This document shows positions 1 to 64,000 of a stretch of DNA of 64,000 bases, one piece after another. Below the pieces are notes generated by a model. That model ran no database searches and was not told the origin of the DNA. It worked only from the letters and a program-made list of their open reading frames with translations. How positions within the stretch are numbered: position 1 is the stretch's first letter; the number at the start of each line of letters is the position of its first letter. Both the position numbers and the translations under genes were made by a program. This stretch comes from Candidatus Methylomirabilota bacterium (GTDB lineage: Bacteria; Methylomirabilota; Methylomirabilia; Rokubacteriales; CSP1-6). The DNA lies in contig DASYTM010000010.1 of NCBI GenBank assembly GCA_036002345.1, positions 18,978-82,977 on the forward strand, given 5' to 3'.

Positions 1-366
1 ACCGTCTACATCGCGCAGCCCGACATGCACCTCATCGTGCGCGGCGGGCACCTCGTGCTCACCGACACGAAGCTGGTGCACTTCAGCCGCCCGTCCATCG
101 ACCTGCTCTTCGAGTCCGTCGCCGACGCCTACGGCGATCGTGCCATCGGCGTGATCCTCTCCGGGTCGGGCGTGGACGGCGCGGACGGCATCCGCGCCAT
201 CAAGGCCAAGGGCGGCACCACGCTCGTCCAGGATCCCGCCAGCGCCGCCCACGCCGGCATGCCGCAGGCGGCCCGCGCGACGAACTGCGTGGATTTCACG
301 CTGCCGCTCGAGGAGATCGGCCTGGCCCTGGCGAGCCTGGTGTCTCCGCCCGGAGATGACGCGTGA
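1..366 (+). CDS. cheB: Chemotaxis-type protein-glutamate methylesterase CheB, catalytic domain; 5' end truncated by window edge
   Basis: Translation ...PSIDLLFESVADAYGDRAIGVILSGSGVDGADGIRAIKAKGGTTLVQDPASA... matches CheB methylesterase core motifs. The ORF runs off the window start. Stop TGA at 364-366. Confidence 0.8.
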   Translation, partial: TVYIAQPDMHLIVRGGHLVLTDTKLVHFSRPSIDLLFESVADAYGDRAIGVILSGSGVDGADGIRAIKAKGGTTLVQDPASAAHAGMPQAARATNCVDFTLPLEEIGLALASLVSPPGDDA

Positions 367-2267
367 GCGACGACGCCGCCGCGCCGAGCGCGCAGAAGGA
401 AAGCGATCCGGCCTTCCGGAGCCTGCTCGAGACGCTGAGCACGCGCTACAACTTCGACTTCCGCGACTACAAGGAAGCCTCGCTGGTGCGGCGCATCCAG
501 GCGCGGATGAGCCAGGTGCGCACGGACTCGTTCGCGGCGTACGCGCGCTACCTCGAGGCCAACGACAAAGAGCACGTCGCGCTCTTCAACACGATCCTGA
601 TCAACGTGACGGGATTCTTCCGCGACCCCGACGCCTGGCAGACGCTGGCCGACGACGTGATTCCCAAGATCGTGGAGGGCGCGGCGGAGTCGCGGAGCAT
701 CCGGATCTGGAGCGCGGGCTGCTCGTCGGGGGAGGAGCCGTATTCGATCGCCATCCTCCTCGCCGAGCATCTCGGGCCCGCGGCCACGAACTACGCGATC
801 AGGATCTACGGCACCGACATGGACGAGGAGGCGCTGACGGCTGCCCGCCACGCGCTGTTCCGCACCGAGCAGCTCAAGGACGTCCCGGACCGCCTCGTGG
901 ACCGTTACTTCGGCCGTGAGGGCCAGCTCTATCGGTTCCGGCGCGAATTCCGCCGCTGGTGCATCTTCGGCAGCCACAATCTGACGCAGGCGCCGCCGCT
1001 CTCGCACGTGGACCTGCTCGTCTGCCGCAACGTCCTCATCTACTTCACCACCGAGCTGCAGGACCGCATCCTCACGCGCTTCCACTACGCGATCCGCGAG
1101 GACGGCGTCCTCTTCCTCGGCCGCTCGGAATCGCTGCTGGCGCGCTCGCGGCTCTTCACGGCCGTGCAGCCGAAGTCACGCATCTTCCAGCGGCTGCCGT
1201 CGGGCGGGCGCCAGGCGGCGGCCGCGCTGCCGGCGGCGGCGGCGTTCGTCCCGGCGTCCCGCCTGGAGCCCGCGGCCGCGCCGGCCCGCATCCAGCGCGC
1301 CCTCGACGCGCTCCCGGCCGCGGTGATGATTATCGACATCAGCGACACCATCCTCGGCTGGAATCCCGCCGCGGAGACCCTGTTCGAGATCCCCGTGGCG
1401 AGCGCGCTGGCGCGGAAATTCCGGGACCTGGACGCGAGCTACCGCATCGAGGCGCTGCGCGCGCGGATCGAGGACGTGAAGGCCCGCCACGCGTCGAGCC
1501 GCATGGACGACGTCAGCTTCACACGCCGCAGCGGCGAGACCGTCCACGCCGACATCACGATCGTGCCGCTCTTCGAAGGCTCCCGGCTCACCGGCGTGCT
1601 CGTCTACGCCACCGAGGCCACCGAGCACGCGAGGCTCAAGGAGCAGATGACGCGCGTCGCCGAGCAGCACGCCACCGCCATCGAGGAGCTGCAGTCCACG
1701 AACGAGGAGCTGGAGACGACCAACGAGGAGCTGCAGTCCACCAACGAGGAGCTGGAGACGACGAACGAGGAGCTGCAGTCCACCAACGAGGAGCTGGAGA
1801 CGACGGTGGAGGAGCTCCAGGCCGCCAACGCCGAGCTCGGGACGCTGAACGCCGAGCTGGAAGCCCGCACCGCCGAGCTGAAGCGGCTCGACGGCTACAA
1901 TCACGCCCTGCTCAACAGCCTGGAGCACAGCGTCTTCGTGGCGGACCGCACGCTGGTGCTGACGAGCTGGAACATCGCCGCCGAGCGGATGTGGGGGGTG
2001 CGCGCCCAGCAGGCCGTCGGCCGCGACGTGCTGGTCTTGCCCATCGGCGAGGCGGCGCGCATGCTCCGGCCCGCCGTCGAGGCGGCGCTGAAGGGCGACG
2101 CGGCGGTGGACGTGCGCAACGTGCCCTACACGCTTCCCGGTGGGGAGACGCGGATGGCCGTCGTCAAGGTGTCGCCGCTGCGCGATCCCTCCGGCGAGGT
2201 GATCGGCGTGATCGGAGTGGCGGTGCCGACGGAGGCGGCGAAAGGAGCGAGCGCGCGGAGCCGCTGA
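363..2267 (+). CDS. cheR: CheR-type protein-glutamate O-methyltransferase fused to PAS domains through a coiled-coil heptad-repeat linker (CheBR-PAS family sensory protein)
   Basis: GTG start overlaps the cheB stop. N-terminal CheR SAM-MTase motifs (RIWSAGCSSGEEPYSIA, LLVCRNVLIYF). PAS-like segment. Linker with (S/T)TNEELQ/ETTNEELQ heptads. C-terminal PAS (VFVADRTLVLTSWN...). Confidence 0.85.
   Translation: MSDDAAAPSAQKESDPAFRSLLETLSTRYNFDFRDYKEASLVRRIQARMSQVRTDSFAAYARYLEANDKEHVALFNTILINVTGFFRDPDAWQTLADDVIPKIVEGAAESRSIRIWSAGCSSGEEPYSIAILLAEHLGPAATNYAIRIYGTDMDEEALTAARHALFRTEQLKDVPDRLVDRYFGREGQLYRFRREFRRWCIFGSHNLTQAPPLSHVDLLVCRNVLIYFTTELQDRILTRFHYAIREDGVLFLGRSESLLARSRLFTAVQPKSRIFQRLPSGGRQAAAALPAAAAFVPASRLEPAAAPARIQRALDALPAAVMIIDISDTILGWNPAAETLFEIPVASALARKFRDLDASYRIEALRARIEDVKARHASSRMDDVSFTRRSGETVHADITIVPLFEGSRLTGVLVYATEATEHARLKEQMTRVAEQHATAIEELQSTNEELETTNEELQSTNEELETTNEELQSTNEELETTVEELQAANAELGTLNAELEARTAELKRLDGYNHALLNSLEHSVFVADRTLVLTSWNIAAERMWGVRAQQAVGRDVLVLPIGEAARMLRPAVEAALKGDAAVDVRNVPYTLPGGETRMAVVKVSPLRDPSGEVIGVIGVAVPTEAAKGASARSR
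1681..1806 (+). repeat. Near-perfect 42-nt tandem repeat (3 copies) inside cheR, encoding EELQSTNEELETTN heptad units
   Basis: gaggagctgcagtccacSaacgaggagctggagacgacSaac is repeated head-to-tail three times; read directly from the sequence. Confidence 0.9.
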
Positions 2268-3821
2268 TCAGCCGCGGTCGATCATCCTGTCGAGGACGTC
2301 CGGATCGACGGGCTTCACGAGATGCTCGTCGAAGCCGGCTTCGAGGGAGAGTTGCCGCGCCTCGGCATCGCCGTACCCGGTCAGCGCGATGAGGCGGACT
2401 CCCGCGCCGAGCCGCCGGCGGATGCGCTTCGCCACCTCGTAGCCGTCGATTCCCCGCAGCCCGATGTCCACCAGGGCGACGTCGGGCGTCCACCCCACCG
2501 CGAGCTTCACCGCCTCGGCGCCGTCCGGCGTGTCGCGCACCTGGTGGCCGCCGAGCTCGAGGATGGTGCGCAGCATCTCGCGCGCGTCGCGATTGTCGTC
2601 CACGACGAGGACGCGGCGGGCCGACGTGGCCGGCGCCGGAGGCTCCTCGCGCGGCGCCGCCGCGTCATGCGTGGACGGCAGGCACACCTCGAACACGCTG
2701 CCGCGATCGGGGCCGGCGCTGAGCGCGCGGATGGTGCCCCGGTGCAGCTCGACGAGGTGGCGCGCCACGGTGAGTCCGATGCCGAGGCCGCCGGTCGTCC
2801 GCGTCCGGGTGGTGTCGCCCTGCACGAACAGGTCGAAGATGCGCTCCAGGAGCTCGCCCTCGATGCCCCGTCCGGTGTCGCTCACCATGAGCGACGCGGT
2901 CTCGTCGGTGGCCGTCAACACCACCGCGATCTGGCCGCCTTCCGGCGTGTACTTCACGGCGTTGCCGAGCAGGTTGGCGACGACCTGCTCCAGGCGCACG
3001 GCGTCGCCCAGAACGGAGACGGGCTGCTCCGGCAGCTCCACCCGCAGCTTCTGGGCGCGTGCGCGCGCGTCGAACGACACGGTCTCCAGCGCCTGCCGGG
3101 TGACGGCGGCCAGGTCCACCGTCTCCAGCCGCAGCGAGATCTTGCCGAGGACGATGCGCGACACGTCGAGCAGGTCGTCGAGCAGGCGCGACTGGCTCTT
3201 CACCTGGCGCTCGGCGATGCGCAGGGCCTGCTCGGCGACCCGGTCGCCGGCGCCGGTCTGACGTTTGCGGAGGATGTGCACGGCGCTCGCGATGCCCGCG
3301 AGGGGATTGCGGAGCTCGTGGGCCAGCATGGCCAGGAAGCGGTTGCGCTCGAGGTCGGCCTGCTTCACCGACGAAAGCTCGACGAGCCGCGCGTTGAGCT
3401 CCTCGTTCAAGACCCGGAGCTCCTCGTTCAGCGTCTGCAGCTCCGCGCCCCACCGCCGGTCCGCCGCCCGCGCGTCGTGCGCGGCCACCAGCGTGGCCGC
3501 GTTCCCGGCGACCCCGACGCGCTCCACCCACACGTCCCACACGGAGCCCCCGTCGTCGGCCGCCACGCCGACGGCGGCGTGCTGCGCGTGAGCCTCCCGC
3601 CTGGTGGCGTCCACGGCCTGGAGGAGCGGCGCGCGCCACGCGTCGGTGAGGACGTCTTTGAAGTTCTTGCCGACGGGATCGGTGTCGGGATGCGCGAACG
3701 TGCTCAGAGCCGGGGCGTTGACGGCCACCACCACGTCGTCCGCATCCAGCAGGAACGCCGGCATCGGGAGGCTCTCGACGATCATCCGGGCGTCCGGAAG
3801 GCTATCCATGCGCCATCTCAC
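2268..3821 (-). CDS. Hybrid sensor histidine kinase/response regulator (PAS - NEEL coiled coil - HisKA - HATPase_c - REC)
   Basis: HisKA H-box (FLAMLAHELRNPLAGI). HATPase motifs (DTGRGIEGELLERIFDLFVQG, GGLGIGLTV). C-terminal receiver (VLVVDDNRDAREML...DVALVDIGLRGIDGYEV). Convergent with cheR; the two stop codons abut as TGATCA. Confidence 0.85.
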   Translation of the reverse strand: MRWRMDSLPDARMIVESLPMPAFLLDADDVVVAVNAPALSTFAHPDTDPVGKNFKDVLTDAWRAPLLQAVDATRREAHAQHAAVGVAADDGGSVWDVWVERVGVAGNAATLVAAHDARAADRRWGAELQTLNEELRVLNEELNARLVELSSVKQADLERNRFLAMLAHELRNPLAGIASAVHILRKRQTGAGDRVAEQALRIAERQVKSQSRLLDDLLDVSRIVLGKISLRLETVDLAAVTRQALETVSFDARARAQKLRVELPEQPVSVLGDAVRLEQVVANLLGNAVKYTPEGGQIAVVLTATDETASLMVSDTGRGIEGELLERIFDLFVQGDTTRTRTTGGLGIGLTVARHLVELHRGTIRALSAGPDRGSVFEVCLPSTHDAAAPREEPPAPATSARRVLVVDDNRDAREMLRTILELGGHQVRDTPDGAEAVKLAVGWTPDVALVDIGLRGIDGYEVAKRIRRRLGAGVRLIALTGYGDAEARQLSLEAGFDEHLVKPVDPDVLDRMIDRG

Positions 3822-3903
3822 CTCGGGGAAGGGATTTCAGTGTCGGCCCCCAATGGGGCGAAGTCAACGAGCCACGCGCACGCATCTTGCAGTGACCCAG
3901 GCC

Positions 3904-4308
3904 ATGTACGCCATCCCCCCCGGTCTCGACGGCGCGGCCGACCCCCGCGTCGCCGGCGTGTCCTGTCCGGAATGCTCCGGTGTGCTCTCGGTGCGCGTCG
4001 AGGGGCGGCGCGCCGACCTGTTCTTCGAGTGCCGCGTCGGGCACACGTTCACCGACACCGAGGTGCTCCTCGGCAAGGAGGCTCGGCTCGACGCGTGGCT
4101 GTGGACGGCGTACACGGCGCTCGAAGAGCTCGTCGCGCTGACGACCGACCTCGCCGCGCGTGAGTCGACCCCCGCGGACGCCCGGCGGCGGTACGCGACG
4201 CGCCGGGCAGGTGCCCAGGCCACTGCGAACCGCCTGCGCCGACTCATCGACGACGACGAGCCCATCGCGTTTCCGGAGAGCGGCGCGCCGGCGGTCGCGC
4301 CGCCTTGA
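3904..4308 (+). CDS. Small hypothetical protein with putative zinc-ribbon (CPECSG...C..GH)
   Basis: First in-frame ATG after the minus-strand kinase start. The stop overlaps the downstream cheB-like start (ATGA). No family recognised. Confidence 0.45.
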   Translation: MYAIPPGLDGAADPRVAGVSCPECSGVLSVRVEGRRADLFFECRVGHTFTDTEVLLGKEARLDAWLWTAYTALEELVALTTDLAARESTPADARRRYATRRAGAQATANRLRRLIDDDEPIAFPESGAPAVAPP

Positions 4309-4922
4309 TCAACGCGGACCGCGTCAGGCGGGACGTCATCGTCATCGGCGGCTCGGCGGGCAGCGTCGGGCCGGTGAGGGAGCTGCTCGCGAAGCTGCCG
4401 TCCGATCTCCCGGCCACGCTGGCCGTCGTCCTCCACCGGAGTCCGTTTTACGCGACGCAGCTGCCATGGCTGCTCGGCCTCCGCGCCGTGCTCCGCGTGG
4501 TGGAGCCCAGCGACGGCGATCCCGTGCTGGGCGGCGTCGTTTACATCGCGCCGCGCGACCACCACGTGATCTTCGACGACGGGGTGATGAGGCTGACGCG
4601 CGGGGCCAAGGAGCACTACACGCGGCCCGCCATCGATCCCCTGTTCCGCTCCGCGGCGGCCCGTTATGGCTCGCGCGTGCTGGGCGTGCTGCTGTCCGGC
4701 ATGGGCGCCGACGGCGTGTCGGGCCTGATCGCCATCAAGCGGGCGGGCGGCCTGTCGCTCGTGCAGTCGCCCAGCGAGGCGCAGTTTCCCGCCATGCCGT
4801 GCACCGCGCTCGCCGAGGACGACGTGGACGCCGCGCTGCCCATCGACGAGCTGGCCCCGGCCATCGTGCAGCTCGCGCGCGGGGAGACGCTCGAGGCGGC
4901 CCGCCCTCGCCTCACGCCTTGA
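4305..4922 (+). CDS. cheB: Stand-alone CheB-type methylesterase catalytic domain protein
   Basis: VIVIGGSAGSVGPVRELLAKLP, HRSP, GVLLSGMGADGVSGLIAIKRAGGLSLVQSPSEAQFPAMP match CheB esterase motifs. Coupled to the upstream small ORF. Confidence 0.8.
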   Translation: MINADRVRRDVIVIGGSAGSVGPVRELLAKLPSDLPATLAVVLHRSPFYATQLPWLLGLRAVLRVVEPSDGDPVLGGVVYIAPRDHHVIFDDGVMRLTRGAKEHYTRPAIDPLFRSAAARYGSRVLGVLLSGMGADGVSGLIAIKRAGGLSLVQSPSEAQFPAMPCTALAEDDVDAALPIDELAPAIVQLARGETLEAARPRLTP

Positions 4923-4954
4923 CTCGATCCGGGCCGGAGTCTAGGCTCGGCTGA

Positions 4955-5341
4955 ATGGCGCGCGCGATCCGGATCACCGCCGGCGGCGTCTCGGCCACGG
5001 CCGAGCTGAACGACAGCAAGACCGCCATCGCCATCTGGGACGCCCTGCCGATCGACGCCAAGGCGCAGACCTGGGGCGACGAGATCTACTTCGCCATTCC
5101 CGTTCGGGCCGACGAAGACCACGGCAAAGAAGTGGTGGCCCTGGGAGACCTCGGCTACTGGCCCCCGGGGCAGGCCTTCTGCATCTTCTTCGGGCCGACG
5201 CCCGCGAGCCGCGGCGACGAGATCCGTCCCGCGAGCGCGGTGAACGTGGTGGGGCGCGTCGGCGGCGATGCCACGGTGTTCAAGCAGGTCCGCGCGGGGG
5301 CGCGCGTGACCATCCAACGGGATGGCGAAAGGGGGGCGTGA
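4955..5341 (+). CDS. Hypothetical protein, cyclophilin-like/DUF3830-like
   Basis: 128-aa ORF with ordinary codon usage. Stop overlaps the transaldolase start (ATGA). Family assignment is tentative, from memory of DUF3830-like small proteins. Confidence 0.45.
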
Positions 5342-5991
5342 TGAAGATCTTCCTCGACACGGCCAACGTCAACGAGATCAAGGAAGGCGTGGCGCTCGGC
5401 GTGGTGGACGGCGTGACCACCAACCCGTCGCTCGCCACCAAGGAGAAGCGCCCGTTCCGTCCGCTCGTCGAGGAGATCTGCGCCGTCGTGCCCGGCGACG
5501 TGAGCCTGGAGGTCGTGGCCACCGACTTCGAGGGCATGATCAAGGAGGGGCAGGAGCTGGCCCAGATCGCCCCCAACGTCGTCGTGAAGTGCCCGCTGAC
5601 CGCCGACGGGCTCAAGGCGGTGAAGTACCTCACCGGCAAGGGCATCCGCGTGAACCAGACCCTCTGCTTCTCGGCCACGCAGGCGCTCCTGTCGGCCAAG
5701 GCCGGGGCCTACTACATCAGCCCGTTCCTGGGCCGGCTCGACGACATCGGCGCCGTGGGCATGGACCTCATCCGCGACATCTGCGAGATCTACCGCGTGC
5801 AGGGCCTCAAGACGCAGGTGCTCGCCGCGTCCATCCGCAACCCGCTGCACGTGATCGACGCCGCCAAGGCCGGCGCGCACGTGGCGACGATGCCGTTCTC
5901 CGTGCTCCAGCAGCTCATCAAGCATCCGCTCACCGACATCGGCCTCAAGAAGTTTCTGGACGACTGGCAGAAGGGCGGGGCCAAGCTCTAA
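5338..5991 (+). CDS. tal: Transaldolase / fructose-6-phosphate aldolase (short, Fsa/TalC type)
   Basis: 217 aa. [10 protein letters not shown]...GVTTNPSL...QTLCFS...[10 protein letters not shown] match the class I aldolase transaldolase subfamily. Confidence 0.9.
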
Positions 5992-5997
5992 GCGGCC

Positions 5998-6934
5998 ATG
6001 GCGGCGGCGGTCGCGGATGCTCGGCTCGGCCGCCGCCTCGTGCTCGACGAGATCTTCGATCTCTCGCTCTATCGCGCGCTGCGCGACGTCGCGCCCGCGC
6101 ACCTGGCGCCCGTGTTCGACGCCCTCATCCCGATCGAGACCCGCCACGTCGCCTTCTGGCAGAAATTCTTCGGGCTCGAGTCCGTCACCGGCCTCGACGC
6201 CGGCCGGCGGCTGAAGCTCGCCCTCCTCGTGCTCGTGTGCCGGCTCTTCGGCGCGCCCGCCATCCACATCGTGCTCGAGGCCATCGAGGTGCACGGCATC
6301 CGGAAGTACCTGGAGGTGTGGCGCCGCTACGGCGACACCCCGCTCGGCGCGGCCGTGCGCGCACGAGGACCTCGTGGTCACCGCGGAGGCCGCCCGCCGG
6401 ATCAACCCCGAGAAGGTGCGTAACCTCTTTCTCGGTCTCAACGACGGCCTGGTGGAGATCCTCGGCGCCGTCAGCGGCTTCTTCGCGGCCTTCAACAGCA
6501 ATGCGGCCGTGGTGGCCGCCAGCTTCACGGTCGGGGTGGCGGGGGCGCTCTCGATGGCCGCCGGCGCCTACATCGCCGCCGGCTCGGAGGCGGAGCTGCG
6601 CGCGACGGAGGAAGCGCGGCGGCGGTTTCTCGCGGAGCCGGTGACGAGCGAGGCCGGCGAACGGCCGCTCGGGGCCGCGGCCATCGTGGGGATCGGCTAC
6701 CTCGTCGGCGCGATCGTGCCCGTGCTCCCGGTGCTCTTCGGGGCGCGCAGCGTGCTGCCCACGGTGGCGACGGGCGGCGCGATGATCGTGGCCGTCTCGG
6801 CGATCGTGGCCTTCATCTCCGGGATGAACGTGCGGCGCCGCATCACGCTGAACGTGGTGATCACCGGCCTGGCCGTGATCGTGACCTACGCGCTCGGGCT
6901 GCTGGCGAAGCGACTGCTCGGCGTCGAGCTCTAG
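5998..6934 (+). pseudogene. VIT1/CCC1-family iron/manganese transporter with N-terminal ferritin-like domain; reading frame broken by an apparent frameshift near 6355-6375
   Basis: Frame 1 (5998-) encodes the ferritin-like part. A different frame (6374-6934) encodes the VIT1 membrane domain (NPEKVRNLFLGLNDGLVEILGAVSG..., multiple TM helices). A contiguous protein is normally expected (...AAVRA|HEDLVVTAEAARRINPE). Confidence 0.6.
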
Positions 6935-7812
6935 AGCGTCGCGCGGACTTCGGACGCGAAGCGCTCGATCGCTCCCGTCATCGAGGCGAGGTCGCGCGCG
7001 GCCGTCTCGAGGATCACGTGATCCACGCCGAGCTCGCGCAGCGCCTCGACGTCGGCGCGCAGCTCCGCGGCCGGCTTCTTGCCCGGCAGCCCCAGCCGGG
7101 CGCTCAGCGTCAGCGTCTTCGGGTCGCGGCCCGCCTTCTCGCACGCCGCGCGCAGGTGGGCGAGCCCCTCCCTCAGCGCCGGCGCCGTCGGGAACGCCGC
7201 GTGCCAGCCGTCGCCCAGCTCGGCCACGCGCCGGAGCGCGCGTGGCGTGTGGCCGCCGATCCAGATGGGGATCGTCCCACGCGCCGGCGCGGGCCGGCAC
7301 GCCAGGGCGTCGAAGCGGAAGAACTCGCCGGCGTGCGCCGCGCGCGGGTCGCGCCAGCACGCGCGCATCACCCGGATGGCCTCGTCGCTCCACGCGCCGC
7401 GCCGGTCGTAGGGCGCGCCGAGGGCCTCGATCTCCTCGCGCATCCAGCCCACGCCCGCGCCCAGGATCACGCGGCCGGGCGCCAGGTGATCGAGCGTGGC
7501 CAGCATCTTGGCGGCGAGCAGGGGATGGCGATGCGGGAGGACCAGCACGGTCGTGCCCAGCGCCACGCGCTCGGTGACGCCGGCCACCAGGGCCAGCGCG
7601 GTGAGCGGCTCGAGGAAGTCCGTGGCGGGCGGCAGCGGGAAGTCGCCGGTGGCGTTGTACGGATAGCGCGAGGCGATCCGCCACGGCAGCACCACGTGAT
7701 CGCTCGCCCACAGCGAGTCGTAACCGAGCGCCTCCGCACGGCGCGCGAACCCCACGAGCGTCTCCCGCGTCGCCGCGGCCCCGTACACGGGCAAATGGCA
7801 GCCGAATTTCAC
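6931..7812 (-). CDS. Luciferase-like monooxygenase (LLM) family / F420-dependent oxidoreductase
   Basis: VKFGCHLPVYG...GYDSLWASDHVV...LEPLTALALVAGVTERVALGTTVLVLPHRHPLLAAKMLATLDHLAPGRVILGAGVGW. GTG start overlaps the stop of the upstream acyl-AMP ligase. Confidence 0.75.
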   Translation of the reverse strand: MKFGCHLPVYGAAATRETLVGFARRAEALGYDSLWASDHVVLPWRIASRYPYNATGDFPLPPATDFLEPLTALALVAGVTERVALGTTVLVLPHRHPLLAAKMLATLDHLAPGRVILGAGVGWMREEIEALGAPYDRRGAWSDEAIRVMRACWRDPRAAHAGEFFRFDALACRPAPARGTIPIWIGGHTPRALRRVAELGDGWHAAFPTAPALREGLAHLRAACEKAGRDPKTLTLSARLGLPGKKPAAELRADVEALRELGVDHVILETAARDLASMTGAIERFASEVRATL

Positions 7813-9407
7813 GCGTTCAGGATGCGGTCGCGCAGCTCGTCGTCCCGGACCATCTGCGCCAGGCGCGAGCGCTGGATCTTGCCGCTCGACGTCTTGGGGA
7901 TGGTGGAGGGCTGCACGAGCAGCACCCGCGCCGGGCGGTGGCCGGTGGCCCGGTGCACGCGCTGCACGATCTCGCGGACCACCGCGCCGAGATCGGCGAT
8001 CCCGTCGCGCAGCTCGGCCACCACGTAGAGCCGCTGCGTGCCCGTCCGTTCGCTGTCGATGCCGATGGCGGCGGAGTACCGCACGCCGGAGACGCGGTCC
8101 ACGACCTCCTCGATGTCGGCGGGCACCAGGTTCTGGCCGCCGAGGATGATCACGTCCTTGAGCCGGCCGGTGATGTAGAGGAAGCCCTCGGCGTCGACGA
8201 AGCCGAGATCGCCGGTGCGGAGCCAGCCGTCGCCGGTGAGGACGCGTGCGGTGGCCTCGGGGTTGTTGTAGTAGCCCTGCATGACGCCCGGGCTCTTCAC
8301 GCACACCTCGCCCTCGGTGTTCGCGGGCACGTCCGTCAGCGCCACCGGCCCGTCGTCGCGCGCGGGCTCGGCGATGCGCAGGGAGACGCCGGGGCACGGC
8401 GCGCCGACGGAGAGCCAGCGCCCCGTGCGGTCGTAGCGCAGCGGCACGCCGCGCGGCCAGATGGCCACGGCCAGCGTCGCCTCCGCGAGGCCGTAGCACG
8501 GGCGGATGATGCCCTTCAGCCCGAAGTGCGCCTCGAACGCGTCGATGGTGGACGTCCGGACCGGCTCGGCCCCGGAGAGCGCGGCCTTGAGGGTGGAGAG
8601 GTCGTACTCCGAGACGTCGCGCGTGTTGCGCACGCAATTGCGATAGCCGAAATCCGGCGAGACCGTGAAGGTGGCGCGCACCCTGGTGATCGTCTCCAGC
8701 CACGGGCGCGGGTTGCGGAGGTCGGGCGGCAGCAGCCAGATCGGCGTGGCGGTGAGGGGCGGCGTGAACGCGCAGCCGATCAGGCCCATGTCGTGATAGA
8801 GCGGCAGCCACGACACCACGCGGTCGTCGGGGTTGAGCCCCGCCGCCTCCGACATGAACTTCGTCGTCTCGACCACGTTCTCGTGCGTCAGGATCACGCC
8901 GCGCGGCTCGCCCGTCGAGCCCGACGTGTACTGCAGGAAGCACAGGTCGGTTGGCCGCGGCGCGTGCTCGGGCGGCAGCGGCGCGTCGGAGTCGAGCTCG
9001 TTGGGCTCGAGCACCAGGCGCACGTTGGGGGCCAGGGCCACGCTCGCGTCCACGCCGGCGCGGAACCAGCCGATCGTCGCCACGGCCACGGCCTCGGAGT
9101 CGCGGAAGACGTTCGCCGTCTGCTCCACGCCGAGGGTGGGATACAGCGGGACGGGCACGGCGCCGAGGCGCAGCGCGCCGAAGAACGTGTAGAAGAACTC
9201 CGCGCACGTCGGGTAGACGAGGCAGACCTTGTCCCCCGGCCGCACGCCGGCGGCGGCGAAGCCCGCCGCGTAGCGCCCGCTCCGCGCCCAGAGATGGCGG
9301 TACGTCACCGTGTCGTCGAAGAGCGAGAAGTACTGCGCGTCGGGCGTGAGTGCCGCACGGCGCCGCATGACGTCGGTCAGCGTCGTCGCCGCCCTGGGAT
9401 CGCTCAT
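7809..9407 (-). CDS. Fatty-acyl-AMP ligase / AMP-dependent synthetase family (FAAL-like)
   Basis: YTSGSTGEPRGV (AMP-binding core), WLPLYHDMGL, GEVCVKSPGVMQGYYN, LRTGDLG. Start MSDPRAATT at 9407. Confidence 0.85.
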   Translation of the reverse strand: MSDPRAATTLTDVMRRRAALTPDAQYFSLFDDTVTYRHLWARSGRYAAGFAAAGVRPGDKVCLVYPTCAEFFYTFFGALRLGAVPVPLYPTLGVEQTANVFRDSEAVAVATIGWFRAGVDASVALAPNVRLVLEPNELDSDAPLPPEHAPRPTDLCFLQYTSGSTGEPRGVILTHENVVETTKFMSEAAGLNPDDRVVSWLPLYHDMGLIGCAFTPPLTATPIWLLPPDLRNPRPWLETITRVRATFTVSPDFGYRNCVRNTRDVSEYDLSTLKAALSGAEPVRTSTIDAFEAHFGLKGIIRPCYGLAEATLAVAIWPRGVPLRYDRTGRWLSVGAPCPGVSLRIAEPARDDGPVALTDVPANTEGEVCVKSPGVMQGYYNNPEATARVLTGDGWLRTGDLGFVDAEGFLYITGRLKDVIILGGQNLVPADIEEVVDRVSGVRYSAAIGIDSERTGTQRLYVVAELRDGIADLGAVVREIVQRVHRATGHRPARVLLVQPSTIPKTSSGKIQRSRLAQMVRDDELRDRILNA

Positions 9408-11005
9408 CACTGGCTCCTCTCGAGCGTCGCGGAGGTCTCGTGGTCGCGTCCGTTGCGGAGATAGACGAGCCGCACCGTGTCGCCGGGCCGGCGCGCGCGG
9501 ATGGCCTTGCGGAGCGACTCGAAGCCGTCGAGCGACACGTCGTCCACGCGCACCAGCACGTCGCCGTCGCGGAGCCCGGCGCGCTCGGCGGCGCTGCCGG
9601 GGATCACGTGGGCCAGCCGGGCGCCGTCGCCCGCGTGGCCGTCGCCGCCGACGCCGAGGTAGGCGCCGCCCGCGGCGGCGCGCCCGGCGCGCTGGCGAGC
9701 CGTCGGCGCCGGGACCTTCGCGTAGACCGGGCGCGCGCCCTCGTCGAGCGAGGTGACGATGGCGGCGCCCACGGCCGCCACCCGCGCCATGCCGTCCACG
9801 TTGAGCTTGTCGGCGGTGTCGCTCGGACGGTGATAGTCCTCGTGCCCGCCGGTGTGGAAGAAGAGCACCGGCGTGCCGGCGGCGTAGAAGCGCGTGTGAT
9901 CCGAGGCCGAATAGGGAGTGCCGCGGAGGTCCGCGTTCACTCCAGCCGCGCGCGCGGCCTCCGCGGTGGCCGCGCGCAGCCGGTCGCCGGTGTCCACGCC
10001 CCCCACGGTGAGCTTGTCCTCGCGCATGCGGCCGACCATGTCGAAGTTCAGCATCGCGACCGTATGGCCCAGCGGCAGCGCGGCGTGGCGCACGTAGTGG
10101 CCGGAGCCGATGAGGCCCAGCTCTTCGGCGCCGAAGAGGGCGAAGACCAGCGTGCGGCGCGCGCCGCCGGCGGCGGCGAAGGCGCGCGCGAGCCCGACCA
10201 CGACGGCGGCGCCGGAGGCGTTGTCGTCGGCGCCGTGGTACACGTCGCCGCCCGCCGCGCCGAGGTGGTCCCAGTGCGCCCCGAGCACGACGATCTCGCG
10301 CGCCAGGGCGGGATCGGTGCCGGGCAGCACGCCCACCACGTTGGCGGCGCGCACGTCCGCGGCCGCGAGGTCCACCACGAGCCGCGCCGGGACCTCGCCT
10401 GCGGCGCGGAGGGTGTCGGCGACCGCGCGCGTGATCGTGCCGGACGCGATGTCCACCGATGCCGCCGTCGCGTCGAGAGCGGGCAGCGGGTCCGCCACGA
10501 CGAGCACGGCCGCCGCGCCGCGGTGGCGCGCCTCGATCAGCGTCTCGAGCCGCGAGCCGCGCGCCGGCGCCGCCACGACGATCCGGTCGCGCACGTCGGG
10601 CCACTCGTCCGCGACGAACACCAGCGGCGCGGTCACCGCGCCCAGGCGCGAGCCTCCGTGAGGCATCCACTCGACGCCGGGCTGCAGCATGCGGCCGCCG
10701 GCGGTGAGCGCGTTGCCGGGACCCAGGCCCCGGCCCGGCGCGACGCTGAACGGTTGTAAAAACGTCCCGGCGTCGCCGCCGGGGCGCAGGCCGGCGGCGG
10801 CGAGCCACGCGGCGAGCCGCTCGATCGCGCGCTCGCCGCCGGGCGTGCCGGCGCGACGGCCGTTCATCTCCGGCGCGGTGAGCGTTTCTACAACCGTGCG
10901 GAGCTCGGCGGAGGTCGGCGGGACGACGGGCGTGCGGCCGAGCGCCGCCGTCGACGTCAGGACGAGCGCGAAGGCAGCCAGCAGCGTCGCGGGGCGGCGG
11001 ATCAT
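9407..11005 (-). CDS. Secreted M28-family aminopeptidase with C-terminal PDZ domain
   Basis: Signal peptide (MIRRPATLLAAFALVLTSTAALG). M28 motifs (HWDHLG...GADDNASG, FALFGAEELGLIGS, DHTRFY). C-terminal PDZ (GARLAHVIPGSAAERAGLRDGDVLVRVD). Confidence 0.8.
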   Translation of the reverse strand: MIRRPATLLAAFALVLTSTAALGRTPVVPPTSAELRTVVETLTAPEMNGRRAGTPGGERAIERLAAWLAAAGLRPGGDAGTFLQPFSVAPGRGLGPGNALTAGGRMLQPGVEWMPHGGSRLGAVTAPLVFVADEWPDVRDRIVVAAPARGSRLETLIEARHRGAAAVLVVADPLPALDATAASVDIASGTITRAVADTLRAAGEVPARLVVDLAAADVRAANVVGVLPGTDPALAREIVVLGAHWDHLGAAGGDVYHGADDNASGAAVVVGLARAFAAAGGARRTLVFALFGAEELGLIGSGHYVRHAALPLGHTVAMLNFDMVGRMREDKLTVGGVDTGDRLRAATAEAARAAGVNADLRGTPYSASDHTRFYAAGTPVLFFHTGGHEDYHRPSDTADKLNVDGMARVAAVGAAIVTSLDEGARPVYAKVPAPTARQRAGRAAAGGAYLGVGGDGHAGDGARLAHVIPGSAAERAGLRDGDVLVRVDDVSLDGFESLRKAIRARRPGDTVRLVYLRNGRDHETSATLERSQ

Positions 11006-11020
11006 CTCCGCGTAGTTTAC

Positions 11021-12445
11021 CTAATTCACGCGGACGACGCGGCCACCGGTGACGCGGCGCAGCTCGTCACTGGTGAGACGAAACACGGTGTGGGGATGGC
11101 CCCCCGCGGCCCAGATCGCGTCCCACTTCAGAAGATCCTCGTCCACGAGCGTCGTGAGCGGCGCGGGATGCGCGAGCGGCGCGACGCCCCCGATGGCGAA
11201 GCCGGTGTGCGCGCGCACGAACTCGGCGTCGGCCTTCCCGAGCGGCTCGCCGAGCAGCGCGCCGAGCTTGGCCTCATCCACCCGGTTCGCGCCGCTCGTG
11301 AGCACGAGCAACGGCCGCCCGCTGTCGCGCAGCCGGAACACGAGCGATTTCACGATCTGGCCGACGTCGCACCCGACGGCGCGCGCGGCGTCGGCGGAGG
11401 TGCGCGCGGCGTGCTCGAGCACCACGATGGTGGTCGTCACCCCCGCCGCCGCCAGGGCGTCGGCGACGCGGCGCGCGCTCGCGGGCAGCGCAGCCGGAGC
11501 AGCGACGATCGACCGGCAGGCGCGCATCTGGTCGAGGTGCTCCAGGTCGTGATCCGCCATGTGCGTGACGTACTGGGCGAGGCTGAGCGGGCCGAAGAAG
11601 CCGGAGAGGCCCGGCCGCTCGCCGGCGCCGGGCGGCAGCGTGGCGAGGTACGCGACCGCTTCGGCGCGCGCGCGGCGAAACGCCGCGAGGTCGTCCTCGA
11701 ACCGGCCCGCTCGACGGTCGCGCTCGCGCGCCCACGCCACGGGATCGAAGGCGGCGAAGCGCGGGCGGTCCTCGGTGGCCATGAGCCGGAAGCGCGGGAG
11801 GAAGAGCCGGCTGTCGAGCTCCATCAGGTGGGCCAGCACTTCCTTCATCGACCACTCCTCGGGCTCCGGCCGCCGGGAGAGCGTCTCGGCGTCGAGCCCC
11901 GCGGCGAGCGCGGCCACGAGGTCGGGCGTGGCGGCGAGTGGCTTCAGCAATTCGCCGAGCGGGAGCGCCACGCGCGCCTCGCAGCGCTTGGGCGTCAGGC
12001 CCAGCGTGGCGCGCACGTCCTGGATCTGCCGCAGGTGCTCGGTGTCGTGGGCGTCCATCGTCCGCGCGTAGGCCTCGACGCTCACGGCGCCGCGGCTCGG
12101 GCTCACGCCCTCGCGGCGCCAGCCGGCCTCGTCGAGCCCGCCGAGCAGCGTGATGGTCTGCTTGCGCGCGGCGGCGAACGCCGCCAGCAGCGTGGAGAGG
12201 TCCGCGTTGTCGCCCTCGGTGCGCTGGGTCTTGTCGAACACCGGGCGCGGCTCGGCGAGCATGCGGCGCAGGCGCGGCAGGAACGTGTCGCGGTCGCCCT
12301 CGACGAGGTGGCGCACGACCTCGCCGATCGACCACTCGCCGGGCTTGGGCGGCGTCCACGCGTGCGTCCCCGGGTCGCGCGCCATCTCGCCCAGCAGCGT
12401 CGGCGTGGCGGCGAGCCGCGCGACGGTCAGCTCGCGCTCGGTCAT
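11021..12445 (-). CDS. Fusion protein: two DinB_2-like (DinB/YfiT four-helix bundle) domains + YbaK/ProX-type aminoacyl-tRNA deacylase-like domain
   Basis: Two repeats with DinB-type His motifs (HLVEGDRD...HDTEHLRQI; HLMELDSR...HDLEHLDQM). C-terminus resembles the YbaK deacylase fold (GCDVGQIVKSLVF...VLTSGANRVDEAKL...GFAIGGVAP). Start MTERELT at 12445. Confidence 0.65.
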   Translation of the reverse strand: MTERELTVARLAATPTLLGEMARDPGTHAWTPPKPGEWSIGEVVRHLVEGDRDTFLPRLRRMLAEPRPVFDKTQRTEGDNADLSTLLAAFAAARKQTITLLGGLDEAGWRREGVSPSRGAVSVEAYARTMDAHDTEHLRQIQDVRATLGLTPKRCEARVALPLGELLKPLAATPDLVAALAAGLDAETLSRRPEPEEWSMKEVLAHLMELDSRLFLPRFRLMATEDRPRFAAFDPVAWARERDRRAGRFEDDLAAFRRARAEAVAYLATLPPGAGERPGLSGFFGPLSLAQYVTHMADHDLEHLDQMRACRSIVAAPAALPASARRVADALAAAGVTTTIVVLEHAARTSADAARAVGCDVGQIVKSLVFRLRDSGRPLLVLTSGANRVDEAKLGALLGEPLGKADAEFVRAHTGFAIGGVAPLAHPAPLTTLVDEDLLKWDAIWAAGGHPHTVFRLTSDELRRVTGGRVVRVN

Positions 12446-13176
12446 AGTGACCGCACCGCGCGCAGCACGTCGGCGGGATCGGGGCGCACCTGGAAGTTGT
12501 CGGCGAGGGAGAGCCAGCGCACGGCGCCGCCGCGATCGAGCACGATGGTCGCCGGCCGCGGCACGTCCTCGCCGTGCTCGCCGCCGCGCGCGTGGATCAG
12601 TCCGTAGCGGCGCGTCACGGCCAGGTCGCGATCGGCGACGAAGCGGAAGTTGAGCTTCAGCCCGCGCGCCAGCTCCTGGCTCCGCTCGTTGGGATCCGGC
12701 GAGACGGCGATGATCTCGACGCCGGCCTTCTCGGCCTCGGACAGCGCGGCTCCAAGCCCTTGGAGCTCCGCCACGCAGAACGGTCACCAGTAGCCGCGGT
12801 AGAAGACGAGGATCACCGGCTTCTTGCCGCGATACTCCGCGAGCGTGACGGGACGGCCGCCCGCGTCGGGCAGCGTGAAGTCCGGCGCGGGCCGGCCGAC
12901 GGCGAGCGCGGTCGGTGTGTCGGGGATTCGCGCCAGCACGAAGTTGAAGGTGGCGCCGCCCGCGAAGAGCGCCAGCGTCAGCCCCAGCGCGGTCCACGCG
13001 TACCAGCGGCGGCCGAGCGCCACGGCGAGGCCGGCGAGCGTCGCCGCGATCGCGAGCGCCGCCACGTAGCCCTCGGGCTGGTTGCGCACCGCGGGCACGC
13101 GCAGCAGCAGCGCGTACGCGGCGACGGCCGCGGCGGCGACGGCGAGGCTGAGGGCGGTGAGCCAGCCGGCGCGCAT
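12442..13176 (-). CDS. Membrane-anchored TlpA/ResA-like thiol:disulfide oxidoreductase (redoxin); candidate selenoprotein with in-frame TGA (Sec) at 12784-12786 giving a W-U-P-F-C motif
   Basis: A single frame is continuous across the TGA: ...APDFTLPDAGGRPVTLAEYRGKKPVILVFYRGYW-[TGA]-PFCVAELQGLGAALSEAEKAGVEIIAVSPD... It aligns to the redoxin consensus (APDFTL...WCPPCR.E.P). The N-terminus has 3-4 TM helices. Other genes in the window use TGA as a genuine stop. Confidence 0.7.
12749..12766 (-). promoter_or_regulatory. Candidate bacterial SECIS hairpin 17 nt downstream of the in-frame UGA of the redoxin gene
   Basis: mRNA reads UGA CCGUUCUGCGUGGCGGA GCUCCA-AGGGCU-UGGAGC. This is a perfect 6-8 bp stem with a G-rich apical loop. 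Confidence 0.4.
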
Positions 13177-13868
13177 CAGATCACGATGCGGTCGAAGCAC
13201 TCGGCGTAGGCATAACCCTTCGGCTGGCCGAGCTCGGCGTTGCGGTCGCGCACGCGCTTCTCGATGGCGGCGAAATCCTTGAACTGGCTCGCGTGGCAGG
13301 CGAGGGCCTTGATCTTGAGGTCCATCACGTCGCTGATGTCCACGACCACGTGCGGGTTCTGCCACTGCATGACGTAGACCTCGCGGACCTTGTGGGGCTC
13401 GAACTCCGCCATCAGCTCGGGGAAGGCGAGGTGGTCGCGCGACAGCGGATAGACGCAGTCCAGCGCCACGCCGGCCACCGTCCGGTGGTCGCGGTGCGAG
13501 GCCCCGAGATTGTACGTGCGCTGCGGATTCTGGCAGAGGACGAGGTCGGGCCGGAAGCGCCGGATCTCGCGCGAGACGTCGCGGCGGAGGTCGCGCGTGT
13601 CCTCGACCTCGCCGTCGGGATAGCCGAGGAAGGCGACCGACTCGATGCCGAGCGTGCGCGCGGCGTGCTTCTGCTCCTCGGCGCGGATGGCGGCCAGCCG
13701 CGGCGAGGTCATCGTGCGGTCGCTCGAGCCCTTGTCACCGTTGGTGACGACGACGAGGGCGACCTCCTTGCCTTCCTTGACGAACTTCGCCAGCGTCCCG
13801 CCCGCGCCGAACTCGGAGTCGTCGGGGTGGGCGGTGATCACGAGCACGCGCCGGATCGGGTCGGTCAT
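13176..13868 (-). CDS. PIG-L/LmbE family N-acetylglucosaminyl deacetylase (BshB/MshB-like)
   Basis: VLVITAHPDDSEFGAGGTLAKF...VVTNGDKG... matches the LmbE-like zinc deacetylase signature. TGATG overlap with the upstream redoxin start. Confidence 0.8.
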   Translation of the reverse strand: MTDPIRRVLVITAHPDDSEFGAGGTLAKFVKEGKEVALVVVTNGDKGSSDRTMTSPRLAAIRAEEQKHAARTLGIESVAFLGYPDGEVEDTRDLRRDVSREIRRFRPDLVLCQNPQRTYNLGASHRDHRTVAGVALDCVYPLSRDHLAFPELMAEFEPHKVREVYVMQWQNPHVVVDISDVMDLKIKALACHASQFKDFAAIEKRVRDRNAELGQPKGYAYAECFDRIVI

Positions 13869-13957
13869 TCGCGCCGGGGTCTCCCTCGTGGTTTTGAAAT
13901 TGAGATGCCGGGGTCCAGCATACCGATTCACCGCGGACCCCGTGCGATAATCCCGCG

Positions 13958-14161
13958 ATGTCAGCGGACCGCGGGCGCCGGATCGCGGTGGTCGTGCTGG
14001 TGCTGCTGCTCTCCCTCCCGCCGCTGGCCCTGCTCCTGCCCGGCTCGCCCGCCACCGTGCGCGTCGCCGGCGTCGGCGTCCTCTGGTGGTACGCGGCTCT
14101 CGCGGCGCCGCTCCTCGGCGCGGCCCTCGCGACGGTGATTCTCCGCCGCGCGTCGCGATGA
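13958..14161 (+). CDS. Small hypothetical membrane protein
   Basis: 67 aa, two hydrophobic helices. Stop overlaps the next start (ATGA). Confidence 0.35.
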   Translation: MSADRGRRIAVVVLVLLLSLPPLALLLPGSPATVRVAGVGVLWWYAALAAPLLGAALATVILRRASR

Positions 14162-15594
14162 CCGGCGCCCGCGCGCTCGCCGCCTGGACCGGCCCCGCGC
14201 TCGCCGCCGCCGTCGTCGCGGGCATCACGGCCGGGACCGCCGTCGCGCCGGTGCTCCTCCTCAGCGCGGCGCTGGCCCCGCTCGTCGCGCTGCTCCAGCC
14301 CGCGCGCGCGCCCGCGGCGCCGCACGCGGTGACGCTCGCGCTCACCGCCGTCGTCGCCGCGCTGCTCCTGTGGGCGCACGTCGCGCTGCTCGCCGACACC
14401 GCGACGCTGCTCGGCGCGGGTCGCGCGCAGGCCGTCGTGCTCGCGCTCGCGCTGGCCCTGCTCGTCGGGCTGGTGCCCGGCGCCGGGCGCTGGTGCGCGG
14501 TGGTGGGCGGGCTGGGGGGCGTCGCGCTGCTGCTCGTCCTCGTGGACGCCGCGGCGACCGTCGGCGTCGCGCCGTGGACGGCGTGGCGGGAGGCCGCCGC
14601 GCGGCCCGCGGTCGTGTTCGGCGCGCGCAGCCCGTGGGTCCGCGACGGCGAGCGCCTCGTCCGCGGCGCCACGCTCGCCTTCGACGAGGGCCACCGCGTC
14701 GTCGCGGTCACGCGGGGCACGCTTCGCGTCGTCGAGGCCGACGGCGCGCGGCGGGTGGTCCGCGACTGGCGGCTGGCCGCGGGCGACGCCGTCAGCCTGC
14801 GGCCGGCCGACACGCTCGTCGCCGAGGCGGGCAGCCGGCTGCGCTTCGAGCCGGGCAAGCGCGTCCCCGGCGCCGCCGCGTCGGGCTCGGCCTGGGCCGA
14901 CGCCGCCACGCGCGCGCCGCTCGCTCAGGTCGTGGGCCTGGCCGTCACGCTCCTGCTCGGCGCCGTGGCCCTCGTGCCCGCGGGGGGACGGCGCGCCGCC
15001 GCCGCGCCGGCGATCGTCCTCGTGTTCGCGCTCGGCACGGCCGCGTGGGGCGTCTACGCGGCCGTGGTCGCGCCGGAGTCGGGGCTGGCCGGCTCACCCG
15101 CGGAGGCGCTGCTGGCGCCGGCGCGCAGCGCGACGCCGGGCGGTGAGCTCTCGCCCGGCGCGCTGACCATCGTGGTCGTCGTGGGGCTGCTCGCGCTGTT
15201 CGTCGCGGCGGCGGGCGCGCTCCGCGATCGCGTCGCGGAGACCGGCGGCCGCCGGTGGCCCGAGGCCTGGATGACGGCGGTCATTGCCGCCGGCCTCGCC
15301 GGCCTGGTCGACGTCGTCGATCCGTGGACGCCGCTCGCGGCGGGGCTCGGCGTGGCGGCGGCGGCGCTGGCGGCGCCGCGGCTGGCGGGCGCCGACGGGG
15401 CGTGGATCGGCCCGTGGCCCGCCGCGGCGGTCGGCGGGCTGGTGGGCGTGGCCGTCTTCGCCGCCGTGGCGGCCCTTGGGGCCGGGCTGCCCGCCCCGCT
15501 GGCAGTCCTCCGTGACCTCCCGGCGCTGGCCGCGGCGCCGGCGGCGTGGGTGATCGTGAAAGTCTTACGACGGGAGGCGGGCGAGACGCGCTGA
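14158..15594 (+). CDS. Hypothetical polytopic membrane protein (Ala/Leu-rich, 8 or more predicted TM segments with a central soluble beta-rich insert)
   Basis: Long hydrophobic segments. No recognised family. Codon periodicity is consistent with the neighbouring genes. Confidence 0.45.
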
Positions 15595-15635
15595 GGGTTG
15601 GCAAGGCCCCCGCCGCCCTACCATAATGGGTGGAC

Positions 15636-18407
<2,772 letters not shown>

Positions 18408-18415
18408 GCACGGGC

Positions 18416-19852
18416 ATGCGGCGGACCAAGATCGTCTGCACCATCGGGCCCGCGTCCTCCACCGTCGCCGAGCTCGACCGCCTCGCCGCCGCGGGCATGG
18501 ACGTGGCGCGGCTCAACTTCTCGCACGGCACGCACGCCGAGCACGCCGAGGTCATCCGCCGCATCCGCGAGGCCGAAGCGCGCTGGCAGCGGCCCGTCGC
18601 GATCCTGCAAGACCTGCAGGGACCCAAGATCCGGCTCGGCACCTTCGGCGACGGCGGGGGCGGCCGCGTGGACCTCCAGCCCGGGCGCCCCTTCGCGCTC
18701 TGCCGCACGCCCTGCGTGGGGAGCGAGGCGCGCGTGTTCGTCTCGCCGCCCGAGTACCTCGGCCGGGTCAAGGCCGGCGACGAGATCTGGATGGACGACG
18801 GCATGATCCAGCTGCGCGTCGAGGCCACCACGCCGGACGAGGTCCGCTGCGTCGTGGTGGCGGGCGGCCGCATCAGCGACCACAAGGGCATCTCGCTGCC
18901 GCACGTGGATCTCCCCGCGTCGTGTCTCACCGAGAAGGACGTCGCGGATCTCAAGTTCGGCATCGAGCAGGGCGTGGACTTCGTGGCCGTCTCGTTCGTG
19001 CGCACGGCCGCCGACATCCGCGAGGTCCGGCGCTTCCTGGCCGCCCAGGGCGCCGAGATCCCGCTCGTGGCCAAGCTGGAGCGCCACGAGGTGCTCGCCA
19101 ACCTGCGCGACGTCATCGGCGCGGTGGACGCGGTGATGGTGGCGCGCGGCGACCTCGGCGTGGACGTGCCGCTCGAGGACGTGCCGCACATCCAGAAGGA
19201 GATCATCCGCCAGGCGCACGCCGCCAAGGTTCCCGTGATCGTGGCCACGCAGATGCTGGAGTCGATGGTCACCCACACGCGGCCCACGCGCGCGGAGGTC
19301 GCCGACGTGACGGCGGCGATCTTCGACGGCGCCGACGCCATCATGCTCTCCGCGGAGACGGCCTCCGGCCGCTACCCCGCCGAGGCCGTGGAGACGATGG
19401 CGCGGATCGCGGAGCGCGCCGAGCAGGCCACCCTCTGGATGGAGCCGCCGCGCCGGCGCCGCGACAGCCACGCGCCCGTCGGCTTTCCCGAGGCCATCTC
19501 CGACGCCGCCGCCAGCGCGGCCCGCGCCCTGGACGCGCGCGCCATCGTGGCCTTCACCCAGTCGGGCTTCTCCGCGCGGCTCATCTCGCAGGAGCGCCCG
19601 GCCACGCCGATCATCGCGTTCACGCCGTTCGCCAGCGTCCAGCGCCGGCTCGCGCTGACCTGGGGCGTGACGTCGCGGATCATCCGCAAGGTCGAGACCA
19701 CCGACGAGATGGTCGAGGAGATCGAGGCCACGCTGCTCGGCGACGGCACCGTCCGCGCCGGCGACGTGCTCGTGATCATCTCCGGGTCGCCCATGTGGGT
19801 GACCGGCACCACCAACCTCCTCAAGCTCCACCGCGTCGGGGAACGCCGCTGA
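18416..19852 (+). CDS. pyk: Pyruvate kinase
   Basis: MRRTKIVCTIGPAS...ARLNFSHG...MVARGDLGVDVP...ATQMLESM matches the canonical PK motifs. Confidence 0.95.
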   Translation: MRRTKIVCTIGPASSTVAELDRLAAAGMDVARLNFSHGTHAEHAEVIRRIREAEARWQRPVAILQDLQGPKIRLGTFGDGGGGRVDLQPGRPFALCRTPCVGSEARVFVSPPEYLGRVKAGDEIWMDDGMIQLRVEATTPDEVRCVVVAGGRISDHKGISLPHVDLPASCLTEKDVADLKFGIEQGVDFVAVSFVRTAADIREVRRFLAAQGAEIPLVAKLERHEVLANLRDVIGAVDAVMVARGDLGVDVPLEDVPHIQKEIIRQAHAAKVPVIVATQMLESMVTHTRPTRAEVADVTAAIFDGADAIMLSAETASGRYPAEAVETMARIAERAEQATLWMEPPRRRRDSHAPVGFPEAISDAAASAARALDARAIVAFTQSGFSARLISQERPATPIIAFTPFASVQRRLALTWGVTSRIIRKVETTDEMVEEIEATLLGDGTVRAGDVLVIISGSPMWVTGTTNLLKLHRVGERR

Positions 19853-22800
19853 GCCGCGGCCGCCGACTCCTCGTCCTCGGGGCGGCCGTCGCCGGCGTCG
19901 CGGGGGTGTGGATCGGGGGCGGCGTGCTGCTCCTGCGCGAGGTGGACGCGCGCGGCGCCGCCATGGCCGACCTCGCCGCCGAGCGCGCCGGCGCGGCCGT
20001 CGCCGAGGAGCGCCGCGCCCTCCTCCGCGAGGCGGCGCTGCTCGCGCAGGAGCCGGCCGTCGTCGAGGGCGCCGCCCGGCGCGACTGGGCGACGCTGGCC
20101 CGCGGGGCCGCGCGGCTGCGCTCGCTCACCATGGAAGGGCACGCCGACCTCGTCGTCGTCCTCGACGCCGCCGGCGCGCCGCTGCTCCAGGTCCCGGCCT
20201 CGCCACGCGTCGAGCTGCCCGCGCTGCCGCCGCCGGCGCGGCCCACGGTGAGCACCGTCACCCTCGGCGGGCGCGCGTACCTGCTCGGCGTGGCGCCGAT
20301 CGGCGGCGAGCCCGGAGGCGGCCTCGTCGTGGTGGGCCGGCGCGCCGAGCGGCCCGCCGCGGCCGGCGGCGACCGGCTGCGCCACTCGAACGAGGTGTCG
20401 CGCCAGGGCCTCGTGCGCGCGCTGGTGGCCAGCGGCGCGCTCGCGGCACTCGCGGCCGCCGCCATCGCGCTCTTCGCCACGCGACGGCGCGGCCCGGCGA
20501 CGCCGCGGGCCGCCGCCACGCCGGCGGCCACCGGCGGGCGCGAGCTCAAGGCCCTCTACGAGGCCGCCGTCCTCGTCGGCAGCGGCACCGAGCTCGAGGC
20601 GACGGTCACCCAGACCCTCGCCGTGATCTGCGCGGTGGCGCGGATCGACCTGGGCATGGTGTACCGCGTCGATCGCGCGAGCGGACGGCTGGCGCTCGTC
20701 GCGCACTACGCGATCCCTCCGCGCTACATGGACTTCCTCCAGACGCGGTCGATCGAGGGCACGCGCATCGGGCAGACCGCGCGCACCGGCGAGCACACGC
20801 TCGTGGACCTCGATCCCGCGCGGCTCCGCGATCCCGTCCTGAAGGAGGCCGTGGCCCGCGAGGGCTACCGCACGCAGCTCTCGCTGCCGATCCCGGTGCA
20901 GGGGACGACGTGGGGCGTGATGACGCTCGTCTCCAAGGAGCGCCGCCGCTTCGACGCCGACGAGCTCACGCTGCTCCACGCCGTCGGCCACCAGCTCGGG
21001 CTCGCCGTGGCCAACGCCGCGCTCTTCGCGGAGACGGGCGCCAAGTCCCGGCGGCTCGAGACGCTGACCCGCGTCGCCCAGGGCCTGGCCGCCACGCTGC
21101 CCGACGAGGAGCTGTTCGCCCGCGTGATCGGTGCCGCGCGCGAGACGTTCGACGCGGCCGCCGCGCGCCTCTGGCTCCTCGAGGAGGACGGCGAGACGCT
21201 CGTCATGCGCGCCGGCGCTGGCGTGGAGCTCGCGAGCGAGCTGCGCCGGGTGCGCGTCGGCGAGGGCCTCACCGGCCGGGTCGTGGCCCAGCGCGCGCCG
21301 CTGACCGTCGCCGACCTCGCCACGGACCCGCGCCCGCTCGCCAGCGACCGCCTGCTCGCGCAGGGCATGGCCGCCTACGCCGGCGTGCCGCTGGTGGTGG
21401 GCGACCGGGTCCTCGGCGGCCTGGCCATCGGCCTGGCCCGGCCGCACGAGTTCAGCGCCGAGGAGCTGGAGGTCCTCACCTCACTTGCCAACCTCGCCGC
21501 GGTGGCCATCGAGAACGCGCGCCTGCTGTCCGGCGAGCGCACGCGCCGCCAGTACCTCGGCGCCCTCCTCGACATCAACACCAAGATCGGCGCCATGGCG
21601 CCGACGGAGACCCTGCTCACCTCCATCGCCGAGGAGGCCGCGCGGCTGCTCGGCGTGGACAACGCCGGCTTCCGCCTCCTCGAGGGCGACGACCTCGTGC
21701 TGGCGGGGCTGGCAGGCACCGCGCGCGAGACGATGCTCCGCCCGCGCATCAAGATCGGTGAGAGCGTGAGCGGCAAGGTGCTGGCGGCGGGGCGGACGCT
21801 GCGGCTGGACATCGAGGAGGTGCCGGACATCGTGCCCGAGCACCTCGTCGCCGACCGGCGTCACGGTTACACGAAATTCCTCGGGGTGCCGCTGCGCATC
21901 GGCGAGCGGGTCATCGGCGTGCTCACGTTCCGCGCGCGCTGGCCCTTCAGCGCGCGCGACGAGGAGCTGGCGGAGGCGTTCGCCGGCCAGGCCGCCATCG
22001 CCATCGAGCACGCGCGCCTCGTGCGCGAGGCGTCGGAGCAGGCCGGGCGCCTGCGCGCGCTCACGGACCTCTCGCGCCTCTTCACGGGCACGCTCGAGCC
22101 CGACGTCGTCAACGAGCGGATCGTGGACAGCGTGGGGCGGCTCTTCGCGTCGGTGTCGGCGACGCTCTTCCGCATGGACCAGGCCACCGGGGAGCTCGTG
22201 CCCATGGCGACCTCGGCGGCCGGGACGCGCCTGGCGGCGCCCGTGCCCGTTCTGCCGCGCGGGGTCGGCATTTCCGGGCTGGCCGCGCTGTCGCGCCGGG
22301 TGGTGGTGTCGTCGGACGTGTCCGCGGACCCCAACATCGAGCGGAGCGACGCCCTGCGCGACTGGGCCGCCGCCGTCGGCGACTACTCCGCGATCGCGGT
22401 GCCGCTGGTGGTGGGCGACGTGCTGGTCGGCGTGCTCACCGTGCGCGGCGAGCGCGGCCGCGTCTTCGACCCGGCGGACTCGCAGCTGGCGCAGACGTTC
22501 GGCGACCAGGCGGCCCTCGCCCTCGCCAACGCGCGGCTGTACACGGAAGCGACGCAGCGGCGCGCGGAGGCCGAGGAGCTGGCGCGCCTGGCGCGCACGC
22601 TCACCGAGTCCCTCGACGTCTCGGAGGTCGTGGAGCGCACGGCGGAGAGCGTGCTGCCGATGTTCCGCGCGCAGTCCTCGGTGGTGCGGCTCCTCCAGCC
22701 CGACGGCTCGCTGGTGGCCCTCGCCCTGGGCGGGCGCGCGCGCGACCAGTTCGAGATGGGCCACGTGCTGCCGCCCGGCGTGGGCGTGCTGGGGCGCGCC

Positions 22801-25800
22801 GTGGTGAACGGCCGCGTCGCGTCGTCGTCCGACCTGTTCACCGACCGGAGCACGCGCGTCTCCGACGATCTGCGCGAGCGCGTGCACGCCAGCGGCGACG
22901 GCGCGGTGCTGGCGGTGCCCATGCGCGCCAAGGGCGTGATCATCGGCGCGCTGGGGATCGCCGACCGGCCCGGCCGGATCTTCACGGACGGCGAGGCGGC
23001 CCTGCTGCAGGCCTTCGCCGACCAGGCCACGCTGGCGCTGGAGAACGCCCGGCTGTTCTCGCTCGAGCGCGCGCGCCGCCAGCAGATCGCCGCCCTGGCC
23101 GACATCGAGCGCGAGCTGGCCGCCGTCCTCGACGCCGAGCGCCTGCCCGACCTGATCGTCGAGCGCGCCACCGGGCTCTTCAAGGCCAACGGCGCGCTGT
23201 GGATCATGGACGAGGCGGGAGGCCTGATGCCCCGGGCGTGGCGGGGGCAGGACCTCACGGGCGAGCGCCTGGGGCGGGGCGAGGGCTTCGCGGGCCTGGC
23301 CGTGAGCGAGCGGCGCGGCTTCATCACCAACGACTACGCGCGCTCGCCGCACGCGGTGGGGCGCTACGTCGACGCCGGCGTGCGCAGCATCATCGTGCAG
23401 CCCGTGATCCTGCGCGACCGGCCGCTCGGCGTGCTCACCATGAGCCGCGTGAGCACGGAGGCGCCGCCCTTCGGGGTCGAGGACCTCGCCCTGCTGCAGA
23501 GCTTCGCCGCCCACGCCGCCACCGCCCTCGACAACGCGCGCCTGTACGAGGAGGCGCGCCGCTACGCCGACCGGCTGCGCGCGCTGGAGGAGGTCAACCG
23601 CCTCGTCTCGTCCTCGCTCAATCCCGACGAGGTCCTCGCCAACCTTGCCCGCGCGATCTCGCAGTTCTTCGACGCGCCGTACGTGAGCGTGTGGAGCCTC
23701 GACGAGAGCACGGGCCGGCTGCGGCGGGCCCTCACCCACGGCGACTCCAGCCTGGCCTCCGACCTCCACCAGGAGCTCGCCCCCGGCGAGGGCGCGGTGG
23801 GCTGGGTCGTCCAGCACCGCGAGCCCATCCTGTGGACGGACGTGACCACGGACCCGCGCATCATCGACGGCGCGGAGCTGACGCGCGCCGGGTTCAAGTC
23901 GTTCACCGCCTATCCCGTCGCCATCGGCGAGCGCATGCTCGGCGCCTTCGCCGTGCACCGCGCCTCGCCGTGGCTGCTCACGCCGGAGACGGCGTCGCTC
24001 ATGGGCTCGCTGGCCGCGCAGGCGGCGGTGGCGCTGGAGAACGCGCGCCTCTACTCGGAGACGACTCGGCGCCTGACGGAGACCCGCGCCCTCCTCGAGG
24101 TGGCCGAGGTGCTGAACTCCACCCTCGACGCGCGCCAGCTCCTCAAGCGCGTCGCCATCAAGCTCGCGCAGATCCTCCAGGTGGACCGCTGCACGATCGA
24201 GCGCTGGGACGGCGACCGCGTCATCCCGCTCATGTCGCAGTTCGCCGACGGCCGGCGTCGCGAGCGGATGTGGGAGGCCTTCCTCACCGTCACCAACCGT
24301 CCCCTGCGTGACGTGCCGACCAACGCGCGCGCCATCGAGACGCGCCGGCCCGTGATCGTGGACGACGCCACCGATCCCGCCCTCACGCCGGCCGACTGGG
24401 TGGCGGCCTTCGGGCTCAAGTCGTACATGGTGGTGCCGATGCTCCGGCAGGAGGAGGTCATCGGCGTGGTCACGCTCGACTACTGCGAGCGGGTGGGGCG
24501 CTTCGCGCCGTGGCAGGCCGATCTCGCCACGGCCGTGGTCGGCCAGGTCGCCCTCGCGCTGGAGAACACGCGCCTGTACGGGGAGGCGCAGGAGCGGCTG
24601 CGCGAGACCACCACGCTGCTCGCGGTCGGCCGCGTGCTCACCGAGCGCGCCAGCGGCCCGGAGGCCATGCGCCGGGTGGCGGCGGAGGTCGCGCGCGCGT
24701 TCGGCGCCGACATGGCCGGCGCGTGCCTGCTCGACGAGCGCAAGGAGCGGCTCGTGGCCGTGGGCGGCTACCACGTCCCCAAGGATCTGCTGCAGGCCTT
24801 CGCGGAGCGCCCCATCGTGCTCGACCGCTTCCCGTGGCTGCAGGACGCCTGGCGCGCCGGCCGCGCCGCCACCAGCCCGGATCCGCACGCCGATCCGCGC
24901 TTCGACCAGGCGTGGCAGGCCGCGATGCCGCCGCACTCGCTCCTCTTCGTGCCCACGCTCGCCCACGGCGAGCCCGTCGGCGGCCTCTTCCTCGTGTGGT
25001 GGCACACCGGCCGCCTGTTCGATCCCGCCGAGATCCGCCTCGTGGAGGGCGTGGCCGCGCAGGTCGGCCTCGCCATGGAGAACGCCGAGCTGGCGCGCCA
25101 GACCCAGGTGAAGCTCGCCGAGACGCAGACGCTGCTCTCCGTGAGCCGCGCGCTCTCCACGACCCTCGACCTCCAGCAGCTCGTGCGGCACTTTCTGCGC
25201 GCCGTCGCCACCACCCTCGGCGCCGACTCCGTGGGCTCGTGGCTCGTGCAGGAGGACGGGGAGTGGATGGAGCCGCTCGTCGGCTACCACCTGCCGCGGG
25301 AGCGGCTCGCCGACGCCCGCGAGCTCCGGATCTCGCTGCTCAAGCACCCGTTCTACGCGGAGGCCGCGCGCACCAGGCGTCCGGTGTTCACGAGCGACGC
25401 CATGAACGACTCGCGCCTGCCCCCGGCCGTGCGCGAGCGCGGCTCGCACCGGACGCAGCTCTTCGTGCCCGTCGTGGTCAAGGACCGGATGATCGCCGCC
25501 TTCGCCGCCATCTGGTGGGAGACGGCGCGCGAGTTCTCCGAGGACGAGCTGGCCCTCATGGAGGCCATCGCCAACCAGGCGGGCGTCGCGCTCGAGAACG
25601 GCCGCCTCTTCGAGGAGAATCGCCAGCGCCTCGAGGAGCTGTCCGTGCTGCACGACCTCTCGCGCGCCGTCACCGGCCAGCTCGAGCGCGGGGCGATCGT
25701 GGAGGCGGTGCGGCGCCACATCGCGCGCGTGCTGGACGCGCGCAACCTCGTCATCATCGTGCGCGACGAGGAGCGGGACGAGCTGGAGGTGACGCTGCGG

Positions 25801-27285
25801 GTCACCGACGGCGCCGACGACCCGAGCGAGCCGCGGCGCTACCCGCTGGAAGACATCGGCCTCATGTCCGTCGTCCTCGCCACCGGCCGGCCCCTGCGGA
25901 CCGACGACTACGCGGCGGAGTGCGAGCGGCGGGGCGTGCAGCCCGTGGCGGGCTCCGCCGATCGCAAGACCTGGCTCGGCGTGCCGATGACGGCGGGCGA
26001 GCAGGTCCTCGGCGTCATCGTCCTGCGCGGGGCCGCGCGCCCCTACGGCGCCGCCGACGAGCAGCTCCTCCTCAACATCGCCCACCTGGCCGCCCTCGCC
26101 CTGCGCAGCGTGCGCCTGTACGAGGAGCGCACGCGCGCCTACGGCGAGCTGGCGGCCGCCCAGGACCAGCTCGTGCGCACCGAGAAGCTGCGCGCGCTGG
26201 GCGAGATGGCCTCCGGCGTGGCGCACGACTTCAACAACCTGCTCGCCTCCGTGCTGGGCCGCGCCCAGCTCCTGATGCGCCGCGTGCAGGACCCGCAGCA
26301 GCGGGAGTGGCTGCGTGTCATCGAGCGCTCCGCCCTGGACGGCGCGGCCACGGTGCGGCGGCTGCAGGAGTTCACGCGCATCCGTCGCGACCAGCCCATG
26401 GTGCCGCTGGACGTGGCGCAGATCGTGCGCGACGCGCTCGACATCACCCAGTCGCGCTGGCGCGAGGAGCCAGTGAGCCGCGGCATCGTCGTCGACGTCC
26501 AGGCCGATCTCGCCGCCGTGCCGCCCATCCTCGGCGACGCCGCCGAGCTCCGCGAGGCGCTCACCAACCTGATCCTCAACGCCGTGGACGCGATGCCCGC
26601 GGGCGGGACGCTGCGCCTGGTCACCGCCGCCAACGACGACCACGTGGAGGTCGCCGTGTCCGACACGGGCGTCGGCATCCCGCCCGCCGTGCGCGAGAAG
26701 ATCTTCGACCCCTTCTTCACCACCAAGGGCCCGCAGGGCACCGGGCTCGGGCTGTCGATGACCTACGGCATCGTGTCGCGGCACGGCGGCTTCGTGAGCG
26801 TGGAGAGCGAAGAGGGGCGCGGCTCCACGTTCCGGCTGTCCTTCCCGTCGGCGGCTGCCGTGGAGCCGGCGACCCCGGCCGCCAAGCCCGCCGCCTCGGC
26901 GCCCACGCGCACGCTGCGCTGTCTCGTGGTCGACGACGAGGCCGACGTGCGCAGCGTGCTCGGGGACGTCATCGAGTCCGCCGGCCACCAGGCCACGCTG
27001 ATCGCGGGCGGCGCGGACGCGATCGAGCGATTCCGCGCCGAGCCCTTCGACGTCGTGCTGACCGACCTCGCCATGCCCCGCGTCTCCGGCTGGCAGGTGG
27101 CGCGCGCCGTCAAGCAGATCGCGCCGCGCGTGCCCGTGTTCCTCGTGACGGGCTTCGGCGTGGAGCTGTCGCCCGAGGAGCGCCGCACCCACGGCGTGGA
27201 CCTCGTGCTCGTCAAGCCGCTGCAGATCCAGGAGATCCTCGACGCCCTGGCCGAGGTGGCGCGCAACGCCGCGCCGCCCGCCTGA
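19849..27285 (+). CDS. Giant multi-GAF hybrid sensor histidine kinase (2 TM + periplasmic sensor, then about 11 tandem GAF domains, HisKA, HATPase_c, C-terminal REC). The start codon is uncertain (CTG at 19849, GTG at 19906, or ATG at 19963).
   Basis: The N-terminus has two hydrophobic helices flanking a ~180-aa region. There are 10-11 recurrences of the GAF terminal-helix motif A(L/I)(E/A)NARL(Y/F/L). HisKA H-box EKLRALGEMASGVAHDFNNLLASV. HATPase GTGLGLSM. REC LRCLVVDDEADVRSVL...VVLTDLAMPRVSG. Confidence 0.85.
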   Translation: MSRGRRLLVLGAAVAGVAGVWIGGGVLLLREVDARGAAMADLAAERAGAAVAEERRALLREAALLAQEPAVVEGAARRDWATLARGAARLRSLTMEGHADLVVVLDAAGAPLLQVPASPRVELPALPPPARPTVSTVTLGGRAYLLGVAPIGGEPGGGLVVVGRRAERPAAAGGDRLRHSNEVSRQGLVRALVASGALAALAAAAIALFATRRRGPATPRAAATPAATGGRELKALYEAAVLVGSGTELEATVTQTLAVICAVARIDLGMVYRVDRASGRLALVAHYAIPPRYMDFLQTRSIEGTRIGQTARTGEHTLVDLDPARLRDPVLKEAVAREGYRTQLSLPIPVQGTTWGVMTLVSKERRRFDADELTLLHAVGHQLGLAVANAALFAETGAKSRRLETLTRVAQGLAATLPDEELFARVIGAARETFDAAAARLWLLEEDGETLVMRAGAGVELASELRRVRVGEGLTGRVVAQRAPLTVADLATDPRPLASDRLLAQGMAAYAGVPLVVGDRVLGGLAIGLARPHEFSAEELEVLTSLANLAAVAIENARLLSGERTRRQYLGALLDINTKIGAMAPTETLLTSIAEEAARLLGVDNAGFRLLEGDDLVLAGLAGTARETMLRPRIKIGESVSGKVLAAGRTLRLDIEEVPDIVPEHLVADRRHGYTKFLGVPLRIGERVIGVLTFRARWPFSARDEELAEAFAGQAAIAIEHARLVREASEQAGRLRALTDLSRLFTGTLEPDVVNERIVDSVGRLFASVSATLFRMDQATGELVPMATSAAGTRLAAPVPVLPRGVGISGLAALSRRVVVSSDVSADPNIERSDALRDWAAAVGDYSAIAVPLVVGDVLVGVLTVRGERGRVFDPADSQLAQTFGDQAALALANARLYTEATQRRAEAEELARLARTLTESLDVSEVVERTAESVLPMFRAQSSVVRLLQPDGSLVALALGGRARDQFEMGHVLPPGVGVLGRAVVNGRVASSSDLFTDRSTRVSDDLRERVHASGDGAVLAVPMRAKGVIIGALGIADRPGRIFTDGEAALLQAFADQATLALENARLFSLERARRQQIAALADIERELAAVLDAERLPDLIVERATGLFKANGALWIMDEAGGLMPRAWRGQDLTGERLGRGEGFAGLAVSERRGFITNDYARSPHAVGRYVDAGVRSIIVQPVILRDRPLGVLTMSRVSTEAPPFGVEDLALLQSFAAHAATALDNARLYEEARRYADRLRALEEVNRLVSSSLNPDEVLANLARAISQFFDAPYVSVWSLDESTGRLRRALTHGDSSLASDLHQELAPGEGAVGWVVQHREPILWTDVTTDPRIIDGAELTRAGFKSFTAYPVAIGERMLGAFAVHRASPWLLTPETASLMGSLAAQAAVALENARLYSETTRRLTETRALLEVAEVLNSTLDARQLLKRVAIKLAQILQVDRCTIERWDGDRVIPLMSQFADGRRRERMWEAFLTVTNRPLRDVPTNARAIETRRPVIVDDATDPALTPADWVAAFGLKSYMVVPMLRQEEVIGVVTLDYCERVGRFAPWQADLATAVVGQVALALENTRLYGEAQERLRETTTLLAVGRVLTERASGPEAMRRVAAEVARAFGADMAGACLLDERKERLVAVGGYHVPKDLLQAFAERPIVLDRFPWLQDAWRAGRAATSPDPHADPRFDQAWQAAMPPHSLLFVPTLAHGEPVGGLFLVWWHTGRLFDPAEIRLVEGVAAQVGLAMENAELARQTQVKLAETQTLLSVSRALSTTLDLQQLVRHFLRAVATTLGADSVGSWLVQEDGEWMEPLVGYHLPRERLADARELRISLLKHPFYAEAARTRRPVFTSDAMNDSRLPPAVRERGSHRTQLFVPVVVKDRMIAAFAAIWWETAREFSEDELALMEAIANQAGVALENGRLFEENRQRLEELSVLHDLSRAVTGQLERGAIVEAVRRHIARVLDARNLVIIVRDEERDELEVTLRVTDGADDPSEPRRYPLEDIGLMSVVLATGRPLRTDDYAAECERRGVQPVAGSADRKTWLGVPMTAGEQVLGVIVLRGAARPYGAADEQLLLNIAHLAALALRSVRLYEERTRAYGELAAAQDQLVRTEKLRALGEMASGVAHDFNNLLASVLGRAQLLMRRVQDPQQREWLRVIERSALDGAATVRRLQEFTRIRRDQPMVPLDVAQIVRDALDITQSRWREEPVSRGIVVDVQADLAAVPPILGDAAELREALTNLILNAVDAMPAGGTLRLVTAANDDHVEVAVSDTGVGIPPAVREKIFDPFFTTKGPQGTGLGLSMTYGIVSRHGGFVSVESEEGRGSTFRLSFPSAAAVEPATPAAKPAASAPTRTLRCLVVDDEADVRSVLGDVIESAGHQATLIAGGADAIERFRAEPFDVVLTDLAMPRVSGWQVARAVKQIAPRVPVFLVTGFGVELSPEERRTHGVDLVLVKPLQIQEILDALAEVARNAAPPA

Positions 27286-27300
27286 CCGGAGGAACAACCG

Positions 27301-28092
27301 ATGGCCTTCCAGCACATCATCGTCGAGCGCGCCGCGCAGGTGGCGACCGTGACTCTGAACCGTCCCGACGCCTACAACGCGCTGAACCTCGGGCTCGGGC
27401 GCGAGCTCTTCGACGCGTCCATCCAGCTCGACGAGGATCCCGGCGTGCGCTGCGTCGTCGTCACGGGCGCCGGCAAGTCGTTCTGCGCGGGCGGCGACGT
27501 GCGCGACTTCGCCGACAACCTGCCGCGGGTGAGCGCGCTCATCAAGGAGCTGACGACGTACCTGCACGGCGCGATCTCGCGCTTCTGCCGGAGCGACAAG
27601 CCCGTCATCATGGCCGTCAACGGCATCGCGGCGGGCGGCGGGATGAGCCTGGCCCTGTCCGGCGATCTCGTGGTGGCCACGGAGTCCGCGAAGTTCACCA
27701 TGGCCTATTCCAAGATCGCCGCCACGCCCGACGGCTCGTCGTCGTATTTCCTGCCACGCCTGGTCGGCCTGCGGCGCGCGATGGAGCTCTACTTCACCAA
27801 CCGCGTGCTCACGGCGCGCGAGGCGCTGGAGTGGGGGCTCGTGACGCGCGTGGTGCCGGACGCCGAGTTCAAGCCCGCCGTCGAGACGCTGGCGCGCGAG
27901 CTGGCCCGGGGCCCGTCCAAGGCCTTCGGCGGCGCCAAGCGCCTCTTCCACCAGTCCACCTGGGAGAGCCTCGAGACGCAGATGGAGCTGGAGACGCAGG
28001 CCATCGCCAACTCCGGCCGCACCGAGGACTTCAAAGCCGGCGTCACTGCCTTCGCCAACAAGAAGCAGCCGCCGCCGTTCCAGGGGCGATAA
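27301..28092 (+). CDS. Enoyl-CoA hydratase/isomerase (crotonase) family protein
   Basis: VATVTLNRPDAYNAL...VVVTGAGKSFCAGGDV...VNGIAAGGGMSLAL. Confidence 0.85.
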   Translation: MAFQHIIVERAAQVATVTLNRPDAYNALNLGLGRELFDASIQLDEDPGVRCVVVTGAGKSFCAGGDVRDFADNLPRVSALIKELTTYLHGAISRFCRSDKPVIMAVNGIAAGGGMSLALSGDLVVATESAKFTMAYSKIAATPDGSSSYFLPRLVGLRRAMELYFTNRVLTAREALEWGLVTRVVPDAEFKPAVETLARELARGPSKAFGGAKRLFHQSTWESLETQMELETQAIANSGRTEDFKAGVTAFANKKQPPPFQGR

Positions 28093-28847
28093 TGGGGACC
28101 ATGAAAGCACGCCTGTTCACCCGCCCCGGCTGATCCTCCTGCGCCAAGACGAAGGAGCTGCTCTCGTCTTGGGGGGTCGAGTTCGACCCGATCGACGTGC
28201 AGGCGGACCCGGCGGCGCGCGCGGAGATGGAGCGGCTCGGCATTCCCCGTCCGCCCGGCGTCGCCTTCCGTGAGCGCGTCGTCCACGGCTGGAACCCCGA
28301 TGCCTACGCCGAGCTGCTCGGCGTGGACTTCCGCATGGGCGTGCGCTTCACGCCCGCCGAGCTGGCCTCGCGGCTCGAGCGCGTGCTCGAGTCCGCCCAG
28401 CACCTCACGGCGCGCTTCGACGCCCGCCAGATGGAGCACGTGCCGCCCGAGCGCAAGCGCACGCTGCGCGACCTCACGTTCCACGTCTTCCGCGTGGGCC
28501 TGTCCTTCGCCGACGCCGTGGACCGCGCGGCACTGCCCGAGGAATGGTTCGAGGAGCGCGCGCCGGCGGAGCTGGTGACGGGCGGCGACGTCGCGCGCTA
28601 CGGCGCGCTCGTGCGCGCGCGCCTCACGGGCTGGTTCCAGGGCGCCGGCGCCGACGAGTTCAAGCGGACCGTGGAGACCTACTACGGCCCGCAGGCCGCC
28701 GACGAGCTGCTCGAGCGGACGACGTGGCACGCGGGCCAGCACCTGCGCCAGCTCTACGTGCTCGCCGAGCGGCTCGGGGTGACGCCGCCCGCGCCGCTCC
28801 CCAAGGACGCACTCGAGGGATTGCCGCTGCCCGACGCGCTCTGGTAG
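28092..28847 (+). CDS. Glutaredoxin-like domain fused to DinB/YfiT-like domain; candidate selenoprotein with in-frame TGA (Sec) at 28131-28133 giving G-U-S-S-C in place of the Grx CPYC motif
   Basis: The single frame MGTMKARLFTRPG-[TGA]-SSCAKTKELLSSWGVEFDPIDVQADPAARAEMERLGIPRPPGVAF closely follows the glutaredoxin N-terminal signature (vY(t/s)kpgCpyCkkAKelLeekGvefeeIDV). The DinB-like C-terminal half lies in the same frame (HLTARFDARQMEH...HAGQHLRQL). TAATG coupling to the upstream gene. Confidence 0.7.
28144..28172 (+). promoter_or_regulatory. Candidate bacterial SECIS hairpin 11 nt downstream of the in-frame UGA of the Grx-DinB gene
   Basis: CCAAGACGA-AGGAGCUGCUC-UCGUCUUGG forms a perfect 9-bp stem. 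Confidence 0.45.
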
Positions 28848-28854
28848 CGAGAGC

Positions 28855-29802
28855 CTAGCTGTCGTCGGTGTCCCACGCGGTGGCCAGCCGGTGGGCGAGG
28901 GTGCGGTGTCGCCGGAAGTAGAACGCGAGCATGGCCAGGGCCGCCAGCACGTTGCCGACGAACACCGTCCAGCCCGCCAGCTCGTCCATCACCCACGACG
29001 CCGCGATGAGGATCAGCCCGAAGAAGAAGATCTCGAAGGCCGTGAAGAGGATCACCAGCGCGAAGACCAGCAGGGGCTGGCGCTCCGCGCCCGCGATCAG
29101 GAACGCGCCGACGATGCCGAAGGCCACGAACGCGAGCCCGTGGACGGCGGTGTAGGAGAGCACCGCCGCCGTCGGCGTCTCCGCCCGGAGCAGCGCGGCG
29201 CCGAGCAGCCGCGGCGTGCGCAGCATCTCGCCGTGGATCGCGTCGATGGCGAAGAACCACAGCGCCACCACGGCAGCCCCGATGACGCCCGCCGCCACGC
29301 CCTCCCCGAGCACTTTGCCCCACGAGCCGACGAGCGAGCGCGGCAGCGCGCGATGCGCGCGGAAGAGGTACCAGAGCATGGCCACGGAGGCGAGCAGGTT
29401 GCCGACGAGCACCGACCACCACGCCAGCGCGCCGGCCTTCGACAGGCCGAACACCTGGACCATCGCGAAGAAGAACGCCTCGAAGCACGCGAAGAGGATG
29501 ATGAAGCCGACGAAGAGCGCCGGCTCCTGCTCGCTCACCGCCATGAGACTCGCCGCGATGATGCCGAAGGCGATGAAGGCGAGGCCGTGCAGCACCGTGT
29601 AGCCGAGGATCGGCCCCAGCGCGGGCTCGAGCCCGATCGCGCTGTCGACGCCGTAGAAGACGAACGCGCCGAGGAGCCCGGGCGTCGTGAACGGATGGCC
29701 GCGCGCGATGTCGTAGACGAAGAACCACACGGCGACGACGACGGCGCCGATCAAGCCGGCGACGATGCCCTCGCGCAAGATCGACCGTTGTGCGCCCGCC
29801 AT
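28855..29802 (-). CDS. Hypothetical integral membrane protein with internal duplication (2 x ~150 aa, each with 4 TM helices)
   Basis: The two halves are clearly homologous (IVAGLIGAVVVAVWFFVYDIARGHPFTTPGLLGA... versus VAAGVIGAAVVALWFFAIDAIHGEMLRTPRLLGA...). No family recognised. Confidence 0.55.
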   Translation of the reverse strand: MAGAQRSILREGIVAGLIGAVVVAVWFFVYDIARGHPFTTPGLLGAFVFYGVDSAIGLEPALGPILGYTVLHGLAFIAFGIIAASLMAVSEQEPALFVGFIILFACFEAFFFAMVQVFGLSKAGALAWWSVLVGNLLASVAMLWYLFRAHRALPRSLVGSWGKVLGEGVAAGVIGAAVVALWFFAIDAIHGEMLRTPRLLGAALLRAETPTAAVLSYTAVHGLAFVAFGIVGAFLIAGAERQPLLVFALVILFTAFEIFFFGLILIAASWVMDELAGWTVFVGNVLAALAMLAFYFRRHRTLAHRLATAWDTDDS

Positions 29803-29855
29803 GGCCGTGCCGTCGCGTATCGTAGCACTTCCGTCGGGCGGGAGCAGCGCGACGG

Positions 29856-31253
29856 CTACGCCTCTTTCGCCGCGCCACCGACGGCCAACGGATGCAACAC
29901 GTCGATCGCCCAGCCCACGTCGAGGCGCTCGCCGGACCAGCCGGGTCGGGAGGTCTGCGCGTTGATGTGAAGGCCGCGCACGTCGTTGTCTGCTCTGAGC
30001 GCCGCCGCGGGATCGGGAGCCACGACCGGCGGAGGCGGCACCTCCGGCAGTAACTCCCCATCCGGCCGCCTGAAGCGGAGCGCTCCGTCCTCCTGCTGTT
30101 CGATCCGGTAACCCTCTTCGTGGACGCTGCGGTGGTGCCGCCGACAGAGCATGACGAGGTTCGACAGCGTCGTCGGGCCGCCATGGGCCCAGTGCTGGAT
30201 GTGATGGCCCTGCCCGAACGGCAGCCCGCAGCCCGGGAAACGGCACCCGCGGTCGCGATGCTCCAGCGCCCGGCGGAGCGCGGGCGGAATCGTCCGGGTC
30301 CGGGCGCCAACCTCCGTGACGTGGCCGTCCGCGTCGTGGCGCATCACCACCCGGCTCGCGTCGCACGCCAGGCGCCGGGATGTTTCCGCGGAACCGTGGC
30401 CGCCGTCTTCGAGGACGGACTGGCCCGGGGCGTCCGGGTCCGCCAGGACCGGCGCATCGACGTGAACCACGACCTGGTAGCGCTCGCCCGCCGTCCCCGG
30501 CTCGAGGCCATGATGGAGTGCGGTTTCCGCCAGCAAGCCGAGGGCGTCGGCCTGCCGCTGCCCCCAGGTCGGCGCGTCATCGCCGACGATCCGGCCCGTC
30601 TCCGGATCGAGCGTTTCCGCGGAAACGTTTCTGGCGCGTCCAGACGGATACAGCACCTCGCAGGCCGCGGACAGTGCCTTCTTCACCACGGCGCCGACCT
30701 CGCGGTCCAGCCGCCCGCGGATGACCACCATCCCGTCCGCGTCTTCATAGAGGTGGAGGGCGCGGCTCCGGTGGCGCTGAAGACTGTCGCGCGCTTCCGC
30801 CTTTCGGTCGACGCCGCGCCAGCCCCGGACGACCCGCTCGACGTGCTCGGCGGTGCCCGCCCGGCCGACCTTGAGCAGTCGCCCTTCGGTTTCGGGCGTC
30901 GCCACCCGTGTCAACGCTCGGACCTTCGAGTACGACAGCTCGCCGCGGGCCAAGGCATCCGCCAGCACCGGCAGCCGGCCCAGGGCTCGCGCGACGCGCA
31001 CGCGCTCCCGAGCGGCACCTGGGTCGAGACCGACACGCCAGGTCAGCCAGTGGGCGCACGACCGGAAGCCGGTGCCCCAACCCTCGCGCGCGTCGAACTC
31101 GCGGATGAGATCGAGCAGCCTGGCCGTCGCTGCATCGAGGTGCGCGGACAGCTCGCCGATCTGGTCGCCGAGCCGCTCGAGCTCGGCGGCATCCGGCGTG
31201 ACGGTGGGTGGGAGCGGCGGCGCGACTCGGACATCATCGAATGCGGTGTTCAT
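29856..31253 (-). CDS. DUF222 / HNH endonuclease signature motif protein (13E12-repeat family)
   Basis: The N-terminal DUF222 region (ELERLGDQIGELSAHLDAATARLLDLIREFDAREGW...CAHWLTWRVGL) and the C-terminal HNH motif (CRFPGCGLPFGQGHHIQHWAHGGPTTLSNLVMLCRRHHRSVHE) are typical of this mobile-element-associated family. Confidence 0.8.
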   Translation of the reverse strand: MNTAFDDVRVAPPLPPTVTPDAAELERLGDQIGELSAHLDAATARLLDLIREFDAREGWGTGFRSCAHWLTWRVGLDPGAARERVRVARALGRLPVLADALARGELSYSKVRALTRVATPETEGRLLKVGRAGTAEHVERVVRGWRGVDRKAEARDSLQRHRSRALHLYEDADGMVVIRGRLDREVGAVVKKALSAACEVLYPSGRARNVSAETLDPETGRIVGDDAPTWGQRQADALGLLAETALHHGLEPGTAGERYQVVVHVDAPVLADPDAPGQSVLEDGGHGSAETSRRLACDASRVVMRHDADGHVTEVGARTRTIPPALRRALEHRDRGCRFPGCGLPFGQGHHIQHWAHGGPTTLSNLVMLCRRHHRSVHEEGYRIEQQEDGALRFRRPDGELLPEVPPPPVVAPDPAAALRADNDVRGLHINAQTSRPGWSGERLDVGWAIDVLHPLAVGGAAKEA

Positions 31254-31493
31254 CGGCTTCTCCTCTGCGCCGACCTTACACCGCGATTTTGAAGGGCCCG
31301 GGGCGCCATCAGGACCGGCGATCGCCGCGCGGGCTCGATTTTTTCAAAACGCGCCGATGCTCACGCGTCTCGGCGTGAATGCGCGACGCTGAAGCCCAAT
31401 CAGGCGTCAATGACCCAGATGCGGCGCACGCACCGATCAACGCCGTCAAGAGTCGAAAATTCGATACAGCGAACCCGGACGCTGCACAGCCCC

Positions 31494-31523
31494 GATAAAC
31501 GAAAAACGTTCCCGCGGGAACGT
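31494..31523 (-). terminator. Rho-independent terminator downstream of the FGE-like gene (18-bp perfect palindrome followed by a U-tract on the minus strand)
   Basis: Plus strand has gataaacgaaaa-ACGTTCCCGCGGGAACGT. On the minus strand the hairpin ACGUUCCCGCGGGAACGU is followed by UUUUCGUUUAUC. It lies in the lower-GC intergenic region 31254-31533. Confidence 0.6.
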
Positions 31524-31533
31524 CGAGTCGACA

Positions 31534-32166
31534 TCACCGCGCCAGCCGAAACCCATAGTCCGAATACCGCAGCGCCGGCGGCAGCGACGACCGGTGGCCG
31601 ACGGCGCTCCAGGGATCGGCGTGGCGCCACGCGCCGCCGCGGCTGACGCGGCGCGTGCCGGCGGGCGGGCCGGCGGGGTTCGCCGCGGGCGACCGGGCGT
31701 AGTAGTCGTCGTCGTACCAGTCGGCGCACCACTCGTGACAGACGCCGGACAGGTCGTACACGCCGAGCGGATTGACGGGCGTCGAGCGCACCCGCGGCGG
31801 CCGGGTGAACCGGCCCAACGGCGCTGCACCCACCCACGGCAGCCGCCCACCCGACACGTCGCCGCGCGCGGCCTTCTCCCACTCGGCTTCCGTGGGCAGC
31901 CGCGCTCCCGCCCACGCCGCGAACGCGCGCGCCTCGTCCCACGACACGCCGACGACGGGCTGCGACGGGTCGTCATAACCGCCGGCGCCCCAGAACGCCG
32001 GCGTCGGCCCGCCGGCAGCCACAAACCGCGCCCAGTCCGCATTCGTCACCGGCGTCACGGCGATCTCGAACGCGTCGAGCGTCACGCGATGGACCGGCCG
32101 CTCACACGGCGGCCCGGCGGGGTCGCCCATGAGGAACGCGCCGGCCGCGACCGTCACGAAGTCCAC
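31534..32166 (-). CDS. Formylglycine-generating enzyme (FGE/SUMF1) family domain protein; start uncertain (GTG at 32166)
   Basis: C-terminal ~210 aa match the FGE-sulfatase domain (FLMGDP...RVTLDAFEIAVTPVTNADWARFV...LPTEAEWEKAARG...GVYDLSGVCHEWCADWY...RGGAW). Nothing upstream in frame carries a domain, and the region overlaps the divergent aminotransferase. Confidence 0.65.
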   Translation of the reverse strand: MDFVTVAAGAFLMGDPAGPPCERPVHRVTLDAFEIAVTPVTNADWARFVAAGGPTPAFWGAGGYDDPSQPVVGVSWDEARAFAAWAGARLPTEAEWEKAARGDVSGGRLPWVGAAPLGRFTRPPRVRSTPVNPLGVYDLSGVCHEWCADWYDDDYYARSPAANPAGPPAGTRRVSRGGAWRHADPWSAVGHRSSLPPALRYSDYGFRLAR

Positions 32167-32170
32167 GAGG

Positions 32171-32176
32171 ATATAA
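32171..32176 (+). promoter_or_regulatory. TATAAT -10 hexamer immediately upstream of the aminotransferase start codons (ATG at 32176 and 32185), suggesting a leaderless transcript
   Basis: gaggaTATAATgcgccccATGaac. A clear sigma-70 -10 element in an otherwise GC-saturated context, with no SD sequence. Confidence 0.4.
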
Positions 32177-32184
32177 TGCGCCCC

Positions 32185-33357
32185 ATGAACGTCGCCGAAC
32201 GCATGGGCCGGCTGGGGACCGAATCCGCCTTCGAGGTGCTCGCGCGCGCCAAGGCGCTCGAGCGGCAGGGCAAGCAGATCATCCACCTGGAGATCGGCGA
32301 GCCCGACTTCGACACGCCCGAGCACATCCGCGACGCGGCCAAGCGCGCGCTCGACGCGGGCGCCACGCACTACGGCCCGTCGGCGGGGCTGCCCGAGCTG
32401 CGGGAAGCCATCGCGAAGCACATCAGCGCGACGCGCGGCGTGCCGGTGGCGGCCGACCAGGTCGTGGTCACGCCCGGCGCCAAGCCCATCATGTTCTTCA
32501 CGATCATGACGCTGGCCGGCCCCGGCGACGAGGTGATCTACCCGAACCCGGGCTTCCCGATCTACGAGTCCGTCATCAACTTCGTCGGCGCCAAGGCCGT
32601 GCCGATCCCGCTGCGCGAGGCGAGTCAGTTCGGCTTCGACATGGACGCCTTCGAGAAGGCGATCTCGCCGCGCACGAAGCTGATCATCATCAACTCGCCC
32701 GCGAACCCGACCGGCGGCGTGCTGGACGCCGGCCAGATCGACCGCATCGCCGCCCTCGCCGCCGCGCGCGACATCCCGGTGATGTCGGACGAGATCTACC
32801 GGCAGTTCCTCTACGACGGCGAGTTCGTCTCGATCTACAACCGCCCGAAGATGGCCGAGCGCACGATCATCCTCGACGGCTTCTCCAAGTCCTACGCGAT
32901 GACGGGGTGGCGGCTCGGCTACGGCGTCTTCCCGCCGCCGCTCGTCGAGCACATCGTGCGGCTCATGGTGAACTCCGCCTCGTGTACGGCCTCCTTCGTC
33001 CAGCTCGCGGGCATCGCCGCGCTCCAGGGCGAGCAGGCCGGGCGCATGGTCGCCGAGTTCAAGCGCCGCCGCGACATCCTCGTGGACGGGCTCAACAAGC
33101 TGCCCGGCGTGACGTGCCTGCGCCCGCGCGGCGCGTTCTACGTGTTCCCGAACATCACGGCGACGGGTCGCTCGTCCGCCGAGGTCGCGGACCGGCTGCT
33201 CACCGAGGCGGGCGTGGCCGCGCTGTCGGGGGCGGCGTTCGGGGCGCACGGCGAGGGTTACCTGCGGCTCTCGTACGCCAACTCCGAGGCCAACCTGCGC
33301 GCGGCACTGGACCGCATGCGGCCTGTGTTCGAAGCGTTCGCGCGCTGGCTGAGGTGA
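32185..33357 (+). CDS. Pyridoxal-phosphate-dependent aminotransferase class I/II (aspartate aminotransferase-like)
   Basis: IIHLEIGEPDFDTP..., INSPANPTGGV, DEIY...SFSKSYAMTGWRLGY (PLP-lysine region). An alternative start lies at 32176. Confidence 0.85.
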   Translation: MNVAERMGRLGTESAFEVLARAKALERQGKQIIHLEIGEPDFDTPEHIRDAAKRALDAGATHYGPSAGLPELREAIAKHISATRGVPVAADQVVVTPGAKPIMFFTIMTLAGPGDEVIYPNPGFPIYESVINFVGAKAVPIPLREASQFGFDMDAFEKAISPRTKLIIINSPANPTGGVLDAGQIDRIAALAAARDIPVMSDEIYRQFLYDGEFVSIYNRPKMAERTIILDGFSKSYAMTGWRLGYGVFPPPLVEHIVRLMVNSASCTASFVQLAGIAALQGEQAGRMVAEFKRRRDILVDGLNKLPGVTCLRPRGAFYVFPNITATGRSSAEVADRLLTEAGVAALSGAAFGAHGEGYLRLSYANSEANLRAALDRMRPVFEAFARWLR

Positions 33358-33368
33358 CCCGGCCCTAG

Positions 33369-34775
33369 ATGCCGCGCGCGACCGTCGCGGCGGTCGTCGC
33401 CGATGGTCTCTGCCGCGCGGGCGTCGCGCGCGTGTTCGCGTCACCCGGCGCGCCGTCCGCTGTCGTAGCCGCCGTCCGTGAGCGCGGGCTCACCGTCGTC
33501 GAGACGGCCGGCGCCACCGCCGCGTGCCTGATGGCGGCGGTCACCGGCGAGCTCGGCGACGCGCCGGGCGTGGCGCTCGTCCCGCTCGGCGGCCGGCTGG
33601 CCGCGGTCGTCGACGGCGCCGCCCACGCCACGCGCGACCGGGCCGCGACGATCGTGATCTCCGACGGTGCCGCCGACGCGCGCCTGCTCGGACCGGTGGT
33701 GAAGGCGAGCGTGGTGGCCGATGCCGCTTCCGCCGGCCACTGGATCGCTCACGCGGCGCAGGCGGCGATGGCCGAGCCGCGCGGCGCCGTGCACCTCGCG
33801 GTGCCCGCGGGCGTCGCTGAGACCGCGACGCTGCCCGTCGCGGCGTCGTGCCGGCGCGCGCCGCTGCCCGCGCCGTCGGCCGAATCGCTCGACGCGCTTG
33901 CCGAAGCGATCGCCGCCGCGGCGCGGCCGGTGCTCGTCGCCGGCCTCGAGACGGGCCCCGGCGATGCCCCGTGGTTCCGCGCGCTCGCGGAATCGCTGCC
34001 CGCGCCGGTGCTGACGACGCCCAAGGGCAAGGGCGTGCTGCCGGATCCGCACCCGCTGGCGCACGGGCTGCTCGACGCCGGGCATCCGCTGCTGGCCCAG
34101 GCCGATCTGCTGATCCTCGTCGGCGTCGATCCGGTGGAAGCGCGGCCGGGCGTCTGGCCCGCGGGCACGCGGCTCGTGCGCATCGCGCGGAGCGTGGCCG
34201 ACGACGTCGTGTTCGGCGAGATCGCGCTCGTGATCGAGGAGCTCGCCCCGCGGCTGCGCGACCGCGTGCGCGCCGACTGGGACGTGGCGGCGCTCGACCG
34301 CCTCAAGCGCTCGCGTCGCGTCGCAGGCTCCGGGCCCGGGCTCGCGCGCCGCCGCGTGGTGGAGCTGGCGCGCGAGATGACGCCGGCCGGCACGACCCTC
34401 GCGCTGGACGTGCCGCTGGCCGACGCCTGGGCCTCGGTGGCCCCGCGGGACTGTCTCATCCCCAACGGCGTGGCCACGCTCGGCTTCGCGCTCCCCGCCG
34501 CGCTCGCGGCGGCGCTGGCGCGGGCGGACGGACGCGTGGTGGCGATCGGCGGCGCCGCGGGCTTCGCGGCCATGGCCGCCGAATGGCCCACGGTGGCGCG
34601 GCTCGGCGCGCCGGTCGTCGCCGTCGCGCTGAACGAGGCGGGCGCGACCGACCTGACCCGCGCGGCGGGCGTGGACGTCGTCACGGCCACCGACGAGGCC
34701 TCGTTTCGCGCCGGCTTCGACCGCGCGTGGCGCGGCGGCGGGCCCGCATTGATCGACGCTCGCGTCAGCCGGTAG
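33369..34775 (+). CDS. Thiamine-pyrophosphate-dependent enzyme (acetolactate synthase large-subunit-like)
   Basis: Three-domain TPP enzyme layout. A TPP-binding-like C-terminal region (IGGAAGFAAMAAEWPTVARLGAPVVAVALNE) is seen only weakly. Low-complexity, Ala-rich. Confidence 0.6.
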   Translation: MPRATVAAVVADGLCRAGVARVFASPGAPSAVVAAVRERGLTVVETAGATAACLMAAVTGELGDAPGVALVPLGGRLAAVVDGAAHATRDRAATIVISDGAADARLLGPVVKASVVADAASAGHWIAHAAQAAMAEPRGAVHLAVPAGVAETATLPVAASCRRAPLPAPSAESLDALAEAIAAAARPVLVAGLETGPGDAPWFRALAESLPAPVLTTPKGKGVLPDPHPLAHGLLDAGHPLLAQADLLILVGVDPVEARPGVWPAGTRLVRIARSVADDVVFGEIALVIEELAPRLRDRVRADWDVAALDRLKRSRRVAGSGPGLARRRVVELAREMTPAGTTLALDVPLADAWASVAPRDCLIPNGVATLGFALPAALAAALARADGRVVAIGGAAGFAAMAAEWPTVARLGAPVVAVALNEAGATDLTRAAGVDVVTATDEASFRAGFDRAWRGGGPALIDARVSR

Positions 34776-34784
34776 CATGGACGT

Positions 34785-35654
34785 ATGAAACACGTGGTGC
34801 TCGCCGCCGCCCTGGTGCTGACCTTCGTCGCCTCTGCCGGTGCCGCCGACCCCCCGCTGCTCGTCAGCCCCGCGTGGCTCGCCGAGCGCCTGGGCCGCGC
34901 CGACGTTCGCGTCGTGGACGTCTCGGACCTCGACGACTACGTCAAGGGCCACATTCCCGGCGCGGTGTATTTCGACTTCGCCGAGAGCCGCATGCAGGCG
35001 AGGGAGGGCGTCTACCGCCTGCTCACCGCCGCCGAGGGGCGCCGGCTGCTCGCGCGGCTGGCGATCGCGCCGGACACGACGGTGGTGGCCTACGACGACG
35101 ACGGCGGCCTGCACGCGGCCTGGCTCTTCCTGGTGCTCGACGTGCTCGGCCACCGGCGCGTCGCGGTGCTGGACGGCGGCAGCCAGGCCTGGCGCGCCGC
35201 GGGGGGCGCATGGACGGCGGATCCCGCGCGTCGCGTGCCGCGCGTCTCGACGTCCGCGCCGCGTCCGGACGCGGCGCGGGTGGCCGATGCCCGGTGGGTG
35301 GAGAAGCGGCTCGGCCAGGACGGCGTCGCGCTGGTGGACGCGCGCACGCCCGACGAGTTCGCCGGCCGCGACCTCCGCGCCCGGCGCGGCGGCCACATTC
35401 CCGGCGCCGTGAACGTCGAGTGGCAGCGCCATCTCCGGCCCGACGGCACGTTCAAGCCGCTCGCCGAGCTGCGCGCGATGTACGCCGCGGAAGGCATCAC
35501 GCCGGACAAGACCGTGGTGACGTACTGCCAGACCCATCACCGCGCCGCGCACACGTACTTCGTGCTGCGCCTGCTCGGCTATCCGCGCGTGGTCGCCTAC
35601 ACGGGCTCGTGGGCGGAGTGGGGCAACCGCGAGGACCTGCCGCTCGCGCGGTGA
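34785..35654 (+). CDS. Secreted tandem-rhodanese sulfurtransferase (thiosulfate/3-mercaptopyruvate sulfurtransferase-like)
   Basis: Signal peptide. Two rhodanese domains (DYVKGHIPGAVYFDF...; active-site loop VTYCQTHHRAAH with catalytic Cys). Confidence 0.85.
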   Translation: MKHVVLAAALVLTFVASAGAADPPLLVSPAWLAERLGRADVRVVDVSDLDDYVKGHIPGAVYFDFAESRMQAREGVYRLLTAAEGRRLLARLAIAPDTTVVAYDDDGGLHAAWLFLVLDVLGHRRVAVLDGGSQAWRAAGGAWTADPARRVPRVSTSAPRPDAARVADARWVEKRLGQDGVALVDARTPDEFAGRDLRARRGGHIPGAVNVEWQRHLRPDGTFKPLAELRAMYAAEGITPDKTVVTYCQTHHRAAHTYFVLRLLGYPRVVAYTGSWAEWGNREDLPLAR

Positions 35655-35658
35655 GAGG

Positions 35659-37092
35659 CTACTCCCACTCCCGATAGGTTTGCGGCGAGAGCTCGTCGGC
35701 GCCGCGGCCCGCCCAGTCGAACGACTTCATGCGCGGCCACATGCGGTCGCCGCCGGCCTGGAGGTCGGCGAGGATCTTCGCCTCGTCGGCGGCGAGGACG
35801 CGGCCGCGGTCCACCACGAGGCGGCCGCCGACCCACACGCGATCGACGTCCTCCGCCGTCGCGTTGTAGACGAGGTTCTTCACGGGGTCGCGCAGCGGCG
35901 TCATGGTCCAGGACGACGCCTTCCAGAGCACGAGGTCCGCCGCCGCGCCGGGCGCAATCCGGCCGAGATCGTCGCGGCCGAGCGCCCGCGCCCCGCCGAG
36001 GGTGGCGGCGTCGAAGACGTCGCCGGCCGTCGTGGCCGCGGTGTTGCGCTCGACGATCTTGCTGCCGATGGCGGCCCAGCGCATGGCCTCGAGGACGGAC
36101 TGGGGATTGGTGTCGGTGCCGAGCGCGACGTTGATGCCGGCCTTGCGATAGAGCGCGAACGACTCGAGCAGCATGCCGCGCCGCATGAACACCCACGGCG
36201 CGTGGGCCACCGAGCAGCCGGCCTCCGCCATGATCTCCACGTCGCCGGCGGGGTAGTTGGTCCACGACGAGCCGCCGATGATGATGGCGTGGCCGAGGAT
36301 CGTGTTCTCCCCGAGCACGCCGAGGTCGTCGAGCCACGCCACCGGCGTCTTGCCGTGGCGCTGGAGCATCTCGTTGAACTCGACGACCGACTGCGAGGTG
36401 TGCACGGTGTAGGGACGCCGGGCCTCGTCGGCGCGCGCCTTCGCCTCGATCAAGAGCTCCGGCGTGCACGTGTCCACCTGCATCGGCGAGAACGCACAGC
36501 GCACGAGGCCGCCGTGGGCGCCGTCGTGCTTCTCCATGAACTCCACGGCGCGCTCGAGCCCCTGGCGTCCGGCCTCCTCGTTCCACTCCCAGACCACGCG
36601 CTTGCCGTCGCGCGTGAGCCACTGGCCCGAGCGAAAGCCGAGCCCCATGTACACGCGCAGGCCGTAGTGTCCGGCGCGCTCGGCCACGTAGGCGCCGAGC
36701 CCGCCGATCTCGAGGGCCGTCGTCACGCCGCCGCGCAGCAACTCGGCCATCGAGAAGTCCACGCACGCGCGCCCGGCCTCCGGGTCCTGCGCGCCGCCGC
36801 GGACCGGCAGCATCTCGAAGAGCCCCGAGTACCAGAACTGCGGGCTGCCCCGGTCCTCGATGAAGGAGCGGTCGAGCGGCGAGCCGCCCATGTGGACGTG
36901 GGTGGTGATGAGCCCGGGCGTCAGCACCCGGTCGCGCGCGTCGATCGTCTCGTCGGCCTGGCCCTCGAGCGTCCGGCCGACGTGGACGACGCGGTCGCCC
37001 TCGAGCACGACCACGCCGTCGCGCAGCAGCCGGTGGCCGTGGCCGTCGAAGGCGACGATCCACCCCGCGCGGATGGCGGTCCGGCGCGCCAT
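35659..37092 (-). CDS. Amidohydrolase family protein (chlorohydrolase/aminohydrolase, SsnA/guanine-deaminase-like)
   Basis: Metal-binding HxH (PGLITTHVHM). HAIIIGGSSW...VALGTDTN. C-terminal aspartate typical of the TIM-barrel amidohydrolase superfamily. Confidence 0.85.
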   Translation of the reverse strand: MARRTAIRAGWIVAFDGHGHRLLRDGVVVLEGDRVVHVGRTLEGQADETIDARDRVLTPGLITTHVHMGGSPLDRSFIEDRGSPQFWYSGLFEMLPVRGGAQDPEAGRACVDFSMAELLRGGVTTALEIGGLGAYVAERAGHYGLRVYMGLGFRSGQWLTRDGKRVVWEWNEEAGRQGLERAVEFMEKHDGAHGGLVRCAFSPMQVDTCTPELLIEAKARADEARRPYTVHTSQSVVEFNEMLQRHGKTPVAWLDDLGVLGENTILGHAIIIGGSSWTNYPAGDVEIMAEAGCSVAHAPWVFMRRGMLLESFALYRKAGINVALGTDTNPQSVLEAMRWAAIGSKIVERNTAATTAGDVFDAATLGGARALGRDDLGRIAPGAAADLVLWKASSWTMTPLRDPVKNLVYNATAEDVDRVWVGGRLVVDRGRVLAADEAKILADLQAGGDRMWPRMKSFDWAGRGADELSPQTYREWE

Positions 37093-38951
37093 TACTTGGC
37101 GACGATGGCCGGATCGAGCCGCATCACCACGTAGCCGCCGACGGCGCCCGCGCCGAAGCCCGGCGCGAAGAGCCGCATCGGGCGGTCGATCTTGCCGTCC
37201 TGGACGGCGTCGTAGATCGCGAGAGGGATCGAGGCGGACGAGGTGTTGCCCACGCGCTCGATGTTGAAGTAGAGCTGATCGGGCTGGAGCCCGGCGGCCT
37301 TGGCGTAGTGGACGACCATCGTCTTGTTCGCCTGGTGCGGCACGATGAGGTCGATGGCGTTCAGCAGCGAGCCGCTCTCCCCCCGGGGATTCGGCAGGGC
37401 GCCGAGCTCGCGGATCATCTGCGTGAGGTAGCGCTTCACGAGCGCCTTCACCTCGGGGCCGAAGACGGTGATGTTGTTGTCGAACTCCGGGTTCGGCCAG
37501 ACGATCGAGTCCACCTCGCTCATCGGCCCGCTCGCGTACGTCTGGAAGTACTCGACGTCGGGCGGCGTGCCGGCAGGGGCGGGGCCCACCACGACGGCGG
37601 CGGCGCCGTCGCCGAAGATCATGCGCGAGGTGCGCACGGTGCCGATCTTGTCGGAGAACTTCTCGCCGCACACCACGAGCACCGGCCGCTCGACCTCCTG
37701 GAGCAGGCGGATCGCCTCCGAGAGCCCGTAGGGGAGCCCCGCGCAGGCGGCCACGATGTCGCACGAGGCGTGGGTCTGGAACATGCCGAGCCGGCCCGAC
37801 AGCCACGTGGCGAGCGACGGCATCATCTTGGCGCTCGTGCAGGAGCAGAAGAGCACGGCGCCGATCTCCTCCGGCTTGCGCCGCGCCTTGTCGAGCGCGC
37901 CCTGGGCGGCGAGCAGCGCGATGTGGTCGAGGTCGAGGTCGGTGTAGAGCCGCTGCCGGATGCCGGTCTTCTCCTCGATCTCGTCCGCCGTCATCGGCGA
38001 CCACGAGTACGCCGCGTTGCGGATGAGGTCGTCGTTGGTGCACGGACGCTCGCCCTGGTAGACGGCCAGCGCCTCCAGCCGCGGCATGATCTTGAACTGC
38101 TTGCGCACGTCCACGGGCGGGTAGGGCGTGGCGGGCTGACGCGCGGCGAGCGCGGGCGGCTTGGGGGGCCGGCTGCGCTGGCCGCGCTTCACGCGGCGGA
38201 TGAAGTCGCGCACCTCGTCGTTGCGCGGGTGGTACACGACCACGAAGTCGTCGTCGGCGAGCTTGCCCACCTCGATCACGCGCATGCGGTCGCGGTCCCA
38301 GCGGAACTGGTTGTGCAGCACCATCATCTGGCGGAGCAGCGCCTCCAGCTCGGGCACGGCGTGGCTGCACTCCACGATGTCGTCGTGGCCGTAGCCCGGG
38401 AAGTCCGGGTTGTGCACGAGCAGGTGGTAGGTGCGGTTCTTCGAGCTCGACAGGATCTCCGACACCGTCGGCTTGATGGGCTCCAGCTCCGCGCCCGCGC
38501 CGGCCTTGTGGCGGAACACGTCGATGAGCACGCGGAAGATCTTGTCCTCCGTCCCCTCGTCCCACGTGGGCTTGAGCGCGCGGTAGCCGCGCTCGATGGC
38601 CGCCGTCAGCTCGCCGCCCTCCCACGGCTTGAAGATCGGGAGGAAGACGTCGTCGCGCTGCCGCGGCACGTCGCGCCAGCGCGTCGGCCGCTTCTCGTAC
38701 ATGGTCAGCGCGTAGCGGTTGACCCAGAAGAGATCGAGGGCGAGGTCGCGCAGCAGGTCGTAACGGCCGCGGTAGGCCGCCGACTCCAGGCGCGTGACGA
38801 TGTCGATCTCCGTCGGCGCCTTTTCCTCGAAGTCACGACGGATGACCGCGCTGAACTGGTCCAGCGTCTCGAAGACGGAGAAGTCGAGGTTGGGGAAGAA
38901 GTTGGATGGGAACACCATCCGTCCGTAGCGATTGATCACAAAGGGCTTCAT
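37092..38951 (-). CDS. Two-domain protein: unrecognised ~290-aa N-terminal domain fused to a 3-oxoacyl-ACP synthase III (FabH/KAS III-like) C-terminal domain
   Basis: C-terminal half carries KAS III motifs (AVLFCSCTSAKMMPSLATWLSGRLGM, active-site Cys; HQANKTMV; GNTSSASIPLAI). N-terminal half (MKPFVINRYGRMVFPSNFFPNLDF...HLLVHNPDFPGYGHDDIVECSH...) has no family I can name. GAGGAG RBS 9 nt upstream. TAATG coupling to the amidohydrolase. Confidence 0.8.
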   Translation of the reverse strand: MKPFVINRYGRMVFPSNFFPNLDFSVFETLDQFSAVIRRDFEEKAPTEIDIVTRLESAAYRGRYDLLRDLALDLFWVNRYALTMYEKRPTRWRDVPRQRDDVFLPIFKPWEGGELTAAIERGYRALKPTWDEGTEDKIFRVLIDVFRHKAGAGAELEPIKPTVSEILSSSKNRTYHLLVHNPDFPGYGHDDIVECSHAVPELEALLRQMMVLHNQFRWDRDRMRVIEVGKLADDDFVVVYHPRNDEVRDFIRRVKRGQRSRPPKPPALAARQPATPYPPVDVRKQFKIMPRLEALAVYQGERPCTNDDLIRNAAYSWSPMTADEIEEKTGIRQRLYTDLDLDHIALLAAQGALDKARRKPEEIGAVLFCSCTSAKMMPSLATWLSGRLGMFQTHASCDIVAACAGLPYGLSEAIRLLQEVERPVLVVCGEKFSDKIGTVRTSRMIFGDGAAAVVVGPAPAGTPPDVEYFQTYASGPMSEVDSIVWPNPEFDNNITVFGPEVKALVKRYLTQMIRELGALPNPRGESGSLLNAIDLIVPHQANKTMVVHYAKAAGLQPDQLYFNIERVGNTSSASIPLAIYDAVQDGKIDRPMRLFAPGFGAGAVGGYVVMRLDPAIVAK

Positions 38952-38977
38952 GGCGGGCTGCTCCTCGACCGCGACTA

Positions 38978-38983
38978 TATAAT
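38978..38983 (+). promoter_or_regulatory. TATAAT -10 hexamer 5 nt upstream of ATG of the PDO-like gene (leaderless arrangement), in a divergent promoter region shared with the KAS III fusion gene
   Basis: cgacTATATAATgaggcATGccc. Confidence 0.4.
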
Positions 38984-38988
38984 GAGGC

Positions 38989-39633
38989 ATGCCCATTCTC
39001 CAGCCCCGCGACGAGGAAGCCGTTCGCAAGGAGTTCCAGCGCCTCGCCGGACCCGTGAAGCTGGTCGTCTTTTCTCAGGAGCTGGTGGCGGGCGACCTCT
39101 GCCGTCAGAACGAGCAGCTGTTGAAGGAGGTCGCGGCGCTCTCGGACCAGATCACCGTCGAGGTGCTCAACCCTGCCATCGACAAGGACCGCGCCGCCGC
39201 CTACGGCATCGACCAGGTCCCGGCCACCGTCGTGGAGGGCGCGCGCGACTACGGCATCCGCTTCCTCGGCGTGCCCGCCGGCTACGAGTTCAGCAACCTC
39301 ATCGACTCGATCATCGCCGTGTCGAGCGGGGAGGCCATGCTGACCGCGGACACCAAGGCCTCGCTGGCCGCGCTGGCCGGCGACGTCGAGATCAAGGTCT
39401 TCTCCACCCCCACCTGACCGCACTGTCCCCGGGCCGTGCGCCTGGCACAGCACATGGCGATCGCGTCGGACCGCGTGACGGCCACGGCCATCGACGCCTC
39501 GGAGTTTCCCGACCTCGCGCGCGCCTACCAGGTGAGCGGCGTGCCGAAGATCGTCATCAACGACAAAGTCGAGCTGCTCGGCGCGTACCCGGAGCCGCAG
39601 TTCCTCGAGGCGGTGCTGCGCGCCGTCGCATGA
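38989..39633 (+). CDS. AhpF-N-terminal/PDO-like glutaredoxin-like protein disulfide oxidoreductase (two thioredoxin-fold units); candidate selenoprotein with in-frame TGA (Sec) at 39415-39417 giving T-U-P-H-C (DsbA-type CPHC motif with Sec)
   Basis: The frame is continuous: ...DVEIKVFSTPT-[TGA]-PHCPRAVRLAQHMAIASDRVTATAIDASEFPDLARAYQVSGVPKIVINDKVELLGAYPE... It matches the second (CxxC-bearing) unit of AhpF-NTD/PDO proteins (CPYCP...ID..EFPELA.KY.V.SVP.IVIN). Confidence 0.65.
39423..39450 (+). promoter_or_regulatory. Candidate bacterial SECIS hairpin 6 nt downstream of the in-frame UGA of the PDO-like gene
   Basis: CUGUCC-CCGGGC-CGUGC-GCCUGG-CACAG forms an extended, near-perfect stem (one G•U) with a 5-nt loop. 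Confidence 0.4.
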
Positions 39634-40339
39634 CCCCAGGTCCGGGCGAGATCTACCAGCGCGAGATGGTGCCCGCCTCCTTCGCGCGGTGGGCGCCCGA
39701 CCTCGTGGCCCTCGCCGCGCCGAAGGCCGGCGAGCGCGTGCTCGACGTGGCGTGCGGCACGGGGGTGGTCACGCGGCTCGTCGCCGAGCGCGTCCAGCCC
39801 TCCGGCCGCGCGGTCGGGATCGACATCAACGCCGACATGCTCTCGGCCGGTCGCGCCGCGTCGCAAGGCCTCCCCATCGAGTGGCACGAGGGCAGCGCGG
39901 TCGCGCTGCCGTTCGCGAGATGCGCCGCGTGCTCGTGCCGGGCGGCCGGCTGGCCGTGTCCTGCTGGCGCTCCGCGGAGCATCAGCCGGGCCCGCGCGCG
40001 CTGGAGGAGGCCATGGTTCGGCGGCTCGGCCCGCACGCCGCCTCGCTGCCGCCGCTCTCCCTGGGCGACCGCGAGACGCTGCGCGGCCTCATCATGGGCG
40101 CGGGCTTTCGCGACGTGCGCATCCGCGCCGAGGTGAAGACGGTGCGCTACGTCTCGGCCGAGCGGTTCGTGCGCATGCGGGTCGAGGGCGCCCCCACCAT
40201 GATGGGCGTGCTGCGCGACGCCGGACCGGACGCCGTCGCCGCCATCGTGGCCGACGTGGAGGCGGCGCTGCGCGAGTACGTCGACGACGAGGGGCTGGCG
40301 TTTCCCATGGCCGCCCACGTCGTCACCGCGGTGGCCTGA
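39630..40339 (+). pseudogene. Class I SAM-dependent methyltransferase (Methyltransf_11/25-like), disrupted by a frameshift plus loss of ~25-30 codons near 39905
   Basis: Frame 0 (39630-) gives motif I (VLDVACGTGVVTRL) through ...GSAVALPFA. Frame 2 (to 40339) continues ...EMRRVLVPGGRLAVSC... to a credible C-terminus. The post-I/motif II segment between LPF and EMRRVL that such enzymes normally have is absent. Confidence 0.5.
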
Positions 40340-40689
40340 TCGCCCAGCTCTTCGCCTACGGCTCGCTGATGCGCGGCTACGCGCTCCATGGCGTACTCGC
40401 GCGCGGGGCGACCTTCCTGGGCCGGGGCAGCGTGAGCGGGCGCCTGCTCGGGCTGGGCCGGTATCCCGGCCTGATCGAGGGCCGCGGCCGCGTGCAGGGC
40501 GAGATCTACCGTCTCGACGACCCGCAACTTCTCCCGGTGCTCGATCGGGAGGAGGGGTACAATTTCGTCCGTTCGATCGCGATCGTCACGCTCGCGCGCG
40601 GCCGGCGCACGCGGGCGTGGGTCTATCGATACCGCGGCCCGCGCGAGCGCGCGGTGCCGCTCCCGCATGGCGACTACCGGAGGACGTGA
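40336..40689 (+). CDS. Gamma-glutamyl cyclotransferase (GGCT/AIG2-like) family protein; probable non-ATG (CTG) start
   Basis: (L/M)IAQLFAYGSLMRG... carries the YGSL motif of the GGCT fold. The first ATG (40369) would remove this motif. Confidence 0.55.
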   Translation: MIAQLFAYGSLMRGYALHGVLARGATFLGRGSVSGRLLGLGRYPGLIEGRGRVQGEIYRLDDPQLLPVLDREEGYNFVRSIAIVTLARGRRTRAWVYRYRGPRERAVPLPHGDYRRT

Positions 40690-42071
40690 TGGCGATGACC
40701 GCCGCCGAGATCATCAAGGCCGACCAGGAGCACCTGATCCACCCGCTGCACCACCCGATCGATCACGCCGAGCCGATGATTTACGTGCGCGGCAAGGGCG
40801 CGACCATCGAGACGTTCGGCGGCGAGCGCTACATCGACGGGCTGGCCGGCCTCTGGAACGTCAACGTCGGCCACGGCCGCGCCGAGCTCGCCGAGGCGGC
40901 CGCCGCCCAGATGAAGGAGCTGGCCTACTTCTCCGCCTACACCGGCTCGTCGAACCTGCCCGCCGTGCAGCTCGCCGAGAAGCTGATCGGCCTCGCCTAC
41001 GACAACATGCAGGGCGTCTTCTTCACGTGCGGCGGGGCGGAGTCCAACGAGTCGGCGTTCAAGACCGCGCGCTTCTACTGGAAGGCCAAGGGCAAGCCCG
41101 ACAAGATCAAGGTCATCGCGCGCCACAACGCCTACCACGGCGTGACGCAGCAGGCCATGAGCGCGACGGGCATGGCCGCCTACTGGAAGATGTTCGAGCC
41201 GCGCGTGCCGGGCTTCGTGCACATCCCGACCTGCTACCCGTACCGGCAGCAGGGCGCCAAGCCGGGCGAGAGCGCGGGGCAGACGGCGGCGCGCCTGCTC
41301 GACGAGGCCATCACCGCCGAGGGCCAGGACACCGTGGCCGCCTTCATCGCCGAGCCGATCCACGGCGGGGGCGGGGTGCTCGTGCCCGACGACGATTACT
41401 TCAAGCTCGTGCGCGAGGTCTGCACGAAGCGCGAAGTCCTCTTCATCGGCGACGAGGTCATCACCGGCTTCTGCCGCACGGGCAAGTGGTTCGCGCTCTC
41501 GCACTGGGGCGTCAAGCCCGACATCATGTCGTTCGCCAAGGGCGTGACGTCCGGGTATCTCCCCCTCGGCGGGATCATGGTCAGCCGTGACATCAAGGAG
41601 ACCATGGACACCGTCAAGCCCGAGGACCGCTGGATGCACGCCTACACCTACTCGGGGCACCCGACGTGCTGCGCCGTCGGCATCAAGAACGTCGAGATCA
41701 TGGAGCGCGAGCGCCTCTACGACAGCGCGGCGAAGATGGGCACGCGCCTCTACACCGGTCTGAAAGACGCGTTCAAGGACCATCCCAACGCCGGCGACGT
41801 CCGGGGCGGCAAGGGCCTCCTGGCCGCCGTGGAGCTGGTGGAGGACCGGGCCACCAAGAAGAACTTCGCCGGCGACAAGAAGATCGCGCCGCGCATGCAG
41901 CAGGAGATGACCAAGCGCGGCGTCATCACCCGCGTGCGCCCCACGAGCGGCGCGCATCCCGCCAACGGCGACACCATCTTCTACGCGCCGCCCCTCGTGA
42001 TCTCCGAGGCCGAGGTGGACCGCCTCGTCTCGGTCACGCGCGACGCGGTGAAGGCGGTCCTCGGCGTCTAA
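40689..42071 (+). CDS. Class III (omega-type) PLP-dependent aminotransferase
   Basis: GLWNVNVGHGR, FFTCGGAESNESAFK, FIAEPIHGGGGV, FIGDEVITGFCRTGKWF...SFAKGVTSGYLPLGG (PLP-lysine). Confidence 0.9.
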   Translation: MAMTAAEIIKADQEHLIHPLHHPIDHAEPMIYVRGKGATIETFGGERYIDGLAGLWNVNVGHGRAELAEAAAAQMKELAYFSAYTGSSNLPAVQLAEKLIGLAYDNMQGVFFTCGGAESNESAFKTARFYWKAKGKPDKIKVIARHNAYHGVTQQAMSATGMAAYWKMFEPRVPGFVHIPTCYPYRQQGAKPGESAGQTAARLLDEAITAEGQDTVAAFIAEPIHGGGGVLVPDDDYFKLVREVCTKREVLFIGDEVITGFCRTGKWFALSHWGVKPDIMSFAKGVTSGYLPLGGIMVSRDIKETMDTVKPEDRWMHAYTYSGHPTCCAVGIKNVEIMERERLYDSAAKMGTRLYTGLKDAFKDHPNAGDVRGGKGLLAAVELVEDRATKKNFAGDKKIAPRMQQEMTKRGVITRVRPTSGAHPANGDTIFYAPPLVISEAEVDRLVSVTRDAVKAVLGV

Positions 42072-42077
42072 CGGCGA

Positions 42078-42281
42078 GTGCCCGCGATGCGCCTGATCAC
42101 GGCTCACCGGATCTTGATCATCGCGGGCATCGCGTTCTTCCTGCTCTACACGCTCATCGAGGCGCGCGCCTACGTGCGGACGGGCTCGGGCGCCGCGCTG
42201 GCCCAGGCCATCGTCTCGCCGCTCATCGCCGTGGGCTTCTGGCTCTACTACCGCTCGCTGGCCAAGCGATGGGGTCCGTAG
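42078..42281 (+). CDS. Small hypothetical membrane protein (2 TM)
   Basis: 67-aa hydrophobic ORF between the aminotransferase and DCC genes. Confidence 0.35.
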   Translation: MPAMRLITAHRILIIAGIAFFLLYTLIEARAYVRTGSGAALAQAIVSPLIAVGFWLYYRSLAKRWGP

Positions 42282-42652
42282 CGCCCGCGGCGCCCGTCGC
42301 GACGCTCATCTACGACGGCGAGTGCGCCATGTGCCGCGCCAGCGCCCTGTGGATCATGCGCCGCGCGATGGACGCGGGCACGCTCGAGATCCTGCCGTGC
42401 CGGTCGGCGCCCCGCTATGCCCGCTTTCCCCAGATCACCGACGCGCAGTGCATGACCGCCATGCAGCTCGTGCTCCCCGACGGGCGGTTGCTCACCGGAG
42501 CCGACGCCGTGCCGGAGCTCCTGCGCCGGGTGCCCCGCTGGCGCTGGGTGGCCGGCGTCTTCGCGCTGCCCGGCGTGCGCCCCCTCGGCCGCGTCGTCTA
42601 TGCCTGGATCGCGCGCAACCGGATGAAGATCTCGTGCGCGATCGATCGATAG
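42269..42652 (+). CDS. DCC-family thiol-disulfide oxidoreductase (DUF393)
   Basis: LIYDGECAMCRASALWIMRR... carries the CxxC near the N-terminus, characteristic of the DCC1-like family. 128 aa. Confidence 0.7.
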   Translation: MGSVAPAAPVATLIYDGECAMCRASALWIMRRAMDAGTLEILPCRSAPRYARFPQITDAQCMTAMQLVLPDGRLLTGADAVPELLRRVPRWRWVAGVFALPGVRPLGRVVYAWIARNRMKISCAIDR

Positions 42653-43257
42653 CCGCGCGCGGGCTGCTGGTGCTGGCCGTGCTGGCCGGCCTGCTCGTGA
42701 CGTCGACGAGCCGGGCGGCGGGCCTGCCGGACGACGTGCGCCGCCGCCTGGCCGCGGGCGAGGTGGTCGTGACCGATACGATGCCGCCGGGCGCGAGCAA
42801 GACGGCCAGCGGCGGCACGGCGCTCGCCCGCGTGCGGGCCGCGCCCGAGCAGGTCTGGCGCGTCATCGTCGACTATCACGGCCATCCGCGGTATTACCCG
42901 CGGGTCACCGCGGCCGAAGTGGTGGAGAGCGACGCGAAGCACGCCCTCGTCCGCTACGAGGTCAGCGTGGGGCCGTTCGCCTTCAACTTCTTCATGGCGA
43001 AGTACCCGGATCCGCGCCGGCGCCGGGTGGAATGGCGTCTCGCCGAGGGGCGGGCTCACGGTCTCTTCCGCGAGAACTCCGGCTACTGGCAGGTCGACGC
43101 GGACGCGGCCGACGCGAGCCTCGTCACCTACGCCATCGCCGTTCGCACCCTGCTGCCGGCCTTCGTCACCGGTGGCGCCGAGCGCGACAGCCTCGTCGAG
43201 ACGGTGACGGCGCTGCGCAAGCTGGTCGAGGAAGGCAGCGCGCCGGCGCGACGATAA
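42634..43257 (+). CDS. Secreted SRPBCC (START/Bet v1/polyketide-cyclase-like) domain protein; GTG start
   Basis: Signal peptide LLVLAVLAGLLVTSTSRAAG followed by a ~150-aa SRPBCC-like fold (VWRVIVDYHGHPRYYP...). Confidence 0.55.
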   Translation: MRDRSIAARGLLVLAVLAGLLVTSTSRAAGLPDDVRRRLAAGEVVVTDTMPPGASKTASGGTALARVRAAPEQVWRVIVDYHGHPRYYPRVTAAEVVESDAKHALVRYEVSVGPFAFNFFMAKYPDPRRRRVEWRLAEGRAHGLFRENSGYWQVDADAADASLVTYAIAVRTLLPAFVTGGAERDSLVETVTALRKLVEEGSAPARR

Positions 43258-43305
43258 CTGCCGCGCGAAATAGCAGCGCGCGCCGCGCTGCAAACGATTC
43301 CGGCA

Positions 43306-43330
43306 GCGCGCGACTGCTTCGATCGCGCGC
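43306..43330 (+). promoter_or_regulatory. Inverted repeat GCGCGCGA-N9-TCGCGCGC ~60 bp upstream of the sigma-54-like promoter (candidate enhancer-binding-protein site)
   Basis: Perfect 8-bp arms with a 9-nt spacer, read directly from the sequence. Confidence 0.3.
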
Positions 43331-43382
43331 AATGAGCGCGTAACTCCGCGTCTCCCCAACGCGCGCGCCGACACGCCGCGCG

Positions 43383-43398
43383 TGGCACGTCCGCTGCA
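43383..43398 (+). promoter_or_regulatory. Sigma-54 (-24/-12) type promoter upstream of the nitrate assimilation operon
   Basis: TGGCACgtccgcTGCA against the consensus TGGCAC-N5-TTGCA. It lies ~56 nt upstream of the nrtA GTG start. Confidence 0.5.
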
Positions 43399-43453
43399 CT
43401 TCTTTCCCCGCGGCATTTCTGTGTTGCGCACGTTTCGCGCAGGGGGAGGACCA

Positions 43454-44701
43454 GTGCGACTGACTCGTCGAGACTTCGTGAAGACCACCGCGGCCGCCGC
43501 GCTGCTGGCCGGCGTGCCGGCCGGCTGGCGCGGGAGCGCGTACGCCTCGGACGCGCCCGAGCATCCGAAGATGCGCATCGGGATCATCGCCCTCACCGAC
43601 TGCTCGTCGATCGTCATGGCCCACGAGCTCGGGCTCTTCAAGAAGCACGGGATCGAGTCCACGATCTCGAAGGAAGCGTCGTGGGCGGTGATCCGCGACC
43701 GCCTCACCCTCGGCGAGAACCAGGCCACGCACCTGCTGCTCGGCATTCCGTACGCGGCGACCATGGGGCTTCAGGGCTCGCCCGTGAAGCCGATGATCAT
43801 CCCGATGTACCTCAACCGGAACGGGCAAGCCATCACGCTCACCAAGGCGCTGCTCGACAAGGGTGTGAAGACGCCGCAGCAGCTCAAGCCGCACGCCATG
43901 GAGGCGAAGGGCAAGGGCAGCCCGATGACGTTCGCCATGACGTACCCCCCGGGCACGCACGCGATGTGGACGCGCTACTGGCTGGCGGCGGGCGGGATCA
44001 ATCCCGATCGTGACGTCACGCTGATAACGATTCCGCCGGCGCAGATGGTGGCCAACATGAAGGTCGGCAAGATGGACGGCTACTGCGTGGGCGAGCCGTG
44101 GGGCGCGCGCGCCATCGCGGATGGCATCGGGTTCACCGCCATCACCACGCAGCAGATCTGGAAGGACCACCCCGAGAAGGTGCTCGGCTTCACGGAAGAG
44201 TTCGCCGCGAAGAACCCGAAGACGGTGAAGGCGGTGATGCGCGCCATCGTCGAGGCGAGCCAGTGGAACGACAAGCTCGAGAACCGCCCGAGGATGGCGG
44301 AGGTGGTCGGCCAGCCGCAGTACGTCAACGCGTCCAGGGAGACGATCCTGGGCCGCATGCTGGGCGATTACGAGTACGGCGACGGGCGCAAGGAGAAGGA
44401 CAAGTTCTACATGACCTTCTTCGACCGCCAGACCAACTTCCCGATGAAGTCGCACGGCACGTGGTGGCTCACGCAGTTCCGGCGCTGGGGCATGGTCAAG
44501 GAGCCGCCGGACTACAAGGGCCTCGTCGACCGCGTCCACCGGCCCGACATCTTCCGCGAGGTCGCCAAGGAGATGGGCATCGAGACGCCGCGCGGCGACG
44601 CGGAGAAGACGACGTTCTTCGACGGCGGCGTGTTCGATCCCGGCACGGATCCCGAAAAGTACGTGAAGGGCTTCGCCGTCCACACCATGGGGGCGGCGTG
44701 A
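43454..44701 (+). CDS. nrtA: Nitrate ABC transporter substrate-binding protein NrtA, Tat signal peptide
   Basis: [13 protein letters not shown]. Tat motif TRRDFVKTTAAAALLAG. NrtA/CmpA-like core (KMRIGIIALTDCSSIVMAHELGLFKKHG). An upstream ATG at 43382 is also in frame. Confidence 0.85.
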   Translation: MRLTRRDFVKTTAAAALLAGVPAGWRGSAYASDAPEHPKMRIGIIALTDCSSIVMAHELGLFKKHGIESTISKEASWAVIRDRLTLGENQATHLLLGIPYAATMGLQGSPVKPMIIPMYLNRNGQAITLTKALLDKGVKTPQQLKPHAMEAKGKGSPMTFAMTYPPGTHAMWTRYWLAAGGINPDRDVTLITIPPAQMVANMKVGKMDGYCVGEPWGARAIADGIGFTAITTQQIWKDHPEKVLGFTEEFAAKNPKTVKAVMRAIVEASQWNDKLENRPRMAEVVGQPQYVNASRETILGRMLGDYEYGDGRKEKDKFYMTFFDRQTNFPMKSHGTWWLTQFRRWGMVKEPPDYKGLVDRVHRPDIFREVAKEMGIETPRGDAEKTTFFDGGVFDPGTDPEKYVKGFAVHTMGAA

Positions 44702-45468
44702 AGCCGCCGGAGCTCTCGCGGTTCCTGCTGCCGCTGCTCGGTCTCGGCCTGGTGCTGGCCGTGTGGACGGCGCTGTCGCACACCGTGGCCACCGACCTGC
44801 CGTCGCCGCTGCGCACCTGGCAGGAGTCGCGGCGCTACGTACTGGAGCCGTTCTTCAAGGACGGCGAGATGAACCAGGGCATCGGACGGCTCGCGTTCTA
44901 CTCGCTCGTGCGCGTGGGCAAGGGCTACGCGCTCGCGCTCCTCATCGGCACGCCGGTCGGCTTCATGCTCGGGCTGTCGCGCAAGTTCTACGAGGCGTTC
45001 GATCCGATCATCCAGTTCCTGCGCCCGATCTCGCCGCTGGCCTGGCTGCCGCTCGGCCTCGTGATCTTCCGTCAGTCCGAGCCGGCCGCCGTCTTCACGA
45101 TCGCCCTCTGCGCGATGTGGCCGACCGTGATCAACACCGCGGTCGGCGTGCGCTCGATCAGCCAGGACTATCTCAACGTCGGCCGCGTGTTGAAGCTCTC
45201 GCGCTTCCGGATGCTGACCAAGATCATCGTCCCCGCGTCGCTGCCCTACGTCTTCACGGGGTACCGCCTGTCCCTCGGGCTCGCGTGGCTCGTCATCGTC
45301 GCGTCCGAGATGCTGACGGGCACCCCGGGCGTCGGCGGCTTCCTGTGGCAGGAGTACAACAGCCTCGTCTACTCGCACATCATCCTGAGCGTCATCACCA
45401 TCGGCGCCATCGGCTTCGGCCTCGACCGCCTGATGGGTGCGATCGAGGCGCGGCTCAAGGCGGCCTGA
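44698..45468 (+). CDS. nrtB: Nitrate ABC transporter permease NrtB
   Basis: BPD_transp_1 permease with EAA-like loop. GTG start overlaps the nrtA stop. Confidence 0.85.
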   Translation: MKPPELSRFLLPLLGLGLVLAVWTALSHTVATDLPSPLRTWQESRRYVLEPFFKDGEMNQGIGRLAFYSLVRVGKGYALALLIGTPVGFMLGLSRKFYEAFDPIIQFLRPISPLAWLPLGLVIFRQSEPAAVFTIALCAMWPTVINTAVGVRSISQDYLNVGRVLKLSRFRMLTKIIVPASLPYVFTGYRLSLGLAWLVIVASEMLTGTPGVGGFLWQEYNSLVYSHIILSVITIGAIGFGLDRLMGAIEARLKAA

Positions 45469-46247
45469 TGCCGTACCTCGACGTGCGCGCGGTCGAGAAG
45501 TCGTTCGTGACGCCGCGCGGGCTCACGCGCGTGCTGGGCGGCGCGAGCCTGTCGCTGGACGAAGGCGAGTTCGTCGCCATCGTCGGCTACTCCGGTTCCG
45601 GCAAGACCACGCTGATCTCGCTCATCGCGGGCCTGCTGACCCCCGACGCCGGCGAGGTCGTGCTGGACGGCGCGCCCGTCACCGCGCCGGGGCCCGAGCG
45701 CGGGATCGTGTTCCAGCAGTACTCGCTCCTGCCGTGGATGACGGTGCGCGAGAACGTCGCGCTGGCCGTCGATGCCGTCGACGGCGCGCGGCCGGCGGCC
45801 GAGCGGCGCCGGCGTACCGACGAGCTCGTGGCGCTGGTGGGATTGACCACGGCGGCGGGCAAGCGGCCGCGCGAGCTGTCGGGCGGCATGCGCCAGCGCG
45901 TGGCCGTCGCGCGCGGGCTCGCCATGCGCCCGAAGGTGCTCCTGATGGACGAGCCGTTCAGCGCGCTGGACGCGCTCACGCGGGCGCACCTTCAAGATCA
46001 GCTGCTCGACATCTGGAACGCGCGGCGCTCCACGGTCGTGCTCGTGACCAACGACGTGGACGAGGCGATCCTGCTCGCCGATCGAATCTATCCGATGACG
46101 CCGGGCCCGGGCGCGGTGCTCGGCCCGCCCATCGAGGTCGGGCTGCCGCGGCCGCGCGAGCGGAGGCACTTGAGCCTGGCGCCGGCCTACCAGAAGGTGC
46201 GGCAGGGGATCGTCGAGTTCCTGCGCGCCTGCCGGCGGGTCGCCTGA
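45468..46247 (+). CDS. Nitrate/sulfonate-type ABC transporter ATP-binding protein
   Basis: Walker A GYSGSGKTT, signature LSGGMRQRVAVAR, Walker B LLMDEPFSALD. Confidence 0.85.
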   Translation: MPYLDVRAVEKSFVTPRGLTRVLGGASLSLDEGEFVAIVGYSGSGKTTLISLIAGLLTPDAGEVVLDGAPVTAPGPERGIVFQQYSLLPWMTVRENVALAVDAVDGARPAAERRRRTDELVALVGLTTAAGKRPRELSGGMRQRVAVARGLAMRPKVLLMDEPFSALDALTRAHLQDQLLDIWNARRSTVVLVTNDVDEAILLADRIYPMTPGPGAVLGPPIEVGLPRPRERRHLSLAPAYQKVRQGIVEFLRACRRVA

Positions 46248-46248
46248 G

Positions 46249-47010
46249 GTGCAGGCCTTCGTCGAGATCGCCGAGCTCGGCAAGACGTACCCGACGCCCA
46301 CCGGCCCGGCCGAGATCGTGCGCGGCTTCAGCCTCTACGTGAGCCAGGGCGAGTTCGTCTGTCTCCTCGGCCACTCGGGCTGCGGCAAGTCCACCGTGCT
46401 CTCGATCCTCATGGGGCTGAACCGGGCGACCACGGGCGGCGTCGTGATCGATGGCAAGGAGATCGACGGGCCGGGCACCGACCGCGGCGTCGTCTTCCAG
46501 TCCGCCACGCTGCTGCCGTGGATGTCCGTGCGCGCCAACGTGCGGCTGGCCCTGGACCAGGTGCGCGGCGGCGGCGACGCGGAGCGCTATCTCGACGCGG
46601 TCGGGCTCGGAGGCCTCGGCGATCGCCTGCCGCGCGAGCTGTCCGCCGGCATGCAGCAGCGGGTGGGTATCGCGCGCGCGTTCTCGCTGGAGCCGCGGCT
46701 GCTCCTGCTCGACGAGCCGTTCTCGCTCCTCGATGCGCTGACGCGCATGGAGCTGCAGGACGAGCTGATGGCGCTGTGGGAGCGCACGCGGCGCACCGTC
46801 ATCATGGTCACCCACGACGTGGACGAGGCGCTGCTGCTGGCGGACCGGATCGTCCTGATGACGAGCGGCCCGTCGGCCACGGTCGGCGAGATCTTGAAGG
46901 TGGAATTTCCTCGCCCGCGCGTACGGGAAGAGATCCTGGCGCGGCCGGACTACTTCTGGCTCCGCGACCAGGTGCTCGGCTTCCTCGAGGCCCAGCCCGT
47001 CCATGCCTGA
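46249..47010 (+). CDS. Second ABC transporter ATP-binding protein of the nitrate uptake system
   Basis: GHSGCGKST, LSAGMQQRVGIAR, LLLDEPFSLLD. Confidence 0.85.
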   Translation: MQAFVEIAELGKTYPTPTGPAEIVRGFSLYVSQGEFVCLLGHSGCGKSTVLSILMGLNRATTGGVVIDGKEIDGPGTDRGVVFQSATLLPWMSVRANVRLALDQVRGGGDAERYLDAVGLGGLGDRLPRELSAGMQQRVGIARAFSLEPRLLLLDEPFSLLDALTRMELQDELMALWERTRRTVIMVTHDVDEALLLADRIVLMTSGPSATVGEILKVEFPRPRVREEILARPDYFWLRDQVLGFLEAQPVHA

Positions 47011-49114
47011 GCAGGCCACCCTCTGTCCGTACTGCGGCGTGGGCTGCGGCCTCCTCGTCGAGGTGCGCGACGGCCGCGTGGCGCGCGTGCGCGGTGACCC
47101 CGCGCATCCCTCCAGCCTCGGCGACGTTTGCGCCAAGGCCGTGCACCTGCCGCCGACGCTGCGGACGCCGGATCGCCTGCTCTATCCGCACGCGCGCGCG
47201 CGGCGAGACGGCGTGCTGGAGCGCGTGCCGTGGGAGCTGGCGGTGCGGACGGTGGCGGACCGCCTCGCCGAGATCGCCGCCATCCACGGGCCCGACGCGA
47301 TCGCCTTCTACGCCTCGGGGCAGCTCACGACCGAGGAGTACTACGCCGCCAACAAGCTGGCCAAGGGCTATCTCCGGACCAACAACTTCGACACCAACTC
47401 GCGGCTGTGCATGGCCTCCGCCGCCGTCGCCTACGCGCGCTCGTTCGGCGCCGATGGACCGCCGTGCTCGTACGAGGATCTCGACGCGGCCGACTGCGTG
47501 CTCGTGATCGGCAGCAACACCGCCGACTGCCACCCCGTGCTCTTCAAGCGGCTGCGACGCCGCAAGGCCGCCGCGCCCGACGACGTCAGCATCGTGGTCG
47601 TCGATCCCCGCTGGACGGAGACCGCGGACCTGGCGGACCTGCACCTCGCCCTCCGCCCGGGCTCCGACGTCGCCCTCCTCAACGGCATGCTCAACGTGCT
47701 CGTGCGCGAGGGCCTCGTGAACCACGACTTCATCGCCGCGCACACCGTGGGCTGGAACGACGTGCGCCGCGAGGTCGCCGCCTATCCGCCCCAGCGCGCC
47801 GCCGAGCTGACGGGGCTGTCGGCCGGTGCGATCGTCTCCGCCGCGCTGCGGTTCGCCGGCGCGCGCCGCGCGCTGACGCTGTGGTCGATGGGCGTGAACC
47901 AGAGCCGCATCGGCACCGACAAGGCCGCGGCGATCCTCAACCTGCACCTCGCGACGGGCCAGATCGGGCGCGCGGGCGCCGGGCCGTTCTCGCTGACCGG
48001 CCAGCCCAATGCCATGGGCGGCCGCGAGACCGGCGGGCTCGCCCATCTGCTGCCCGGCTATCGCGCGATCAGCGATCCCGGGGCGCGCGCCGCCGTCGAG
48101 CGCCACTGGGGCGTCGCGCCGGGAACGATCAACCCACGGCCCGGGCGCGCCGCGCTCGAGATCTTCGAGGGCCTGACGACGGGCGAGGTGCGCGCGGTCT
48201 GGATCCTCTGCACGAACCCGGCGGCGTCCATGCCCGACACCGACGTCGTCGAGCGCGCGCTGCGCCAGGCCGACTTCGTCGTCGTGCAGGACGCCTATCA
48301 CCCCACGGAGACGACGCGCTTCGCCGACGTCCTGCTGCCCGCCGCGCAGTGGCCCGAGAAGGACGGCGTGATGACGAACTCCGAGCGGCGGCTGACGTAC
48401 CTGCCGAGGCTCGTCGCGCCGCCCGGCGAGACGCTGCCCGACGCCGAGATCGTCGCGCGCGTGGCGGCGGCCATGGGATGGAAGAGCGCGTTCGCCTGGG
48501 AGAGCGCGGCGGAGATCTTCGCCGAGTTCGCGGCGCTCACGGCGGGGCGGCCGTGCGACTACGCCGGCGTGACGCACGAGCGCCTGCGCGCGGGCGCGGT
48601 GCAGTGGCCGGCCCCGACCCCGGAGCATGCCGGCACCGCGCGGCTCTACGCCGACGGCGTCTTTCCCGCCGCGGGCGGGCGCGCGCGCTTCGTCCCCGTC
48701 GCCCACGCCGAGCCTGCCGAGCCGCCCGACCGCGCGTTCCCACTGACGCTCACGACCGGACGCGTGCGCGATCACTGGCACACGCTCACGCGTACGGGCC
48801 AGGCGCCGGCGCTCCGCGCGCGCACGCCCGAGCCGATCATCGAGATCAACGAGGCCGACGCGCGCCGCGCGGGTCTGCAAGACGGCGACTTCGTGGAGGT
48901 CGCCTCGCGGCGCGGCAAGCTGATCGCCCAGTGCCGCGTGACCTCGGCCATCCGTGAGGGCGTGTGCTTCGCGCCGTTCCACTGGGGCCGGCGGCTCGGC
49001 TTCTACAAGAGCGCCAACAACCTCACGCTCTCCGCGCGGGATCCGCTCTCGCGCCAGCCCGAGCTCAAGGCGTGCGCGGTGCGGCTGCGCCGCGTCGCGG
49101 GAGCCGCCGGATGA
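47003..49114 (+). CDS. nasA: Assimilatory nitrate reductase catalytic subunit (molybdopterin oxidoreductase, NasA/NarB type)
   Basis: N-terminal 4Fe-4S cysteine cluster CPYCGVGCG...C. Molybdopterin oxidoreductase and C-terminal molybdopterin-dinucleotide-binding domains. Confidence 0.9.
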   Translation: MPEQATLCPYCGVGCGLLVEVRDGRVARVRGDPAHPSSLGDVCAKAVHLPPTLRTPDRLLYPHARARRDGVLERVPWELAVRTVADRLAEIAAIHGPDAIAFYASGQLTTEEYYAANKLAKGYLRTNNFDTNSRLCMASAAVAYARSFGADGPPCSYEDLDAADCVLVIGSNTADCHPVLFKRLRRRKAAAPDDVSIVVVDPRWTETADLADLHLALRPGSDVALLNGMLNVLVREGLVNHDFIAAHTVGWNDVRREVAAYPPQRAAELTGLSAGAIVSAALRFAGARRALTLWSMGVNQSRIGTDKAAAILNLHLATGQIGRAGAGPFSLTGQPNAMGGRETGGLAHLLPGYRAISDPGARAAVERHWGVAPGTINPRPGRAALEIFEGLTTGEVRAVWILCTNPAASMPDTDVVERALRQADFVVVQDAYHPTETTRFADVLLPAAQWPEKDGVMTNSERRLTYLPRLVAPPGETLPDAEIVARVAAAMGWKSAFAWESAAEIFAEFAALTAGRPCDYAGVTHERLRAGAVQWPAPTPEHAGTARLYADGVFPAAGGRARFVPVAHAEPAEPPDRAFPLTLTTGRVRDHWHTLTRTGQAPALRARTPEPIIEINEADARRAGLQDGDFVEVASRRGKLIAQCRVTSAIREGVCFAPFHWGRRLGFYKSANNLTLSARDPLSRQPELKACAVRLRRVAGAAG

Positions 49115-50613
49115 ACCGCATCGAGGCCCTCAAGGCCGAGAAGGACGGCCTCGACGTCCAGGCGGATCTGGCCCGCTTCGCGCGCGAGGGGTGGAAGACG
49201 CTCGGCGACGACGACAAGGAGCGGCTCAAGTGGATCGGCGTCTTCCACCGCCGGCCGACGCCCGGCCACTTCATGATGCGCGTGCGCATGCCGAACGGCA
49301 TCGTCTCGGCCGCGCAGGCGCGGCTGCTCGGCGAGATCACCCTGGAGGCCGGCCGCGCCTCGGGCCGGCCGATCGCCGACGTCACGACGCGCCAGCAGCT
49401 CCAGCTCCGCTGGGTGACGATCGAGAACATTCCCGCCGTCATCGCGCGGCTCGAGGCGGCCGGGCTCTCGACGCTGCAGACGGGGATGGACAACATCCGC
49501 GGCATCATCGGCTGCCCGGCCACGGGCCTCACGCCGCGCGAGCTGCTCGACACCGCGCCGATGGCCGCGGCGTTCCAGAAGATCTTCCTCGGCAACAAGG
49601 AGTTCACGAACCTGCCGCGCAAGTTCAACGTCACGATCACCGGCTGCCTCGAGCACTGTACGGGCGGCGAGACGCAGGACATCTCGCTGACGCCCGCGCG
49701 CTCGGGCCACGAGCCCGGCTTCAACCTCGCCGTGGGCGGCAAGCAGGGCTCGGGCGGCCCCGTGTTCGCCACGCCGCTGGACGCCTTCGTGCGGCCGCCC
49801 GAGGCCACGGACGTCTGCGCGGCGATCGCGCTCGTCTTCCGCGACCACGGACCGCGCGAGTCGCGGAGCAAGGCGCGGCTCGCCTTCCTGCTGGAAGCGT
49901 GGGGAGCCGCGCGCTTCCGCATCGAGCTGGAGAAGCGCCTGGGCCACGCGCTGCCGCCCGCCGGCGAGGACGCGCGCGTGCACGCCCACACGGACCACGT
50001 CGGCATCTTCCGGCAGACGCAGCCCGGGCTGAACTACGTCGGCCTCAAGACCCAGGTCGGGCGGCTGACGGGCGCCGAGCTCGTCGAGCTCGCGCGCCTG
50101 TCGGAGGTGTACGGCCGCGGCGAGCTGCGCTTCACGCCGCTCCAGAACGTGCTGCTTCCGCACGTGCCGGACGCGAAGCTCGGCGACCTCACCCAGGAGC
50201 CGCTGCTGAAGGCCCTGCCGTACAACCCGTCGGAGGTCCAGCGCGGGCTCGTGGCGTGCACGGGCACGGACTTCTGCAACCTCGCGCTGATCGACACCAA
50301 GACGCGCGCGGTCGCGCTGGCGAAGGAGTTCGAGACGCGTGTCGGCGCCACGCGGCCGATCTCGGTGCGCTGGTCCGGCTGCCCCGCGTCGTGCGGTAAC
50401 CACCACACCGCGGACATCGGCCTGCAGGGCTGCAAGGTGAAGGTGAACGGCAAGATCGTGGACGGCGTGCACGTCTTCGTCGGCGGCCGCGGCGGCGCCG
50501 AGCCGCGCGCCGGCATGCGCATCCTCGAGGACGTGCCGTGCGACGAGCTGCCCGCGGCGCTCGAGCGGCTCGTCCGCTTCTTCCCGCGCGGCGAACGCAA
50601 GGAGGCCCCGTGA
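49111..50613 (+). CDS. nirA: Ferredoxin-nitrite reductase (sirohaem/4Fe-4S NirA-type)
   Basis: Nitrite/sulfite reductase ferredoxin-like half domains. Sirohaem-binding Cys cluster (CTGTDFCNLA...SGCPASCG). Confidence 0.9.
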   Translation: MNRIEALKAEKDGLDVQADLARFAREGWKTLGDDDKERLKWIGVFHRRPTPGHFMMRVRMPNGIVSAAQARLLGEITLEAGRASGRPIADVTTRQQLQLRWVTIENIPAVIARLEAAGLSTLQTGMDNIRGIIGCPATGLTPRELLDTAPMAAAFQKIFLGNKEFTNLPRKFNVTITGCLEHCTGGETQDISLTPARSGHEPGFNLAVGGKQGSGGPVFATPLDAFVRPPEATDVCAAIALVFRDHGPRESRSKARLAFLLEAWGAARFRIELEKRLGHALPPAGEDARVHAHTDHVGIFRQTQPGLNYVGLKTQVGRLTGAELVELARLSEVYGRGELRFTPLQNVLLPHVPDAKLGDLTQEPLLKALPYNPSEVQRGLVACTGTDFCNLALIDTKTRAVALAKEFETRVGATRPISVRWSGCPASCGNHHTADIGLQGCKVKVNGKIVDGVHVFVGGRGGAEPRAGMRILEDVPCDELPAALERLVRFFPRGERKEAP

Positions 50614-51380
50614 GCACCCGACCCTTCGTCTCGTTCGTCGGCGCGGGCCCGGGTGATCCGGAGCTGGTGACGCTCAAGGCGCTGCGCCGGCTGCGCGGGG
50701 CCGAGGTCGTCATCCACGACCGGCTGATTCCCGCCGCGCTCCTCGACGAAGCGCCGGCGACCGCGGAAGTCATCGACGCCGGCAAGGCGCCCGGCCGCCC
50801 CTGCATGGGCCAGTCGCAGATCAACTGGCTGCTCGTGGACCGCGCGCGGCGCCGCGGGCGCGTGGTGCGGCTCAAGGGCGGCGACCCGGCCGTCTTCGGG
50901 CGTCTCGCCGAGGAGATCGTGGCGGTGCGCGCGGCCGCCATCGAGTTCGAAGTGGTCCCGGGCGTGACCGCGGCGACGGCGGTCGCGGCCCGCACGGGCA
51001 TCTCGCTCACCGCGCGCGGCCACGCCTCGATGCTGATCTTCGCGACCGGTAGCGACCACGCGGGGCGGGGCACGGCCGCGCTCGACTGGGAATTGCTGGC
51101 ACGCGCGGAGGCGACGCTGGTCTTCTACATGCCGGTGCAGGGGCTCGAGGGGATCACCACCGCGCTCACGGCTCTGGGGCGCGACGCGCGCGAGCGCGCG
51201 CTGGTGGTGGAGCGCGCGGGCACGCTGGACGAGCGGGTGGTGGCCGGCCGCCTGGGCGACATCGCCGCGCGCTGCCGCGAGGCCGCCATCGGCACGCCGG
51301 CGCTGCTTCTCGTCGGGCCGACACTGGACGCGGCGTCGGTCCCGCTCGCCGTGGGCCACCTCACGGCCGCGGAGGCCTGA
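50610..51380 (+). CDS. cobA: Uroporphyrinogen-III C-methyltransferase
   Basis: VGAGPGDPELVTLKALRRL...VVRLKGGDP matches the tetrapyrrole methylase family. AAGGAGG RBS. GTG start overlaps the nirA stop. Confidence 0.85.
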   Translation: MSTRPFVSFVGAGPGDPELVTLKALRRLRGAEVVIHDRLIPAALLDEAPATAEVIDAGKAPGRPCMGQSQINWLLVDRARRRGRVVRLKGGDPAVFGRLAEEIVAVRAAAIEFEVVPGVTAATAVAARTGISLTARGHASMLIFATGSDHAGRGTAALDWELLARAEATLVFYMPVQGLEGITTALTALGRDARERALVVERAGTLDERVVAGRLGDIAARCREAAIGTPALLLVGPTLDAASVPLAVGHLTAAEA

Positions 51381-51382
51381 CC

Positions 51383-51958
51383 GTGCCGGATTACTTCCCC
51401 GCGTTCCTGGACCTGCGCGGCCGGCGCTGTCTCGTCGTGGGCGGCGGCGCCATCGCGGAGCGCAAGGTCGCGGGCCTGCTCGAGTGCGGCGCGCGCGTCA
51501 CCGTCGTGAGCCCCGCCCTCGTGCCCGAGCTCGCGAGCCTGGCCGCGGCCGCGCGCATCGAGCACCGAGCGCGCGGGTTTCTCAAGCGGGACGCGCGCGG
51601 GTGCGTGTTGGTGATCTCGGCCACCGGGGTCGCGTCCGTGGACGACGCCGTCGCGCAGGCCGCCCGCCGCCACGGCGCGCTCGTCAACGCCGTGGACCGC
51701 CCCGCCCGCTGCGATTTCATCTACGGCTCCGTCCTTCGTCGCGGCGAATTGCAGATCGCCGTCTCCACGGGCGGCCGCGCCCCCGCCCTCGCGCGCGAGA
51801 TCCGCCGCCGGCTGGAGCCCGTCGTGGGACCGGAGTACGCGGAGCTCGTCGAGCGTGTCGGCCACGAACGCGTGGCCGCGCGGGCGAGGGCGCGCACGCC
51901 ACGCCAGCGGCTCGTCGCCGGCGAGGGCGTGGTGTCTGCGGCCCTGCGCTCATTGTAA
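51383..51958 (+). CDS. Precorrin-2 dehydrogenase / sirohydrochlorin ferrochelatase (SirC/Met8/CysG-N-like)
   Basis: Rossmann fold (RRCLVVGGGAIAERKVAGLLECGARVTVV). With cobA it completes sirohaem synthesis for NirA. Confidence 0.75.
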   Translation: MPDYFPAFLDLRGRRCLVVGGGAIAERKVAGLLECGARVTVVSPALVPELASLAAAARIEHRARGFLKRDARGCVLVISATGVASVDDAVAQAARRHGALVNAVDRPARCDFIYGSVLRRGELQIAVSTGGRAPALAREIRRRLEPVVGPEYAELVERVGHERVAARARARTPRQRLVAGEGVVSAALRSL

Positions 51959-51982
51959 GAATTCTCCCCGCCGCGCGTCGCT

Positions 51983-51997
51983 GGCATCGCCGTTGCT
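51983..51997 (+). promoter_or_regulatory. Sigma-54 (-24/-12) type promoter upstream of the CBS-gdhA-cNMP gene set
   Basis: cTGGCATcgccgTTGCTg against the consensus TGGCAC-N5-TTGCW. It lies ~47 nt upstream of the ATG at 52044. Confidence 0.45.
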
Positions 51998-52043
51998 GCC
52001 CTTCTCTCTGCTTGGCCGAACGCCAAACCATGAGGTGTGAGGA

Positions 52044-52517
52044 ATGAAGATCAAGCACGTCATGACGAAGGATCCGACCTCGTGCCTGCCGTCGGACACC
52101 GCGCAAGACGCGGCGGGCATCATGCGTGACCAGGACGCCGGGGTGGTCCCGGTGATCGAGAACGAGCAGAGCCTGAAATTGGTGGGCGTCGTCACCGACC
52201 GCGATCTCTGCATGAACATCGTGGCCGAGGGCCGCGATCCGCGGACGACGAAGGTCGACGAGTGCATGACACAGACGGTGGTGAGCGCCTCGCCCCAGGA
52301 CTCCATCGAGAAGGCGACCGACCTGATGCGCGAGAACCAGATCCGGCGCATCCCCATCGTCGACGAGCAGCACCACCTGGTGGGCATCGTGTCGATGGCC
52401 GATCTCGTCGGCCGCTCGAACGTCAAGACCACCGAGACGCACGAGACCCTGAAGACCGTCTCGGCGCCGACCGCCGAGCCCAGCAAGCCGCGCGCGAGGT
52501 CCCGGAAGGCCGCCTGA
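52044..52517 (+). CDS. CBS-domain pair protein
   Basis: Two CBS motifs (VMTKDP...VVPVIEN...LVGVVTDRDL; IRRIPIVDEQHHLVGIVSMADL). GAGGTGTGAGGA RBS. Confidence 0.8.
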   Translation: MKIKHVMTKDPTSCLPSDTAQDAAGIMRDQDAGVVPVIENEQSLKLVGVVTDRDLCMNIVAEGRDPRTTKVDECMTQTVVSASPQDSIEKATDLMRENQIRRIPIVDEQHHLVGIVSMADLVGRSNVKTTETHETLKTVSAPTAEPSKPRARSRKAA

Positions 52518-52582
52518 GCCGCGCCCAGGGCCACGATTCTGTGGCAGGTCCCACCGGGGTCCTGCCGTAGAATCGTTGGAGC

Positions 52583-53815
52583 ATGTCCGGCTTCGAGGAG
52601 GTCAACTACTACTTCCGGAAGGCTGCGCGGGTGATGGACCTCTCGGCGGCGGTCGAGCGCATGCTCGTCACGCCGTACCGGGAGGTCAAGGTGGACGTCT
52701 CGGTCACGCTCGACAACGGCGAGCTGGGGACGTTCATCGGCTACCGCGTCCAGCACGACCGCTCCCGCGGCCCCATGAAGGGCGGGCTGCGCTACCACCC
52801 GACGGTGGACCTGAACGAGGCGCTCGGTCTGGCCTCCCTGATGACCTGGAAGACGGCGGTGGTGAACCTGCCGTACGGCGGCGCCAAAGGTGGTATCGCC
52901 GTCGATCCCAAGACGCTCTCCGGCGGCGAGCTGGAGCGGCTGACCCGCAAGTTCGTGCAGCAGATCCACGAGATCATCGGGCCCCAGACGGACATCCCCG
53001 CGCCCGACGTCAACACCAACGCGCAGGTGATGGCGTGGATCATGGACGAGTACTCCAAGATCCACGGCTTCTCACCCGCCGTCGTGACGGGCAAGCCCGT
53101 GGACCTCTTCGGCAGCCGGGGCCGCGAGGAGGCGACGGGCCGCGGCGCCGTGTTCGCGCTCGAGGAATACCTCAAGGACGCGGGGGAGGGCGAGATCCGC
53201 GGCAAGACGTTCGCGATCCAGGGCTTCGGCAACGTCGGCTCGTGGGCCGGGCGCTTCCTGCACGAGCGCGGCGGCAAGGTGGTCGCGGTCTCGGACGTCA
53301 AGGGCGGGGTGCAGAATCCCGAGGGCCTCGACATCCCCCGGCTGATCGCCCATCAGAAGAACGAAGGCACGGCCACGGCCTTTCCGGGCAGCGATCCGAT
53401 CAGCAACGACGATCTCTTGCTGCTGCCCGTGGACGTGCTGGTGCCCGCCGCCCTCGGCGGCGTCATCAGCGCCGCCAACGTGAAAGACGTCCGCGCGCGC
53501 CTGATCCTCGAGGCCGCCAACGCGCCGACCACGCCCGAGGCCGACGAGGCGCTGGTCAAGCGCGGCATCACCGTGCTGCCCGACATCTACGTCAACGCGG
53601 GCGGCGTCACCGTCTCCTACTTCGAGTGGGCGCAGAACATCCAGCAGTTCACCTGGGAGGAGGACAAGGTCAACGCGGAGCTCCATCGCCACATGCGGGA
53701 CGCCTACGCGACGCTCGCGCGCGTCGTGCGCGAGCGCAAGGTGTCTTTCCGCACCGCCGCCTTCATCGTGGCCATCGGCCGCGTGGGGCGGGCCACCGTG
53801 CTGCGCGGAGTCTGA
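52583..53815 (+). CDS. gdhA: Glutamate dehydrogenase (Glu/Leu/Phe/Val dehydrogenase family)
   Basis: Active-site region NLPYGGAKGGI (catalytic Lys), NAD(P)-binding GFGNVGS, TVSYFEW. Confidence 0.95.
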   Translation: MSGFEEVNYYFRKAARVMDLSAAVERMLVTPYREVKVDVSVTLDNGELGTFIGYRVQHDRSRGPMKGGLRYHPTVDLNEALGLASLMTWKTAVVNLPYGGAKGGIAVDPKTLSGGELERLTRKFVQQIHEIIGPQTDIPAPDVNTNAQVMAWIMDEYSKIHGFSPAVVTGKPVDLFGSRGREEATGRGAVFALEEYLKDAGEGEIRGKTFAIQGFGNVGSWAGRFLHERGGKVVAVSDVKGGVQNPEGLDIPRLIAHQKNEGTATAFPGSDPISNDDLLLLPVDVLVPAALGGVISAANVKDVRARLILEAANAPTTPEADEALVKRGITVLPDIYVNAGGVTVSYFEWAQNIQQFTWEEDKVNAELHRHMRDAYATLARVVRERKVSFRTAAFIVAIGRVGRATVLRGV

Positions 53816-53830
53816 GAGGAGGCAGCCGCC

Positions 53831-54346
53831 ATGACGCCATCGGAGGCGAGCAAGGTCATTCGCGGCGTGCTCTGCCGCGGCCTCTCCTACGAGCAGACCG
53901 AGCAGATCTTGAAGGCGATGGTGCCGGTGAAATCCGAGGCCGGGATCGCCGTCTTCAAGGAGGGCGAGCGGCCGCAGGGCCTGATGGTGCTGCTGGAGGG
54001 CACGGTGGAGATCGTCAAGGAGGGCAGCCTGGAGATCCTCGCGACGATCGACGCGCCGACGGTGCTGGGCGAGATCAGCCTGCTCACGGAGGGCCCGCAC
54101 ACCGCCACCGTGCGCGCCAAGACGGCGTGCGAGTTCAGCCTGCTCACCTCCACGCAGTTCCACCGGCTCCTGCGCGAGGAGAGCCTGGCCGCCTACAAGG
54201 TCATCGCCATCCTGGCCGAGGTGCTCGCGCGGCGCCTGAACCGGATGGACGAGAAGTTCGTCGAGGTCTCGCGCAGGTCGGAGTCCACGCACGTCGAGGA
54301 GCTGGCCGCCTTCAAGCAGAAGCTCTTCACGGAGTGGAGCTTCTAG
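53831..54346 (+). CDS. Cyclic-nucleotide-binding (cNMP) domain protein
   Basis: GERPQGLMVLLEGTVEIV...LGEISLL...ATVRA match the CAP-family cNMP-binding fold. Confidence 0.8.
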   Translation: MTPSEASKVIRGVLCRGLSYEQTEQILKAMVPVKSEAGIAVFKEGERPQGLMVLLEGTVEIVKEGSLEILATIDAPTVLGEISLLTEGPHTATVRAKTACEFSLLTSTQFHRLLREESLAAYKVIAILAEVLARRLNRMDEKFVEVSRRSESTHVEELAAFKQKLFTEWSF

Positions 54347-54367
54347 CGCACACTAGCTGCGAATCTT

Positions 54368-55072
54368 CTAGGACGCCACGCGGGCGACGACGGGCGCCTG
54401 CCAGCGCCAGCAGCGAATGGCCTCGGCGCCGGGCTCGACGGCCACCGCGGCCGCGTAGCCGGAGCCGAGCGACAGGTTGCGCACCGTCCAGGCGGCGGGC
54501 GGCGTCTCGCGCATCGCGTCGAGCCCACGCCCGACCGCCTTCGCGTACGCCTCGTGCGCCGTCCAGAGCGCGAAGAACGCGCGCGAGCGCACGGCCAGCG
54601 GCATCCGCGCCAGCGCCTCCGCCTCCTCGGCGGGAAAGACCCGGCGCGCGATCTCGAGGTCCGCGCGGTCGGGGCGCTCGCGCTCCACGTCCACGCCGAC
54701 GTCGCGCCGCCAGCTCACCGCGACGAGCGCGATCTCGTCGGCGTGGGCCAGGTTGAAGCGCAGCGGCGCCGGCTCGCCCCCGTTGAACAGGAAGGGCTTG
54801 CCGAACGCGTCGGTCGCGAGCGCGAGCCCGAGGGGCGCGCGGCGGAGGTAGGCGGCGAGGATCGCGCGCAGGATGCCGCGCGCGGCCGTCCAGCGGTCAC
54901 GGTGCTGGGCCAGCCGGTAGCGCAGCGCACGCGCGCGCTCGTCGGGCGCCAGGGCTGCGGCGAGCGTGGCGAGCCGAGCCGGCGGCACGTCGAGGTCCGC
55001 GCGCCAGACGTGGACCTCCGCGGGCGGCAGCGCCGGCGCCGTCGGTGCGGGCGTCCACGCCGCGGGACTCAC
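54368..55072 (-). CDS. 4'-phosphopantetheinyl transferase (Sfp-type)
   Basis: FNLAHADEIALVAV...GVDVERE...WTAHEAYAKAVG matches the PPTase motifs. GTG start overlaps the NRPS stop (GTGA). Confidence 0.8.
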   Translation of the reverse strand: MSPAAWTPAPTAPALPPAEVHVWRADLDVPPARLATLAAALAPDERARALRYRLAQHRDRWTAARGILRAILAAYLRRAPLGLALATDAFGKPFLFNGGEPAPLRFNLAHADEIALVAVSWRRDVGVDVERERPDRADLEIARRVFPAEEAEALARMPLAVRSRAFFALWTAHEAYAKAVGRGLDAMRETPPAAWTVRNLSLGSGYAAAVAVEPGAEAIRCWRWQAPVVARVAS

Positions 55073-58000
55073 TCGAGCCGCGCCTCGAGCGCGGTGGCGA
55101 CGCGTTCGATGTGGCGGGTCACGATCTCGTCGTGGTCGCCGGGCACGCGCACGGTCTCGACGCGCGCGACGAGCGATCCCCACCCGAACGTCGGGTCGCC
55201 GGCGCGCGCGGGCTCTTCGGCCTCGGGCCAGAACACCACGACGTGACCCGGCCACGGGCCGGGCAGGTAGCCGAGGCAGGCGTCGTAGTAGCGCTCGAAG
55301 AGCGGCGGCGCCGGCGGTGCGGCCGGCGCCGGCAGCGGCAGCGTGCGGCGCAGCCGCCGCGCCAGCTGGCGGGACAGCCGCGCCGTCGCGCGCGTCACGA
55401 AGGCGGCGCGGCCCCGCGCGTCGAGGCCGCGGAGGCGGTCGGCGAACAAGCGCACGCGGCCGAACTGCTCGAGCGCGCCCTCGGGACCCAGGCCGAGCGC
55501 GCGCGCGGCGGCGGCGATCGGCCGGCGCAGCACGTGGAAGCGCGTGTCGGCGTCGGTAGCGATGAGCACGAGCCGCTCGACCTGCCGGCCGGCGGCGGTG
55601 AGCAGCCGCGCGGTCTCGTAGGCGACGAGGCCGCCGTTGCAGTAGCCGCCGAGGACGAGCGGGCCCTCGGGGTGCGCGGCGACGACCTGCTCCACGTGCG
55701 CGCGCGCCATCGCCTCGATGGTGGTGGGGACCGGGCGGCCGTGCAGGCCGAGCGGGTGGATCACCCAGAAGGCGCGGTCGGCGCCGAGGTGGCGTGCCAG
55801 CGTCAGCGTGTAGAAGCCCGCGCCGTTGAGGTCGCCATGGAAGAAGAAGAGCGGTGGCCGCGCCCCGCCCGCGCGCAGGCGGACGAGCGGCGCCTGGAAC
55901 TCCGCGGGCTCGCTCGCCAGCAGCGCCTCGGACAGCGCCTCGATGGTGGGGCTGGTGTAGAGCACGGCCAGCGGCAGCGAGGTGCCGTAGAGGTCGTGCA
56001 CGCGCTGGAGCATCCGCACCGCGAGCAGCGAGTGGCCTCCGAGATCGAAGAAGTCGTCGGTGGCGCCGACCTCGGTCACGCCGAGCAGCTCGCGCCACAC
56101 CTCGGCGAGCTGCCACTGGAGCGGGCCGCGCGCGCGCACGAGGGCGCGGCCGTCGCGCGCGGGCTCCGGCGCGGGCAGCGCGCGGCGATCGAGCTTGCCC
56201 GTGGGCCCGAGCGGCAGGGTCTCGAGCGTCACGAAGGCCGCGGGTACGAACGCCGCGGGCAGCCGGCGCTTCACGAAGTCGCGCAGCGCCGCCGGCGTCG
56301 GGACCTCGCCGGCCGCGGGCACCACGTAGGCGATCAGCCGCACGTCGTTCGGCCGGTCTCCGACCGCGGCGATCACGGCCACCTCGCGCACGGCCGGGTG
56401 GGTGGCCAGGACCGCCTCCACCTCGCCCGGCTCGACGCGCACGCCGCGGACTTTCACCTGCGTGTCGAGGCGGCCGACGTACTCGATCGTGCCGTCGGGC
56501 CGCCAGCGGGCGAGGTCGCCGGTGCGATAGAGGCGCGCGCCCGGCGTGGCGTCGAAGGGATGCGCCACGAAGCGCTCCGCGGTGAGATCGGGGCGGTTGA
56601 GATAGCCGCGCGCGAGCCCGGCGCCGCCGATGTGGAGCTCGCCGGGCACGCCCACGGGCACGGGCTCGTGGTGACGGTCGAGCAGGTAGGTCTCGGTGCC
56701 CGCGATGGGCCGGCCGATCGGAATCGAGACCGTGTCCGGTTCGAGCGGGCGCGGCACGACGTGACACACGCTGAAGGTCGTGGCTTCCGTCGGGCCGTAG
56801 CCGTTGACGAAGCGCGCGCCGGGCAGGAGGGCCTGGCCCCGCGCGACGTGGGCGACCGACAGCGCTTCCCCGCCCACGACGATCTGCCGCACGCCGGCCA
56901 GCGCGTCGGGCGCGTCGTCGATGAGCGCGTTGAAGAACGCGGCGGTGAGGAACATCGCGGTCACGCCGTGGGCGCGCACCGCCTCTCGCACCGCGCGCGG
57001 CGTGGGCACGCCGCCCGTGAGCACCGCGCAGCGCCCGCCGTGCAGCAGCGCGCCCCACACGTCGAAGGTGGCGGCGTCGAAGGCGATGGCCGAGAGGTGC
57101 AGGAACGTCTCGTCCTCCGCGAAGCGCACGTACGACTGGCCGAAGACCAGTCGCAGGATGGCCCGGTGCGGCACGGCCACGCCCTTGGGCCGGCCCGTCG
57201 AGCCCGAGGTGTACATGACGTAGGCGAGCGCGTCGGGATCGACGGCGGCGCCCGGCGCGCGCGCGCCGGCCTCGACCTCGTCGAGCCACACCGTGTGGAC
57301 GACGCCGCGGAAGTCGACGCGCGGCGCATTGCGGTCGGCGACGAGCACGCGGCAGCCGGCGTCCTCGGCCATCAGCGCCAGCCGGTCGGCGGGATGCGCG
57401 GGATCGAGGGGCAGGTAGGCGCCGCCCGCCTTCAGCACGCCGAGCAGGGCCGTGACCATCGCCGGTGAGCGCTCGCTGTGGACGCCGACGCTCACGTCGC
57501 GCCCGACCCCGAGCGCCGCCAGCCGCCGCGCGAGCGCGCTGGCCCGGGCGTCGACCTCCGCGTACGTGAGCCGCGTGGCGTCGTCGGTGAGCGCGACCGC
57601 GTCGGGCGTCCGCGCCGCCTGCGCCTCGAACACGCCGTGCACGGTGGCGGGGTCCGGATAGGCGTCGCGCGCCCGCGCCCAGTCCACGAGCACGCGGCGT
57701 CGCTCGGCGTCGTCGAGCATGGGCAGCGCCGAGAGCGGGCGCGCGGGATCGGCGGCGACGGCGGCGAGCAGGTTGGCGTAGTGGCCGGCCATCCGCGCGA
57801 TCGTGTCGGCGCGCCACAGGTCCGTCGCGTACGTGAAGCGGCCGCCCAGGCCGTCGGGCCGCGCGTTCATCTCGAGGTAGAGGTCGAACTTGGTCGTGCG
57901 CGTGTCCACGTCGAGGTGCGAGAGGTCCCAGCCCTCCGGCAGCCGCGCCATCGGCGCCTCGAGCGACATCACGGTCTGGAAGAAGGGGTGGCGGGCGGCG

Positions 58001-59109
58001 TCGCGCTCGGGCTGCAGCGCGGCCACCACGTGCTCGAAGGGCAGGTCGTCGTTGGACAGCGCCTCCAGCGCCACGTCGCGCACGCGCTGCAGCAGCTCGA
58101 CGAACGTCGGATCGCCCGAGCAGTCCACGCGCAGCGCGAGCGGGTTGGCGAAGAAGCCGAGGAGCCGGCCGACCTCCGGCCGCTTGCGGCCGGCGCTCAC
58201 CGAGCCCACCACGAGGTCGTCCTTGCCGGTGTAGCGGTGCACGAGGACCAGGTACGCGGCGAAGAGCGTCATGTAGAGGGTCACGCGCCGCCGGGCGCTC
58301 AGCGCCGCCAGCGCGGGGCCGAGGGCGGCCGGCAGCGCGAACGGATGCATCGCGCCGCGGTAGGAGAGCGCGGGCGGGCGCGGCCGATCGCCCGGCAGCT
58401 CCACGACCGGCACGTCGGCCAGGCGCTTGGCCCAGTACTCGAGCTGACCGGCGTAGGCCCCGCGCTCGACCTCGGCCCGCTGCCAGGCGGCCCAGTCGGC
58501 GTACTGCAGGGGAAGCTCCGGCAATGCGGCGCGCGCGCCCGCGAGCGCCGCCGCGTAGAGCGCCGCCAGCTCGGGCACCACGACCTGGTAGAGCGAGTAG
58601 CCGTCGAAGATCGCGTGGTGCAGCGTCAGGTAGAGCCGCGAGTCGTCGTCGGCCAGCCGCGCCAGCCGCGCGCGCAGCAGCGGGCCGCGCGCGACGTCGA
58701 AGGGCCGCCGCGCGTCCTCGGTGGCCCGGCGCACGGCCTCCGCTTCCCGCTCCGCGGCCGGCAGCCCGCGCAGATCGGCGAACGGCACGTCCACGACGCT
58801 CGAGGGCAGGACACGCTGCACGGGGCGGCCGTCCTGGGTGGGGAACACCGTGCGCCACGCCTCGTGGCGGGCGACGAGGTCAGAGAGCGCGCGGGCGAGG
58901 GCGGCCGGCTCCAGCGCGCCGCGATAGCGGATGGTGACGGGCTCGTTGTAGAGCGGCACGTCGGGAGCGAGCTGCGCGTGCAGCCAGATCTGCTGCTGGG
59001 CGAAGGAGGGCGGCTCGCCGTCCCGCGCCGCGTCGCGGCGGGGCTGACCGGCGATGGGCCGCTCGACGCGCGCGCGCTCGGCGACGCGCGCGCCCGACGC
59101 CGGGACCAC
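55069..59109 (-). CDS. Nonribosomal peptide synthetase termination module: C-A-T-TE (thioesterase with Cys nucleophile, GYCNGG)
   Basis: C domain (HHAIFDGYS). A domain core motifs (YTSGSTGRPKGV, NGYGPTE, YRTGDLARW, GRLDTQVKVRG). T domain (FFDLGGHSL). TE (PLFFFHGDLNGAG...GGYCNGG). GTG start overlaps the P450 stop (TAGTG). Confidence 0.9.
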   Translation of the reverse strand: MVPASGARVAERARVERPIAGQPRRDAARDGEPPSFAQQQIWLHAQLAPDVPLYNEPVTIRYRGALEPAALARALSDLVARHEAWRTVFPTQDGRPVQRVLPSSVVDVPFADLRGLPAAEREAEAVRRATEDARRPFDVARGPLLRARLARLADDDSRLYLTLHHAIFDGYSLYQVVVPELAALYAAALAGARAALPELPLQYADWAAWQRAEVERGAYAGQLEYWAKRLADVPVVELPGDRPRPPALSYRGAMHPFALPAALGPALAALSARRRVTLYMTLFAAYLVLVHRYTGKDDLVVGSVSAGRKRPEVGRLLGFFANPLALRVDCSGDPTFVELLQRVRDVALEALSNDDLPFEHVVAALQPERDAARHPFFQTVMSLEAPMARLPEGWDLSHLDVDTRTTKFDLYLEMNARPDGLGGRFTYATDLWRADTIARMAGHYANLLAAVAADPARPLSALPMLDDAERRRVLVDWARARDAYPDPATVHGVFEAQAARTPDAVALTDDATRLTYAEVDARASALARRLAALGVGRDVSVGVHSERSPAMVTALLGVLKAGGAYLPLDPAHPADRLALMAEDAGCRVLVADRNAPRVDFRGVVHTVWLDEVEAGARAPGAAVDPDALAYVMYTSGSTGRPKGVAVPHRAILRLVFGQSYVRFAEDETFLHLSAIAFDAATFDVWGALLHGGRCAVLTGGVPTPRAVREAVRAHGVTAMFLTAAFFNALIDDAPDALAGVRQIVVGGEALSVAHVARGQALLPGARFVNGYGPTEATTFSVCHVVPRPLEPDTVSIPIGRPIAGTETYLLDRHHEPVPVGVPGELHIGGAGLARGYLNRPDLTAERFVAHPFDATPGARLYRTGDLARWRPDGTIEYVGRLDTQVKVRGVRVEPGEVEAVLATHPAVREVAVIAAVGDRPNDVRLIAYVVPAAGEVPTPAALRDFVKRRLPAAFVPAAFVTLETLPLGPTGKLDRRALPAPEPARDGRALVRARGPLQWQLAEVWRELLGVTEVGATDDFFDLGGHSLLAVRMLQRVHDLYGTSLPLAVLYTSPTIEALSEALLASEPAEFQAPLVRLRAGGARPPLFFFHGDLNGAGFYTLTLARHLGADRAFWVIHPLGLHGRPVPTTIEAMARAHVEQVVAAHPEGPLVLGGYCNGGLVAYETARLLTAAGRQVERLVLIATDADTRFHVLRRPIAAAARALGLGPEGALEQFGRVRLFADRLRGLDARGRAAFVTRATARLSRQLARRLRRTLPLPAPAAPPAPPLFERYYDACLGYLPGPWPGHVVVFWPEAEEPARAGDPTFGWGSLVARVETVRVPGDHDEIVTRHIERVATALEARLE

Positions 59110-60356
59110 TATCCCGCGCTCCCCAGCACGATGGGCAGCGCCTCCAGGCCGCGCAGGCCGAGGTTCTGCCGCCACACGAGCGGGCCGGGCGCGAGCTCGA
59201 TCCGCGGGAAGCGCCGCACGAGAGCCTCGAAGGCGACCTGGCCCTCGATGCGGGCCAGCGGCGCGCCGAAGCAGAAGTGGGCGCCCCAGCCGAACGAGAG
59301 GTGGCGGTTGTCGGCGCGGCCGAGGTCGAGCCGATCGGGCTCGGGGAAGCGCTCGGGGTCGCGGTTGCCCGCGGCCATGACGGCGATCACGGCCTGACGC
59401 TTCTTGATGCGCTTGCCGCCCATCTCGAGGTCCTCCGGCGCCATGCGCGCCGTGTGCTGGCTCGGCGGCTCGTAGCGCAGGAGCTCCTCGACGGCGCTCG
59501 GGATCAGCGAGAGATCGGCGCGCAGCCGGGCCAGCTCGTCGGGGTGGCGCAGCAGCGAGAGGACGCCGTTGCCGATCAGGTTCGTCGTCGTCTCCTGGCC
59601 GCCGACCATGGTGATGATGCAGTTGGCGACGACTTCTTCCTCGGTGAGGCGGTCGCCGTCGATCTCCGCGGTCAGGAGCGCGTTGATGAGGCCCTCGCGC
59701 GGCTGCTTCTTCTGCTCGCGGATCCGCTCGCGGAAGTACTCGGCCATGCCCTCGGTCGCACGCAGCATCCGGGCGGCGTGGTCGGGGTTGTGCTGGAAGT
59801 TGCCGAGCACCTGGGCGAAGTCCGCGGACCAGTTCTTGAGCTGGTCGTGGTCCTCGGTGGGCACGCCGAGCATCTCGGCGGTGACGATGGCGGGCAGGGG
59901 CGCGCCGAGGTCGGCGATGACGTCCATGCCCCCGCGCTCGGCGGCGGCGTCGAGGAGGCGGTTGGTGATGTCCTTGATGTGCTCGCGCAGGATGGCCACG
60001 CGGCGGGGCGTGAAGGCGTGGGCGGACAGCCCGCGCAGCCGCGTGTGCGCGGGCGCGTCGAGGAACAGCATCTGCTTGACCATCACGCGCGCGATCGGCG
60101 TGAGCGTCGGGAGGCCCAGGGCGGCGAGCTGCTCGGGCGAGGGGGTGCGATCCGCCGAGAACTTGAAGAGCACGGTGACGACGTCGGCGTAGCGCGTGAC
60201 GACCCACGCGTGCAGGAACGGATCCCAGTGGACGGGATCCTCGGTGCGCAGCCGCTGGAAGAGCGGGTACGGGTTCGCCAGCACCGCGGGGTCGAGCAGC
60301 CGGTACAGGCTCAGCGTACGGTCGGTCGCGGGGGCGGCGGCCGTGGCGGGCGTCAT
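59109..60356 (-). CDS. Cytochrome P450 monooxygenase
   Basis: Haem-binding FGWGAHFCFGAPLAR, EELLRY (K-helix ExxR), I-helix MVGGQETT. ATGA coupling to the upstream A-T gene. Confidence 0.9.
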   Translation of the reverse strand: MTPATAAAPATDRTLSLYRLLDPAVLANPYPLFQRLRTEDPVHWDPFLHAWVVTRYADVVTVLFKFSADRTPSPEQLAALGLPTLTPIARVMVKQMLFLDAPAHTRLRGLSAHAFTPRRVAILREHIKDITNRLLDAAAERGGMDVIADLGAPLPAIVTAEMLGVPTEDHDQLKNWSADFAQVLGNFQHNPDHAARMLRATEGMAEYFRERIREQKKQPREGLINALLTAEIDGDRLTEEEVVANCIITMVGGQETTTNLIGNGVLSLLRHPDELARLRADLSLIPSAVEELLRYEPPSQHTARMAPEDLEMGGKRIKKRQAVIAVMAAGNRDPERFPEPDRLDLGRADNRHLSFGWGAHFCFGAPLARIEGQVAFEALVRRFPRIELAPGPLVWRQNLGLRGLEALPIVLGSAG

Positions 60357-62110
60357 GCGGCGGCTCCCAGACGCGCGCGCTCGATCTCGTTCGCCAGGTC
60401 GGCGACGGTCGGCGCGTCGAAGAGCGTGCGCAGCGGCAGGTCCACGCCGAAGACGTCGCGCACGCGCACGATGAGCTGGGTGCCGAGCAGCGAGTGACCG
60501 CCGAGCAGGAAGAAGTTGTCGCTCACGCTGACCTCCTCCACGCCGAGCAGCGTCGAGAGGATCGCCGCCAGCTCCACCTCGACCTCGGTGCGCGGCGCCA
60601 CCACCGGGCCGTCGCGCAGCGTGTTGCCCGCGTCGGGGGCGGGCAGGGCCGCGCGGTCCACCTTGCCGTTGGTCGTGAGCGGCAGGGCCGGCAGCACGAC
60701 GAACGTCGCCGGCACCATGTACTCGGGCAGGCTGCGCGAGAGCGCGCTCGTCAGCGCCTCGCGACCGAGGGGCACGCCGTCGGCCACGACGTAGGCGACC
60801 AGCCGGCGCTCGCCGGCCTCGTCCTCGCGGGCGACCACGGCGCAGGCCGCGACGCCGAGCACGGCGCCCAGGGCCGCCGTGATCTCGTCGGGCTCCACGC
60901 GATAGCCGCGGATCTTGACCTGGTCGTCCACGCGGCCGAGGAAGGCCACGCGCCCGTCGGCCAGGAGGCGCGCGCGGTCGCCGGTGCGGTAGAGGCGCGC
61001 GCCGGGCTCGTCGGGATGCGGCACGAAGCGCTCGGCGGTGAGGTCGGGCCGCCCGCGGTAGCCGCGCGCCAGCCCCGCGCCCGCGATATAGAGCTCGCCG
61101 GCGGCGCCCATCGGCACGGCGCGCAGCGCCTCGTCGAGCACCAGCACGTCCATGTTGTCGATCGGACGGCCGATCGTGGGCAGCGTCTCGCCGAAGGGCT
61201 CGGCCTCGACGGGCCCCGAGGTCGTGACCACGGCGCACTCGGTGGGGCCGTAGTTGTTGATCAGCGTGAACGGCAGCGACTCCGGCGGATAGCGGTGCAG
61301 CGTGTCGGCGCCGGTGAGGAGCGTGCGGAGCGCCGTCCACGCCGGCCAGGACAGGCCGATCAACCGCTCGGCGACCGGGGTGGGCACGAAGCCGATCGTG
61401 ATCCGCTCGGCGACGAGCCAGTCGCGCAGCGCCTCGGGATCCGTGCGGATCTCGTCCGGCGGCAGGTGCACGCTCGCGCCCGACGCGAGGTACGGCCAGA
61501 TCTCCCAGACGGCGGCGTCGAAGGCGGGGCTCGCGTAGAGCGGGGCGCGGTCGTCGGCGGTCACGCCGAAGGCGCGGCGATGCCACGCGACGAGGTTGCC
61601 CAGGCCCGCGTGGGTGATCTCGACGCCCTTGGGCCGGCCCGTCGAGCCCGAGGTGTAGATCACGTAGGCCAGGTGCCCGGCCTTCACGACGTCCGGCCGG
61701 GCGCCGACGCGCCCGGCGCCGAGCGTCGCCTCGTGGATGTCCAGCCGCGGCCACGCCCTGAACGGCAGGCGCGCGGCGAGCCGGGACTCGGTGACGAGGA
61801 CGCGCGGCGCGGCGTCCTCGAGCATGAAGGCCAGCCGGTCCGGCGGCACCCCGGGGTCGAGGGGCAGGTACGCCGCCCCGGCCTGAAGCACGCCGAGGGC
61901 GGCGACGACGAAGGCGGCCGAGCGGTCGAGGCAGACGGCCACGACGGCATCGGGGCCGACGTCGAAGCCCTGCAGGGCGGCCGCCAGGCGCGCGGCCCGG
62001 CGATCCAGCTCGCGGTAGGTCAGGGTCTCTGTGGAGTCGGCGACGGCAAGGGCGTCGGGGGACACGGCGGCCTGGGCGGCCACCGTCTGGGGGACGAGGT
62101 CGCAAATCAT
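60353..62110 (-). CDS. NRPS initiation (loading) module A-T; hand-derived specificity code DAWFLGNVVK (Leu-type)
   Basis: YTSGSTGRPKGV, NNYGPTE, YRTGDRARL, GRVDDQVKIRG, FFLLGGHSL. No C domain. Preceded by a 136-bp lower-GC promoter region. Confidence 0.9.
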   Translation of the reverse strand: MICDLVPQTVAAQAAVSPDALAVADSTETLTYRELDRRAARLAAALQGFDVGPDAVVAVCLDRSAAFVVAALGVLQAGAAYLPLDPGVPPDRLAFMLEDAAPRVLVTESRLAARLPFRAWPRLDIHEATLGAGRVGARPDVVKAGHLAYVIYTSGSTGRPKGVEITHAGLGNLVAWHRRAFGVTADDRAPLYASPAFDAAVWEIWPYLASGASVHLPPDEIRTDPEALRDWLVAERITIGFVPTPVAERLIGLSWPAWTALRTLLTGADTLHRYPPESLPFTLINNYGPTECAVVTTSGPVEAEPFGETLPTIGRPIDNMDVLVLDEALRAVPMGAAGELYIAGAGLARGYRGRPDLTAERFVPHPDEPGARLYRTGDRARLLADGRVAFLGRVDDQVKIRGYRVEPDEITAALGAVLGVAACAVVAREDEAGERRLVAYVVADGVPLGREALTSALSRSLPEYMVPATFVVLPALPLTTNGKVDRAALPAPDAGNTLRDGPVVAPRTEVEVELAAILSTLLGVEEVSVSDNFFLLGGHSLLGTQLIVRVRDVFGVDLPLRTLFDAPTVADLANEIERARLGAAA

Positions 62111-62246
62111 GGTGTTGCGTTGTACAAGCCCGGTGCCAGACCCAAACGTGGGCGAACGGTCGGAAAAGGGCCGGGAACGACTGTGAAAACAGGCAAGTGG
62201 CCCACTCGGAAGGGGGACGCTGATGCGGCATCTGGTGCAATGCGTT

Positions 62247-63638
62247 TCACATGGCGACGGGCGCTCCCACCACACCGTCGGCTTCGAGCCGGGCGGCCAC
62301 CCGGAACAGCGCGGCCTCGTTCCACGGCGCCGCGACGAGCTGGACCCCGTGCGGCAGGGCGCCGGGCGTGACGATCGGCACCGAGAGCACGGGCAGGCCG
62401 ATGAAGGACAGCGGCTGCGTGAAGACCCCCAGGTGTCCGCGCGTGACGACCTCCGCGTCACCGATTCGCGTCGTCCACGGCGCGCCGATGGCGGGCGCCT
62501 CCCACGGGGTCGTCGGCGCGAGCAGGACGTCCACGTCCCGGAAGACCTCGGCGACGCGGCCGCGGAACCAGGCCCGGTAGCGCTGGGCGCGCAGGTAGGC
62601 CCCGGCGGGGAGGAGCGCGGCCGCCAGGAGACGGTCGCGGGTCATCGGGTCGAAGTCGGCGGCGCGCGCGCGCAGGCGCTCGTGATGGTAGGCGCTGCCC
62701 TCGGCCGCCGTGATGACCTGCGCCGCCGCGCGGGCGCGATGGGGCTCGGGCAGGGTCACCTCCCGGCGGGCGCCGAGCGCCGTCGCCACGCGCGCCACGG
62801 CGGCCAGCGCCGCGTCGGTGGCGAGCCGGCCGAAGTGGCCGCCGGCGATCGCGATGCGGAGGCCCTCGAGGCTGCCGCCGAGCTCGGCCGAGCACGTAGC
62901 GGCCGGGCGCGTCGAGCAGGCCGGATCGAGCGCGTCGGGCCCGGCGATCGCGTCGAACGCCGCGGCGAGGTCGGCCACGTCGCGCGCGAACGGGCCGACG
63001 TGGTCGAAGGACCACGCGAGCGGCACGACGCCCGCGCGCGAGACGCGGCCGAACGTGGGCTTGAGCCCGAACACGCCGCAGAGCGCGGCGGGCACGCGGA
63101 TCGAGCCGTTGGTGTCGGTGCCGAGCGTGAGCGGCACGAGTCCCGCGGCCACCGCCGCCGCGGGGCCGCCCGAGGAGCCGCCGGCCACCCGCGACGGGTC
63201 ACGCGGGTTGCGCGTGGGGCCGTAGTGGGTGTTCTCCGTCGTGAAGCCGTAGGCGTACTCGTCCATGTTCAGCGCGCCGACGAGCACGGCGCCGGCGGCG
63301 CGCAGGCGCGCGACCGCGCTGGCATCGCGCGCCGCGGGCGGGTCGCCGGCGTTGATCTTCGAGCCGGCGAGCGTGACGAGGCCGGCGACGTCGAAGAGGT
63401 TCTTGACCGCCACCGGCACGCCGGCGAGCGGGCCGGGGTTCTGGCCGGCGGCGACGCGCCGGTCGATCGCCGCCGCGTCGGCCTGCGCACGCTCGCTCAG
63501 CACGCTCGTGAACGCGTTGATCCCCGCGTCGCGCCGGGCGATGCGCTCGAGGGCGGCGGCGACGACGTCGCGGCAGGACACCTTGCCGTCGCGCACGGCC
63601 GCGGCGATGGCGAGGGCGGAGGTCCCGGCGTCGATCAT
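62247..63638 (-). CDS. Amidase-signature family amidase (AtzE/GatA-like)
   Basis: GVPVAVKNLFDVAG, catalytic GGSSGG...GTDTNGSIRVPAA. Confidence 0.85.
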   Translation of the reverse strand: MIDAGTSALAIAAAVRDGKVSCRDVVAAALERIARRDAGINAFTSVLSERAQADAAAIDRRVAAGQNPGPLAGVPVAVKNLFDVAGLVTLAGSKINAGDPPAARDASAVARLRAAGAVLVGALNMDEYAYGFTTENTHYGPTRNPRDPSRVAGGSSGGPAAAVAAGLVPLTLGTDTNGSIRVPAALCGVFGLKPTFGRVSRAGVVPLAWSFDHVGPFARDVADLAAAFDAIAGPDALDPACSTRPAATCSAELGGSLEGLRIAIAGGHFGRLATDAALAAVARVATALGARREVTLPEPHRARAAAQVITAAEGSAYHHERLRARAADFDPMTRDRLLAAALLPAGAYLRAQRYRAWFRGRVAEVFRDVDVLLAPTTPWEAPAIGAPWTTRIGDAEVVTRGHLGVFTQPLSFIGLPVLSVPIVTPGALPHGVQLVAAPWNEAALFRVAARLEADGVVGAPVAM

Positions 63639-63874
63639 GGCTCGAAGCGCGGCGCCGGCTCGGTCTGATCCGGCAGCGCGAACTCGTCCACGAGCCGTGC
63701 GGCGGCGAGCAGCGCGTTGAGGTGAACGACCACGGCGGCGCGCGAGGCGGGGGCGATCGGGAGCCCGACCTCCGCGGCGAGCCGCTCGACGTCGGTTTCG
63801 GTCAGCGGGATGTCCACGGGCGGAGTGATACCCGATGAAATTCGCCGGCGCAACTGCTCAGGCAGCGGGCACAC
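63635..63874 (-). CDS. Small GatC-like/DUF4089 protein encoded immediately upstream of, and overlapping, the amidase gene (AtzG-like partner)
   Basis: 79-aa ORF with ATGA overlap to the amidase. It resembles the small subunit that pairs with AtzE-type amidases. Family call is from memory. Confidence 0.4.
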   Translation of the reverse strand: MCPLPEQLRRRISSGITPPVDIPLTETDVERLAAEVGLPIAPASRAAVVVHLNALLAAARLVDEFALPDQTEPAPRFEP

Positions 63875-64000
63875 GCGCGTGTGATGCTCATCCGGCGAGC
63901 AGAGCCCGAATCGGCCGCACCGCCCGAAGTGCGCGCCGTTGTGGCGATGCGATGGAGCGCCGGGTGCGGCACACCCCTTGCTCCTTCGGCTCGTAGCCTG

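What the first reader, a model, noticed from the sequence alone, without database searches (positions are those of the whole stretch)
12442..13176. In-frame UGA at the catalytic Cys of a TlpA-like redoxin (W-U-P-F-C): candidate selenoprotein split by ORF calling
Two ORFs the track reports separately (12784-13365 and 12442-12774) are in the same frame, separated only by a TGA at 12784-12786. Reading through gives a textbook redoxin active site (...VILVFYRGYW-U-PFCVAELQGL...) with the TGA exactly where the N-terminal Cys of WCxxC sits. A 6-8 bp hairpin (GCUCCA/UGGAGC) begins 17 nt after the UGA. Other genes in the window terminate normally with TGA, so this is local recoding and not an alternative genetic code.
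Basis: partly seen in the sequence, partly recalled or inferred. Interest (0 to 1): 0.8.

Follow-up and report, generated by a model that had tools for sequence, protein, structure and literature searches.

The report
Selenocysteine redoxin gene split by UGA
The two "separate" ORFs are one gene for a membrane-anchored redox protein whose catalytic residue is selenocysteine, encoded by an in-frame UGA; the gene is real and almost always cut in two in databases, but it belongs to a selenoprotein type known for about twenty years.

Summary
On the minus strand, 13176..12442 is a single 244-codon gene: three predicted transmembrane helices followed by an AhpC/TSA redoxin domain. It has an in-frame TGA at 12786..12784, in the motif FYRGYW-U-PFC.

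- **Conservation of the TGA:** 77 of 80 related genome loci and 80 of 80 soil-metagenome loci carry TGA at this codon. The three exceptions, all Gemmatimonadota, have TGC. More distant homologues have WCPFC.
- **Coding continues after the TGA:** the frame stays open for about 113 codons and is under purifying selection.
- **The hairpin is real:** GCUCCAA-GGGC-UUGGAGC fits the published bacterial SECIS model. Its folding energy is unremarkable. However, in 76 distinct relatives the stem codons are frozen on rare codons, while the loop and flanking synonymous sites vary freely. The Acidobacteria orthologues carry a different hairpin that shows compensatory changes.
- **A second case in the window:** a second in-frame TGA (39415) sits in a known selenoprotein family, TIGR02187.
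- **What is missing:** no sel genes or tRNA-Sec lie in the window.

By the field's own definition (PF00578 plus UxxC) this is a Prx-like thiol:disulfide oxidoreductase selenoprotein, so it is a new member of a known kind. Interest is modest. The practical value lies in annotation, because public databases hold this clade as truncated fragments.

The parts
12442..13176 (-). Complete read-through coding sequence of the selenoprotein: 244 codons plus a TGA stop at 12444..12442
   Evidence: Continuous translation with one internal TGA. PF00578 AhpC-TSA matches across residues 93-221, spanning the TGA, with E=3e-31. Orthologues keep the frame open for 113-121 codons after the TGA.
12784..12786 (-). 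Sec codon UGA (codon 131)
   Evidence: TGA sits at this codon in 77/80 genome loci and 80/80 metagenome loci; 3 Gemmatimonadota loci have TGC. Cys homologues P0001, P0069, P0072 and P0098 have WCPFC here.
12775..12786 (-). Redox motif U-P-F-C (codons 131-134)
   Evidence: W130, U131, P132 and C134 are invariant across the family alignment. C134 aligns with the peroxidatic Cys of BCP peroxiredoxins, and the Sec aligns with their Thr/Ser.
12749..12766 (-). bSECIS-type hairpin: 7-bp stem GCUCCAA/UUGGAGC with a 4-nt loop GGGC, 24 nt between the UGA and the loop
   Evidence: Hairpin energy -9.1 kcal/mol, spacing 24 nt, loop starts with GG. In 76 distinct relatives the stem codons are CTC 76/76, CAA 76/76, CTT 75/75 and GGA 74/76 (the other two are GGG, which keeps a G-U pair). 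The loop Gly codon uses all four synonymous codons.
12743..12772 (-). Possible extended hairpin: lower stem GGCG/CGCU plus a 2x2 internal loop. Not conserved.
   Evidence: Suboptimal fold at -17.7 kcal/mol versus an MFE of -19.6. The lower stem is not kept in relatives.
12928..13176 (-). N-terminal membrane anchor with three predicted transmembrane helices (about residues 6-25, 38-54, 62-82) and no cysteines
   Evidence: Read directly from the sequence. The region is conserved in relatives, including the loop motif VRNxPEGY and the Arg-rich second loop. No Pfam family matches it. The N-in, domain-out topology is inferred from the positive-inside rule and from lipobox-bearing Cys homologues P0069 and P0072.
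12514..12900 (-). AhpC/TSA (Prx-like thioredoxin-fold) domain, residues 93-221
   Evidence: Pfam PF00578 108 bits and PF08534 82 bits. An AlphaFold model of the 76%-identical Cys form P0001 has pLDDT 85. Foldseek best matches are BCP/AhpE at TM 0.71-0.75 and ResA at 0.63-0.65.
13176..13868 (-). Upstream operon partner: PIG-L/LmbE-type deacetylase (230 aa). Its stop overlaps the redoxin start (TGATG).
   Evidence: PF02585 on the identical JGI contig. Adjacent to the redoxin in Rokubacteria loci L001 and L005-L009. The fused gene model P0024 joins the two.
11021..12445 (-). Downstream operon partner: two DinB_2 domains plus a YbaK-type tRNA_edit domain (474 aa). Its start overlaps the redoxin stop (ATGA).
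   Evidence: Pfam families listed on the identical JGI contig. Whole or partial synteny in L001 and L006-L009.
38989..39633 (+). Second selenoprotein gene in the window: protein disulfide oxidoreductase with an in-frame TGA at 39415..39417 (T-U-P-H-C-P) and the hairpin CCGGGC-CGUGC-GCCUGG at 39429..39445
   Evidence: Found by the in-frame-stop scan. TIGR02187.2 PDO_seleno_TRX scores 257.7 bits against a cut-off of 185. Hairpin energy -8.9 kcal/mol, 17 nt after the UGA. The family is listed as a UxxC selenoprotein in PMC13188914.

Best explanation
The region 13176..12442 (minus strand) is one gene for a selenoprotein. The UGA at codon 131 is decoded as selenocysteine. A short hairpin inside the coding sequence (GCUCCAA-GGGC-UUGGAGC, with its loop 24 nt after the UGA) serves as the bacterial SECIS element. 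It recruits SelB-GTP-Sec-tRNASec to the ribosome when the UGA is in the A site.

The product is a three-helix membrane-anchored Prx-like (AhpC/TSA-fold) thiol:disulfide oxidoreductase. Its redox centre is U131-P-F-C134, a selenol/thiol to selenenylsulfide couple. The domain most probably faces the periplasm.

Shown here: the in-frame UGA, its alignment with Cys, its conservation, coding constraint downstream of it, and RNA-level constraint on the hairpin.

Inferred: actual Sec insertion through the Sel machinery, the membrane topology, and the substrate. In Rokubacteria the gene is translationally coupled to an LmbE-type deacetylase and a DinB/MST-like protein. This hints at, but does not show, a link to low-molecular-weight thiol chemistry.
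For: 1. One Pfam AhpC-TSA match (E=3e-31) spans the TGA.
2. Cys homologues have WCPFC at the same place. In the PDB alignments, C134 aligns with the peroxidatic Cys and the Sec aligns with the Thr/Ser of TxxC.
3. TGA occurs at this codon in 77/80 genome loci from Methylomirabilota, Acidobacteriota, Verrucomicrobiota and other phyla, and in 80/80 metagenome loci. The search patterns did not depend on the codon.
4. Of the top 150 cluster representatives, 103 end exactly at ...RGxW and only 1 continues with WCxxC.
5. The frame stays open for 113-121 codons after the TGA. dN/dS is 0.27-0.54 downstream, similar to upstream.
6. The hairpin meets the bSECIS model given in PMC13188914: loop 3-9 nt, stem of at least 4 bp, a G in the first two loop positions, spacing 16-37 nt, and energy of -7.5 kcal/mol or lower.
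7. The stem codons CTC, CAA, CTT and GGA are frozen in 76 distinct sequences. In this window CAA, CTT and GGA make up only 8.6%, 2.3% and 5.8% of their synonymous families, a joint probability of 1.2e-4. The loop Gly codon and the flanking codons vary freely.
8. The Acidobacteria-type orthologues have a different hairpin, ACUCCG-AGUUR-CGGRGU. It is 93.5% paired, three pairs show double compensatory changes, 0 of 500 shuffles reach the observed covariation score, and the score is 0.230 against at most 0.066 for slid controls.
9. The three Cys-form loci lack such hairpins.
10. A second in-frame UGA in the same window lies in a curated selenoprotein family.
11. The literature reports Methylomirabilota MAGs with very large selenoproteomes (PMC13188914).
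Against: - No selA, selB, selD or tRNA-Sec was found in the 64-kb window or in the flanks of related loci. Not every ORF in the window was scanned.
- The hairpin's thermodynamic stability is not above background (z=0.17). Random coding positions meet the bSECIS criteria 18% of the time.
- Rfam has no matching family.
- No protein-level evidence exists.
- The topology and the physiological substrate are inferred only.
Confidence: 0.93

Rival explanations
1. The UGA is recoded, but to cysteine or tryptophan rather than selenocysteine. This could happen by near-cognate read-through of the leaky UGA-C context, or by a SelB-like factor that delivers Cys.
For: No Sec machinery was seen in the window. 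UGA followed by C is invariant. From my own knowledge, Cys insertion at Sec codons and Cys-recoding tRNAs have been reported in some bacteria.
Against: The conserved hairpins have G[G/U] loops at SECIS-like spacing. A second UGA lies in a curated selenoprotein family. The phylum is reported to be rich in selenoproteins. TGC would be the simpler way to obtain Cys, and it is used in only 3 of 160 loci.
Confidence: 0.04
2. The TGA is a true stop. The locus is a pseudogene or carries a sequencing or assembly error, or it encodes two separate polypeptides: a 130-aa N-terminal piece and a 110-aa piece restarting at GTG 12774.
For: Gene callers and public databases report exactly these two fragments. 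UGG-UGA offers a weak Shine-Dalgarno-like GGUGA 9 nt before GTG 12774, read directly from the sequence.
Against: The same TGA occurs in 157 independent loci. Purifying selection acts on both sides of it. The split would cut the thioredoxin fold at its active site. The Acidobacteria orthologues have AAC, not a start codon, at the supposed restart position.
Confidence: 0.02
3. The organism uses an alternative genetic code in which UGA is a sense codon.
For: None beyond the in-frame TGA itself.
Against: Of 29 high-confidence ORFs, 19 end in a genuine TGA stop. Only two in-frame TGAs occur in coding context in 64 kb, and both are at the first Cys of a CxxC motif.
Confidence: 0.005

Closest known systems
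Prx-like thiol:disulfide oxidoreductase selenoprotein family (pfam00578, UxxC/UxxU; Kryukov & Gladyshev 2004; Zhang et al. 2005; reviews PMC9312934 and PMC13188914)
   Same: It has an AhpC/TSA domain, with Sec as the first residue of a thioredoxin-like UxxC motif in place of the TxxU of true Sec-peroxiredoxins. It has Cys homologues and an intragenic bSECIS. It meets the reviews' own operational definition, which is domain plus motif.
   Different: This clade has a three-helix N-terminal membrane anchor. It is found mainly in soil Methylomirabilota, Acidobacteriota and Verrucomicrobiota rather than in Deltaproteobacteria or marine samples. No NCBIfam model reaches its cut-off. I could not compare it directly with the exemplar WP_010940744.1.
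TlpA / ResA / CcmG membrane-anchored periplasmic thiol:disulfide oxidoreductases
   Same: It shares the membrane anchor, a probably outward-facing thioredoxin-fold domain, the W-C/U-x-x-C motif, and an invariant Pro at the cis-Pro position (P208).
   Different: NCBIfam TlpA scores 24 bits against a cut-off of 230, and ResA scores 50 against 170. Structural matches to ResA (TM 0.63-0.65) are weaker than those to BCP/AhpE. The anchor has three helices rather than one, and Sec replaces Cys.
BCP/PrxQ/AhpE peroxiredoxins
   Same: These are the closest solved structures by sequence (E=1e-13) and by fold (TM 0.71-0.75). C134 aligns with their peroxidatic Cys.
   Different: The PxxxTxxC signature is absent: Arg replaces the Pro and Sec replaces the Thr. 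The catalytic-Arg position is only 70-90% conserved. The BCP equivalog scores 57 bits against a cut-off of 140.
SelL-related redox proteins (NCBIfam NF040769; PRX_like2 group)
   Same: They have a Prx-like fold with a C/U-x-x-C/U motif at the same position. This is the second-best NCBIfam hit (E=5e-14).
   Different: The score is 52 bits against a cut-off of 120, so it is not a member by that model.
TIGR02187 PDO_seleno_TRX (homologue of the AhpF N-terminal domain), relevant to the second gene at 38989..39633
   Same: The score is 257.7 bits against a cut-off of 185, and the UxxC lies in the second thioredoxin unit. The family is listed as a selenoprotein family.
   Different: Nothing notable. 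It is an ordinary member.

Membership tests
Prx-like thiol:disulfide oxidoreductase selenoprotein (pfam00578, UxxC/UxxU) | AhpC/TSA (PF00578) domain | tested here: met
   PF00578 scores 108.2 bits against a cut-off of 26, over residues 93-221 and across the UGA.
Prx-like thiol:disulfide oxidoreductase selenoprotein (pfam00578, UxxC/UxxU) | Sec in a UxxC motif, rather than the TxxU of true Sec-Prx | tested here: met
   The motif is W-U-P-F-C. The Sec aligns with the Thr/Ser of TxxC and C134 aligns with the peroxidatic Cys.
Prx-like thiol:disulfide oxidoreductase selenoprotein (pfam00578, UxxC/UxxU) | Direct homology to, or clustering with, the family exemplar (WP_010940744.1) | not testable with these tools
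   The exemplar sequence could not be retrieved by accession.
Bacterial selenoprotein gene (general) | In-frame UGA aligned with Cys in homologues | tested here: met
   P0001, P0069, P0072 and P0098 have WCPFC at this position. L060, L063 and L075 have TGC.
Bacterial selenoprotein gene (general) | UGA-containing orthologues in other organisms, with conserved coding sequence downstream | tested here: met
   157/160 loci have TGA. The downstream ORF is 113-121 codons long with dN/dS of 0.27-0.54.
Bacterial selenoprotein gene (general) | bSECIS hairpin: loop 3-9 nt, stem of at least 4 bp, G in the first two loop positions, 16-37 nt from the UGA, energy of -7.5 kcal/mol or lower | tested here: met
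   Loop GGGC, 7-bp stem, spacing 24 nt, -9.1 kcal/mol. The criteria alone are weak, because 18% of background positions meet them. The element is supported instead by frozen stem codons and by covariation in the orthologous hairpin.
Bacterial selenoprotein gene (general) | selA, selB, selC (tRNA-Sec) and selD present in the genome | not testable with these tools
   None was found in the window or in locus flanks, and the rest of the genome is not available. Indirect support comes from the second selenoprotein gene in the window and from reports that Methylomirabilota are rich in selenoproteins.
Bacterial selenoprotein gene (general) | Selenium incorporated into the protein | not testable with these tools
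   This needs 75Se labelling or mass spectrometry.
TlpA / ResA thiol:disulfide oxidoreductases | Score above the curated family model cut-off | tested here: not met
   TlpA NF047696 scores 24.4 against 230. ResA NF002854 scores 50.5 against 170.
TlpA / ResA thiol:disulfide oxidoreductases | Membrane-anchored, extracytoplasmic thioredoxin fold with WCxxC and a cis-Pro | tested here: inconclusive
   The W-U-x-x-C motif and an invariant P208 are present, and there are three predicted TM helices. The outward orientation is inferred only, from the Arg-rich second loop and from lipobox-bearing Cys homologues.
Peroxiredoxin (BCP/PrxQ) | PxxxTxxC active-site signature with an invariant catalytic Arg | tested here: not met
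   FYRGYWUPFC aligns against FFPAAFSPVC. The Pro is replaced by Arg and the Thr/Ser by Sec. The Arg position is below 90% conserved. The BCP model scores 57 against 140.
SelL-related redox protein (NF040769) | Score above the curated cut-off | tested here: not met
   52.3 bits against 120.

The most novel reading that the evidence does not exclude
This may be a distinct clade of three-helix membrane-anchored, outward-facing Sec-redoxins that is not yet modelled or annotated, and in which selenocysteine is essentially fixed. TGA is present in 157 of 160 loci. Among cluster representatives, truncated forms outnumber Cys forms 103 to 1. The clade is spread over several soil phyla and uses three different lineage-specific SECIS hairpins. 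It could be one of the most common selenoproteins of soil Acidobacteriota and Methylomirabilota. In Rokubacteria it may be functionally tied to an LmbE-type deacetylase and a DinB/MST-type enzyme, which would suggest envelope redox chemistry dependent on low-molecular-weight thiols.
Probability: 0.3. Interest if true: 0.45.

Novelty: new member of a known kind. Interest (0 to 1): 0.3.

Why it matters
The main value is in annotation. Public protein sets hold this gene almost only as a 130-145-aa fragment named "redoxin domain-containing protein", a roughly 110-aa tail, or artefactual spliced or fused models. No NCBIfam model captures it. Recognising it restores a full-length redox enzyme in hundreds of soil-bacterial genomes.

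It also adds to the picture of Methylomirabilota and Acidobacteriota as substantial users of selenium in soil. The near-complete fixation of Sec over Cys, and the replacement of one SECIS hairpin by another within the same few codons, are tidy material for studying how recoding signals evolve inside coding sequence. Neither point changes what is known about how selenocysteine is inserted.

Tried and rejected
- **Rfam:** the gathering-threshold scan of the window gave no hit, and Rfam has no general bSECIS family.
- **Folding energy against shuffles:** uninformative in 73% GC sequence, with z=0.17 for the redoxin hairpin and 1.03 for the second gene.
- **bSECIS criteria as a test:** 18% of random coding positions pass, so I did not use them as evidence on their own. 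My strict contiguous-stem version also passed only 32 of the 76 TGA loci it evaluated, because many Acidobacteria hairpins are short.
- **Sel machinery:** ARAGORN on the window and on 60 loci found no tRNA-Sec. Pfam on 20 window ORFs of suitable size found no SelA, SelB or SelD.
- **Extending the contig:** exact-protein look-up returned only short JGI contigs of 8.5 and 9.8 kb, and one look-up found nothing.
- **Structure prediction:** I modelled the 76%-identical Cys form P0001 instead.
- **First locus search:** the first alignment was too gappy for the locus search and was replaced by A2.
- **Other in-frame TGAs in Rokubacteria loci:** all were ordinary junctions between adjacent genes.
Full report
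**1. What is in the sequence**

The window is 73% GC. On the minus strand the ORF list reports 12784..13365 and 12442..12774 as separate ORFs. Both are in one frame. Translating 13176..12442 gives a continuous 244-codon product with a single internal stop...KKPVILVFYRGYW*PFCVAELQGLGA..., with the TGA at 12786..12784.

The ATG at 13176 overlaps the stop of the upstream gene (TGATG). The terminal TGA at 12444..12442 overlaps the ATG of the downstream gene (ATGA). The gene therefore sits in a translationally coupled operon.

With Cys written in place of the stop, Pfam gives one AhpC-TSA match (PF00578, 108 bits, residues 93-221) that runs straight across the TGA. Redoxin (PF08534, 82 bits) also matches. 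Residues 1-83 form three hydrophobic helices without cysteines and match no Pfam family.

**2. Is it more than chance, and is UGA otherwise a stop?**

I scanned all six frames for in-frame stops flanked on both sides by coding-like codon composition (GC3 of at least 0.86). Apart from ordinary junctions between adjacent genes, this found exactly two TGAs in 64 kb. One is this TGA. The other is at 39415..39417, in ...VFSTPT*PHCPRAV... Both stand where the first Cys of a CxxC motif belongs. Of 29 high-confidence ORFs, 19 end in a genuine TGA stop. This is local recoding, not a reassigned code.

**3. Homologues**

A search of about 5.8 billion proteins returned 106 relatives.

- Most of the close relatives are 134-148 residues long and end at ...VFYRGYW. 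They are truncated at the same stop.
- Others begin at VAELQGLG, which is the tail fragment.
- Three gene models (P0002, P0012, P0026) jump over the UGA region, as if an intron had been called there.
- P0024 is fused to the upstream gene.
- Cys forms exist. P0001 is 76% identical and reads YRGYWCPFCTAELQGLG. P0069, P0072 and P0098 also carry WCPFC.

In the library of 1.84 billion cluster representatives, I examined the best 150 matches to the N-terminal fragment. Of these, 103 end exactly at RGxW, one continues with WCxxC, and the rest are fragments or unrelated.

**4. DNA of relatives**

I scanned one genome per GTDB species with two peptide patterns that do not include the Cys/Sec codon. This gave 573 relatives, of which the best 80 were kept. 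Seventy-seven carry TGA at the homologous codon. They include:

- Methylomirabilota/Rokubacteria (L001-L010, up to 78% identity);
- many classes of Acidobacteriota;
- Chthoniobacterales and other Verrucomicrobia;
- MAGs labelled Dormibacterota, Binatia, Actinomycetota and Limnocylindria.

Three Gemmatimonadota loci have TGC. One TGA form (L076) has U-P-F-Y, which lacks the second Cys.

A scan of soil metagenomes with the window protein gave 80 more close relatives, and all 80 have TGA.

After the TGA the frame stays open for 113-121 codons in nearly all loci and ends at a homologous ...LRAVRAL terminus. For the first 60 downstream codons, dN/dS against the Rokubacteria orthologues is 0.27-0.54. 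This is similar to the 45 upstream codons.

**5. The hairpin**

GCUCCAA is at 12766..12760, the loop GGGC at 12759..12756, and UUGGAGC at 12755..12749. It begins 17 nt after the UGA, so 24 nt separate the UGA from the loop. Its energy is -9.1 kcal/mol.

This satisfies the published bSECIS model as summarised in PMC13188914: loop 3-9 nt, stem 4-16 bp, a G in the first two loop positions, spacing 16-37 nt, and energy of -7.5 kcal/mol or lower.

On its own this is weak evidence. The local folding energy is no better than shuffles (z=0.17). In addition, 18% of all in-frame positions in the window's genes pass the same criteria, and 12% have a hairpin at least as stable.

The comparative evidence is strong. 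In 76 distinct Rokubacteria-type sequences, the four codons that make up most of the stem are frozen:

| Codon after UGA | Amino acid | Codon use |
|---|---|---|
| +7 | Leu | CTC 76/76 |
| +8 | Gln | CAA 76/76 |
| +10 | Leu | CTT 75/75 |
| +11 | Gly | GGA 74/76; the other two are GGG, which turns U-A into U-G |

By contrast, the loop Gly codon (+9) uses all four synonymous codons. The Ala codon just after the stem also uses all four. Other conserved Leu, Gly, Val, Ala and Pro columns show 2-4 synonymous codons, with the commonest at 41-88% (the 11-genome version is).

CAA, CTT and GGA are rare in this window. They make up 8.6%, 2.3% and 5.8% of their synonymous families, a joint probability of 1.2e-4.

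The lower stem that RNAfold adds in the window sequence is not conserved.

**6. Other lineages use other hairpins**

The 62 Acidobacteria-type orthologues carry ACUCCG-AGUUR-CGGRGU, with 16 nt between the UGA and the loop. A variant reads ACCUCG-AGUUA-CGAGGN. On this helix:

- 93.5% of cells are paired;
- three of six pairs show changes on both sides (20 cells);
- none of 500 shuffles reaches the observed covariation score;
- the score is 0.230, against at most 0.066 when the 3' partners are slid by 1-3 columns.

Blastocatellia and Binatia have a third form, CAGCUU-GGA-AAGCUG or CAGCUC-GGU-GAGCUG. All three loop types start with G[G/U], or have it at positions 2-3. The three TGC loci show none of these hairpins.

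**7. Does the organism use Sec?**

No tRNA-Sec, SelA, SelB or SelD was found in the window or in the flanks of 60 related loci. The rest of the genome is out of reach. The exact-protein look-up returned only 8.5- and 9.8-kb contigs of JGI metagenome 3300036861.

Indirect support is good. The second in-frame TGA lies in a gene (38989..39633) that scores 257.7 bits, against a cut-off of 185, on TIGR02187.2 PDO_seleno_TRX. This family is listed among UxxC selenoproteins. The gene has its own hairpin, CCGGGC-CGUGC-GCCUGG, 17 nt after the UGA. A 2026 review also cites a Methylomirabilota MAG predicted to have 63 selenoprotein genes (PMC13188914).

**8. What the protein is like**

By sequence, the closest solved structures are BCP-type peroxiredoxins (E=1e-13). 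In those alignments C134 matches the peroxidatic Cys. The Sec matches the Thr/Ser of the TxxC signature. The Pro of PxxxTxxC is replaced by Arg.

An AlphaFold model of the Cys form P0001 (pLDDT 85) matches BCP/AhpE at TM 0.71-0.75 and ResA at 0.63-0.65.

Across the family the invariant residues are F125, Y126, R127, G128, W130, U131, P132, C134, S159, D161, D182, P208 and, at 99%, R231. P208 sits at the thioredoxin cis-Pro position. The Arg before it is only 70-90% conserved.

All curated NCBIfam models fall well below their cut-offs:

| Model | Score (bits) | Cut-off (bits) |
|---|---|---|
| BCP | 57 | 140 |
| SelL-related | 52 | 120 |
| ResA | 50 | 170 |
| TlpA | 24 | 230 |

The picture is a peroxiredoxin-like fold that carries a thioredoxin-type U-x-x-C centre. 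This is exactly how the literature describes the "Prx-like" selenoprotein family (PMC1088965; PMC9312934).

Topology is inferred. The loop between helices 2 and 3 is Arg-rich (GRRW here, RARTRRW in relatives). This places it in the cytoplasm and places the domain outside. The Cys homologues P0069 and P0072 carry lipoprotein signal peptides, which also points to an extracytoplasmic location.

**9. Context**

The gene order is PIG-L/LmbE-type deacetylase, then the Sec-redoxin, then a protein with two DinB_2 domains and a YbaK-type domain, then an M28-PDZ peptidase. This order is kept, whole or in part, in Rokubacteria loci L001 and L005-L009, but not in Acidobacteria.

LmbE-type deacetylases and DinB/MST-type enzymes are both associated with mycothiol and bacillithiol chemistry, as far as I know. 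This is a lead for function and nothing more.

**10. Verdict**

The gene is a genuine selenoprotein gene (confidence 0.93). By domain and motif it belongs to the Prx-like thiol:disulfide oxidoreductase selenoproteins, which have been known since 2004-2005. It comes from a phylum already reported to be rich in selenoproteins. It is therefore a new member of a known kind.

Three things are modestly new:

- the three-helix anchor;
- the breadth of this clade in soil phyla, with Sec almost fixed;
- its systematic truncation in databases, with no curated model to catch it.

Noticed in passing
window 38989-39633 (+), TGA at 39415-39417: A second selenoprotein gene. It is a two-unit protein disulfide oxidoreductase with the motif T-U-P-H-C-P. 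It scores 257.7 bits on TIGR02187.2 PDO_seleno_TRX (cut-off 185). The hairpin CCGGGC-CGUGC-GCCUGG lies 17 nt after the UGA. ORF callers split this gene as well.
   Followed up: partly
window 43518-43603 (+): ARAGORN calls an 86-nt 'tRNA-Pro (cgg)' with the anticodon at position 31. It lies inside the NMT1_2 transporter ORF (43382-44701, E=4e-92), and Rfam reports no tRNA there. It is probably a false positive.
   Followed up: partly
proteins P0002, P0012, P0026, P0024: Public gene models deal with the UGA in odd ways. Three skip about 25-30 codons around it, as if an intron had been spliced out. One fuses the upstream PIG-L gene to the N-terminal fragment of the redoxin.
   Followed up: no
L076:10001-10771: One Bryobacteraceae orthologue has FYRGYW-U-PFY. 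It keeps the Sec, but the second (resolving) Cys is replaced by Tyr.
   Followed up: no
L011-L080 compared with L001-L010 and L021/L044/L064/L074: Orthologues in different phyla place three different hairpins in the same 10-codon stretch after the UGA, with spacings of 16, 24 and about 20-21 nt. The SECIS element seems to have been replaced over time while the protein stayed the same.
   Followed up: partly
window 18388-27285 (+): A very long ORF of about 2,800-2,960 codons with coding-like composition lies directly after uvrA (15630-18407). It was not examined.
   Followed up: no
window 43382-51380 (+): An apparent nitrate/nitrite assimilation cluster. It contains an NMT1-type binding protein, an ABC ATPase, a molybdopterin oxidoreductase (47003-49114), a nitrite/sulfite reductase (48964-50613) and a tetrapyrrole methylase (50400-51380).
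   Followed up: no
window 55069-63874 (-), and L082: An AtzG-like protein plus an amidase, an AMP-binding/PP-binding protein, a P450 (seen on the identical JGI contig) and a further long ORF. This looks like a small natural-product or acyl-activation cluster.
   Followed up: no
window 29856-31253 (-): A DUF222 + HNH endonuclease gene, which may mark a mobile element.
   Followed up: no
window 11021-12445 (-): An unusual fusion of two DinB_2 domains (with weak MST and MDMPI_N signals) to a YbaK-type aminoacyl-tRNA editing domain. It is translationally coupled to the selenoprotein gene.
   Followed up: no

Follow-up and report, generated by a model that had tools for sequence, protein, structure and literature searches.

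What unites a PIG-L deacetylase, a selenocysteine (Sec) redoxin and a protein that joins two DinB domains to a tRNA-editing-type domain in a single gene cluster? The first-pass annotation of this DNA, a 64,000-nucleotide stretch (the window) from a Methylomirabilota/Rokubacteriales metagenome-assembled genome, had suggested a low-molecular-weight (LMW) thiol-dependent, Sec-based redox module. Our data agree with part of this suggestion: the operon, the DinB fold and a nearby glutaredoxin (Grx)-DinB protein fit it, whereas a PIG-L protein resembling diacetylchitobiose deacetylase (Dac), a dispensable redoxin and an association that is broken in one subclade do not. For a thiol system of the bacillithiol or mycothiol type, the proposed link lacks proof and some observations speak against it; the cluster is an unusual arrangement of already known parts.

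Layout of the operon

The three genes are present where they had been annotated, on the reverse strand and overlapping (Table 1). The PIG-L gene ends and the redoxin gene begins within a shared TGATG, and the end of the redoxin gene and the start of the fusion likewise share ATGA. The block continues through genes for an M28 peptidase, a fatty-acyl-AMP-ligase (FAAL)-like adenylating enzyme and an F420-dependent LLM-class oxidoreductase, with which the co-directional run ends. Start/stop overlaps of 1, 4 or 8 nt occur within the block and are maintained down to 57% identity. The peptidase, for which a signal peptide is predicted, keeps its position at all cluster-bearing loci, and the position of the adenylating enzyme (311 bits against the NCBIfam FAAL subfamily model, cutoff 600) is likewise conserved. 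As a whole, the cluster is a real, translationally coupled unit kept in about 22 Rokubacteriales species, which are uncultured soil bacteria: the gene order recurs in L001 and L004-L008 and across about 22 GTDB species representatives at 57 to 90% protein identity.

Table 1. Positions of the operon genes, of elements within them and of the Grx(Sec)-DinB gene in the window
Feature	Position	Strand	Details
PIG-L/LmbE-family metal-dependent deacetylase	13176..13868	-	230 aa; PF02585 E=7e-34
Membrane-anchored AhpC/TSA-family thiol:disulfide oxidoreductase selenoprotein (redoxin)	12442..13176	-	244 codons = 243 aa + stop; PF00578 E=3e-31 with U replaced by C
In-frame TGA of the redoxin gene, read as selenocysteine	12784..12786	-	
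SECIS-like hairpin GCUCCAA-GGNC-UUGGAGC	12749..12766	-	begins 17 nt past the redoxin UGA
DinB_2-DinB_2-ProXp-x (tRNA_edit) fusion protein	11021..12445	-	474 aa; DinB_2 E=6e-32, tRNA_edit E=3e-26
Fusion junction	11470..11510	-	in relatives, DinB-DinB stop overlaps ProXp-x start (GTGGCTGA)
Secreted M28 peptidase, PA + PDZ domains	9407..11005	-	next operon gene, 15 nt downstream of the fusion
FAAL-like adenylating enzyme	7809..9410	-	PF00501 E=1e-74; 4-nt overlaps with neighbours
F420-dependent LLM-class oxidoreductase	6931..7812	-	TIGR03619 265 bits, cutoff 167; position conserved
Grx(Sec)-DinB_2 fusion selenoprotein	28092..28847	+	G-U-S-S-C; TGA at 28131..28133

The PIG-L and tandem-DinB core

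The PIG-L protein carries AHPDD and HRDH motifs and is 100% identical to a database protein named PIG-L deacetylase family protein [Methylomirabilota bacterium]. It had been described as MshB/BshB-like, a label that the comparisons contradict. Its top NCBIfam match, BshB1 (TIGR04001), reaches 121.7 bits against a cutoff of 182.5, and the scores for BshB2 (TIGR04000; 88.1, cutoff 195.25), Mca (59.7, cutoff 277) and MshB (40.7, cutoff 224) also fall short; it is not an ortholog of BshB1, BshB2/Bca, Mca or MshB. Among solved structures, archaeal diacetylchitobiose deacetylases come nearest, at 129 bits and 35% identity along the entire protein, followed by LnmX (114 bits); BshB structures score 58 to 69 bits and MshB 28 bits. 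A grouping with other deacetylases had been named in advance as evidence against a thiol system, and this is in part what we see, with Dac and LnmX closer than BshB or MshB. As an annotation of this gene, "MshB/BshB-like" is unsafe.

The DinB-DinB part of the fusion (approximately residues 1 to 315; PF12867, 111 bits in two stretches) is more readily placed. Neither His triad (H46/H133/H137, H206/H299/H303) varies across 54 sequences, and Cys155 is invariant as well. An AlphaFold2 model of this part (pLDDT >90) has YfiT (1rxq), the Bacillus subtilis bacillithiol transferase, as its top fold match, with a target-normalised TM-score of 0.77 to 0.80 and a superposition rmsd of 1.9 Å over 150 columns; Mycobacterium tuberculosis MST was matched too, and the Pfam MST model is reached with 37.1 bits (gathering score 27). 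Judged by the Pfam match, the triads and this model, DinB-DinB is a member of the DinB/YfiT-fold metalloenzyme family, with a four-helix bundle and His triad. The description of DinB/YfiT as a thiol-S-transferase fold holds insofar as both triads are kept and YfiT is the closest fold, but the score against the NCBIfam YfiT equivalog NF009807 (52.1 bits) lies below its cutoff of 160.

The pairing of PIG-L and DinB-DinB is not universal. In a nested subclade (context B), DinB-DinB is located elsewhere, with CoA-transferase, SDR and enoyl-CoA hydratase (ECH) genes as neighbours and neither PIG-L nor ProXp-x (tRNA_edit) nearby; among distant Chloroflexota DinB relatives, no association of this kind was seen. 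The Grx(Sec)-DinB_2 fusion, which had also been annotated, is indeed encoded about 14 kb away, outside the operon. Its UGA is kept in L053 and L055 and a Cys homolog (P0490) has CSSC, a Sec/Cys pair that supports the predicted tie between a DinB domain and a thiol/selenol redox domain.

The redoxin and ProXp-x genes

With U replaced by C, the redoxin scores 108 bits against PF00578 (cutoff 26) and matches the Redoxin family with E=6e-23, while it stays below every NCBIfam cutoff (BCP, 57 bits; SelL-related, 52 bits, cutoff 120; ResA, 50 bits). A peroxiredoxin proper was rejected, as the PxxxT/SxxC motif is missing and the BCP, PrxQ and PrxU models all remain below their cutoffs. In its redox motif, W-U-P-F-C, Sec occupies the Thr position of the peroxiredoxin motif, giving a CxxC-type centre as in TlpA/ResA; the protein is a predicted CxxC-type (UxxC), TlpA/ResA-like oxidoreductase. 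Three hydrophobic segments form its N terminus and, judging from these segments and the loop charges, the redox domain is probably on the periplasmic side. Where present, the gene always lies directly between PIG-L and DinB-DinB. Since five species lack it, the Sec redoxin is dispensable and not an obligate partner.

The C-terminal domain of the fusion (approximately residues 316 to 474) had been labelled YbaK, which is correct at the superfamily level, but the family is ProXp-x. It matches Thermus thermophilus TTHA1699 (2CX5), named ProXp-x in PMC11295145, with 124 bits (E=5e-35, residues 6 to 157 aligned), and the structural alignment gives 50% identity. Strict YbaK (Cys-tRNAPro deacylase) was rejected: TIGR00011 gives 47.6 against 153, NF007951 gives 30.8 against 243, and solved YbaK structures reach 32 to 34 bits. 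The 2CX5-like score and the conserved VKSLVF and FAIGGV stretches argue for an ordinary deacylase function, and the known function of ProXp-x, trans-editing, is self-sufficient (PMC11295145). One species lacks the ProXp-x gene.

Functional unit or inherited gene order

Our main reading, to which we assign a probability of roughly 40%, is that this is a lineage-specific Rokubacteriales operon of co-directional, coupled genes, the PIG-L and DinB-DinB core of which would perform thiol-conjugate chemistry. By analogy, this chemistry would most likely resemble that of MST/Mca in mycothiol metabolism and of BstA(YfiT)/Bca in bacillithiol metabolism.

Only slightly less probable is that the genes share a location and no pathway. 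In this scenario, a GlcNAc-glycoside deacetylase, an envelope oxidoreductase, a DinB metalloenzyme, a tRNA proofreader, a secreted peptidase and lipid/F420 enzymes owe their adjacency to the collinearity of Rokubacteriales genomes in this region, and the fusions are neutral accidents of overlapping reading frames. The opposite-strand flanking genes (UvrA, pyruvate kinase, a giant GAF kinase and a 478-aa membrane protein) are equally position-conserved; with the whole surrounding region syntenic, conserved order alone is no proof of a shared pathway. Furthermore, the association is limited to one lineage, broken in the nested subclade and absent in the Chloroflexota relatives, the redoxin and ProXp-x are each dispensable, and the PIG-L protein is Dac-like. 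The predicted locations also differ, with a signal peptide on the M28 peptidase, a probably periplasmic redoxin and the other enzymes cytoplasmic. Lastly, ProXp-x is promiscuous as well as self-sufficient, as domains like it are elsewhere joined to at least eight unrelated partners, which makes a fusion weak evidence for a shared pathway. What inherited order explains less well is the retention of the start/stop overlaps at 57% identity, the placement of the redoxin, where present, exactly between PIG-L and DinB-DinB, and the occurrence of three independent DinB-ProXp-x fusions together with a DinB(PF05163)-tRNA_edit fusion elsewhere.

Origin of the fusion

DinB-DinB and ProXp-x are normally encoded by separate overlapping genes. 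Fusion has occurred in three independent events, and in the present case a 1-nt deletion at the overlap brought it about. We aligned the junction DNA of four loci with separate genes (L001, L004, L010, L014) and of the two other lineages with fusions (L002, L003), which have different linkers. In the window, the deletion and additional substitutions bring the two parts into one frame, and in a tree the fused proteins occupy three separate positions. The architecture had been noted as unfamiliar, and our search shows it to be rare: in a set of 1.84 billion representatives, DinB-DinB-tRNA_edit forms a single cluster at 50% identity.

A sequencing or assembly error, with a spurious 1-nt deletion in an organism that really has two genes, is an unlikely source of the 474-aa protein. 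The source is a metagenome-assembled genome, and the junction is one base short of its closest relatives at the GTGGCTGA overlap. In a second, 8.5-kb assembly from JGI, the sequence across the junction is nevertheless 100% identical, although this assembly probably draws on the same reads; the junction substitutions also abolish a stop codon in the new frame, and the unrelated lineages L002 and L003 are fused in frame with linkers of their own.

Relation to thiol biosynthesis

Scans of the window genes, covering the majority of the confident open reading frames, and of the flanks examined revealed no bsh, msh or gsh genes, and specifically neither bshA nor bshC; no paper describing bacillithiol genes in Rokubacteria came up in full-text literature searches. 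One could still propose that the operon makes and uses an undescribed glucosamine-type thiol. The Dac-like PIG-L protein would then act as BshB and MshB do and free an amine. The cysteinyl group, carried on an adenylate or on Cys-tRNA, would be contributed by the adenylating enzyme or by a repurposed ProXp-x domain, and the role of cognate S-transferase would fall to DinB-DinB, with the selenoredoxin as its redox partner. MshC is a paralog of CysRS and YbaK-type domains bind Cys-tRNA, which counts in favor of this scheme, as do the presence in a single operon of an adenylating enzyme alongside PIG-L and a thiol-transferase fold of the DinB type, the recurrence of DinB-ProXp-x fusions and an AMP-binding-tRNA_edit fusion known elsewhere (P0180). 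We consider the scheme decidedly improbable: the block is without a BshA/MshA-equivalent glycosyltransferase, the adenylating enzyme resembles a fatty-acyl-AMP ligase, the closeness of ProXp-x to the T. thermophilus protein favors an ordinary deacylase, and in the context-B clade DinB-DinB is unlinked to PIG-L and ProXp-x.

Decoding of the redoxin UGA

The predicted decoding of the redoxin UGA as Sec is well supported. A chance stop is contradicted by the retention of TGA in 18 of the 19 orthologs, by the conservation of the residues flanking it on both sides, by a TGC (Cys) codon in the remaining ortholog (L024) and by an invariant hairpin. Across 20 sequences, the seven stem pairs of the hairpin are constant except for one U-A to U-G change, and its GGNC loop varies at the third base only; this constancy holds although the stem requires CAA, CTT and GGA, which are rare codons in this 73% GC genome. 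The hairpin shows no covariation, no significant folding-energy z-score and no match to Rfam families. Pfam scans of most window genes revealed no Sec-machinery families, and no tRNA-Sec was predicted in the window, where the only tRNA called is a doubtful tRNA-Pro. That the UGA is a true stop, leaving two separate genes or a pseudogene, is extremely improbable: gene callers do cut the orthologs into 130-aa and 110-aa products, the hairpin has an unexceptional folding energy and lacks a Rfam SECIS match, and no Sec machinery was seen in the window, but the UGA falls on the redox-active residue of a WCxxC motif within one Pfam domain whose conservation continues on either side, one ortholog has a Cys codon there, the hairpin does not vary, and the phylum is reportedly rich in selenoproteins (PMC13188914).

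Proposed roles and comparison with known systems

Returning to the main reading, we propose the following division of labor for an operon ordered PIG-L, optional UxxC selenoredoxin, tandem DinB, ProXp-x, M28/PDZ peptidase, FAAL-like enzyme and F420 LLM oxidoreductase. As a putative pseudo-dimer of the YfiT type in which both His3 metal sites are intact, DinB-DinB would attach a low-molecular-weight thiol to an electrophile, and PIG-L would hydrolyse an N-acyl-glucosamine bond in the thiol, its precursor or the conjugate. The selenoprotein may have an accessory, non-obligate role as a TlpA/ResA-like selenol-thiol oxidoreductase that is probably oriented towards the periplasm. On the simplest view, ProXp-x would be a co-transcribed tRNA-proofreading factor (Abu-tRNA, Ala-tRNAPro), and its fusion a tolerated by-product of gene overlap.

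If the core is thiol-dependent, it would offer a clue to the redox buffer used by a phylum of abundant, uncultured soil bacteria, for which the largest predicted bacterial selenoproteome is reported, and would for the first time place ProXp-x editing factors, described as single-domain, in a multi-domain context. If instead a new thiol is made, the recurrent DinB-ProXp-x fusions would mark a physical coupling of tRNA-linked amino-acid chemistry and thiol transfer. For now, the main gain is in annotation: three selenoprotein genes can be corrected, one that gene callers consistently split and two that are called as ending at the UGA, and a rare DinB-DinB-ProXp-x fusion has been traced to overlapping neighbour genes.

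Each part has a known counterpart. The AHPDD and HxDH motifs of PIG-L align with those of archaeal Dac (PDB 8bgn, 3wl4, 3we7); unlike in that system, the host is bacterial and chitin-catabolism genes are absent nearby. A 2026 review lists a family of Prx-like thiol:disulfide oxidoreductases with UxxC and reports a metagenome-assembled Methylomirabilota genome with 63 predicted selenoprotein genes (PMC13188914). Like these Prx-like selenoproteins (PF00578, UxxC/UxxU; PMC13188914), the redoxin has a UxxC centre within an AhpC/TSA domain, an ortholog with Cys and, close downstream, a candidate SECIS-like hairpin; unlike those listed, it has a three-segment N-terminal anchor and, where present, always lies between PIG-L and DinB-DinB. 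The Grx-DinB protein shares a U-x-x-C centre and a CSSC homolog with selenoprotein glutaredoxin (PF00462, UxxC) but carries a C-terminal DinB_2 domain and scores below the NCBIfam Grx and UXX-star cutoffs; "DinB" does not appear in the selenoprotein review (PMC13188914). ProXp-x resembles TTHA1699 (2CX5) in that most relatives encode it as a free-standing gene of about 158 aa, and it differs from the single-domain trans-editing factors of the INS superfamily (PMC11295145) in being, here and in two other lineages, the C-terminal domain of a tandem-DinB protein. Finally, as in MST with Mca and BstA/YfiT with BshB2/Bca, a DinB-fold His3 metalloenzyme stands beside a PIG-L-family hydrolase. Unlike in those systems, the PIG-L protein is no ortholog of Mca, BshB1, BshB2 or MshB, the DinB domain is a tandem duplicate in one chain, and the pairing is confined to one lineage and broken in a subclade.

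Results

The first-pass annotation had proposed a PIG-L, Sec-redoxin and DinB-DinB-YbaK cluster at 11021..13868, and the codon-position G+C model, direct reading and Pfam place three overlapping minus-strand genes there exactly (see the table). The stop codon of the PIG-L gene overlaps the start of the redoxin gene in TGATG, and the redoxin stop overlaps the start of the gene for the 474-aa fusion protein in ATGA. The G+C content of the window is 73%; scanning 6500..14300 for promoters and terminators gave sites only within coding sequence. Positions 7345..15844 of the window recur with 100% identity in a separate JGI assembly.

Features located in the window, with the evidence for or content of each
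Feature	Position	Strand	Evidence or content
PIG-L	13868..13176	-	Codon-position G+C model and direct reading; Pfam PIG-L, E=7e-34
Redoxin	13176..12442	-	In-frame TGA at 12786..12784; Pfam AhpC/TSA, E=3e-31, U read as C
474-aa fusion protein	12445..11021	-	Pfam, two DinB_2 stretches (E=6e-32) and tRNA_edit (E=3e-26)
67-aa and 478-aa predicted membrane proteins	13958..15594	+
Hybrid histidine kinase (2459 aa)	19906..27285	+	11 GAF domains
Grx(Sec)-DinB_2	28092..28847	+	Motif G-U-S-S-C, TGA at 28131..28133; Pfam
DUF222 and HNH endonuclease gene	29856..31253	-
Two-domain rhodanese	34785..35654		Sulfur/thiol-related
Third selenoprotein	38989..39633	+	TGA at 39415..39417; same in-frame UGA in a relative's locus (L050:12097-12750)
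GGACT-like gamma-glutamyl cyclotransferase	40369..40689		Sulfur/thiol-related
DCC1-like thiol-disulfide oxidoreductase	42269..42652		Sulfur/thiol-related
Nitrate/nitrite assimilation block	43478..51958	+	NMT1_2 binding protein, ABC permease, two ATPases, molybdopterin oxidoreductase, NIR_SIR reductase, siroheme synthesis genes
tRNA-Pro(CGG), 86 nt	43518..43603	+	ARAGORN
Small NRPS-type cluster	54368..63638	-	4'-phosphopantetheinyl transferase, C-A-T-TE module (1346 aa), cytochrome P450, A-T protein (585 aa), amidase

We examined the genomic contexts of DinB-DinB homologs and scanned a single genome for each GTDB species; the block recurs in about 22 species, at protein identities to the window of 57 to 90%. 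Its order is PIG-L, redoxin (which gene callers split at the UGA in relatives), DinB-DinB, a separate tRNA_edit gene (~158 aa), an M28/PDZ peptidase, an AMP-binding enzyme resembling fatty acyl-AMP ligases (FAAL-like) and an F420-type LLM oxidoreductase. The block is a real, lineage-specific and translationally coupled operon. Nearly all DinB-DinB homologs are ~320-aa proteins of Rokubacteria/Methylomirabilota, and Chloroflexota relatives are distant (28-39% identity). Five of the block loci compared (L009, L017, L020, L025 and L032) have no redoxin and fall in three or more separate places of a neighbour-joining tree; a sixth, L016, has no tRNA_edit gene. The redoxin ortholog in this last locus (L016:7654 region) carries an extra in-frame stop (VVLVL*RGYW-U), which, with the missing ProXp-x gene, may mean that the block is decaying in this MAG or that the assembly is in error. 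In about ten species (L028, L030, L031, L034-L037, L041), DinB-DinB lies instead in a second setting, context B, which runs SDR, YihY-like, family III CoA-transferase, SDR, DinB-DinB and, in some, enoyl-CoA hydratase (ECH). The context-B group is nested inside the block-bearing group in the tree, and tblastn at a relaxed E-value found none of PIG-L, redoxin, ProXp-x, FAAL-like enzyme or LLM near the context-B or Chloroflexota DinB genes.

The redoxin is a true selenoprotein and belongs to a known family. Its Sec codon is TGA in 18 of 19 orthologs and TGC in L024, and the protein sequence of these orthologs is conserved both N- and C-terminal of the UGA. A hairpin, GCUCCAA-GGNC-UUGGAGC, begins 17 nt 3' of the UGA; its stem, made of CAA, CTT and GGA codons that are rare in this G+C-rich genome, is constant in 20 sequences except for one U-A to U-G change, with variation limited to the third base of the loop. 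Covariation is absent from the 20 sequences, an Rfam gathering scan of the window returned neither SECIS nor any other RNA family, and the segments following the three UGAs fold with energies indistinguishable from those of shuffles of this GC-rich sequence, so that it is from conservation that we infer a putative SECIS element of the redoxin. The center of the protein reads W-U-P-F-C, with Sec at the peroxiredoxin Thr position (TxxC), which, in a thioredoxin fold, we take to indicate a CxxC-type thiol:disulfide oxidoreductase like TlpA/ResA and not a peroxidase. NCBIfam scores are alike for BCP, SelL-related and ResA models, every one below cutoff. Three conserved hydrophobic segments lie at the N terminus, with RR or RRR in the second loop; by the positive-inside rule, this weakly suggests that the redox domain is probably periplasmic. 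Lists of predicted prokaryotic selenoproteins already include the family "Prx-like thiol:disulfide oxidoreductase, PF00578, UxxC", and 63 predicted selenoprotein genes have been reported for one Methylomirabilota MAG (PMC13188914).

A full-length match to the fusion protein was found in one cluster only (P0007) among 1.84 billion representative proteins. Fused genes occur in the window and at two relatives' loci (L002 and L003), in three separate tree positions and with differing linkers. Relatives have a DinB-DinB stop codon that overlaps the GTG start of the next gene (GTGGCTGA), whereas at the window junction a 1-nt deletion and substitutions bring both frames together. This rare DinB-ProXp-x gene fusion arose more than once. 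The label YbaK, earlier given to its C-terminal domain, fails in the strict sense; the domain is of the ProXp-x type and matches Thermus thermophilus TTHA1699 (2CX5; 124 bits, 50% identity by structural alignment). ProXp-x, for which 2CX5 is the representative structure, deacylates Abu-tRNAs and, less well, Ala-tRNAPro, and trans-editing factors of the INS superfamily are said to have a single domain (PMC11295145). Among metagenome proteins (P0144-P0227), relatives of the ProXp-x-like tRNA_edit domain are fused to AAA_33 kinase, GNAT, DinB (PF05163), DUF309, UPF0227 esterase, ABC_tran ATPase, AMP-binding or metallo-beta-lactamase partners. The tandem DinB part retains both His triads. The KRCEAR linker that joins the DinB domains contains Cys155 (window 11982..11984), which all 54 close homologs share and only two more distant sequences replace. 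AlphaFold2 modeled the DinB part of the whole fusion confidently and the ProXp-x part poorly (pLDDT 45-80), because the alignment held only three fused sequences.

Pfam and an in-frame TGA likewise confirm the Grx(Sec)-DinB fusion that had been noted outside the cluster. It represents a family conserved in Rokubacteria, whose members are cut short by gene callers at the UGA; this codon is retained in L053 and L055 (YYRPG-U-SSC), and a Cys form exists in the database protein P0490 (CSSC). Immediately upstream, both in the window and in close relatives, is an ECH gene that does not adjoin the Cys form; together with the CoA-transferase, SDR and ECH neighbors in context B, it hints at a link of DinB with CoA metabolism. 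The term "DinB" is absent from the 2026 selenoproteome review (PMC13188914). A further in-frame TGA (53813..53815) was rejected as a fourth Sec site, since glutamate dehydrogenase and the cNMP-binding protein there are two unrelated complete proteins.

Elsewhere, the two predicted membrane proteins divergent from PIG-L have no Pfam or NCBIfam match and are present at every cluster-bearing locus (45-71% identity). The place of the hybrid histidine kinase beside pyruvate kinase and UvrA is kept across Rokubacteriales. The tRNA-Pro(CGG) call falls within the NMT1_2 ORF and is probably a false positive, and the DUF222/HNH gene, weak in coding-potential score against its neighbors, may belong to a mobile element or one acquired recently.

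Discussion

All parts of the operon come from known families; what is new is their arrangement, along with two architectures, DinB-DinB-ProXp-x and Grx(Sec)-DinB. We consider, at a probability of roughly 0.4, that the PIG-L/DinB-DinB core does thiol-conjugate chemistry like that of MST/Mca or BstA/Bca. In this scenario, the selenoredoxin would be an accessory to the core, and ProXp-x would be a proofreading factor cotranscribed with it.

The main rival, that unrelated genes have been kept together by inherited synteny, is a serious possibility, if one we would put at short of even odds. The opposite-strand neighbors (478-aa membrane protein, UvrA, pyruvate kinase and the giant GAF kinase) are no less conserved than the block, so that synteny extends over the entire region; the fusion alone is weak evidence of a shared pathway, because ProXp-x relatives have so many fusion partners. 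The translational coupling of the block genes speaks against this rival. A novel thiol-biosynthesis system is improbable. The BshA/C, MshA/C/D and GshA/B families are absent among the window genes scanned (the majority of the confident ORFs) and from flanks of up to 10 kb. Literature searches on bacillithiol or mycothiol in Rokubacteria/Methylomirabilis, and on links among DinB, YbaK and selenoproteins, returned nothing relevant.

For the thiol-conjugate reading, the two core proteins were compared with known systems. PIG-L had been described as MshB/BshB-like; BshB1 is its top NCBIfam model, but the score (121.7 bits) is below the cutoff of 182.5. Among solved structures, PIG-L is nearer to archaeal diacetylchitobiose deacetylases (117-129 bits, the best-scoring one at 35% identity over the full length) and LnmX (114 bits) than to BshB-type proteins (58-69 bits) or MshB (28 bits), which goes part of the way toward the outcome that the first-pass annotation had named as refuting its thiol reading. 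The best fold match of the tandem DinB part is YfiT, the bacillithiol transferase of Bacillus subtilis, and MST of Mycobacterium tuberculosis matched too.

Follow-up and report, generated by a model that had tools for sequence, protein, structure and literature searches.

A predicted two-domain selenoprotein of Rokubacteria that joins a glutaredoxin-like domain with a DinB domain

Introduction

Thioredoxin-fold selenoproteins of the UxxC type are already known. The closest to the gene described here are the glutaredoxin-like ones, which include the Grx (PF00462) UxxC proteins of Geobacter and Clostridium oremlandii and the AhpF-N-terminal/PDO proteins of TIGR02187, a family listed as UxxC selenoproteins (PMC13188914). 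They carry selenocysteine (Sec) as the first residue of UxxC, at the N-terminal end of helix 1, and have abundant Cys homologues; their bacterial SECIS (bSECIS) hairpin lies directly downstream, within the coding sequence. They are single-domain or Trx-fold-only proteins of ~80–210 aa.

The DinB/YfiT (STL) superfamily, with BstA/YfiT, mycothiol S-transferase, mycothiol-dependent maleylpyruvate isomerase and the EgtB N-terminal domain among its members, is built on a four-helix bundle with an H...HxxxH triad. The literature describes a metal site made up of three His and counts among the members transferases for mycothiol, bacillithiol and glutathione; the chemistry at the metal is thiol-dependent. 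Known members occur alone or joined to other domains and employ low-molecular-weight thiols in free form; no report describes one that contains selenium or a fused redoxin.

Here we describe a gene, found in a 64,000-nucleotide stretch of DNA (the window, analysed at its full length) from a Candidatus Methylomirabilota bacterium, that shares features with both groups. Like the Sec-containing glutaredoxin-like proteins, it has a thioredoxin fold with the presumptive Sec first in UxxC, Cys homologues and a hairpin directly downstream. In contrast to them, its motif is U-S-S-C, its sequence is NrdH/YruB-like rather than that of a GSH-type Grx, and it has an additional C-terminal DinB_2 domain, which carries the bundle and the triad of the DinB/YfiT superfamily at 15–20% identity to its members. 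The gene is predicted from sequence comparison to encode a two-domain selenoprotein of ~27–28 kDa in which UGA is decoded as Sec, a reading to which we assign a probability of about 0.9.

Results

The reading frame, internal TGA, two domains and hairpin described in the original prediction were all present in the sequence. The coding sequence and its internal codon are as follows.

28092–28847, + strand: complete coding sequence of the predicted selenoprotein, 251 codons read through TGA (248 if the start is ATG 28101)
28131–28133, + strand: predicted Sec codon UGA, codon 14, first position of the U-S-S-C redox motif (28131–28142)

The region forms a single frame, MGTMKARLFTRPG up to the TGA and SSCAKTKELLSSWGVEFDPIDV... 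after it, in which the TGA is the sole internal stop and TAG 28845–28847 is the end. GC3 of the frame downstream of the TGA is 0.96. ATG 28092 overlaps the TAA of the upstream gene as TAATG; the true start may rather be ATG 28101, from which the protein begins MKARLF, as in the nearest orthologues. In the public records seen, the gene is shortened to a "DinB family" or "hypothetical" protein of 188–231 aa ("DinB family protein" at NCBI), with called lengths that vary among orthologues (201, 206, 216, 218, 228 and 231 aa). GTG 28197, which gives 216 aa, is an example of an annotated-type start in this gene. No NCBIfam model matched the read-through protein at its cut-off.

Of 79 orthologous loci, which come from species-level genomes that are almost all Methylomirabilota/Rokubacteria, 78 have TGA at this exact codon; the only other codon among these closest 79 is the TGC (Cys) of L071. 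The genome uses the standard code, since most genes of the window end in TGA. Across the 79 genomes, amino acids are conserved while synonymous codons vary on both sides of the TGA in one frame. The conserved block around the site is YYRPG-U-SSCxKTKELL, and the Arg at –3, Pro at –2 and Gly at –1 are encoded by four, four and three different codons, respectively. Species-level divergence of the TGA-bearing gene reaches down to 42% identity, and a distant relative on a lower-GC metagenomic contig (L083) shares both the TGA and the upper stem of the hairpin. In a family of roughly 900 members, full-length two-domain forms accounted for ~54 of the top 150 cluster representatives at 50% identity. 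The Sec position holds Cys in the homologue P0101. Of 27 distant full-length homologues inspected, nearly all likewise have Cys there, within the motif PG-C-[ST]-S-C. The Cys homologues align where the first active-site Cys had been proposed, while the CPYC motif proposed with it gave way to C-[ST]-S-C. A separate Grx gene ending at the TGA, which would have spoken against a fusion, was found in none of the orthologues; 13 codons are too few to encode a Grx.

Two hairpins follow the TGA.

28144–28172, + strand: bSECIS hairpin, 9-bp stem of CCAAGACGA (28144–28152) with TCGTCTTGG (28164–28172)
28174–28189, + strand: second conserved hairpin, 6-bp stem GGGUCG/CGACCC (28174–28179 with 28184–28189), loop AGUU

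The first was compared with the published bSECIS criteria, namely a loop of 3–9 nt, a stem of 4–16 bp, G within the first two loop positions, 16–37 nt from UGA to loop and MFE ≤ –7.5 kcal/mol (PMC13188914). Ten nucleotides lie between the TGA and the 9-bp stem, which therefore begins at the 11th nucleotide, the spacing originally reported. RNAfold extended this stem by two pairs (28153–28154 with 28161–28162) with C28163 bulged, resulting in an 11-bp stem and a 6-nt apical loop, GAGCUG (28155–28160), at –15.2 kcal/mol for the hairpin alone. The UGA-to-loop distance is 21 nt and the first loop nucleotide is G. All published criteria were satisfied by the window hairpin and in 67 of 78 orthologues; of the 11 that fail the automated criteria, some do so owing to the simple stem-counting rule. 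Among orthologues the loop is mostly G then C, where the consensus favours G or U.

The fit to the published model was accompanied by covariation. Pairing was 91–94%, with 92% of cells paired in hairpin 1, compared with 30–54% in slid controls, and compensatory changes were observed from AU to CG at pair 22–34 (9 sequences), from AU to GC at pair 17–39 (2 sequences) and between GC and AU at pair 23–33. Codon entropy was 0.53 over the hairpin and 0.98 elsewhere (p = 0.004), with synonymous variation suppressed in codons +4 to +19 after the TGA. The hairpin was absent in three of the four Cys-form genes examined (L084, L086 and L087). The close Cys form L071 retains it, so the presence of the hairpin is not strictly tied to TGA. 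Rfam gave no match for the window at gathering threshold, and only two chance matches (eukaryotic IRES, miRNA) for 28080–28260 at a permissive threshold.

Hairpin 2 lies directly 3' of the SECIS hairpin and is an addition to what had been predicted. Its cells are 96% paired. At pair 46–57, 35 distinct sequences have GC and 22 have AU, while A is never opposite C (Fisher p = 3e-14); a tree made from the rest of the protein shows at least 12 switches.

The read-through protein, with Cys replacing the stop, was searched against Pfam, and both domains of the original prediction, Glutaredoxin and DinB_2, were recovered. The first is the following.

28113–28280, + strand: glutaredoxin-like (NrdH/YruB-like) thioredoxin-fold domain, residues 8–63, with an invariant cis-Pro-type Pro55

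Glutaredoxin (PF00462) matched residues 8–63 with 48.9 bits (cut-off 22.9, E = 7.4e-13). Among NCBIfam models, the cut-offs of the YruB family (TIGR02196, 40.9 vs 88.55 bits) and of NrdH-redoxin (TIGR02194, 32.3 vs 85.75 bits) were missed, as were those of the UXX-star glutaredoxin-like models (NF041212, 34.8 vs 66; NF041211, 24.7 vs 100; NF047338, 22.1 vs 97). Foldseek matched the redoxin half to NrdH (1h75), BC3987 (3zij) and cGrx1 (7c10) with TMt of 0.8–0.86. In an AF2 model of a Cys orthologue (pLDDT 93.5, pTM 0.88), strand 13–17 is followed by helix 22–33, and CSSC (residues 21–24) is at the helix N-terminus; the invariant Pro is P62 in P0101, corresponding to P55 in the window protein. 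Closest to the domain are NrdH/YruB-type glutaredoxin-like proteins, its nearest NCBIfam and Foldseek neighbours; it shares with them a "VP...G[WF]xP"-type C-terminal half without the GSH-binding GG motif. It is NrdH-like in fold and not a member of that family: its scores are far under the family cut-offs, and its motif is USSC/CSSC, whereas that of NrdH is CVQC. No link to ribonucleotide reductase genes was seen in the gene's neighbourhood. The label "Glutaredoxin" is accordingly right insofar as PF00462 scores above threshold, and loose for a domain that is NrdH/YruB-like.

The C-terminal half holds the second domain and its putative metal ligands.

28374–28754, + strand: DinB_2 four-helix-bundle domain, residues 95–221 (PF12867, 33.0 bits, cut-off 24.8)
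28482–28484, 28728–28730 and 28740–28742, + strand: His triad H131, H213 and H217, with H in helix 2 and HxxxH in the last helix

The triad is invariant in alignments A1, A3 and A4 and aligns with the H...HxxxH of the solved DinB proteins 3di5, 2p1a, 2hkv and 3gor. With this half, Foldseek retrieved 1rxq (YfiT), 3dka, 6iz2, 3gor and 2p1a (probability 1.0, TMt 0.7–0.85), with MDMPI (2nsf) and MST (8f5v) as further matches. The suggested relation to bacillithiol and mycothiol transferases is upheld at the level of the fold (1rxq, 8f5v, 2nsf) and extends no further, identity being 15–17%. Foldseek found no solved structure covering both domains. Canonical glutathione S-transferases likewise have a Trx-like domain followed by an all-helical domain and gave weak whole-chain Foldseek matches, but at a TM-score of ~0.3 and rmsd >12 Å their helical domain is unrelated to the DinB domain and the likeness is an analogy only.

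The gene immediately upstream is on the same strand.

27301–28092, + strand: enoyl-CoA hydratase/isomerase gene (Pfam ECH_1, E = 1.4e-54), whose TAA overlaps ATG 28092

Its closest NCBIfam models, PRK05981 and PaaG, both scored under their cut-offs. An enoyl-CoA hydratase gene lies upstream on the same strand in ~70 of the 79 loci, ending <200 nt from the TGA in 49 of them. One relative has a fusion to PrpD/MmgE. Comparison of the gene contexts of Sec and Cys forms revealed no single pathway. Because the contexts of the Cys forms (luciferase-like monooxygenase, hydrolase plus FGE-sulfatase; LysR plus TctC) are unrelated to the neighbour of the Sec forms, no pathway can be assigned from gene context.

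Selenium use in this genome was examined in the window, which contains another gene with an in-frame TGA.

38989–39633, + strand: second selenoprotein gene, a protein disulfide oxidoreductase with T-U-P-H-C-P, TGA at 39415–39417

It matched NCBIfam TIGR02187 (PDO_seleno_TRX) with 257.7 bits (cut-off 185), and the same TGA was found in at least 25 related loci, L071 among them. The phylum is reported in the literature to have the largest predicted bacterial selenoproteome, with 63 predicted selenoproteins in one Methylomirabilota MAG, and also Sec-type hydrogenases. Searches with tblastn and the E. coli proteins found no SelA, SelB or SelD in the window or in 80 related loci (1.29 Mb), and ARAGORN found no tRNA-Sec in the window or in 60 related loci. 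As the sel genes are not in the window, we infer the Sec machinery of this genome from the TIGR02187 gene and the phylum literature. A "tRNA-Pro" call at 43518–43603 (86 nt) was set aside as a false positive, located inside coding sequence and without Rfam support. Another candidate for an in-frame TGA, at 52571–54346, proved to be two separate genes sharing a frame, one for glutamate dehydrogenase and, after it, one for a cNMP-binding-domain protein.

Discussion

If the UGA is decoded as Sec, SelB bearing Sec-tRNA(Sec) would be recruited by the mRNA hairpin starting 10 nt past the UGA; this hairpin has a stem of 11–12 bp and a small apical loop, with G first or second, 21–24 nt from the UGA. 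Sec would take the N-terminal nucleophilic position of U-S-S-C at the start of helix 1 of the NrdH/YruB-like fold. The predicted His3-metal site could bind and polarise a substrate reactive towards thiols (an electrophile or an oxidised sulfur compound), and the metal-bound substrate would then be attacked by the redoxin's selenolate to form an Se–S adduct. Cys17 would resolve the adduct to a selenenylsulfide, which would be re-reduced by a thioredoxin-reductase-type or low-molecular-weight-thiol system. Overall, we tentatively suggest a self-contained enzyme of the DinB thiol-transferase superfamily with its own coupled redoxin, in which Sec may have replaced Cys in Rokubacteria for its higher nucleophilicity.

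A stronger version of this proposal, which we consider rather doubtful, is a cofactor-independent selenoenzyme of the DinB superfamily, in which the redoxin selenolate serves as nucleophile at the His3-metal site in place of a free thiol such as mycothiol, bacillithiol or glutathione. If so, the DinB/S-transferase-like superfamily would gain its first selenoenzyme, whose substrates might be α,β-unsaturated or other electrophilic acyl compounds, a class hinted at by the enoyl-CoA hydratase/isomerase neighbour and by the PrpD/MmgE fusion in one relative.

It is also possible that the protein is a selenoprotein without a shared active site, in which the DinB domain acts as a conventional low-molecular-weight-thiol S-transferase or isomerase while the Sec-redoxin does no more than recycle it, sense redox state or dock partners. 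The cofactor of DinB-family enzymes is normally a free thiol bound at the metal, Grx and NrdH domains are commonly electron shuttles, and the variable gene neighbourhoods point to no single pathway, all of which would fit such a division of labour. Against it, conservation across ~30% identity extends to the fusion, the linker and the C-terminal GLPxP tail, and the pTM of 0.88 of the AF2 model points to two domains fixed relative to each other rather than loosely tethered, an arrangement with which a pure recycling role would still be compatible.

The selenoprotein reading itself has a very improbable competitor, in which the UGA is recoded through SECIS and SelB but a tRNA(ReC)-type tRNA inserts Cys, the product being an ordinary Cys protein. 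tRNA(ReC) decodes SECIS-followed UGA as Cys and has been reported in several phyla, including some Sec-type genomes (PMC13582414), and insertion of Sec and of Cys is indistinguishable from sequence. However, tRNA(ReC) is enriched in UXXU-type Armatimonadota, Desulfobacterota and JAPLJL01, with Methylomirabilota not singled out (PMC13582414), and the phylum is reported to be selenoprotein-rich. The TGA:TGC ratio is 78:1 although one base change would give Cys, and such near-total fixation of TGA argues that the UGA-encoded residue is functionally unlike Cys.

That the TGA is an ordinary stop, with a DinB-only gene starting downstream and the Grx-like stretch untranslated or a relic, is scarcely credible: gene callers in all sources do give 188–231 aa products and TGA is the usual stop codon of the genome, but the 13 codons preceding the TGA and the 21 that separate it from the first downstream start are conserved as protein with synonymous variation in 79 genomes, the called starts disagree between orthologues and halve a thioredoxin fold, the Cys homologues are continuous two-domain proteins, and a relic would not persist unchanged over divergence to 42% identity.

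Taken as a selenoprotein, the gene would be the first link of selenium to the DinB thiol-transferase superfamily, as far as the literature searched shows. "DinB" is absent from the text of a 2026 review tabulating prokaryotic selenoprotein families and of the deep-Sep and BSepDB papers, and nothing relevant to a DinB-linked selenoprotein appeared in the literature searched, whose scope left out Deng et al., 2026 (Cell Rep) and Haft & Tolstoy, 2025. What is new is the two-domain architecture with DinB, in an unannotated gene of soil Rokubacteria. It would extend the catalogue of bacterial selenoproteins in the very phylum with the largest reported predicted selenoproteome, and would connect the DinB/S-transferase-like superfamily, whose substrates are mostly unknown, with selenium and with a redoxin built into the same protein; the fusion gives a handle on the chemistry of these DinB domains. 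With the gene in at least 78 species-level Rokubacteria/Methylomirabilota genomes, a Sec-aware family model would fix hundreds of records. The almost complete change from Cys to Sec within a single clade, set beside the many Cys relatives elsewhere, provides a natural system in which to study what Sec contributes.

The clean covariation, that of hairpin 2 included, should be useful to refine bacterial SECIS models. Under the cofactor-independent reading, hairpin 2 might be a lineage-specific SECIS extension that tunes Sec insertion. It is not a universal part of the SECIS: in L083 the corresponding region pairs with sequence just after the UGA, forming one extended lower stem.

Reading frame and domains of the Grx-DinB gene

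The fused glutaredoxin (Grx)-DinB frame predicted from the DNA alone was recovered on translation of 28092-28847 (+), which gives MGTMKARLFTRPG*SSCAKTKELLSSWGVEFDPIDV…GLPLPDALW* with a sole internal stop, TGA at 28131-28133. With Cys put for this stop, the read-through protein matched both expected Pfam families above their gathering scores:

Residues 8-63, Glutaredoxin (PF00462), E = 7.4e-13, 48.9 bits (cut-off 22.9)
Residues 95-221, DinB_2 (PF12867), E = 9.7e-8, 33.0 bits (cut-off 24.8)

The G+C content of the window is 73% and the GC3 of the frame is 0.96. The genetic code is standard, since TGA is the terminal stop of most genes in the window.

Comparative evidence for read-through

More than 1,000 relatives of the Grx-DinB protein emerged from a search of 5.8 billion proteins. 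The close ones, labelled 'DinB family protein' by NCBI, are almost all 188-231 aa long with varied start codons just 3' of the TGA position, the pattern expected when an in-frame TGA stops gene callers. One close homologue, P0101 (258 aa), is full-length and reads …YYRPG-C-SSCAKVKELLSSWGVE…. From GTDB representatives (one genome per species), 80 loci were retrieved, almost all belonging to Methylomirabilota/Rokubacteria MAGs. Among the 79 that cover the N-terminus, TGA stands at exactly the Sec codon position in 78 and TGC in one (L071). The surrounding block, [FY][YT]RPG-*-SSCxKT[KR]ELL, is conserved across loci, and the residues before the TGA are fixed while their codons vary (Arg -3, four codons; Pro -2, four; Gly -1, three), a signature of translation in that frame before the TGA.

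When 1.84 billion cluster representatives were searched exhaustively with HMMER, P0101 had 895 relatives. Among the best 150, about 54 are full-length proteins of 250-276 aa at 30-41% identity; 27 of these were inspected, and nearly all share with P0101 the Cys form of the motif, PG-C-[ST]-S-C. Another set is cut off at the same post-motif position; its member P0129, which comes from a metagenomic contig of lower GC and is 42% identical, carries …FFQPG-TGA-SSCSKTKELL…. From the full-length Cys relatives and the P0129 TGA, we infer that the fusion is a widespread Cys protein family, with Sec at the first Cys in the Rokubacteria clade and some others.

Hairpins downstream of the UGA

The 9-bp hairpin that the original prediction placed 3' of the UGA was found, with a second one behind it:

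28144-28172, hairpin 1, bSECIS candidate; stem CCAAGACGA (28144-28152) paired with UCGUCUUGG (28164-28172)
28174-28189, hairpin 2, GGGUCG/CGACCC, directly 3' of hairpin 1

The stem of hairpin 1 begins at the 11th nt after the UGA, and RNAfold adds two pairs, leaving a 6-nt loop, GAGCUG. The bSECIS consensus published in a 2026 review (PMC13188914) specifies an apical loop of 3-9 nt, an upper stem of 4-16 bp, G within the first two loop positions, a UGA-to-loop distance of 16-37 nt and an MFE of -7.5 kcal/mol or lower. When each orthologue was folded separately over the 40 nt 3' of the UGA, 67/78 satisfied all of these. In these 67 the stem has 11-12 bp, the loop is AGCU, AGCUG or GAGCUG, the spacing is 21-24 nt and the MFE lies between -13 and -19 kcal/mol. 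No Rfam family matched the element. Across the 78 sequences, aligned with no gaps, 91-94% of cells are paired, versus 30-54% with the 3' partners slid by 1-3 columns. Compensatory changes were observed at three pairs of hairpin 1: 22-34, AU to CG in 9 distinct sequences; 17-39, AU to GC in 2; and 23-33, GC in 16 and AU in 10. Conserved residues had a codon entropy of 0.53 in codons +4 to +19 vs 0.98 elsewhere in the gene (Mann-Whitney p=0.004). Within the constrained stretch Ala is GCC in 65/65 cases, Thr ACG in 78/79 and Ser TCG in 45/45, and the normally rare TCT is retained where its partner is AAG. The Cys-form genes of P0101, P0165 and P0141, serving as controls, show no hairpin of this kind; hairpin 1 persists in the close Cys form L071. 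L083, a distant metagenomic Sec form, retains the upper stem with its loop (AGUUG), but below these a single long stem takes in the sequence just 3' of the UGA.

At pair 46-57 of hairpin 2, 35 distinct sequences have G-C and 22 have A-U, and A never occurs with C (Fisher p=3e-14). A tree from the remainder of the protein shows at least 12 switches of this state; the switch links a Val/Ile replacement to a silent change of an Asp codon (GAC/GAT). Hairpin 2 as such is clade-specific, because in L083 that region extends the lower SECIS stem instead.

The alignments support recoding of the UGA via a conserved, covarying bSECIS, and we consider it very probable (about 0.9) that the Grx-DinB gene is a genuine Sec-decoding gene.

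Fold, metal triad and proposed chemistry

AlphaFold2 modelling of P0101 from a 39-sequence alignment gave a thioredoxin fold (beta-alpha-beta-alpha-beta-beta-alpha) with a helical bundle after it (mean pLDDT 93.5, pTM 0.88); these scores imply a fixed arrangement of the two domains in the model. In Foldseek searches of the PDB, the N-terminal half matched NrdH (1h75, 4fiw), BC3987 and cGrx1 (7c10), and the C-terminal half matched YfiT (1rxq), YjoA (3dka), DR0053 (6iz2), 3gor, the mycothiol-dependent maleylpyruvate isomerase (2nsf) and the M. tuberculosis mycothiol S-transferase (8f5v). No single solved chain there spanned both halves, and GSTs gave topological matches only (TM ~0.3). The redoxin domain is NrdH/YruB-like, yet falls far under those NCBIfam cut-offs. 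H131, H213 and H217 are invariant throughout the family; in alignment they fall on the H…HxxxH residues of four DinB proteins of solved structure. Comparative evidence supports both a Sec/Cys as the N-terminal residue of the UxxC centre in a thioredoxin fold and retention of the triad, a predicted metal site, by the DinB domain.

A tentative scheme, to which we give fairly low confidence, is that the His3-metal site would hold a substrate for attack by the selenolate, Cys17 would resolve the adduct to a selenenylsulfide, and an external reductase would regenerate the redox centre. Its main functional rival is a looser coupling of the domains, with the redoxin acting as a recycling module only.

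Probable Sec use and a second selenoprotein gene

Evidence that this organism uses Sec is indirect, since searches of the window and of related loci totalling 1.29 Mb found no tRNA-Sec, SelA, SelB or SelD. The window holds a second gene with an in-frame TGA:

38989-39633 (+), protein disulfide oxidoreductase (PDO) selenoprotein gene (AhpF-N-terminal homologue), TGA at 39415-39417, …STPT-U-PHCP…

Its product scored 257.7 bits (cut-off 185) against NCBIfam TIGR02187 'PDO_seleno_TRX', a family listed as a UxxC selenoprotein (PMC13188914). The TGA is kept in at least 25 related loci including L071, 5-10 kb 3' of the Grx-DinB gene; the fold 3' of it was no better than shuffled sequence (z=+0.6). 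A Methylomirabilota MAG is predicted to have 63 selenoprotein genes, as relayed in PMC13188914 from Deng et al. 2026, and Sec-type group 4 hydrogenases were reported in Methylomirabilota in a 2026 study (PMC13582414). Reading of the UGA and SECIS as Cys via tRNA(ReC), which is able to insert Cys at a UGA followed by a SECIS (PMC13582414), has a low probability beside Sec.

L071, in a MAG labelled Binatia, is the only close Cys orthologue (TGC at 10031). Its SECIS-like hairpin and a TGA-containing PDO gene (14741-15370) persist, suggesting that a Sec-using organism has recently reverted here from Sec to Cys. Sec-form genes also occur in MAGs labelled Acidoferrum, Actinomycetota, Nitrosocosmicus (an archaeon), Verrucomicrobiia and SAR324 (L030, L048, L056, L064 and L077); base composition is clearly different only in L077 (SAR324), and the other four may be mis-binned Rokubacteria contigs. 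One Rokubacteria MAG has a second, truncated 5' copy (L074:4700-4810; …YRPG-TGA-SSCAKTREL, then divergent) ~4.5 kb upstream of the intact gene.

Thioredoxin-fold UxxC selenoproteins (Grx among them) and bSECIS hairpins inside coding regions are well documented; the redoxin-DinB fusion architecture and a near-universal Sec form in one phylum are new. Neither the text of PMC13188914, where families of prokaryotic selenoproteins are tabulated, nor the deep-Sep and BSepDB papers mention the Grx-DinB selenoprotein, and no NCBIfam model claims its Sec or Cys forms; large automated surveys may already count it as 'Grx'. Cys forms are named only 'glutaredoxin' or 'hypothetical protein' in the sources.

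Gene neighbourhood and other features of the window

Directly 5' of the Grx-DinB gene lies:

28090-28094 (+), TAATG overlap with an enoyl-CoA hydratase/isomerase gene

In ~70/79 loci the enoyl-CoA hydratase/isomerase gene precedes the Grx-DinB gene on the same strand, with direct adjacency in 49. Downstream, on the opposite strand, 39 loci encode an unannotated multi-pass membrane protein. Cys forms lie in neighbourhoods differing from those of Sec forms. In P0214 (721 aa, metagenomic), an N-terminal MmgE/PrpD (2-methylcitrate dehydratase-like) domain is fused to a Cys-form Grx-DinB module, a possible hint at organic-acid or electrophile metabolism. A stand-alone FGE-sulfatase-domain gene (L084:3863-4528, -) adjoins the Cys-form gene of P0101; this pairing may be meaningful, because EgtB-type sulfoxide synthases combine DinB_2 and FGE-sulfatase domains.

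Further features of the window are:

18922-27285 (+), giant hybrid histidine kinase of ~2,800-2,960 aa (at least 11 GAF domains, then HisKA, HATPase_c and receiver)
43518-43603, ARAGORN 'tRNA-Pro(cgg)', 86 nt
29856-31253 (-), DUF222/HNH endonuclease gene

The kinase gene ends 16 nt before the start of the enoyl-CoA hydratase gene. The tRNA call is probably a false positive, lying inside a high-GC3 frame (43274-44701) with no Rfam tRNA. The DUF222/HNH gene (GC3 0.84, lower than its neighbours) sits between the conserved membrane-protein gene and an aminotransferase, the distance to the membrane-protein gene varies across related loci, and it may be a mobile insertion.
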